DNA of 14,057 nucleotides, taken from contig MTLP01000018.1 in assembly GCA_002009975.1 (NCBI GenBank), positions 1 through 14,057 of the forward strand. Reading direction: 5' to 3'. The notes under the pieces were generated by a model. It did not search any database, was not told the DNA's origin, and saw only the letters and a list, made by a program, of their open reading frames with translations. Made by a program: the position numbers and the translations under genes. Source of the DNA: Thermococcus sp. JdFR-02. GTDB lineage: Archaea; Methanobacteriota_B; Thermococci; Thermococcales; Thermococcaceae. Of this stretch, positions 1-14,057 are shown piece by piece. Numbering within the stretch: the stretch's first letter is position 1; the number at the start of each line of letters is the position of its first letter.

Positions 1-25
1 AGGCCACCACTATTACCCTAGTCAT
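1..25 (-). CDS. 5' end of a gene running off the left edge, MTRVIVVA(S?)...; resembles the N-terminus of MinD/ParA-family ATPases
   Basis: Minus-strand ATG at 25-23 overlaps the pgk stop and is preceded by GAGGGG. Only 8 codons are visible; a hydrophobic strand ending in VA-S typically precedes the deviant Walker A (SGKGGxGKT) of MinD-like proteins, but that motif lies outside the window. Confidence 0.4.
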
Positions 26-1241
26 AGCCCCTCGCTTCCCTGAGCACTTCTATACCAGGGAGCTTTTCTCCAGCTAAGAAGAGAAGCATCGCCTTGCCGC
101 CGGTGCTTATGAAGGATATCTTTTCCCTCAGCCCCTGCTTCGCTGCTATAGCAGCGAGGTGTCCCCCGCCTATTACTGTAAAGCCCTTGCACCTCGCCAT
201 AGCTTTCAGTAGCTCCTGGCTTCCCAGGGCAAACTCCTTTATCTCAAAAACCCCTGCCGGACCGTTGGCAGCCACTATGGCAGCGTTTTCGATTATTTTC
301 GTATATCTTGCGATGGTATCGATGCCTATGTCCATAATCTTCTGATTGGGGAGATTGTCAACGCTCGTCTCTGCCCGTGAGCCGTCTCTTTTAAAAGCCA
401 GGTCTGTTGGAACCTGAATCTTCTCCCCGTACTTTTCCAGAAGCTTCTTTGCCTTCTCTACAAGCGTGTCAAATCCCCTCTCCTTCACCACCCTAAGATT
501 AACCTCGCCTATGTCCTTACCCTGCGCGAGGAGAAACACATTCGCGACCATTCCTGAGGTGAGTATAATATCAGCTATGCCACGACTCAAAAGCTTCTCC
601 ATAACCTTCAAGGAGTCTTTCGCCTTGGCTCCGCCAAAGCTGAAAACCTTGGGCTCAGCGTCACTCTTCAAAACCCTGCTCAGATTTTCCACCTCTTTTT
701 CGAGGAGCCTTCCAGCATAGCTGGGGAGAACCACTGGAAAGGCAACAACGCTTGGCTGCGAGCGGTGCGCAACTGCGAAGGCATCGTTGACGTACGCGTC
801 AACGTATGAGGAAAGCTTCCTCACTAAGTTTGTCTTCGCCTGAGCTTCCGGAGGCTTTGATTTAACCTCCTCTGCCACCTCCTCACTGCAGAAGCGAACG
901 TTCTCCAGCATGAGCACCTCGCCGCTCTTCAGGCGGAATATCTCCTCCCTCGCAGCTTTACCAAAGACGTCATCAATGTAGCGCACCTCCTTGCCCAGAA
1001 GCTTCGCGAGGCGCTGCGAGTGTGCCTCTAGTGTAGTGAAATCCTCAAGTCCCGGACGGCTCTGGTGGGCAAGCAGAACCAGCTTCGCATGTGAAAGCTC
1101 TTCTATGGTTGCGATGTGACTCCTTATCCTTGTGTCGTCGAGGATTGCACCGGTGCTCGGCTCAATTGGCGAGTTTATGTCGATGCGCATCAAGACGCGC
1201 TTGTCTTGTAGCTTTGCTCCATCCAGTGTGGGCAGTCCCAA
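18..1241 (-). CDS. pgk: Phosphoglycerate kinase (archaeal type), 407 aa
   Basis: PGK motifs RIDINSP, LAHQSRPG, LENVRF, YVNDAFAVAHRSQPS, FGGAK, ANGPAGVFE, IGGGH, ISTGGKA. TTG start with GGTGAT (1247-1252, minus strand) 5 nt upstream. Confidence 0.97.
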   Translation of the reverse strand: MGLPTLDGAKLQDKRVLMRIDINSPIEPSTGAILDDTRIRSHIATIEELSHAKLVLLAHQSRPGLEDFTTLEAHSQRLAKLLGKEVRYIDDVFGKAAREEIFRLKSGEVLMLENVRFCSEEVAEEVKSKPPEAQAKTNLVRKLSSYVDAYVNDAFAVAHRSQPSVVAFPVVLPSYAGRLLEKEVENLSRVLKSDAEPKVFSFGGAKAKDSLKVMEKLLSRGIADIILTSGMVANVFLLAQGKDIGEVNLRVVKERGFDTLVEKAKKLLEKYGEKIQVPTDLAFKRDGSRAETSVDNLPNQKIMDIGIDTIARYTKIIENAAIVAANGPAGVFEIKEFALGSQELLKAMARCKGFTVIGGGHLAAIAAKQGLREKISFISTGGKAMLLFLAGEKLPGIEVLREARGYD

Positions 1242-1273
1242 CTGAGATCACCAGTGAGATTTCTTCCAGCATC

Positions 1274-1298
1274 GCTATATATATTTTTGGCTTTTTAT
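1274..1298 (-). promoter_or_regulatory. Putative TATA box plus purine-rich BRE for pgk
   Basis: Minus strand reads ATAAAAAGCCAAAAATATATATAGC; the TATA-like element at 1276-1284 is about 35-43 nt upstream of the pgk start. Confidence 0.55.
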
Positions 1299-1345
1299 TG
1301 GAGTCGTTATCTTCGCTGCATGGGGTTGTAAGCGCACACCTATGA

Positions 1346-1366
1346 GGGAGATAAGTTATAAATAAC
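1346..1366 (+). promoter_or_regulatory. Putative BRE/TATA promoter of the pilus ATPase operon
   Basis: GGGAGATAAG-TTATAAATA (TATA at 1356-1364), about 37 nt before the ATG at 1401; SD-like GGCTGAT at 1391-1397. Confidence 0.6.
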
Positions 1367-1400
1367 CCCCGAGTTAGATAATCATTTTAAGGCTGATATC

Positions 1401-4400
1401 ATGCCTTATGACTTCTTTGACTTTGAGAAAAAGAAAAAAGGAAAAGGTAAAGATATTACTGGAATTCTTAGTGGAGCTGCTCAGGGAGAAAGCCCTAAAA
1501 ATAGGTTTGATTTCAAGGTTACACGAGGTGAGGTAGCACACACCCAGCGCTCGATTGGTGGTCTTCTGGACGCTGCGAGGGAGGAGGCTGGCAGCTACCT
1601 AGATAGCTTTGATAAAATTCGCCGAATCGGTGACGAGGTGATCGGAGAGATCCTAGAGGAGGCAAAAGACCACCGTATAGTAAGAAAACCTGGAGAAAAG
1701 TTACCAATATACGTTGTATTTCTGCCGGAATTAACCGAGAAAGACAAAAAGATTTTGAAAGACATTGAACGTCGTGCCGTGGCCGAGATAACCATTGACC
1801 CTGAGAGTTTTCTGGATAGAGAAAAGAGAAGAGAGGCTTTTCTCAAGGAAGTTGTGGCTCTAATTGACCTGAAGTACCCCAATATACCAAAGCACAAGCA
1901 GCACGCCTTCGCCGAGCTGATAGTTCAGAACATGATAGGCTATGGCTTACTGGAGCCGCTGCTCAACGACGATGCCCTTGAAGAGGTAATGGTAGTGGGC
2001 ACCAAAAAACACGTGTACGTGTACCACAGGAAGCACGGAATGTGCAAAACCAACATTGTCTTTGAGAGCGACGCGGAGATTGAGAAGATAATAAATAGGA
2101 TTGCGAGAACCATCGGCAGGAGGGTTGACCTCACCTCTCCGCTGCTCGACGCCCGCCTCCCTGACGGCTCGCGTGTAAATGCCACTATTCGTCCCGTTTC
2201 TCTTGACGGACCTTCCCTTACCATAAGAAAGTTCAGGAAAGACCCCCTCACGGTTGTAGACATAATAAAATTCGGCACCATGACCACTGAGCTAGCGGCC
2301 TTTCTCTGGCTGGTCGCAGAGGGCTATGGCGTAAAGCCTGCAAATTTCCTAGTGAGCGGCGGCACCGGCAGCGGCAAGACGACGACGCTCAACTGCCTGG
2401 GCAGCTTTATACCCCCAGCAGACAGGGTTATCTCAATAGAAGACACGGCGGAGCTTCAGCTACCTCTGGAGCACTGGATTCGCCTCGAAACGAGGCCACC
2501 GAACGTGGAGGGCAAAGGCGAGATAAACATGGAGATGCTGCTGAAGAACACACTGCGTATGCGTCCCGATCGCATCATCGTCGGTGAGGTGCGCGGCGCT
2601 GAGGCGAGAACTCTGCTGGCGGCGATGAACACAGGGCAGAACGGCTGCCTAGGCACGCTGCACGCGAACACAGCGCGAGAGACCATAACCAGGCTCACCT
2701 CTGCGCCAATGAATGTGCCAAAAATAATGATCCCCTCTCTTGACTTCATCTTCATGCAGAACCGCTTCTCCTACAAGGGCAAGACGGTGAGAAGGATAAC
2801 TGAGATCGCCGAGGTTGTTGGAATCGAAAACGGAGAGGTAAAAATAAACATAATCTACGAGTGGGACCCCCGCGATGACACCATAAAGCCCACTGGAGTG
2901 CCCTGCCTTTTAAAGAGCAAAATCGCAGAGCTTCGCGGCGTCTCACTTAAGGATGTGGACGCCGAGATAGAGCGCAGGAAAAAGGTTCTGGAGTACATGG
3001 TCGAGAACAACTTGCGCGGCATTAAGGAGGTGGGGAGGGTAATAAGGGAGTATTACACTAACCCCGAGCAGCTTCTCAAGGAGATTGAGGGGATAGAGTC
3101 TGATAAAGAGGTGGGAGAAGAGGAGGCAAAGAGGCGGAGGCGAAGCTATCTGCTTCTCTTGGGTTCAGAGAAGGGAGACGTAAAGGAGACAGTGCTTGAC
3201 CACAATGCACATCGTAAGATAGTGAAGTTGGAGAATGAGAAAAATCCCCACTACCTCGTGCCCTTACCCAAGCTCTCCTCTCGCGAAAAGCAGCTCCTGG
3301 AGGAGATAGAGAATCGCGCGGTAAAGGAGATAAACATAGACCCGGAAAGCATAACCGACAGAGAGGAGAGAAAGCGAATATTCATGCAGCGTGTTCTCGA
3401 GGTCATAGAGCGCTACTTCCCAGAAGTGCGCATGGCCAAGCGCAAGGACATAGCCAAGCTTGTGGTCAACAACATGGTGGGCTATAGCTTACTTGAGTTT
3501 CTGCTCAGCGACGACCAGCTTGAGGAGATAATGGTCATAGGCACGAAGAAGCCGGTCTATGTTAACCACCGCAATTACGGAAACTGCAAAACAAACATTG
3601 TCTTTGATACAGATGAGGAGATAATAAGAATAATCGAGAAGATCGCTGCATCTGTTGGAAGAAGGATAGACAAATCTTCGCCGCTGCTGGACGCCCGTCT
3701 CAGTGATGGCTCGCGTGTGAACGCAACCATACCCCCAATTTCCCTAGATGGGCCTACAATAACAATAAGAAAGTTCCGCTCGCAGCCTTTGACAGTGGTG
3801 AACCTCATAGAGTTCCGCACCTTGAACATAGAGGTGGCTGCCTACCTGTGGTTGGTGGTGGAAGGGCTGGGGATAAAGCCGGGCAATATTCTCGCCGCCG
3901 GAGGTGCAGGCTGTGGTAAGACAACAACGCTCAACGTGCTGTGTTCCTTCATACCCGAGACTGAGCGTGTAATAACCATTGAAGATACCGCAGAGCTTAC
4001 ACTTCCGATTGAGCATGTAGTTCGCCTCGAGACACGCCCGCCCAACGTTGAGGGTGAGGGCGAGGTTACAATGGACGACTTGGTGAAGAACACGCTACGA
4101 ATGCGTCCTGACCGCATTATTGTGGGCGAGGTTCGCGGACGCGAGGCGAGGACGCTCTTCACTGCCATGAACACTGGTCATGATGGCTGCATGGGCACTG
4201 TGCACGCGAACTCTGCCAAGGAGACCCTGATAAGGCTCACAAACCCGCCCATGGAGGTGCCCGAGATAATGCTCCCCGCCCTCGATTTAATACTCATGCA
4301 GAACAAGATTTACCACGAGGGCAAGACTCTGCGAAGAATAACCGAAGTGGCAGAGGTGGTGAGTGACGATCAGGGAAAGGTGAGCCTCAACAACGTTTAT

Positions 4401-4655
4401 GAGTGGGACCCCAAGAAGGACGACCTGGTAGCGACTGGGCAGCCAAGCGTGCTGAAGCAGAAAATCGCCCGCTTGAAAGGTATTTCCATGAAAGACCTGG
4501 AGGAAGAGCTCAAGCGAAGGGAGAAAGTCTTATCATGGATGGTTGAGAATCATATAACAGACATAAGAGATGTCTCGAAGACATTCAACAGGTACTACTC
4601 AGACCCCGAAGGCTTTCTGCAGGAGATTGAACTTCACAAGAGCATAGGGGAATAA
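1401..4655 (+). CDS. Type IV pilus/Tad assembly ATPase (VirB11/CpaF/TadA family) with two complete ATPase units in tandem, 1084 aa
   Basis: All family motifs occur twice: SPLLDARLxDGSRVNAT, TIRKF, Walker A (GGTGSGKT at 2358-2381; GGAGCGKT at 3900-3923), Asp box IEDTAEL, LRMRPDRIIVGEVRG (Walker B), His box (MNTGQNGCLGTLHAN; MNTGHDGCMGTVHAN), RRITE and YEWDP. Followed by two T2SS-F genes and pilins. Confidence 0.95.
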   Translation: MPYDFFDFEKKKKGKGKDITGILSGAAQGESPKNRFDFKVTRGEVAHTQRSIGGLLDAAREEAGSYLDSFDKIRRIGDEVIGEILEEAKDHRIVRKPGEKLPIYVVFLPELTEKDKKILKDIERRAVAEITIDPESFLDREKRREAFLKEVVALIDLKYPNIPKHKQHAFAELIVQNMIGYGLLEPLLNDDALEEVMVVGTKKHVYVYHRKHGMCKTNIVFESDAEIEKIINRIARTIGRRVDLTSPLLDARLPDGSRVNATIRPVSLDGPSLTIRKFRKDPLTVVDIIKFGTMTTELAAFLWLVAEGYGVKPANFLVSGGTGSGKTTTLNCLGSFIPPADRVISIEDTAELQLPLEHWIRLETRPPNVEGKGEINMEMLLKNTLRMRPDRIIVGEVRGAEARTLLAAMNTGQNGCLGTLHANTARETITRLTSAPMNVPKIMIPSLDFIFMQNRFSYKGKTVRRITEIAEVVGIENGEVKINIIYEWDPRDDTIKPTGVPCLLKSKIAELRGVSLKDVDAEIERRKKVLEYMVENNLRGIKEVGRVIREYYTNPEQLLKEIEGIESDKEVGEEEAKRRRRSYLLLLGSEKGDVKETVLDHNAHRKIVKLENEKNPHYLVPLPKLSSREKQLLEEIENRAVKEINIDPESITDREERKRIFMQRVLEVIERYFPEVRMAKRKDIAKLVVNNMVGYSLLEFLLSDDQLEEIMVIGTKKPVYVNHRNYGNCKTNIVFDTDEEIIRIIEKIAASVGRRIDKSSPLLDARLSDGSRVNATIPPISLDGPTITIRKFRSQPLTVVNLIEFRTLNIEVAAYLWLVVEGLGIKPGNILAAGGAGCGKTTTLNVLCSFIPETERVITIEDTAELTLPIEHVVRLETRPPNVEGEGEVTMDDLVKNTLRMRPDRIIVGEVRGREARTLFTAMNTGHDGCMGTVHANSAKETLIRLTNPPMEVPEIMLPALDLILMQNKIYHEGKTLRRITEVAEVVSDDQGKVSLNNVYEWDPKKDDLVATGQPSVLKQKIARLKGISMKDLEEELKRREKVLSWMVENHITDIRDVSKTFNRYYSDPEGFLQEIELHKSIGE
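1638..4632 (+). repeat. Intragenic tandem duplication: unit 1 ~1638-3090, unit 2 ~3180-4632, period 1542 nt (514 codons)
   Basis: Same 1542-nt offset at the unit start (1638/3180), Walker A (2358/3900), His box (2637/4179) and C-terminal YY (3051/4593). Manual count gives 69/97 identical residues in the LLEPLL...TIRKFR segment. DNA similarity is still visible, e.g. tgcaaaac[c/a]aacattgtctttga and gagtgggacccc. Confidence 0.95.
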
Positions 4656-4656
4656 G

Positions 4657-5793
4657 ATGGCAAATGCAATATTAAGGCTGATAGAAAAAATAGGTGAACT
4701 GACGGTAACCGGTGTAGAGAGCGTAGCCAGGAGAGCCCAGGAGGTATCTCTTGCTCTATCTGAGCAGGAAGAAGCTGCAAAAAAGCTCCGGGAGAAGAAA
4801 GAAAAAGAGAAGGAGGCGAGAAAGCGCGCCATTGAAGAGAAGCTCCTTAAGCTTCGCGAGGCTGTTGCCCTGGAGGAGGAGCTTCCTGGCGAGGAGCCTT
4901 TTGAGATTGTTCCGGAGCGTGAGGAGCTACGCGAACCCTTCGCCACTAGGCTGGTGAACATTGTTTCAGACCTCTTTTCGGGTTATACAAGAGCACCCTC
5001 GTCATTCTTCGCAAATATTCAGGAAGACCTGTACAAGGCGAATATCCTCATGCCAGCATCCAAATACATAGCCTTTGCGATAGGGGCGAGCGTTATTGTT
5101 GCTATTGCCTCCGCGGTGCTCTTCAGCATACTCTTCGCCGCCACTCTCGGCGCTTTGGGCTCGCTCATCGGCATAGTGCTGGGCCCCCTGCTTGGAGTCT
5201 TCGTCTTTTTCTACGCGAGAATCTACCCAAAATCTAAGGTCAAAGCGCGCTCAGATGCCTTTTCAAGGGAACTTCCCTTTGCGCTTAGACACATGGCAAC
5301 GCAACTCACCTCTGGCGCGGGTTTGCTGGAAACAATGCGTAGCGTCGCCCAGAGCGGCTACGGTGTGCTCAGCGAGGAGTTCAGGCGCGCAATACTTGAA
5401 ATAGAGCGCGGCGCAACCATAGAGGAAGCCTACGACAGGATGAACCTGCGCATAGACTCACCCGGACTAAAGAAGGCTTCCCGCCAGATAATTTCAACCC
5501 TGCGAACTGGCGGAAATCTTGCAAACACGCTAAAGATAATTGCCGAGGAAGTTGCAACCGAGATGAGAATGAAGCTTAAAGACTACATACAGATTTTGAA
5601 TACATTCTCGCTGATGTACATGTTTGCACTTGTTGTGGCACCTGTGCTTATAACAACCCTTGTAATAGCCATGGGCATAGCGATGAAGGGGCTTCCAATA
5701 CCTGCGAATGTGATGTGGATACTCTACCTCGCCTTTTTCGGTGTTGGCATCTACATGTCCTTCATGGTCAAACGCTTTGAACCAAAGGTGTGA
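4657..5793 (+). CDS. Type II secretion system F family (TadB/TadC-like) pilus platform membrane protein with a charged N-terminal extension, 378 aa
   Basis: ELPFALRHMATQLTSGAGL...YGVLSEEF...IERG...TGGNLANTL is the T2SS-F pattern; two hydrophobic segments before and two after it; starts 1 nt after the ATPase stop. Confidence 0.92.
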   Translation: MANAILRLIEKIGELTVTGVESVARRAQEVSLALSEQEEAAKKLREKKEKEKEARKRAIEEKLLKLREAVALEEELPGEEPFEIVPEREELREPFATRLVNIVSDLFSGYTRAPSSFFANIQEDLYKANILMPASKYIAFAIGASVIVAIASAVLFSILFAATLGALGSLIGIVLGPLLGVFVFFYARIYPKSKVKARSDAFSRELPFALRHMATQLTSGAGLLETMRSVAQSGYGVLSEEFRRAILEIERGATIEEAYDRMNLRIDSPGLKKASRQIISTLRTGGNLANTLKIIAEEVATEMRMKLKDYIQILNTFSLMYMFALVVAPVLITTLVIAMGIAMKGLPIPANVMWILYLAFFGVGIYMSFMVKRFEPKV

Positions 5794-5795
5794 AA

Positions 5796-6758
5796 ATGGC
5801 AGAGAAAGAAGAAGTTAAGGTTAACAGGCTGCGAAGTATCCTCGAAAAGCTTCGCATTCCCCAGTTTCTCGTTCCCAGGCGATTTCTCATCTCTATGGAG
5901 ATAATGCTTGCAAATGCAAACATCTCTTTCTCTGCCCGTGAGTGGATGGGTATATTCTTCGCCCTCGGAGTTGTGCTTTTTGTGCTAATCTCGCTTATTG
6001 TAAACCTCCCTGCCGGACTTGGGGCATTTATATTCACAGAAGCGCTCATGGTTGCAATACCCAAAATGCAGGCAGACAAGCGAAGGGCAGAGATAGAGGA
6101 GATGCTTCCTGACGCGTTGCACCACATGGCGGTTTCTATCCGCACGGGCTTGGTGCTGGAAGCGGTGATTCAGGAGATTGCAGAGGCAGAGTACGGCGCT
6201 CTCAGCGACGAGTTCGCTCAGATAACCCTTGAGATGCGCAGAGGCAGACCTCTTAAGGATGCGCTTATTGCTTTTTCCAAGCGAACCGGCTCAAAGCAGA
6301 TAGAGCGAGCGATGCGTCTGCTTCTGGAAGGAATAGAAAGCGGTGGCCCAATAAGCGATGTACTTGAGGAAGTGAGCGAGGACATTAGAGCAGTGCGCAT
6401 GATTCAGCGCGAACGCAAGTCTCTGACTTCGCAGCAGGTTTCTTTTCTTGCGATGGCTAGCTTAATGGCAGGGCCCTTCGTGATGGGCGTTGTGGGTGCG
6501 CTGCCAACGATTATGACGCAGGCGATGGCTGGTACAGGTGGAGCGGAGCAGTTTCCACTGGAGGAGATCAACTCCATTATGACAGCGCTCTCTTTCTACG
6601 TTGTGGCTCAAGCTGTAAGCGGGGGGATAATGATGGGAGTTGTTATGTACGGTGATTTTAAAAAAGGATTTAAATTCGCGCTACCGATGGGTGTAGTAGC
6701 ATATATCGTTTTCTGGGGAGTAAAGAGTCTTATGCCCGGGATGCTCGCCGCCTTCTAG
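5796..6758 (+). CDS. Second T2SS-F family (TadC-like) pilus platform membrane protein, ~320 aa
   Basis: LPDALHHMAVSIRTGLVL...YGALSDEF...MRRG...SGGPISDVL motif with flanking TM segments. ATG at 5796 is preferred (GGTG 5 nt upstream); the alternative GTG start at 5790 overlaps the upstream stop. Confidence 0.92.
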   Translation: MAEKEEVKVNRLRSILEKLRIPQFLVPRRFLISMEIMLANANISFSAREWMGIFFALGVVLFVLISLIVNLPAGLGAFIFTEALMVAIPKMQADKRRAEIEEMLPDALHHMAVSIRTGLVLEAVIQEIAEAEYGALSDEFAQITLEMRRGRPLKDALIAFSKRTGSKQIERAMRLLLEGIESGGPISDVLEEVSEDIRAVRMIQRERKSLTSQQVSFLAMASLMAGPFVMGVVGALPTIMTQAMAGTGGAEQFPLEEINSIMTALSFYVVAQAVSGGIMMGVVMYGDFKKGFKFALPMGVVAYIVFWGVKSLMPGMLAAF

Positions 6759-6797
6759 CTGTGCATTACTGTAAACCCAGGATATACATCCACGTAA

Positions 6798-6813
6798 CCG
6801 AGAGTTATATATA
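6798..6813 (+). promoter_or_regulatory. Putative dedicated BRE/TATA promoter for pilin 1
   Basis: CCGAGAG-TTATATATA (TATA at 6805-6813) in the 107-nt gap after the second platform gene; near-perfect SD AGGAGGTG at 6851-6858. Confidence 0.7.
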
Positions 6814-6865
6814 GGCGCAAAACTATAATTTTCTTTAAATCTTGTCCCACAGGAGGTGCCGAAAC

Positions 6866-7075
6866 ATGTTAAAAAAATTTTTAAAAGAGGAAAAGGCTCA
6901 GGGCGCGATTGAGTACATCCTGCTGGCGGGCGGCATTATAGTCGCTGCAGTGGTTATCTTCGTGATATACAAGAATATCGCACAGACTGCTGGAAATAAG
7001 ACTAAGAATACCATCGAGGAGACTGCTACGGTTGTCGGCAATGTGGTAAACAACGAGTTAGCAAACCTTAGCTAG
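6866..7075 (+). CDS. Short archaeal type IV pilin with class III signal peptide (probable major pilin), 69 aa
   Basis: MLKKFLKEEKA|QGAIEYILLAGGIIVAAVVIFVIY: charged leader, K-A at -2/-1, Q+1, E+5 and a hydrophobic helix (QxxxExxxL class III pattern). ATG at 6866 is 7 nt after AGGAGGTG, so the ORF-track start at 6842 is unlikely. Confidence 0.9.
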   Translation: MLKKFLKEEKAQGAIEYILLAGGIIVAAVVIFVIYKNIAQTAGNKTKNTIEETATVVGNVVNNELANLS

Positions 7076-7088
7076 ATTAACTACTACC

Positions 7089-7102
7089 TTTTTTTCTTTT
7101 TT
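7089..7102 (+). terminator. Oligo(T) archaeal intrinsic terminator after pilin 1
   Basis: TTTTTTTCTTTTTT begins 13 nt after the TAG; a further T-rich tract lies at 7111-7120. Confidence 0.65.
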
Positions 7103-7133
7103 GCATGTACTTTTTTATTTCGTAGGGAGGCAA

Positions 7134-7370
7134 ATGGCATCATTTAAAGATTTTATTATAAAGAACATTTACAGTTTTGCTTTGGAAACAAAAGCACAGG
7201 GAGCAGTAGAGTACATACTTATTGCTGGTGCCATTATTGTAGCTGCAATTATATTCATACCAATTTACAAAGAAATAGCAAAAACAACCGCTGAAAAAAC
7301 AAACGAAAGTGTGATTCTCACGGGAAAAGTTACGCAGAACAGTGTAAAGGAGGAGATAGCTAATCTTTGA
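7134..7370 (+). CDS. Second short type IV pilin with class III signal peptide, paralog of pilin 1, 78 aa
   Basis: ...ALETKA|QGAVEYILIAGAIIVAAIIFIPIY; ATG at 7134 follows GGGAGG. The mature part aligns without gaps to pilin 1 (30/57 identical by manual count). Confidence 0.88.
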   Translation: MASFKDFIIKNIYSFALETKAQGAVEYILIAGAIIVAAIIFIPIYKEIAKTTAEKTNESVILTGKVTQNSVKEEIANL

Positions 7371-7396
7371 ATTATGAATAGCTTGTTGACAACTTC

Positions 7397-8530
7397 TTAA
7401 TAAGGGTTCCAGTCTTTAACTTCCTTAAATTTTGGAAATTCGCCGTATTCGTATTTGCTAAATAATTTTCCCCACTCAGTTATCATAAACTGCTTTATTT
7501 TTCTTTTTCCGATTAAATTATACCAAATCCAATCATGATACAATTCTGATAAAAAGATAAAAAATTTAAATATGGGAGAGTAAAACAGAAGATAATGTAT
7601 CCATTTGATTTTTGCCGTATTCTTTCTTAATATCTGATCCCATTTAATTACCAGGCTTTTTTTTGTTATGAAACCAAAGTTTAGTTTTTCGAGATCTTTT
7701 TTATCAATACCAATAATTTCGATCTGGTCAATATCTCCAACTCCTAATCCTCTATCATGGGCTATTTTAATGTAATCCACTTCCATAGGATCAAATCCCA
7801 TTATCTTTGCGGCTACTGCATCTATAGCTACTTGATCTCCACCTGCTAGTATTATATTACCAATAAAAGGCTCCATAGTTCTTGGACCTGCACCGTTTCC
7901 GCAAACACAACCATCCATAACTGCAAAAATTCCTTTATGGATCTCTTTCTGAATAGCTAATAAATCAACGAGGACTTCATGTATCTTCAGGTGCGCGTGA
8001 TGCCTATATTTCGGTATTAAACCGCCAAAAGCATTTTTCATCGCTCCGGTCGTGGTCGTGTGCCCATGTGTCTTAATTGTTGGTAAATGAATTATATTGC
8101 TTCCGATTAAAATTTTTGGTATTAATATTTTTTCGAATATATCTTTCATAGCAAGCATCTCTGTTTTGGGTTCATAATTTACCCACTCCACATCTGTCAA
8201 TGGTAGGAACCTAGTTTTATATTGCTTGAGAATAGGAAGCCATTTGTTATAATAAGCACCTTTCCAGGGATGTGTTACCACAGTTTGATTTTCCACAGCC
8301 AAAACATCATTGTATCCATCTTCTTTTAGAGTTTTCAGTATACCTTCAAGCTGCCATGGCGGTGTGGAGCATGCTGGAAAAAATAAAGTCCAAGATAAAT
8401 TGAGTTTTAAAATTGTTTTCACATCTTTAGATAAAAATTTTCCATATTCTATCATACGCATCAATTTGGAGTAGTCCTCCAAGATCCTTCCAGGTGATGT
8501 TTTTAACACCGCAATTCTTGATTTTTTCAT
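7397..8530 (-). CDS. DUF362 domain-containing protein (putative metal/Fe-S enzyme), ~377 aa, no C-terminal ferredoxin domain
   Basis: Motifs LKLNLSW...ACSTPP, LPTIKTHGHTTTTGAMKNAFGGL, MDGCVCGNGAGP, DQVAIDAVAAKIMGFDP and AHDRGLG. Likely start is MKKSRI at 8530 (10 nt after the upstream stop, GGGG upstream) rather than 8584. Confidence 0.85.
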   Translation of the reverse strand: MKKSRIAVLKTSPGRILEDYSKLMRMIEYGKFLSKDVKTILKLNLSWTLFFPACSTPPWQLEGILKTLKEDGYNDVLAVENQTVVTHPWKGAYYNKWLPILKQYKTRFLPLTDVEWVNYEPKTEMLAMKDIFEKILIPKILIGSNIIHLPTIKTHGHTTTTGAMKNAFGGLIPKYRHHAHLKIHEVLVDLLAIQKEIHKGIFAVMDGCVCGNGAGPRTMEPFIGNIILAGGDQVAIDAVAAKIMGFDPMEVDYIKIAHDRGLGVGDIDQIEIIGIDKKDLEKLNFGFITKKSLVIKWDQILRKNTAKIKWIHYLLFYSPIFKFFIFLSELYHDWIWYNLIGKRKIKQFMITEWGKLFSKYEYGEFPKFKEVKDWNPY

Positions 8531-8540
8531 GTATCTGCCC

Positions 8541-10160
8541 CTATTTTTGTTTAATTTCAATGTATTTTCCCATCTGTTTAACATTTTTTGGCAATTTTGA
8601 AGAAAATATTCTTAGGCTTTCGATCAATCTATCCTCCTCCTCAGGATCAACTGCATAGAATGAAACAGTATCTCCTCCGCATACCACGTTATTTGAGATT
8701 TTCCATTCTCCAACCTTAATCCATTGGGGAGGAAGCCCACCATACGACTCAAACCAATGGTCATAAACAATTGCGATCTTTACGTCTTCGTTCTTCGCTA
8801 ACTTGTATATGTACTCAGTATTATAAGAACTCTCTCTTTTTGCTTTAGCTACTTCTAAACTACCTAAACCCTTTAAATCCAAGCATTTAATATCTGCTAT
8901 AAAGTTGATTGTACCGATATCATTTGCAGCAACAGTTTCTCCCTGATAGAATTCTTTAAGGAATAAAGCCATTTGATACTGCTGTTCATAGATATTTTTT
9001 GTAGCAAGAGGTGTAATTATTGAAGATACATATCCCCTTATTGCAAATGGTGAGATAAAGAGAAAGATAAGTAGTATCATTGCTATGTATTTCGGAATTA
9101 AATATTTGTCAAACAATAGCTTTTCTGGTAGATATTCCCGTACCTCTAGAGCGATGGTAAATATACCAAAGGCAATTAAGTAGGCTTCATATCTATAGAA
9201 CCATCCAGTCTTCGCAAATAACATATGCAAAAAGGCAGTCGTAATAAAAATAAAAAGGAGGATCGTTTGCTCTCTCCAGAGAGTATTTGACCTGATAAAT
9301 TTCAGAATAAAAAGAATTGAAGTGGTAAATATGAGAATTAAAATGTGGGATTCTGATATTCGAGTAATAAATAGATAAATAAAATTCCAAATGCCTACAG
9401 AAGAAATTACAGGTATATTATTTTTAATAAGAATTGAATTTGGGAAGAAATACCATCCATTAGAGATCGAGATTAAACCGTATATTACAATTGGGACAAG
9501 ACTTAGTGAGATCAACAGGAAGGATTCAAGCAACCGCTTCCTCATAATGAATAAGGTGCTCACAGCCATCACCAAAAACAACCCCTCATACCGAGTCATG
9601 GGTAGTAAAGGTGCTAATATTAGCAAAAATGAAAATTCTTTATTTAAATCAGAACGCTCTTTTGATAAAATTTTAGCAGAAAGATAAGCAAAGAAAATTG
9701 TGATGAGTGTGTGTAACATATGTTCCATACCGGTAAATATAATCGCAGGAAAAGGTGTGAAGAATATTATCGAGAGCAGAACAATAAAATTGTAGATGGA
9801 TGGAAATTTGTATTGTTTAAGTAAAATATAAATCAGATACGTTGTGAGTGTTGCAAATACAACATTTAATACAAGCGGAACAGCTTCGTTTACCCCAAAT
9901 AAGAAAAATATTACGAATAGCAATAATGGATAAAGTAACGATGAGGATGAGGATGAAAACTCATATTTAGTCACACCCCAAACCCCATGTTGAGCAAAAT
10001 TTTTTGCCATAGCCATGTGAATATAAGGGTCATCAAGAGCGTAGACAAGATGTCCATGAGTATAAATAAGAGAAGCATTTAGCAATACCGCTATTATTGC
10101 CAAAAGGAATCCCACTGATATAATTAGCGGCCAATGTCTTAACAATGTCACCCTTATCAT
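8541..10160 (-). CDS. Polytopic GT-C-fold glycosyltransferase, AftB (arabinofuranosyltransferase)-like, 539 aa
   Basis: Acidic DD motif after TM1 (LDDPYIHMAMAKNF...G), then SSSSLLY, GMEHML, TRYEG, FPNS and RY motifs, about 10 or more hydrophobic segments, and a C-terminal soluble domain with DIG...LDLKGLG. This layout is typical of polyprenyl-phosphosugar-dependent transferases. SD GGTGA overlaps the upstream TGA. Confidence 0.65.
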   Translation of the reverse strand: MIRVTLLRHWPLIISVGFLLAIIAVLLNASLIYTHGHLVYALDDPYIHMAMAKNFAQHGVWGVTKYEFSSSSSSLLYPLLLFVIFFLFGVNEAVPLVLNVVFATLTTYLIYILLKQYKFPSIYNFIVLLSIIFFTPFPAIIFTGMEHMLHTLITIFFAYLSAKILSKERSDLNKEFSFLLILAPLLPMTRYEGLFLVMAVSTLFIMRKRLLESFLLISLSLVPIVIYGLISISNGWYFFPNSILIKNNIPVISSVGIWNFIYLFITRISESHILILIFTTSILFILKFIRSNTLWREQTILLFIFITTAFLHMLFAKTGWFYRYEAYLIAFGIFTIALEVREYLPEKLLFDKYLIPKYIAMILLIFLFISPFAIRGYVSSIITPLATKNIYEQQYQMALFLKEFYQGETVAANDIGTINFIADIKCLDLKGLGSLEVAKAKRESSYNTEYIYKLAKNEDVKIAIVYDHWFESYGGLPPQWIKVGEWKISNNVVCGGDTVSFYAVDPEEEDRLIESLRIFSSKLPKNVKQMGKYIEIKQK

Positions 10161-10164
10161 TCCC

Positions 10165-11121
10165 TCACCCTTTTATTTTAAAACCATATTTAAAACCATA
10201 AATAGATAAAATAGACAGCGTAAAAAGTCCAATTAAAACACCAAACCAAAGGGTGCAAAATCTGATTATCAGAGTTGAAGCGATTGCAACGGTCTTGGTA
10301 ATACCACTGAAAATCAAAATTCCCACCATGCTACCTTCAGTGACGCCTAACCCTCCAGGAATCATGCTCACCGCTCCTACTATAGTGGAAAAACTGAAGG
10401 CGAAAACAGGTAAAAGTAGGGAAATCTCTAGTCCAAATCCCTCAATAACCAAAAACAAAGCTAAACATTCGAAAAACCACGATAAAACGCTTATTCCTAC
10501 TACAATAGTTAAATTCTTTATTTTGAAGAGTGTATGGGTACTTAAATACAAGTTTTGTACTGTTTCTGTAAATCTTGATATAAAGGGAAAATTAAAATTT
10601 ATTAACTTTATAAACATTTTTTCTGACTGGATTATCATAATTATTATAGAAATAACAAAAATTGTAGTTATAAGTACTTCTTTACCGTATTTGAAAACAG
10701 AATATCCAATTGAAGCCAATATTATTAATCCAATTAAATCTGTAAAACGTTCTGCAAATATAATCGGAAGTGTCTTACTCATTTCAACACCATTCAATTC
10801 TTTTAATAGATAAGATTTAAATGCCTCCCCCAACTTTACCGGAGTAACAGACATAGATAATCCACTTAAGAATATTGCCATACTATCTCTCCTGCTTATG
10901 TTGATTTTTAAGCATCTTAAATAATAATCCCACTTGAAAAATCTTAATACATAGTTCAAAAAGGTTAGTACTAGTATCAAAGGGATATATGTCCATTTAA
11001 AGCCCCTAAAAACGATAATCAGATCATTAATGTCTGCATAAATTGAAAGGGTCGTATATATCGCAACAGCACTTAGTAATGAAATTATTATTTTGTTCCT
11101 TATTTCCATCTTTCCCACCAT
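10165..11121 (-). CDS. Lysylphosphatidylglycerol-synthase TM domain (UPF0104/flippase-like) membrane protein, 318 aa
   Basis: LRFFKW, TPVKLGEAFKSYLLK, IFAERFTD, IPGGLGVTEG and LIIRFCTLWF are characteristic of this family; about 8 TM segments. Alternative start at 11109 (GGTGG upstream). Confidence 0.88.
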   Translation of the reverse strand: MVGKMEIRNKIIISLLSAVAIYTTLSIYADINDLIIVFRGFKWTYIPLILVLTFLNYVLRFFKWDYYLRCLKINISRRDSMAIFLSGLSMSVTPVKLGEAFKSYLLKELNGVEMSKTLPIIFAERFTDLIGLIILASIGYSVFKYGKEVLITTIFVISIIIMIIQSEKMFIKLINFNFPFISRFTETVQNLYLSTHTLFKIKNLTIVVGISVLSWFFECLALFLVIEGFGLEISLLLPVFAFSFSTIVGAVSMIPGGLGVTEGSMVGILIFSGITKTVAIASTLIIRFCTLWFGVLIGLFTLSILSIYGFKYGFKIKG

Positions 11122-11151
11122 TTATAATATAGCCTTTATTAAAACATTCAA

Positions 11152-11241
11152 CTACCATGTTCGTGTATATCCAAATTTTTCATTTAGCACTTTCAATATA
11201 AAAATACAGATTATCCCAAGAGTTAAAGGAAACCGCTCCAA
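11152..11241 (-). CDS. Possible 29-aa small hydrophobic peptide or gene remnant (MERFPLTLGIICIFILKVLNEKFGYTRTW)
   Basis: TTG at 11241, TAG at 11152, GGAGGT 10 nt upstream (11252-11257), same strand as both neighbours, within a 199-nt gap. Confidence 0.2.
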   Translation of the reverse strand: MERFPLTLGIICIFILKVLNEKFGYTRTW

Positions 11242-11320
11242 CTTTTTTTAAACCTCCCAGTGTTAAGGATAAAAATAGAACATTTCTACCATAGGTGGAA
11301 CAGATTTATCATCATAGTTT

Positions 11321-12217
11321 TCAAGTTTTTGTTAAACTGTACAAATCCATGCTTAAAACTCCATAATGAGCACCATAGAGTATCATAACAACTAAAACAA
11401 CCCACAAAATTATACTAATCAACATTCCTTTATCCTTAAACAGCATTTCCGGTTCTCCCCCAATGTTCTTTACATAAACCAAAAACATATATCTGAAAAG
11501 ACCGTATAATACCAAAGGAATTGTTATCATCATCCAAATATTATCTGCAAGAAAGGTGTATAAGAAATATGACATGATTAATGCAGCAGTAGTGATATTA
11601 ATCATCTGATCAAGCATTTTAGACGAATATTCTCCAAGAATTTTACGGTGATTTCTAGCTTCTTCTCCAAGTAATGTCAATTCATGCCTCCTTTTACAAA
11701 GTGCTAAAAATAAAGCCAGTAAAAAAGCACAAATTATTAGCCAAGGAGAAATAAATACATTTATAGCTAGGCATCCGGCAACTGCTCTTATGACAAAGCC
11801 AATAGAAATAACCAGCAAATCAACTATTATGATATTTTTCAGAAACATCGAATATGAGAGGATTAACAGAATATATGCTATTGAAACTGCAAAAAATAAC
11901 ATATTTATTAAATAGGCGCCCAATACCCCTACAAAAATCAATATTACCGCAAATAACAGAGCATGAGATACTTTTAACTCTCCTGAAGCAATTGGTCTGT
12001 TCCTCTTTTTGGGATGCTTCCTATCCTTTTCTATGTCTAAAATGTCATTAATAATGTACTCACTCCCGGAAAGTATGCAAAATATAATAAATGCAGAAAT
12101 TACATCAAACCATTTCTGAAAGTTTAAGAGATTTAAGGAGAATACAATACCAACAAATAAAACTAAGTTCTTATACCATTGCTGTGGTCTCATCGAAATT
12201 ATGAGTTCTTTTAGCAT
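11321..12217 (-). CDS. UbiA-family decaprenyl/polyprenyl-phosphate phosphoribosyltransferase (DPPR synthase-like), 298 aa
   Basis: RPQQWYKNLVLF, YIINDILDIEKDRKHPKKRNRPIASG, YSMFLK, KRRHEL, YGLFRY and GEPE motifs match the Rv3806c-like phosphoribosyltransferase branch of UbiA; about 9 TM segments; SD AGGAG at 12227-12231. Confidence 0.9.
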   Translation of the reverse strand: MLKELIISMRPQQWYKNLVLFVGIVFSLNLLNFQKWFDVISAFIIFCILSGSEYIINDILDIEKDRKHPKKRNRPIASGELKVSHALLFAVILIFVGVLGAYLINMLFFAVSIAYILLILSYSMFLKNIIIVDLLVISIGFVIRAVAGCLAINVFISPWLIICAFLLALFLALCKRRHELTLLGEEARNHRKILGEYSSKMLDQMINITTAALIMSYFLYTFLADNIWMMITIPLVLYGLFRYMFLVYVKNIGGEPEMLFKDKGMLISIILWVVLVVMILYGAHYGVLSMDLYSLTKT

Positions 12218-12247
12218 TTTATCTTACTCCTTTGTGAGTTATGGCAT

Positions 12248-12273
12248 TTCATATAATATTGCAGATATATGAA
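12248..12273. promoter_or_regulatory. Inverted repeat TTCATATA-N10-TATATGAA in the divergent intergenic region; possible operator or overlapping TATA elements
   Basis: Perfect 8-bp arms at 12248-12255 and 12266-12273, about 30-55 nt upstream of the phosphoribosyltransferase start. Confidence 0.35.
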
Positions 12274-12385
12274 TTTTCCTTTCAGATAATGAACAAGAGT
12301 GCGGAAAATTTTAAATTGGGTATTGTTGATTTCACTAAGTGTGATAAAACAACTTCAGCGCTTATTGATTTGGGTTAAATTGAAC

Positions 12386-13873
12386 ATGGAGGAAACATCT
12401 AAGTCAGGAAAATTTATTCTTATTTCGACTCTATCCGTTATGATACTGGCAATTATAACTAATCTAGATGTTAAGGCAGCTTACTACATACAAATGGTCC
12501 TGTATCCATATTTTGGCGGATCTAGTGGCCTAAAAATTTCGTTTTTCTTTATTTTCATTCTAATTCCTTTATTTATAAGATCCATAACCTATAAACTAAA
12601 GATAGAAATCCGAATCGGAAATCCTATAAATTTAATGTTACTATATCTCTTCCCTAACCTTGTGCTTTATGGTGTTGGATTTTTTTTGTTTAAACATGAA
12701 TTAGAATCACGTGCATTGCCGAATTCTGCAGAATTTTTAATTCCCATAAATTCATTAAGTTATAGTGCTCCAAATTCCTGGCTTCATCATCATCTATTAA
12801 AGCCAACCCTTGCCTATGCCCTTGACATGCTTTATCTCAACGGAATTTTCAATGTGGATTTTCTAGAGTGGACACACGTTATCCCCGGAGAGGTATATAA
12901 AGCTACTGCGGTATTGCTTATAATGTCCTTCTTACTGTGGGTTATTCTTGGTTATATGACACTCAGCGAATATGGCATTACCCATTACTTTGTCCTCTCT
13001 GTGCCCGCTTTTGGGATATTTGTAACATCTATTGATGGAGGAATTTTCACATCCTTTTCATATGCCAGTTTGGGAGCCTACTTATCATTCTTGGTGTACC
13101 TAATATCAAAAAAAGAAAATATAAAAAATTGGCTTTCGATACCGCTAATTTACTTATTTTCAACACTTCCTTTTCTTTTAGTTATTTACACAATTGTCCT
13201 ACTTAAAATTCCAGCATATGATAATAGTAACAATCCACAGGCACTGCTATTATTTCCAACGATTCTGTCTATCTTTCTGCTTTTTAAATCATTCCAGACA
13301 GCAAATAAAAAATTACGCATAAGAATCGCCGCATGCTTAATTGTTCTGTTAGTTACTGCATCTTCCTTAGGTTTTTTAATTATGTATAAAGGATTTAGAA
13401 ATTATGGCATAGTATCGAGTAGAGTCTGGAATGCTACCATATATTCTCCTGCTCTTGAAACTTCAACCCAAGAAGAAATTGAGAATATATTTTCATCTGA
13501 GGGGATTAAAATCAAGATAATTTTTAAAGAAGGCCCTTTCATATTTGGTACTTTCTCTTCAAATAAACCATTTAAATTTGGGGAAATAATTAATTTGGAA
13601 TTCGTGAAAGCAGCTAGAAATTCCAATGGAGGGATTTATGGCGTTTCCCCAGGTAGAATTGGAGATAATAAAACAGTGGTGATTTTTTTAAATAGGAAGG
13701 TTACCCCTCAAGAGATAAATAAACTCTCCAATCATCCTTGCGTAAAAGACTTTAAAATCCTAGAAAATGGTGTTAGTATTGAGGTGCTTATGAGACATGA
13801 TCTGGCTGTCGAAAGTGTTGGGATGATATTTAAGGATCCGCATCTTTTAGGTGCAGTAGTAAATTATTATTAA
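12386..13873 (+). CDS. Hypothetical polytopic membrane protein (~9-10 TM) with a C-terminal soluble domain, ~495 aa
   Basis: Long ORF with alternating hydrophobic segments, polar loop motifs WLHHHLLKP and SIDGGIFT, and a hydrophilic C-terminal ~160 aa. ATG at 12386 (MEETSK) is preferred over GTG at 12299. Confidence 0.8.
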   Translation: MEETSKSGKFILISTLSVMILAIITNLDVKAAYYIQMVLYPYFGGSSGLKISFFFIFILIPLFIRSITYKLKIEIRIGNPINLMLLYLFPNLVLYGVGFFLFKHELESRALPNSAEFLIPINSLSYSAPNSWLHHHLLKPTLAYALDMLYLNGIFNVDFLEWTHVIPGEVYKATAVLLIMSFLLWVILGYMTLSEYGITHYFVLSVPAFGIFVTSIDGGIFTSFSYASLGAYLSFLVYLISKKENIKNWLSIPLIYLFSTLPFLLVIYTIVLLKIPAYDNSNNPQALLLFPTILSIFLLFKSFQTANKKLRIRIAACLIVLLVTASSLGFLIMYKGFRNYGIVSSRVWNATIYSPALETSTQEEIENIFSSEGIKIKIIFKEGPFIFGTFSSNKPFKFGEIINLEFVKAARNSNGGIYGVSPGRIGDNKTVVIFLNRKVTPQEINKLSNHPCVKDFKILENGVSIEVLMRHDLAVESVGMIFKDPHLLGAVVNYY

Positions 13874-14057
13874 TCATTACAATATGGTATAGTATACAAA
13901 ACTCTGGGCTTCGCCCTCTCTTTGGTATATATGTCGAAAACATTTCCTTGAGCATCAATAGCAATGAATCTCGCTATTGTCAGGTTGACTTCACCGAGAA
14001 TAAAGTGGTGGGTGCTTTTTGACTTTGCTGTCCACCAATTGGAACCAAAGCCATATA
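13870..14057 (-). CDS. 3' end of an unknown gene entering from the right edge (...YGFGSNWWTAKSKSTHHFILGEVNLTIARFIAIDAQGNVFDIYTKERAKPRVLYTIPYCND*)
   Basis: 61 open codons on the minus strand from the edge to TAA at 13872-13870; the stop interlocks (TTAA) with the stop of the convergent gene. Confidence 0.55.
   Translation of the reverse strand, partial: YGFGSNWWTAKSKSTHHFILGEVNLTIARFIAIDAQGNVFDIYTKERAKPRVLYTIPYCND

What the first reader, a model, noticed from the sequence alone, without database searches (positions are those of the whole stretch)
1401..4655. Two pilus motors in one polypeptide: tandem-fused VirB11/CpaF ATPase
Seen: one uninterrupted 1084-aa ORF holds two full secretion-ATPase units (N-terminal domain plus RecA core each), collinear at a constant 514-codon offset, joined by a ~30-aa charged linker (GIESDKEVGEEEAKRRRRSYLLLLGSEKGD). 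Established: PilB/PilT/CpaF/ArlI-type motors are normally single-unit proteins that form homohexamers. Inference: this protein would form either a pseudo-hexamer of three chains with alternating non-equivalent active sites, which would suit a two-protein TadB/TadC platform, or two linked rings, conceivably specialised for extension versus retraction. I do not recall a characterised pilus motor with this architecture. The extra length is not an intein, because it is a second ATPase copy.
Basis: partly seen in the sequence, partly recalled or inferred. Interest (0 to 1): 0.85.

Follow-up and report, generated by a model that had tools for sequence, protein, structure and literature searches.

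The report
Tandem double pilus-motor ATPase in archaea
One archaeal gene encodes two complete, apparently active copies of a pilus-motor ATPase joined head to tail, an arrangement conserved across its lineage but not described in the papers searched, which would give a naturally linked version of a motor normally built from six separate identical subunits.

Summary
Window 1401-4655 (+) is one stop-free 1084-aa ORF with two complete PilT/VirB11-type (T2SSE) ATPase units, aa 82-564 and 592-1084. The units are 59% identical over 483 aa and are joined by a roughly 28-aa disordered linker. It is not an intein and not an assembly error. Contigs of four sequencing runs bridge the linker without indels. 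Stop-free two-unit orthologs occur in 30 of 37 same-class relatives and in about 70 protein clusters, some named Hydrothermarchaeota. Trees show one ancient internal duplication. Both units keep every catalytic motif at 97-100%. The gene heads an operon with split TadB/TadC-like platform genes, followed by two Flp-like pilin genes, so this is an Epd/Tad-type pilus system. My best reading, which is inferred and not shown, is three chains forming one six-unit ring in which both unit types cycle through all catalytic states. Two stacked rings remain possible. I found no sign that one unit is specialised or degenerate. Independently arisen double, triple and one four-unit CpaF-type proteins exist elsewhere, including Chloroflexota Tad loci. 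Seven literature searches found no description, and a 2026 census states that archaeal type IV filament ATPases show no fusion. Verdict: real, a new variant of a known kind, moderately high interest.

The parts
1356..1365 (+). TATA-like box (TTATAAATAA) 36-45 nt upstream of the ATPase start codon; putative archaeal promoter
   Evidence: Read directly from the sequence. Inference only; no promoter model was run.
1401..4655 (+). Tandem double T2SSE (CpaF/Epd-type) ATPase gene, 1084 aa plus stop
   Evidence: Orthologs at 85-90% identity cover 98-100% of the query.
1401..1592 (+). N-terminal disordered extension, aa 1-64
   Evidence: AlphaFold2 pLDDT is about 30. Its length varies among orthologs: the N-extension before the unit HMM has a median of 74 aa and a maximum of 199.
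1644..3092 (+). ATPase unit 1, aa 82-564: small beta domain, three-helix bundle, NTD, RecA-like CTD and a C-terminal helical domain. Walker A is GGTGSGKT (aa 320-327), the Asp box is IEDTAEL, the Walker B Glu is E396 and the His box His is H421.
   Evidence: Motif residues are 97-100% conserved in 70 orthologous clusters.
3093..3173 (+). Charged, disordered inter-unit linker (aa 565-591; pLDDT below 50 for aa 566-593)
   Evidence: Linker length among 70 orthologs has a median of 25 aa and ranges from -11 to 60 relative to the unit HMM ends. Contigs of 4 runs bridge it without indels.
3174..4652 (+). ATPase unit 2, aa 592-1084, with the same domain order as unit 1. Walker A is GGAGCGKT (aa 834-841), the Walker B Glu is E910 and the His box His is H935. 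The Pfam PilB3_C match lies at aa 1016-1081.
4657..5793 (+). TadB-like platform protein, 378 aa, one T2SSF domain; its start lies 1 nt after the ATPase stop
   Evidence: Pfam T2SSF 73.5 bits; junction sequence; synteny is kept in 10 of the 11 relatives' loci examined, and the eleventh, L014, ends at its contig end inside the ATPase gene.
5790..6758 (+). TadC-like platform protein, 322 aa, one T2SSF domain; its GTG start overlaps the TadB-like stop
   Evidence: Pfam T2SSF 65.4 bits; junction sequence; a matching start of this gene was seen in 9 of the 11 relatives' loci, and L012 and L014 end before it.
6842..7075 (+). Small Flp-like pilin candidate 1 (KAQG/AIEY motif followed by a hydrophobic helix). 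The true start is probably the internal ATG at 6866.
   Evidence: Pfam Class_IIIsignal scores 20.6 bits, which is below the 23.7 cut-off. It is 53% identical to pilin 2.
7101..7370 (+). Small Flp-like pilin candidate 2 (KAQG/AVEY motif). The true start is probably the internal ATG at 7134.
   Evidence: Pfam Class_IIIsignal scores 27.5 bits, above the 23.7 cut-off.

Best explanation
SHOWN: The gene encodes a covalent tandem dimer of an Epd/Tad-type (CpaF-like) type IV filament ATPase. It arose by one internal duplication in an ancestor of this archaeal lineage, probably Hydrothermarchaeota, and both copies have since been kept under purifying selection with every catalytic motif intact. The gene heads a tightly packed operon with split TadB-like and TadC-like platform genes. 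Two small Flp-like pilin genes follow, and prepilin peptidases are encoded elsewhere in the genome. INFERRED: Three chains assemble into one six-unit ring with units alternating u1-u2-u1-u2-u1-u2. This ring docks on the TadB/TadC platform and powers pilus assembly, and possibly retraction, by the rotary cycle described for CpaF. In a two-fold symmetric rotary cycle, opposite ring positions hold one u1 and one u2, and every position passes through every nucleotide state. Both unit types must therefore remain fully competent, which is what the conservation shows. The fusion would fix a 1:1 stoichiometry and strict alternation of two slightly different protomers.
For: The ORF and its two units are established. 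In 70 orthologous clusters, the Walker A Lys, the Asp-box residues, the Walker B Glu, the His-box His and the TIRKF Arg are conserved at 97-100% in both units; 164 columns in u1 and 149 in u2 are at least 95% conserved, and only 5 positions are fixed differently. The u1 and u2 clades are reciprocally monophyletic sisters with mirrored internal branching. FastTree on 250 units gives support of 96. IQ-TREE on 56 rows gives SH-aLRT of 95 for u1, 99 for u2 and 92 for the joint clade. Stop-free two-unit orthologs occur in 30 of 37 same-class relatives, covering 11 of 12 families: 24 as single full-length matches, 3 verified frame by frame, and 3 cut by contig ends but spanning the linker. The ATPase-TadB-TadC order is kept in every relative's locus whose flank reaches that far: 10 of 11 for TadB and 9 of 11 for TadC, with the others ending at contig ends. 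The genes are 1 nt apart or overlap. The pilin candidates come, and two Peptidase_A24 genes lie elsewhere in the genome. Contigs of 4 runs from 3 studies bridge the linker with 0-2 synonymous changes and no indels; 2 of these runs may be the source of the window's DNA. [quoted passage not shown] Other multi-unit relatives have 2 or 3 units, both divisors of six, with all units keeping GKT, Glu and His. AlphaFold2 of the whole chain gives pTM 0.75 despite a disordered linker, which suggests a defined packing between the units. CpaF is a two-fold symmetric rotary hexamer (PMC12019362, passages read).
Against: No tool gave coordinates, PAE or an oligomer model, so the ring geometry is inferred only. 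The pTM argument is indirect. One four-unit protein (P0009, seen on 5 contigs) does not divide six. Tandem ATPases of other superfamilies, the type II AAA+ proteins, form stacked rings (recalled). Seven of 37 relatives lack the gene. There is no expression or protein data. The pilus function rests on homology and gene context alone. One pilin candidate scores below the Pfam cut-off.
Confidence: 0.6

Rival explanations
1. Two stacked rings. Six chains assemble so that the u1 units form one hexameric ring and the u2 units form a second, coaxial ring, as in NSF, p97 or ClpB. One ring might face the platform while the other regulates, or each ring might present one face for extension and one for retraction.
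For: This is the common solution for tandem P-loop ATPases of other families (recalled). A disordered linker of about 28 aa could span two rings. The 2026 preprint 10.64898/2026.02.24.707734 proposes that both faces of the CpaF ring engage the platform (passages read), so a two-ring body with two outward faces is conceivable. The four-unit P0009 fits a 12-unit body (3 x 4) better than a 6-unit one.
Against: In stacked-ring ATPases one ring often degenerates or specialises (recalled). Here both units are equally conserved in all domains, including the N-terminal domains that would be buried between rings. Triple-unit relatives would then need three stacked rings. Some orthologs have linkers of about zero or negative length relative to the unit ends. 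No solved family member stacks rings: the structures listed are single-unit chains.
Confidence: 0.2
2. Division of labour. Whatever the ring topology, one unit type is specialised, for example u1 for extension and u2 for retraction, or one unit binds TadB and the other TadC, so that the active sites are functionally non-equivalent.
For: Five positions are fixed differently between u1 and u2 across 70 clusters: S272/T786, F301/Y815, S319/A833, L381/V895 and Q413/H927. The N-terminal domains are the most diverged part, with 53 of 99 consensus residues the same. Double CpaF proteins in Chloroflexota also sit next to split TadB/TadC genes.
Against: All catalytic and arginine motifs are equally conserved, and overall conservation is similar. 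Split platforms work with single-unit ATPases in the bacterial Tad and Epd systems (PMC6668835, passages read). No functional data exist.
Confidence: 0.15
3. Artefact: two adjacent paralogous genes were merged by an assembly or sequencing error, or the gene is a decaying pseudogene fusion.
For: Adjacent paralogous ATPase genes do exist in this genome at the C6 locus, and the genome search column 'open_frame_aa' wrongly suggested fusions there.
Against: The fused frame is stop-free in 30 independent genome assemblies and about 70 protein clusters. Contigs of 4 runs bridge the linker with no indel. Both units are under strong purifying selection.
Confidence: 0.01

Closest known systems
CpaF/TadA, motor of the bacterial Tad (Flp) pilus (Caulobacter; PDB 8RJF, 8RKD, 9E24)
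   Same: Same T2SSE family (E = 2.7e-83; 38% identity in the structural alignment). It also has a disordered N-terminus, a three-helix bundle, an NTD and a CTD, and it works with split TadB/TadC platform proteins and small Flp pilins.
   Different: CpaF is a single-unit chain of about 420-500 aa that forms a homohexamer. Here two units are fused in one 1084-aa chain, the organism is an archaeon, and there is an extra C-terminal PilB3_C-like helical domain.
Archaeoglobus fulgidus GspE2 (PDB 2OAP/2OAQ) and FlaI (4II7)
   Same: These are the best sequence and fold matches for each unit. [quoted passage not shown]
   Different: They are single-unit proteins, and their alternation is conformational, not encoded in the sequence.
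Archaeal Epd (EppA-dependent) pilus of Methanococcus, the proposed ancestor of Tad
   Same: It has a split platform of two single-T2SSF proteins, short pilins with class III signal peptides and one ATPase gene per system (PMC6668835 passages; 10.64898/2026.02.24.707734 passages).
   Different: The Epd ATPase is described as single-unit. I did not test orthology to the Methanococcus genes.
Type II AAA+ tandem ATPases (NSF, p97/Cdc48, ClpB) and engineered covalently linked ClpX subunits
   Same: Two ATPase modules sit in one chain, or subunits are linked artificially in order to break ring symmetry (recalled, not from a call).
   Different: They belong to a different ATPase superfamily. They form stacked rings or are artificial constructs, and they are not filament motors.
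Double and triple CpaF proteins of Chloroflexota Tad loci, and a short-unit archaeal double family
   Same: They are multi-unit T2SSE chains in which all units keep the catalytic motifs, and they sit next to TadB/TadC genes.
   Different: They are of independent origin. They form separate clades, and the AU test rejects a duplication shared with the short doubles (p = 0.002). Their units are shorter and lack the N-terminal domain. I found no paper describing them either.

Membership tests
PilT/VirB11-like secretion ATPases (Pfam T2SSE, PF00437) | T2SSE domain scoring above the curated cut-off | tested here: met
   329.8 bits against a cut-off of 24.9, in two stretches.
PilT/VirB11-like secretion ATPases (Pfam T2SSE, PF00437) | Walker A, Asp box, Walker B Glu and His box all present | tested here: met
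   All are present in both units and 97-100% conserved in 70 clusters. The motif names are recalled; their positions come from the alignment.
PilT/VirB11-like secretion ATPases (Pfam T2SSE, PF00437) | Assembly into a six-unit ring | not testable with these tools
   Only a monomer model could be made (pTM 0.75). The two-chain complex job gave no verdict.
Epd/Tad-type (type IVc-like) pilus system | Platform split into two proteins with one T2SSF domain each | tested here: met
   Window 4657-5793 and 5790-6758 each carry one T2SSF domain. This is the only such pair in the genome by tblastn.
Epd/Tad-type (type IVc-like) pilus system | Short Flp-like pilins with a class III signal peptide | tested here: met
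   Two ORFs have a KAQG/A(I/V)EY motif. One scores above the Pfam cut-off (27.5 against 23.7) and the other below it (20.6).
Epd/Tad-type (type IVc-like) pilus system | Prepilin peptidase | tested here: met
   Two Peptidase_A24 genes lie elsewhere in the genome. I did not test which of them serves this system.
Epd/Tad-type (type IVc-like) pilus system | One single-unit ATPase per system | tested here: not met
   There are two units in one chain. This is the point of difference from the known systems.
Archaellum motor FlaI/ArlI (NCBIfam NF058587) | Equivalog score above the cut-off, together with neighbouring ArlH (KaiC-like), ArlJ and archaellin genes | tested here: not met
   The score of 670.7 against a cut-off of 550 is reached only as the sum of two units. 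The neighbours are TadB/TadC-like genes and Flp-like pilins. A KaiC-like gene plus ArlJ-like locus lies elsewhere, on C6.
Intein-bearing T2SSE ATPases | Extra length from an insertion that splits one ATPase unit | tested here: not met
   Both units cover the whole unit HMM. By contrast, about 35 of the 150 nearest cluster representatives are single units split by an insertion of several hundred residues, read as inteins although no intein model was run.

The most novel reading that the evidence does not exclude
Covalently multi-unit CpaF-type motors (x2, x3 and perhaps x4) are a recurrent, independently evolved design in both archaea and bacteria that hard-wires ring stoichiometry as 3 x 2 or 2 x 3. 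In Hydrothermarchaeota the motor would be an obligate alternating hetero-hexamer whose two unit types contact the two platform halves (TadB-like and TadC-like) differently. That would make it a natural linked-subunit motor that breaks the six-fold equivalence assumed in current rotary models, and it would contradict the recent statement that archaeal type IV filament ATPases never fuse.
Probability: 0.3. Interest if true: 0.8.

Novelty: new variant of a known kind. Interest (0 to 1): 0.62.

Why it matters
Type IV filament motors are modelled as rings of six identical subunits. How many subunits must be active, and whether the working state is two-fold or three-fold symmetric, are still debated (PMC6858323, PMC12019362). 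A natural chain with two linked, slightly different but fully competent units allows one position in two to be mutated without mixing subunits. That is the experiment for which linked subunits had to be engineered in other ring ATPases (recalled). The finding also corrects a census-level statement that archaeal filament ATPases show no fusion (PMC13705601). It shows that annotation pipelines mislabel these proteins as FlaI because the two unit scores add up. Finally, the parallel double and triple forms in Chloroflexota suggest that fusion of ring protomers is a general evolutionary route in this family.

Tried and rejected
1. A second fusion at the C6 locus. The 'open_frame_aa' column of the genome search suggested frames of 1109 and 1122 aa joining two ATPases in G001 and G015. 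Direct translation shows a TGA stop between them, so these are two genes. I therefore re-verified G011, G023 and G036 for the main gene frame by frame, and all three are truly fused.

2. The regex motif count was too strict: it flagged GGTxSGKT variants as lacking a Walker A. I replaced it with alignment-based counts.

3. A duplication shared between the Hydrothermarchaeota doubles and the short doubles, suggested by similar Walker A variants in u2. The AU test rejected it (delta lnL 80.85, p = 0.002). Caveats: the group was named after I had seen the tree, and gene conversion could mimic this result. Outgroup single-unit proteins carry Ala at the position in question, so the character is ambiguous.

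4. Complex prediction with u1 (aa 65-565) and u2 (aa 594-1084) as separate chains gave no verdict (score 0.09 against a mark of 0.32). This is not evidence either way.

5. RNA evidence: no RNA holder was listed.

6. The protein-atlas search for a triple and a short double returned only single-unit clusters, so it gave no taxon for the short doubles beyond an archaeal-like profile.

7. The metagenome scan with P0009 found nothing. The scan with P0093 found 2 loci, one a single-unit gene and one a single unit split by an insertion. The four-unit protein could therefore not be checked on DNA.

8. An archaellum reading, from the JGI names 'FlaI' and the NCBIfam hit, was rejected on gene context.

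9. Literature. Searches looked for multi-unit or fused secretion ATPases; two searches looked up the 2OAP and PilT structure papers. I also read passages of PMC4858521, PMC13705601, PMC6668835, PMC6711533, PMC6946796 and 10.64898/2026.02.24.707734. None of these describes a multi-unit secretion ATPase. Supplementary tables of the censuses, which I could not see, may list such proteins.

10. I did not test whether the adjacent C7-like ATPase pairs in G019 and G027 are split relatives of the fused gene. Their 48-51% identity to the query is below the 59% identity between u1 and u2, which argues against it.
Full report
OBSERVATION. Window 1401-4655 (+) is a single ORF of 1084 codons with no internal stop. 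Its N and C halves align at 59% identity over 483 residues (588 bits, E = 0.0) with one 4-residue gap. Pfam finds T2SSE in two stretches (329.8 bits) and a PilB3_C domain at the C-terminus. A unit HMM built from the two halves places complete units at aa 82-564 and 592-1084. The quoted linker is aa 564-593, nt 3090-3179. Third codon positions of the two units are only 39% identical, so the repeat is ancient.

IS THE FUSION REAL? Contigs from four public runs of three studies cover the linker region without any insertion or deletion. Two of the runs may be the source of the window's DNA. The other two differ by two substitutions, and both substitutions are synonymous. Stronger evidence comes from the whole-genome search of 40 relatives. 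It found the two-unit gene in 30 of the 37 genomes of the same class, covering 11 of 12 families. Twenty-four are single full-length stop-free matches. Three appeared as two pieces, which I verified to lie in one stop-free frame holding two units (G011, G023, G036). Three are cut by contig ends but span the linker. Seven genomes lack the gene, and I found no split version of it. The protein database holds about 70 clusters of 984-1203 aa with the same two units at 50-90% identity; those that carry names are called Hydrothermarchaeota, Hydrothermarchaeales or 'CpaF family protein'. One caution applies. The 'open_frame_aa' column of the genome search reads through stops: at another locus it suggested fusions that direct translation showed to be two genes separated by TGA.

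ORIGIN. In a FastTree of 250 units, the 75 first units and 75 second units of this family form two sister clades (support 96). The few label exceptions are partial proteins. The outgroups are single-unit Thermococcus proteins and the genome's own single-unit paralog on contig C11. An IQ-TREE (LG+C20 PMSF) of 56 rows gives u1 as one clade (SH-aLRT 95), u2 as one clade (99) and the two together (92), with mirrored internal branching. The history is therefore one internal tandem duplication before the lineage radiated, followed by co-divergence of the two units.

STATE OF THE TWO UNITS. I aligned both units from 70 clusters. The Walker A GKT, the Asp box (IEDTAEL), the Walker B Glu (E396 and E910), the His-box His (H421 and H935) and the TIRKF arginine are conserved at 97-100% in both units. 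There are 164 columns in u1 and 149 in u2 that are at least 95% conserved. Only five positions are fixed differently between the units. Conservation by domain is nearly the same in the two units, and the N-terminal domain is the most diverged part. Neither unit is degenerate.

STRUCTURE. AlphaFold2 with 68 aligned orthologs gives mean pLDDT 81.7 and pTM 0.75. Only aa 1-64 and 566-593 are disordered. Each unit has the same order of elements: a small beta domain, three helices, an NTD, a RecA-like CTD and a helical C-terminal domain. Each unit superposes on A. fulgidus GspE2 (2OAP, TM on target 0.78-0.84), FlaI (0.76-0.84) and CpaF (0.63-0.75). The sequence search ranks the same structures in the same order. 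I could see neither coordinates nor PAE, so the high pTM only suggests a defined packing between the units.

CONTEXT. The ATPase stop is followed after 1 nt by a 378-aa protein, and then by an overlapping 322-aa protein. Each carries one T2SSF domain, which is the split TadB/TadC arrangement of the Epd and Tad systems. This gene order is kept in every relative's locus whose flank reaches far enough: the TadB-like gene in 10 of 11 loci and the start of the TadC-like gene in 9 of 11, with the remaining loci ending at contig ends. Two small ORFs with a KAQG/A(I/V)EY motif and a hydrophobic helix follow. One scores above the Pfam Class_IIIsignal cut-off and the other just below it. Two Peptidase_A24 genes lie elsewhere in the genome. 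This is the genome's only split-platform pair by tblastn. The NCBIfam FlaI equivalog passes its cut-off only because two unit scores add up, and the gene context is not archaellar.

MECHANISM. The shown steps are the tandem architecture, its age, its conservation, the intact catalytic sites in both units and the pilus operon context. The rest is inferred, as follows. The family works as six-unit rings. CpaF is a two-fold symmetric rotary hexamer whose symmetry axis steps by 60 degrees (PMC12019362, passages read). The nearest solved relatives, 2OAP/2OAQ and a FlaI structure, show alternating open and closed interfaces, which is a two-subunit repeat (PMC6858323, passages read). Three tandem chains would give exactly such a ring. 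In a rotary cycle every position passes through every state, and opposite positions would be one u1 and one u2. That explains why both units stay fully competent. Other multi-unit relatives have two or three units, both divisors of six, with all units intact. I put the single-ring trimer at about 0.6 and stacked double rings at about 0.2. A functional division of labour between the units, under either topology, is about 0.15. The four-unit protein P0009 argues against the tidy divisor argument, and I could not check it on DNA. The two-chain complex job gave no verdict.

WIDER PATTERN. The same searches turned up three other kinds of multi-unit protein. First, an archaeal-like family of short doubles (818-900 aa) has units that form their own sister clades. 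A duplication shared with the window's family is rejected by the AU test (p = 0.002, with the caveats given under Tried and rejected). Second, bacterial CpaF occurs as doubles (stop-to-stop frames of 813-872 aa in six Chloroflexota, Anaerolineales and Ktedonobacter records) and as a triple (an 1172-aa frame in an Anaerolineae MAG). One of the doubles, L024, was checked for context and sits in a Tad locus with a vWA protein, TadB and TadC. Third, there is one four-unit protein made of two doubles. Among the 150 nearest representatives of 50%-identity clusters, about 10 are true multi-unit proteins. About 35 are single units split by an insertion of several hundred residues, read as inteins although no intein model was run.

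KNOWN OR NEW. Five full-text searches for multi-unit or fused secretion ATPases found no description of one; two searches were look-ups of the 2OAP and PilT structure papers. Passages from the two archaeal censuses and the TFF phylogeny paper mention none either. [quoted passage not shown] Supplements were closed and may list such proteins. Public annotation already calls these proteins 'CpaF family protein' or 'FlaI', so the sequences are known but the architecture appears to be undescribed. I rate this a new variant of a known kind.

Noticed in passing
window 6800-14057 (G000:C2 about 217-227 kb): GC falls from about 0.51 to 0.29-0.36 right after the TadC-like gene. The low-GC island holds the two pilin genes, a DUF362 protein, two proteins with 8-9 predicted transmembrane segments (539 and 524 aa, no Pfam match), an LPG_synthase_TM protein and a UbiA prenyltransferase. 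Forty-one 2-kb windows with GC below 0.40 are scattered over the 1.99-Mb genome.
   Followed up: partly
L100 (G000:C6:8000-22000), genes at 9118-9819, 7431-9125, 5809-7434 and 4069-5799, all on the minus strand: A second filament locus carries a KaiC-like (ArlH-like) gene, two adjacent ArlI-like ATPase genes (564 and 541 aa, overlapping by 4 nt, both with intact Walker A and B) and a platform protein with two T2SSF domains. In G001 and G015 the two ATPase genes lie in the same frame but are separated by a TGA stop. Two ATPase genes in one subsystem also runs against the 'single copy per subsystem' statement.
   Followed up: partly
L112 (G000:C11:34001-48000), 2441-7322 on the plus strand: The closest single-unit paralog of the fused units (487 aa, 57% identical) sits directly behind a protoglobin-PAS protein, a GAF-PAS histidine kinase and a response regulator, with no platform gene nearby. 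It may be a signal-controlled orphan motor ATPase.
   Followed up: partly
L020-L026 (Chloroflexota genome contigs); L024 6001-12558: Bacterial CpaF occurs as a double (frames of 813-872 aa) or a triple (1172-aa frame) in Anaerolineae, Anaerolineales, Chloroflexota and Ktedonobacter records. L024 carries double CpaF, a vWA protein, TadB and TadC. In the protein clusters of this family that were aligned, all units keep GKT, the catalytic Glu and the His.
   Followed up: partly
proteins P0009 and P0085 (protein database, no DNA seen): A 1680-aa protein has four T2SSE units and is made of two short doubles: its units 1 and 3 fall in the u1 clade and its units 2 and 4 in the u2 clade. Unit 3 has Asp in place of the Walker B Glu. 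P0009 and the 863-aa double P0085 list the same longest-contig length, so they may be neighbours.
   Followed up: partly
proteins P0122-P0261; locus L109 5428-8766: Many long homologs are single ATPase units interrupted by an insertion of several hundred residues, read as inteins although no intein model was run. The insertions fall at three recurring sites, near the Walker A, at about unit position 273 and at about position 340.
   Followed up: no
P0001 against NCBIfam NF058587: The FlaI 'equivalog' model passes its whole-protein cut-off (670.7 against 550) only because the two unit scores are summed. This probably explains the 'flagellar protein FlaI' names given by one source.
   Followed up: yes
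G019:C12 and L107 (G027:C8:11000-15000): Two further adjacent pairs of single-unit ATPase genes of the C7-like paralog family occur in relatives. Paired ATPase genes seem to be a recurring theme in this lineage.
   Followed up: no

Follow-up and report, generated by a model that had tools for sequence, protein, structure and literature searches.

A stretch of 14,057 nucleotides from the archaeon Thermococcus sp. JdFR-02 (the window) carries four co-oriented genes that probably constitute the core of an acquired extracytoplasmic glycosylation pathway with a lipid-carried pentofuranose. They encode a UbiA-type phosphoribosyltransferase, a flippase-like protein, a GT-C transferase and a DUF362 protein. 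The most interesting component is the DUF362 protein, to which the original prediction had assigned no role. Its LarA fold, its constancy as a partner of UbiA, its place in a gene slot otherwise taken by epimerases and its mutual exclusivity with a DprE1-like oxidase are new.

The pilus operon and the acquired island

The window is organized into the following features.

1401..6758, plus strand: Tad-like archaeal type IV pilus operon (Pfam), of normal GC content (~50%)
1401-4655, plus strand: fused double T2SSE ATPase, 1084 aa, with a PilB3_C end (Pfam)
4657-5793 and 5790-6758, plus strand: two T2SSF membrane proteins (Pfam)
6842..7075, plus strand: Flp-like class III pilin 1 (Class_IIIsignal), likely start ATG 6866 (MLKKFLKEEKAQG/AIEY...)
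7101..7370, plus strand: Flp-like class III pilin 2 (Class_IIIsignal), likely start ATG 7134
7371..14057: part of a low-GC island (by GC content), which extends 5.7 kb past the 3' end of the window to about C2:214000
7397-8584, minus strand: DUF362 protein, longest ORF; preferred 7397-8530, 377 aa, with a homolog-supported start
8541-10160, minus strand: GT-C protein, 539 aa, with a C-terminal alpha/beta domain at residues 405-539 (fold model)
10165-11121, minus strand: MprF-type flippase-like protein without synthase domain, 318 aa (LPG_synthase_TM)
11321-12217, minus strand: UbiA protein, 298 aa (gene call)
12299..13873, plus strand: polytopic membrane protein, 524-aa ORF, a divergently transcribed island member
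13870..14057, minus strand: 3' end of a Metallophos (calcineurin-like) phosphoesterase gene continuing past the window

The pilus operon shares 78-82% nucleotide identity with four genomes of the same genus, and its products match T2SSE (E 2.1e-98, in two stretches), PilB3_C (2.7e-12) and T2SSF (1.9e-20 and 6.4e-18) in Pfam. Pilin 1 stays under the Class_IIIsignal cutoff of 23.7 bits (E 4.4e-4, 20.6 bits), with an equally sub-cutoff Pfam match to Flp1_like (6.2e-3). It is 71-75% identical in amino acids to its congeneric counterparts and is part of the conserved pilus operon, outside the island. Pilin 2, which is 53% identical to pilin 1 and is also kept in congeners, scores over the same Pfam cutoff (E 2.8e-6, 27.5 bits).

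Directly after the stop codon of pilin 2 begins an island of ~13 kb, whose GC content is ~33% (31-34% in individual genes) compared with 51% genome-wide; the four genes lie within it and have been acquired horizontally. The slot behind the pilins is variable, as congeners retain the pilins and AlaX with 3-4 kb of other GT-C genes between them. Gene calls and spacing agree with the four co-oriented genes converging on two pilin genes that had been described earlier: 26 nt lie between the stop codons of the DUF362 and second pilin genes, while the flippase-like and GT-C genes are 4 nt apart and the GT-C and DUF362 genes 10 nt apart, which indicates one operon. UbiA is separated from the flippase-like gene by 199 nt. 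For DUF362, the alignment of homologs favours the second ATG, at 8530, as the start.

The protein of 12299..13873, whose start is placed at M30 or M48 by gene callers, has no family match in Pfam or NCBIfam. It is a near-orphan with 3 homologs including itself, a 93% identical copy being present in a same-genus island (L012). It has ~9 hydrophobic segments, and its Atlas scores (<= 0.86) are uninformative. Beyond the window, the island continues with the Metallophos gene and with genes for a 483-aa GT-C-like protein, a 539-aa PTPS_related/YfhO/PMT_2 GT-C and a GT2, plus another flippase-like gene.

The phosphoribosyltransferase and the GT-C transferase

The UbiA protein belongs to PF01040 (E 4.5e-31) and reaches 271.6 bits with NF008977, the model for decaprenyl-phosphate phosphoribosyltransferase, against a curated cutoff of 234. 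Other prenyltransferase models of NCBIfam give at most 54 bits, which sets it apart from DGGGP synthases and quinone prenyltransferases. Its closest solved relative is the mycobacterial (Mtb) DPPR synthase (8j8j, E 1.2e-34), compared with E 9.5e-7 for DGGGPS. Thus, the grouping on which the original prediction had staked the pathway falls on the DPPR synthase side. Moreover, the NDILDIEKD motif at residue 57 (NDxxDxxxD) has the same spacing as the essential residues N247/D248/D251/D255 reported for ORF15 (PMC11127046). From its sequence, the protein is best read as a polyprenyl-phosphate 5-phosphoribosyltransferase that would catalyse the first committed step from PRPP.

The 539-aa protein has no sequence match in Pfam, NCBIfam or the PDB, and 1809 homologs at E <= 1e-3 were found among 8000 candidates scored. 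In its structure model (pLDDT 91.9, pTM 0.92), the GT-C fold on which the prediction had also depended is present, all 16 Foldseek matches at E <= 0.001 being GT-C enzymes. According to this model, the protein founds a large GT-C-fold family outside Pfam coverage, with identities of 40-56% across many bacterial phyla and archaea. The DD motif seen earlier is borne out by D43 and D44, which are invariant in a 41-sequence alignment and lie just past TM1 in the model. The suggested affinity to mycobacterial Aft/Emb did not hold, since AglB, STT3, PMT and ArnT score equal to or above them in the fold comparison; Aft and Emb are GT-C enzymes like the 539-aa protein, but not its particular relatives.

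The grouping of the genes exceeds chance. UbiA is above cutoff in 43 of the 49 genomes with the GT-C family versus 0/14 control genomes, and four of the six GT-C genomes missing the cutoff have strong truncated or sub-cutoff matches (157-218 bits). Within a Methanobacteria sample of 151 genomes, 27 of them UbiA-positive, UbiA occurs in 13/13 genomes with GT-C versus 14/138 others. Physical linkage is sparse, as the neighbours of GT-C genes in 80 loci include UbiA in 11, DUF362 in 8 and the flippase-like gene in 6. Therefore, the case for coupling comes mainly from co-occurrence across genomes, a signal confounded by common descent.

It is highly improbable that the four genes are chance neighbours brought together by island assembly, with UbiA making another prenylated product and the GT-C using another donor, e.g. 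a hexose made by the GT2. A complete second module in the island (GT2, flippase-like, YfhO/PMT-like GT-C) could provide such a donor, and the GT-C gene is unlinked to UbiA in 69/80 loci. However, the tight operon spacing, the UbiA score over a curated equivalog cutoff and the nesting of GT-C in the UbiA distribution argue against it, as does the recurrence of the same gene set in Methanobacterium, Methanoperedens, Pirellulales and Aminicenantes loci. With the UbiA grouping and the GT-C fold, the genes are best read as a route from PRPP to lipid-P-ribose-5-P and on to lipid-P-pentose, which would be flipped and then transferred on the outside. This part of the predicted archaeal pathway stands, but its archaeal character does not, because the cassette is cross-domain and commoner in bacteria, and a search of 38 genomes from the host's own phylum found GT-C and UbiA in just the same 2.

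The DUF362 protein and its proposed tailoring of the donor

The DUF362 protein (Pfam E 5.8e-26) has the fold of LarA, the nickel-pincer racemase, and is lactate-racemase-like, with a hydrophobic C-terminal helical extension. DUF362 and LarA are placed in one Pfam clan in PMC11770544. At residue level, the link comes from a profile alignment that is weak (hhalign E 0.072, probability 0.78%).

Directly downstream of UbiA, 20 loci showed DUF362 (5), a DprE1-like oxidase (5), an NAD epimerase (1), a flippase-like gene (1) and a PMT_2 GT-C (1). DUF362 thus fills a gene slot held elsewhere by DprE1/DprE2-like or SDR epimerases. All 27 UbiA-positive Methanobacteria genomes have DUF362 on the UbiA contig, 1.3-5.2 kb away, and a single genome of that sample has DUF362 without UbiA. 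In a bacterial class, every DUF362 genome (56/56) has a UbiA match, but this nesting says little since UbiA is almost universal there (above cutoff in 128/151 genomes). Among 49 genomes, 25 have only DUF362, 13 only the DprE1-like oxidase, none both and 11 neither; as Acidobacteriota account for 12 of the 13 genomes with the DprE1-like oxidase, the split is nearly one clade versus the rest and represents very few independent events. The present genome has no DprE1 ortholog, its best match being 25% identical over 189 aa.

Judged from sequence and gene context, DUF362 would tailor the lipid donor, likeliest as an epimerase acting on polyprenyl-P-ribofuranose. Another role, as 5'-phosphatase, redox enzyme (giving a keto or deoxy pentose) or non-catalytic partner of UbiA, is rather unlikely; the transferred sugar would then be plain ribofuranose or another derivative. 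The literature available to us, in the parts accessible, contains no tested function for any DUF362 member. The His and Lys positions vary in a broader 35-sequence alignment, whose invariant residues (P52, P58, D206, D237, G263) differ from the LarA catalytic set. Furthermore, bacterial UbiA-DUF362-EamA loci have no obvious phosphatase within two genes of UbiA, and LarB shows no association with DUF362 (18/25 versus 17/24 genomes). Against this, His/Lys/His in the LarA register are invariant across 14 UbiA-linked orthologs and the distribution is complementary to that of the DprE1-like oxidase. A phosphatase role is further opposed by archaeal cassettes that pair DUF362 with a PHP phosphoesterase, so that the phosphatase slot there is already filled. 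This PHP gene lies between the UbiA and flippase genes in two cassettes (L008 and L067), its homologs being found in 6/100 loci, all archaeal. It is absent from the present island, and the sole PHP homolog of this genome is a core-genome gene.

The 5'-phosphatase had been described as not visible in the window, which is correct: a candidate, the Metallophos protein, sits just outside. Its 303-aa gene (L003:10935-11846, E 2.5e-17), of which the last 186 bases of the window are the 3' end, encodes one N-terminal TM segment (residues 18-36) and has a single counterpart among 100 loci, in the L012 island of the same genus.

The flippase-like protein matches LPG_synthase_TM (E 1.2e-46) and TIGR00374 (105.7 bits, cutoff 43.2). 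MprF-type proteins are known phospholipid flippases. A paralog of 25% identity adjoins the GT2 gene of the second module, and both donor synthases of the island, UbiA and GT2, therefore have their own LPG_synthase_TM gene alongside. A flippase-like gene adjoins GT-C or UbiA in 6/80 loci, and also in locus L102. From this gene position, the protein is proposed to flip polyprenyl-P-pentose.

Possible acceptor and proposed pathway

The pilins may, tentatively, be the glycosylation acceptor, as the island occupies a hypervariable glycosylation slot directly behind them. This slot holds GT-C-type genes or members of their operon in each of the five genomes (G000, G056-G059) that were compared within the genus; the nearest gene after the pilins in G000, the present genome, and G056 is DUF362, the end of the GT-C operon. 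Convergent GT-C and pilin genes recur in an unrelated Methanobacterium locus (L078), UbiA lies directly upstream of PilB/PilC-like genes in two Zixibacteria-type loci, and arabinosylation of Pseudomonas pilins via a related pathway is described in PMC11127046. The pilin target proposed originally is thereby kept within the genus and weakened beyond it, since pilin genes occur near GT-C in 2/80 loci, one of them in the same genus and the other, L078, the sole one outside it.

There is a nearly even chance that the pathway works as described on a general envelope component, for instance a membrane lipid, a polymer of the cell wall or a sugar of the S-layer or N-glycans, the pilin adjacency reflecting a recombination hot spot for surface glycans. 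The genus-wide slot, the Methanobacterium and Zixibacteria-type loci and the Pseudomonas precedent speak against such an acceptor. However, the GT-C family is spread over archaea and many bacterial phyla, which have no pilin type in common, 78/80 of its loci have no nearby pilin ORF, and the island has at least two more GT-C-like genes plus the GT2 module. Additionally, where assemblies are complete or large, GT-C can be found ~1 Mb away from the donor operon, as in G130 and G166. This layout is similar to that of mycobacteria, in which dispersed enzymes use one donor.

The analysis shows the families and folds, the order of the genes, their co-occurrence and the character of the island; for the pentofuranose pathway, we infer all chemical steps, sugar identity, topology and acceptor as follows. 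At the cytoplasmic face, the UbiA-type enzyme would transfer ribose-5-phosphate from PRPP onto polyprenyl phosphate, in an archaeon probably dolichyl phosphate. The 5'-phosphate would be removed by a metal-dependent phosphoesterase, probably the membrane-anchored Metallophos protein, and by the PHP-domain protein in related archaeal cassettes. DUF362, with its LarA fold and with hydrophobic C-terminal helices that would keep it at the membrane, would tailor the lipid-linked ribofuranose. Its likeliest reaction would be the inversion of one secondary alcohol through abstraction and return of a hydride, at C2' giving arabinofuranose or at C3' giving xylofuranose, thus doing the job of DprE1/DprE2 or SDR epimerases in other systems. 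The MprF-type flippase-like protein would then move the donor to the outer face, where the 539-aa GT-C, by means of its invariant D43/D44 just past TM1, would pass the pentose on to an acceptor at the surface.

Systems combining a PPPRS, a flippase, a GT-C and an auxiliary epimerase have been shown biochemically in Citrobacter, as reported in PMC11127046. The present system would be a further form of such bacterial three-component pentofuranose systems, new in that a LarA-fold DUF362 protein would replace the usual epimerases.

A low-GC island behind the pilin genes

The window lies on the minus strand of contig C2 of its genome, G000 (C2:219658-233714), which has a size of 1.99 Mb, 51% GC, and 15 contigs. 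The original prediction described four co-oriented genes, the last three tightly spaced, converging on pilins, and the gene calls bear this arrangement out in full.

Features of the window (window coordinates)
1-6758: core DNA of about 50% GC, with phosphoglycerate kinase and a Tad-like archaeal pilus operon (1084-aa ATPase, two T2SSF proteins)
1401-4655: fused tandem T2SSE pilus ATPase, 1084 aa, two P-loop regions and a PilB3_C end, with two separate T2SSF genes after it
6842-7075 and 7101-7370: Flp-like class III pilin genes, after the pilus operon
7397-8530, minus strand: DUF362 protein, at the end of the row converging on the pilins
8541-10160, minus strand: 539-aa membrane protein (GT-C)
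10165-11121, minus strand: flippase-like protein
11321-12217, minus strand: UbiA

The gaps between the UbiA, flippase-like, GT-C, and DUF362 genes are 199, 4, and 10 nt, and the stop codons of DUF362 and the second pilin are 26 nt apart. Right behind the stop codon of the second pilin, GC drops to 31–34% and remains at that level through the rest of the window; the contig's low-GC stretch spans about C2:214000 to 227000, reaching 5.7 kb past the window. Low-GC islands are a general trait of this genome. In all, 67 2-kb windows with GC below 38% are found in roughly two dozen separate places over its contigs.

At the window's 3' end, a 524-aa plus-strand gene (3 homologs, Atlas scores ≤ 0.86) and a 303-aa Metallophos phosphoesterase gene meet tail to tail with an overlap. 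The 3' end of the Metallophos gene makes up the last 186 bases, and its protein carries a single N-terminal TM segment. In the extended island (L003), the Metallophos gene is followed by a 483-aa membrane protein with GT-C-like layout, for which the nearest Atlas clusters bear PMT_2/STT3/Dpy19 (score 0.92, a lead only), and then by a 539-aa PTPS_related/YfhO/PMT_2 GT-C. Farther on come GT2, a second LPG_synthase_TM gene, and finally AlaX and GcvH at normal GC. A second glycosylation module lies past the window's 3' end at L003:6287-9430, where a flippase-like gene overlaps the GT2 gene and the 539-aa PTPS_related/YfhO/PMT_2 GT-C adjoins them; its make-up resembles that of a three-component hexose system whose flippase candidate is of MprF type. 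The island therefore contains two modules built on one principle: in each, a lipid-sugar synthase (UbiA or GT2) is paired with an MprF-type flippase-like gene of its own, and several GT-C-type transferases are added.

Judged from its sequence, UbiA is a member of the DPPR synthase/PPPRS family with predicted PRPP-dependent activity. It scores 271.6 bits against NF008977 (decaprenyl-phosphate phosphoribosyltransferase, cutoff 234) and 201.6 bits, just under the cutoff of 207, against NF008978, a second model of that function. NF006088, which specifies 'UbiA family prenyltransferase' only, gives 174.6 bits against a cutoff of 351, and none of the models named for other prenyltransferases (heme O synthase, DGGGPS, 4-HB, MqnP) exceeds 54 bits. 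The closest solved structure is the Mycobacterium tuberculosis DPPR synthase 8j8j (E 1.2e-34, residues 5-276), the DGGGP synthase 6m31 following at E 9.5e-7. Hence, the phosphoribosyltransferase assigned by the original prediction does not group with DGGGP synthase or quinone prenyltransferases. An identity as DGGGP synthase, quinone, or heme O enzyme was rejected on NCBIfam scores far under the cutoffs, with which the PDB ranking agrees. Moreover, the Asp-rich N-D-x-x-D-x-x-x-D motif of cytoplasmic loop II is present as NDILDIEKD at residue 57. Its spacing is that of N247, D248, D251, and D255, which are described in the text of PMC11127046 as needed in ORF15, the motif being essential in both ORF15 and Rv3806c.

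For the 539-aa protein, no Pfam or NCBIfam family was found, and a PDB sequence search gave no match up to E 10. It has 1809 homologs at E ≤ 1e-3 among 8000 candidates scored, and the listed homologs share 46–70% identity and bear names from Bacteroidota, Zixibacteria, Methanobacterium, Methanomethylovorans, and Hodarchaeota. In an alignment of 41 sequences, D43 and D44 (ALDDPYIHM) are invariant, as are E146, H147, R190, E192, K246, H312, and R323. The AlphaFold model is confident (pLDDT 91.9, pTM 0.92), its polytopic membrane domain is similar overall to solved GT-C enzymes, and 16 of 16 Foldseek matches at E ≤ 0.001 are GT-C enzymes; the protein is therefore assigned to the GT-C enzymes. The fold in the original prediction is thereby upheld, while a special kinship to Aft/Emb is not, as the protein is no closer to these than to AglB, STT3, PMT, and ArnT. 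TfpW is not among its PDB matches. In the model, D43 and D44 follow helix 10-33 and open helix 44-58; with the orientation taken from the positive N-terminus, they would face outward in the first extracytoplasmic loop.

The flippase-like protein matches PF03706 over residues 18-298 of 318 (160 bits, cutoff 33.4) and TIGR00374 (105.7 bits, cutoff 43.2). The bifunctional MprF model reaches 31 bits against a cutoff of 600, and the lysyl-PG synthase domain is missing. A MATE family was not detected among the island's genes; the transporter-like gene is of the LPG_synthase_TM/TIGR00374 type.

Co-occurrence and gene order across genomes

The physical linkage of GT-C to UbiA is patchy, while their co-occurrence in genomes is strong. 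A total of 563 GT-C loci were confirmed, of which 80, from named genomes, were kept and analysed. Within these, a UbiA homolog occurs in 11, DUF362 in 8, and a flippase-like gene in 6; the complete island is found only in L012, the same-genus island, which belongs to a Candidatus Pyrohabitans MAG (Hydrothermarchaeota). GT-C neighbours were taken from 79 of the 80 loci (L082 has no intact GT-C ORF), and 143 of 150 neighbours at ±1 were scanned, the seven longest (> 780 aa) being left out. ORFs were called by a simple longest-ORF rule, which misses some small or overlapping genes.

At the genome level, UbiA is above cutoff in 43 of 49 GT-C genomes (50 of the 80 loci, L004-L053) vs 0 of 14 control genomes; such counts include many MAGs, are uncorrected for kinship, and overstate the independent events because relatives share genes by descent. 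Four of the six GT-C genomes missing the cutoff have strong truncated or sub-cutoff matches (157–218 bits). In the window's phylum, UbiA above cutoff and GT-C fall in the same 2 of 38 genomes, and three other same-genus genomes, 93–96% complete, have neither. In a sample of the class Methanobacteria (151 genomes), UbiA is present in 27 and GT-C in 13; all 13 GT-C genomes are UbiA-positive, and UbiA is also found in 14 of the 138 without GT-C. The distribution of GT-C is nested in that of UbiA, again in unrelated clades. Furthermore, GT-C may be some 1 Mb away from UbiA in large contigs (G130, G166), which fits one donor operon supplying scattered transferases. Stop-broken or split GT-C copies were observed in the Methanobacteria genomes G143, G193, G228, G103, and G222, beside or replacing intact copies, suggesting that these transferases often decay and turn over. 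In the bacterial class around genome G001 (Ignavibacteria/Bacteroidota-like, going by locus titles), UbiA is above the NCBI cutoff in 128 of 151 genomes, and lipid-linked pentose donors may accordingly be near-universal there.

L067 (Methanobacterium, complete chromosome) and L008 (Methanoperedens) share a cassette order in which UbiA is followed by a large membrane protein, PMT_2-like in the case of L067, then by a PHP-domain phosphoesterase of 210–214 aa and a flippase-like gene. DUF362 is downstream of the flippase gene in both, and GT-C is right behind it in L067 only. PHP homologs occur in 6 of 100 loci, all six archaeal. The window's island has no PHP gene and carries Metallophos instead, which recurs only in the same-genus island among the 100 loci. 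No HAD family was detected among the scanned island genes, and the UbiA protein (298 aa) consists of the UbiA domain only. Pathway phosphatases are non-orthologous between systems, belonging to HAD in Citrobacter and to a different family in mycobacteria, as described in the text of PMC11127046. The candidates for the 5'-phosphatase are Metallophos in the island and PHP in the other cassettes. The single PHP homolog in G000 (48% identity) was left out of the system because it is a core-genome gene at normal GC.

The DUF362 protein as a candidate tailoring enzyme

In the Methanobacteria sample, 28 genomes carry the UbiA-linked subfamily of DUF362 (alignment A5, E ≤ 1e-100), namely all 27 UbiA-positive genomes and G132, and in 27 of 27 UbiA-positive genomes both genes share a contig at a distance of 1.3–5.2 kb. 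In the bacterial class around G001, all 56 DUF362 genomes have a UbiA match (55 above cutoff, 1 truncated), which carries little weight as UbiA is near-universal there. For gene order, 20 of the 43 above-cutoff UbiA places were fetched, a non-random set hand-picked from a score-ordered list that mostly avoids GT-C contigs and contig ends (the L092 pick has an adjoining GT-C paralog). In this set, 5 loci have DUF362 as the same-strand gene directly downstream of UbiA, 4 of them with an EamA transporter behind it, and 5 have a DprE1-like FAD_binding_4+ALO oxidase there, 2 of them with an adh_short protein behind it. The same slot holds an NAD-dependent epimerase, a flippase-like gene, and a PMT_2-like GT-C once each; in L086, the DprE1-like oxidase is at +2, behind a short opposite-strand ORF. 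Over the 49 genomes, the DUF362 subfamily is found in 25, the DprE1-like oxidase in 13, both in 0, and neither in 11, a complementarity with the serious caveat that it is close to a single contrast, 12 of the 13 DprE1-like genomes being titled Acidobacteriota. G000 has no DprE1 ortholog (best match 25% identity over 189 aa, E 3.3e-7), and a search of the congener genome G009 for a DprE1-like protein gave none at E ≤ 1e-30. We conclude that the role of DUF362 lies in donor synthesis rather than in acceptor choice.

Radical SAM genes were also observed in two loci. In a Methanobacterium locus (L067:13011-14866), they occur near the cassette along with a xylose-isomerase-like TIM barrel gene, and in a Bacteroidetes locus (L103:10186-11532), two genes downstream of UbiA, behind an EamA gene. 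Their products may modify the sugar further.

The DUF362 protein was classed as having a LarA fold. DUF362 is its sole Pfam family, with Lar_N (DUF2088) unmatched, and a PDB sequence search returned chance-level matches only. According to the text of PMC11770544, DUF362 and the LarA domain DUF2088 belong to the same Pfam clan, CL0471. A natural LarA homolog served to fix the numbering of LarA on the 5huq chain (D72, R75, H108, H174, K184, H200). A weak hhalign alignment of A5 with six LarA homologs (E 0.072), to be read as a register hint only, puts 'HLPTIKTH...TGAMK' over 'FIEPH174...SGGRK184', with H155 on H174 and K165 on K184; in it, the second catalytic His108 of LarA finds no counterpart. 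Among 14 UbiA-adjoining orthologs, H148, P150, T151, K153, H155, T160-A163, K165, N166, R176, H177, H180, and H184 are invariant, and the His and Lys positions vary in a wider 35-sequence alignment. The protein has no cysteine cluster and bears a hydrophobic C-terminal helical extension, to which some homologs add a terminal TM helix. Seven close homologs of 44–59% identity (P0122, P0123, P0129, P0130, P0132, P0133, P0140) contain an intein, with a LAGLIDADG homing endonuclease domain in five. The insertion point is DUF362 profile position 110, which falls at approximately residues 141-153 in the window's protein and within the invariant HLPTxKTH motif. Since inteins usually occupy functional sites, this motif marks the likely active site.

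G000 encodes LarB (269.5 bits, cutoff 175), LarE (320.5 bits, cutoff 150), and also LarC. No LarA was found, with 0 Lar_N matches at a genome completeness of 99.95%. The four DUF362 proteins of G000 are candidate users of the nickel-pincer cofactor.

Cofactor genes and DUF362 paralogs in G000
C2:118135-120086: LarB and LarC
C2:52082-52852: LarE
C1:100675, C2:257424, and C2:36126: paralogs of the window's DUF362 protein, one at each position

LarB showed no association with DUF362 over the 49 genomes, occurring in 18 of the 25 DUF362 genomes vs 17 of the other 24. Its absences are unreliable, as 5 of the 7 LarB-negative DUF362 genomes have LarC or LarA homologs: LarA homologs occur in G003 (six copies), G018, and G034, and LarC in G001 and G002, the other two being G014 and G048.

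The most economical reading is that DUF362 is an epimerase, a tentative assignment to which we give somewhat less than an even chance. The use of nickel-pincer chemistry is possible and unproven, and appears rather unlikely. Similarly improbable is the full proposal, in which the UbiA-linked DUF362 would be a nickel-pincer-nucleotide (or related cofactor) enzyme with a LarA-like active site that alone epimerises polyprenyl-phosphate-ribofuranose to arabinofuranose or xylofuranose. Under this proposal, epimerisation would take place at the membrane surface and stand in for the two-enzyme DprE1/DprE2 system. The text of PMC13524815 confines known LarA reactions to alpha-hydroxy acids. If true, the proposal would provide the first function for DUF362, and neither a sugar nor a lipid-linked substrate would have been known before to undergo a LarA-type reaction. 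Additionally, the cofactor would gain a user in genomes that, as G000, have larB, larC, and larE without larA. Were the DUF362 step to prove right, a large domain of unknown function would acquire a role, the reaction scope of nickel-pincer-type chemistry would broaden, and a DprE1-independent route to arabinofuranose donors would exist.

Candidate acceptors and relation to known systems

A pilin-adjoining, hypervariable glycosylation slot is real in the window's genus. The pilus operon and both pilins are kept in four other same-genus genomes, and the distance from the pilins to AlaX, about 12 kb in G000, is 3–4 kb in G059 and G058. These two genomes have in the slot a 439-aa membrane protein and a PMT_2-like GT-C (557 or 571 aa) that converges on the pilins; in G057, it is filled by a pair of PMT_2-like paralogs together with a gene homologous to that of the island's 483-aa protein, and in G056, by the island found in the window. 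Between the window and the same-genus island (G056; L012), GT-C is 69% and the flippase-like protein 74% identical, vs 85–95% for flanking island genes and 68–82% for the pilins. The lower conservation of GT-C and flippase agrees with faster evolution or replacement of surface-specific parts.

When the small ORFs in 100 loci were searched with a pilin HMM, pilins turned up in L012 and L078 only. In L078 (Methanobacterium MAG), three tandem pilin ORFs converge on a GT-C homolog 2.5 kb off. Moreover, UbiA is directly upstream of PilB-type T2SSE and PilC-type T2SSF genes in two bacterial loci, L084:941-4170 and L091:4425-7607 (one titled candidate division Zixibacteria), which constitute a second, independent tie of UbiA to type IV filament genes. 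The wide distribution of the GT-C family argues for non-pilin acceptors in most hosts. That the pilins are the acceptor is still hypothetical and, on balance, doubtful. The slot offers a testable case of diversifying archaeal pilus glycans.

The best-known lipid-linked pentofuranose donors are those of the mycobacterial cell wall, DprE1 being a drug target there, and since 2024 such donors are also known in Gram-negative O-antigen side chains. The locus probably encodes a pathway for lipid-linked pentose glycosylation, the chemistry of which is predicted throughout. Together with its relatives, it suggests that lipid-linked pentofuranose chemistry is widespread, with UbiA above cutoff in 128 of the 151 genomes sampled from a bacterial class and in 27 of 151 Methanobacteria, and that the pathway reaches archaea through gene transfer. 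It appears to work with differing parts, among them an unclassified GT-C family (more than 1800 members), a flippase candidate of MprF type, and, in the epimerase position, a DUF362 with LarA fold. Compared with the LarA superfamily, DUF362 differs in having no Lar_N match, no His108 equivalent in the weak alignment, and a lipid-linked sugar as proposed substrate.

GtrA/GtrB/Gtr* and CsbB/GtcA/YfhO are three-component hexose systems. The island's second module (GT2, flippase candidate, and YfhO/PTPS_related/PMT_2 GT-C) follows their logic, with a flippase candidate of MprF type instead of GtrA/GtcA. In Pseudomonas aeruginosa, the gene of the TfpW transferase adjoins the pilin gene, an order that would match the window arrangement. 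In the arabinosylation of group IV pilins of this species (TfpW with PsPA7_6246-type genes), a DPPR-synthase ortholog is proposed in the text of PMC11127046 to supply lipid-linked D-arabinofuranose for the O-glycosylation of type IV pilins, and the treatment of Araf systems there indicates that DprE1/E2 homologs are used. In contrast, the window pilins are short, archaeal, and Flp-like of class III.

The mycobacterial decaprenyl-phospho-arabinose (DPA) pathway comprises Rv3806c UbiA, the phosphatase Rv3807c, DprE1/DprE2, Rv3789, and the Emb/Aft GT-Cs (in part as described in PMC11127046). Relative to it, the island has no DprE1 (FAD oxidase), DprE2 (SDR reductase), PAP2 phosphatase, or GtrA/SMR-type transporter. 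The flippase candidate is of MprF type where the mycobacterial one is SMR, and the GT-C is no nearer to Aft/Emb than to AglB, STT3, PMT, and ArnT.

The Citrobacter youngae O1/O2 system (ORF15-ORF14-ORF12 with the ORF13 epimerase), as described in the text of Kelly et al. 2024 (PMC11127046), has in common with the window a UbiA-type, PRPP-using polyprenyl-phosphate phosphoribosyltransferase. In both, an auxiliary enzyme tailors the lipid-linked donor, which is then flipped and serves a GT-C outside the cytoplasm, steps that are predicted for the window. The two also share a modular, mobile organisation in which some loci hold several GT-Cs. However, the window UbiA has no HAD-type phosphoribose phosphatase (PRP) domain, Metallophos or PHP being the candidates, and the flippase candidate is MprF-type (LPG_synthase_TM) vs MATE. 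The GT-C has no Pfam or NCBIfam family; GT136 is the family of ORF12. Furthermore, the tailoring enzyme is a LarA-fold DUF362 rather than an SDR or DprE1/E2, and the host is an archaeon. The main text of that paper mentions neither DUF362, MprF, nor 'flippase-like', and 'archaea' appears solely in one cited title. Likewise, the literature search, which did not extend to supplementary figures S11 and S12 with further candidate systems, turned up no paper in which a polyprenyl-phosphoribose pathway is tied to DUF362 or to a protein of MprF type, and none that places the pathway in archaea. In its logic, the window system follows the three-component pentofuranose systems and the mycobacterial DPA pathway, and its first enzyme is in the same family. 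As four parts differ, namely the phosphatase, flippase candidate, GT-C, and tailoring enzyme, it is regarded as a variant of this known logic.
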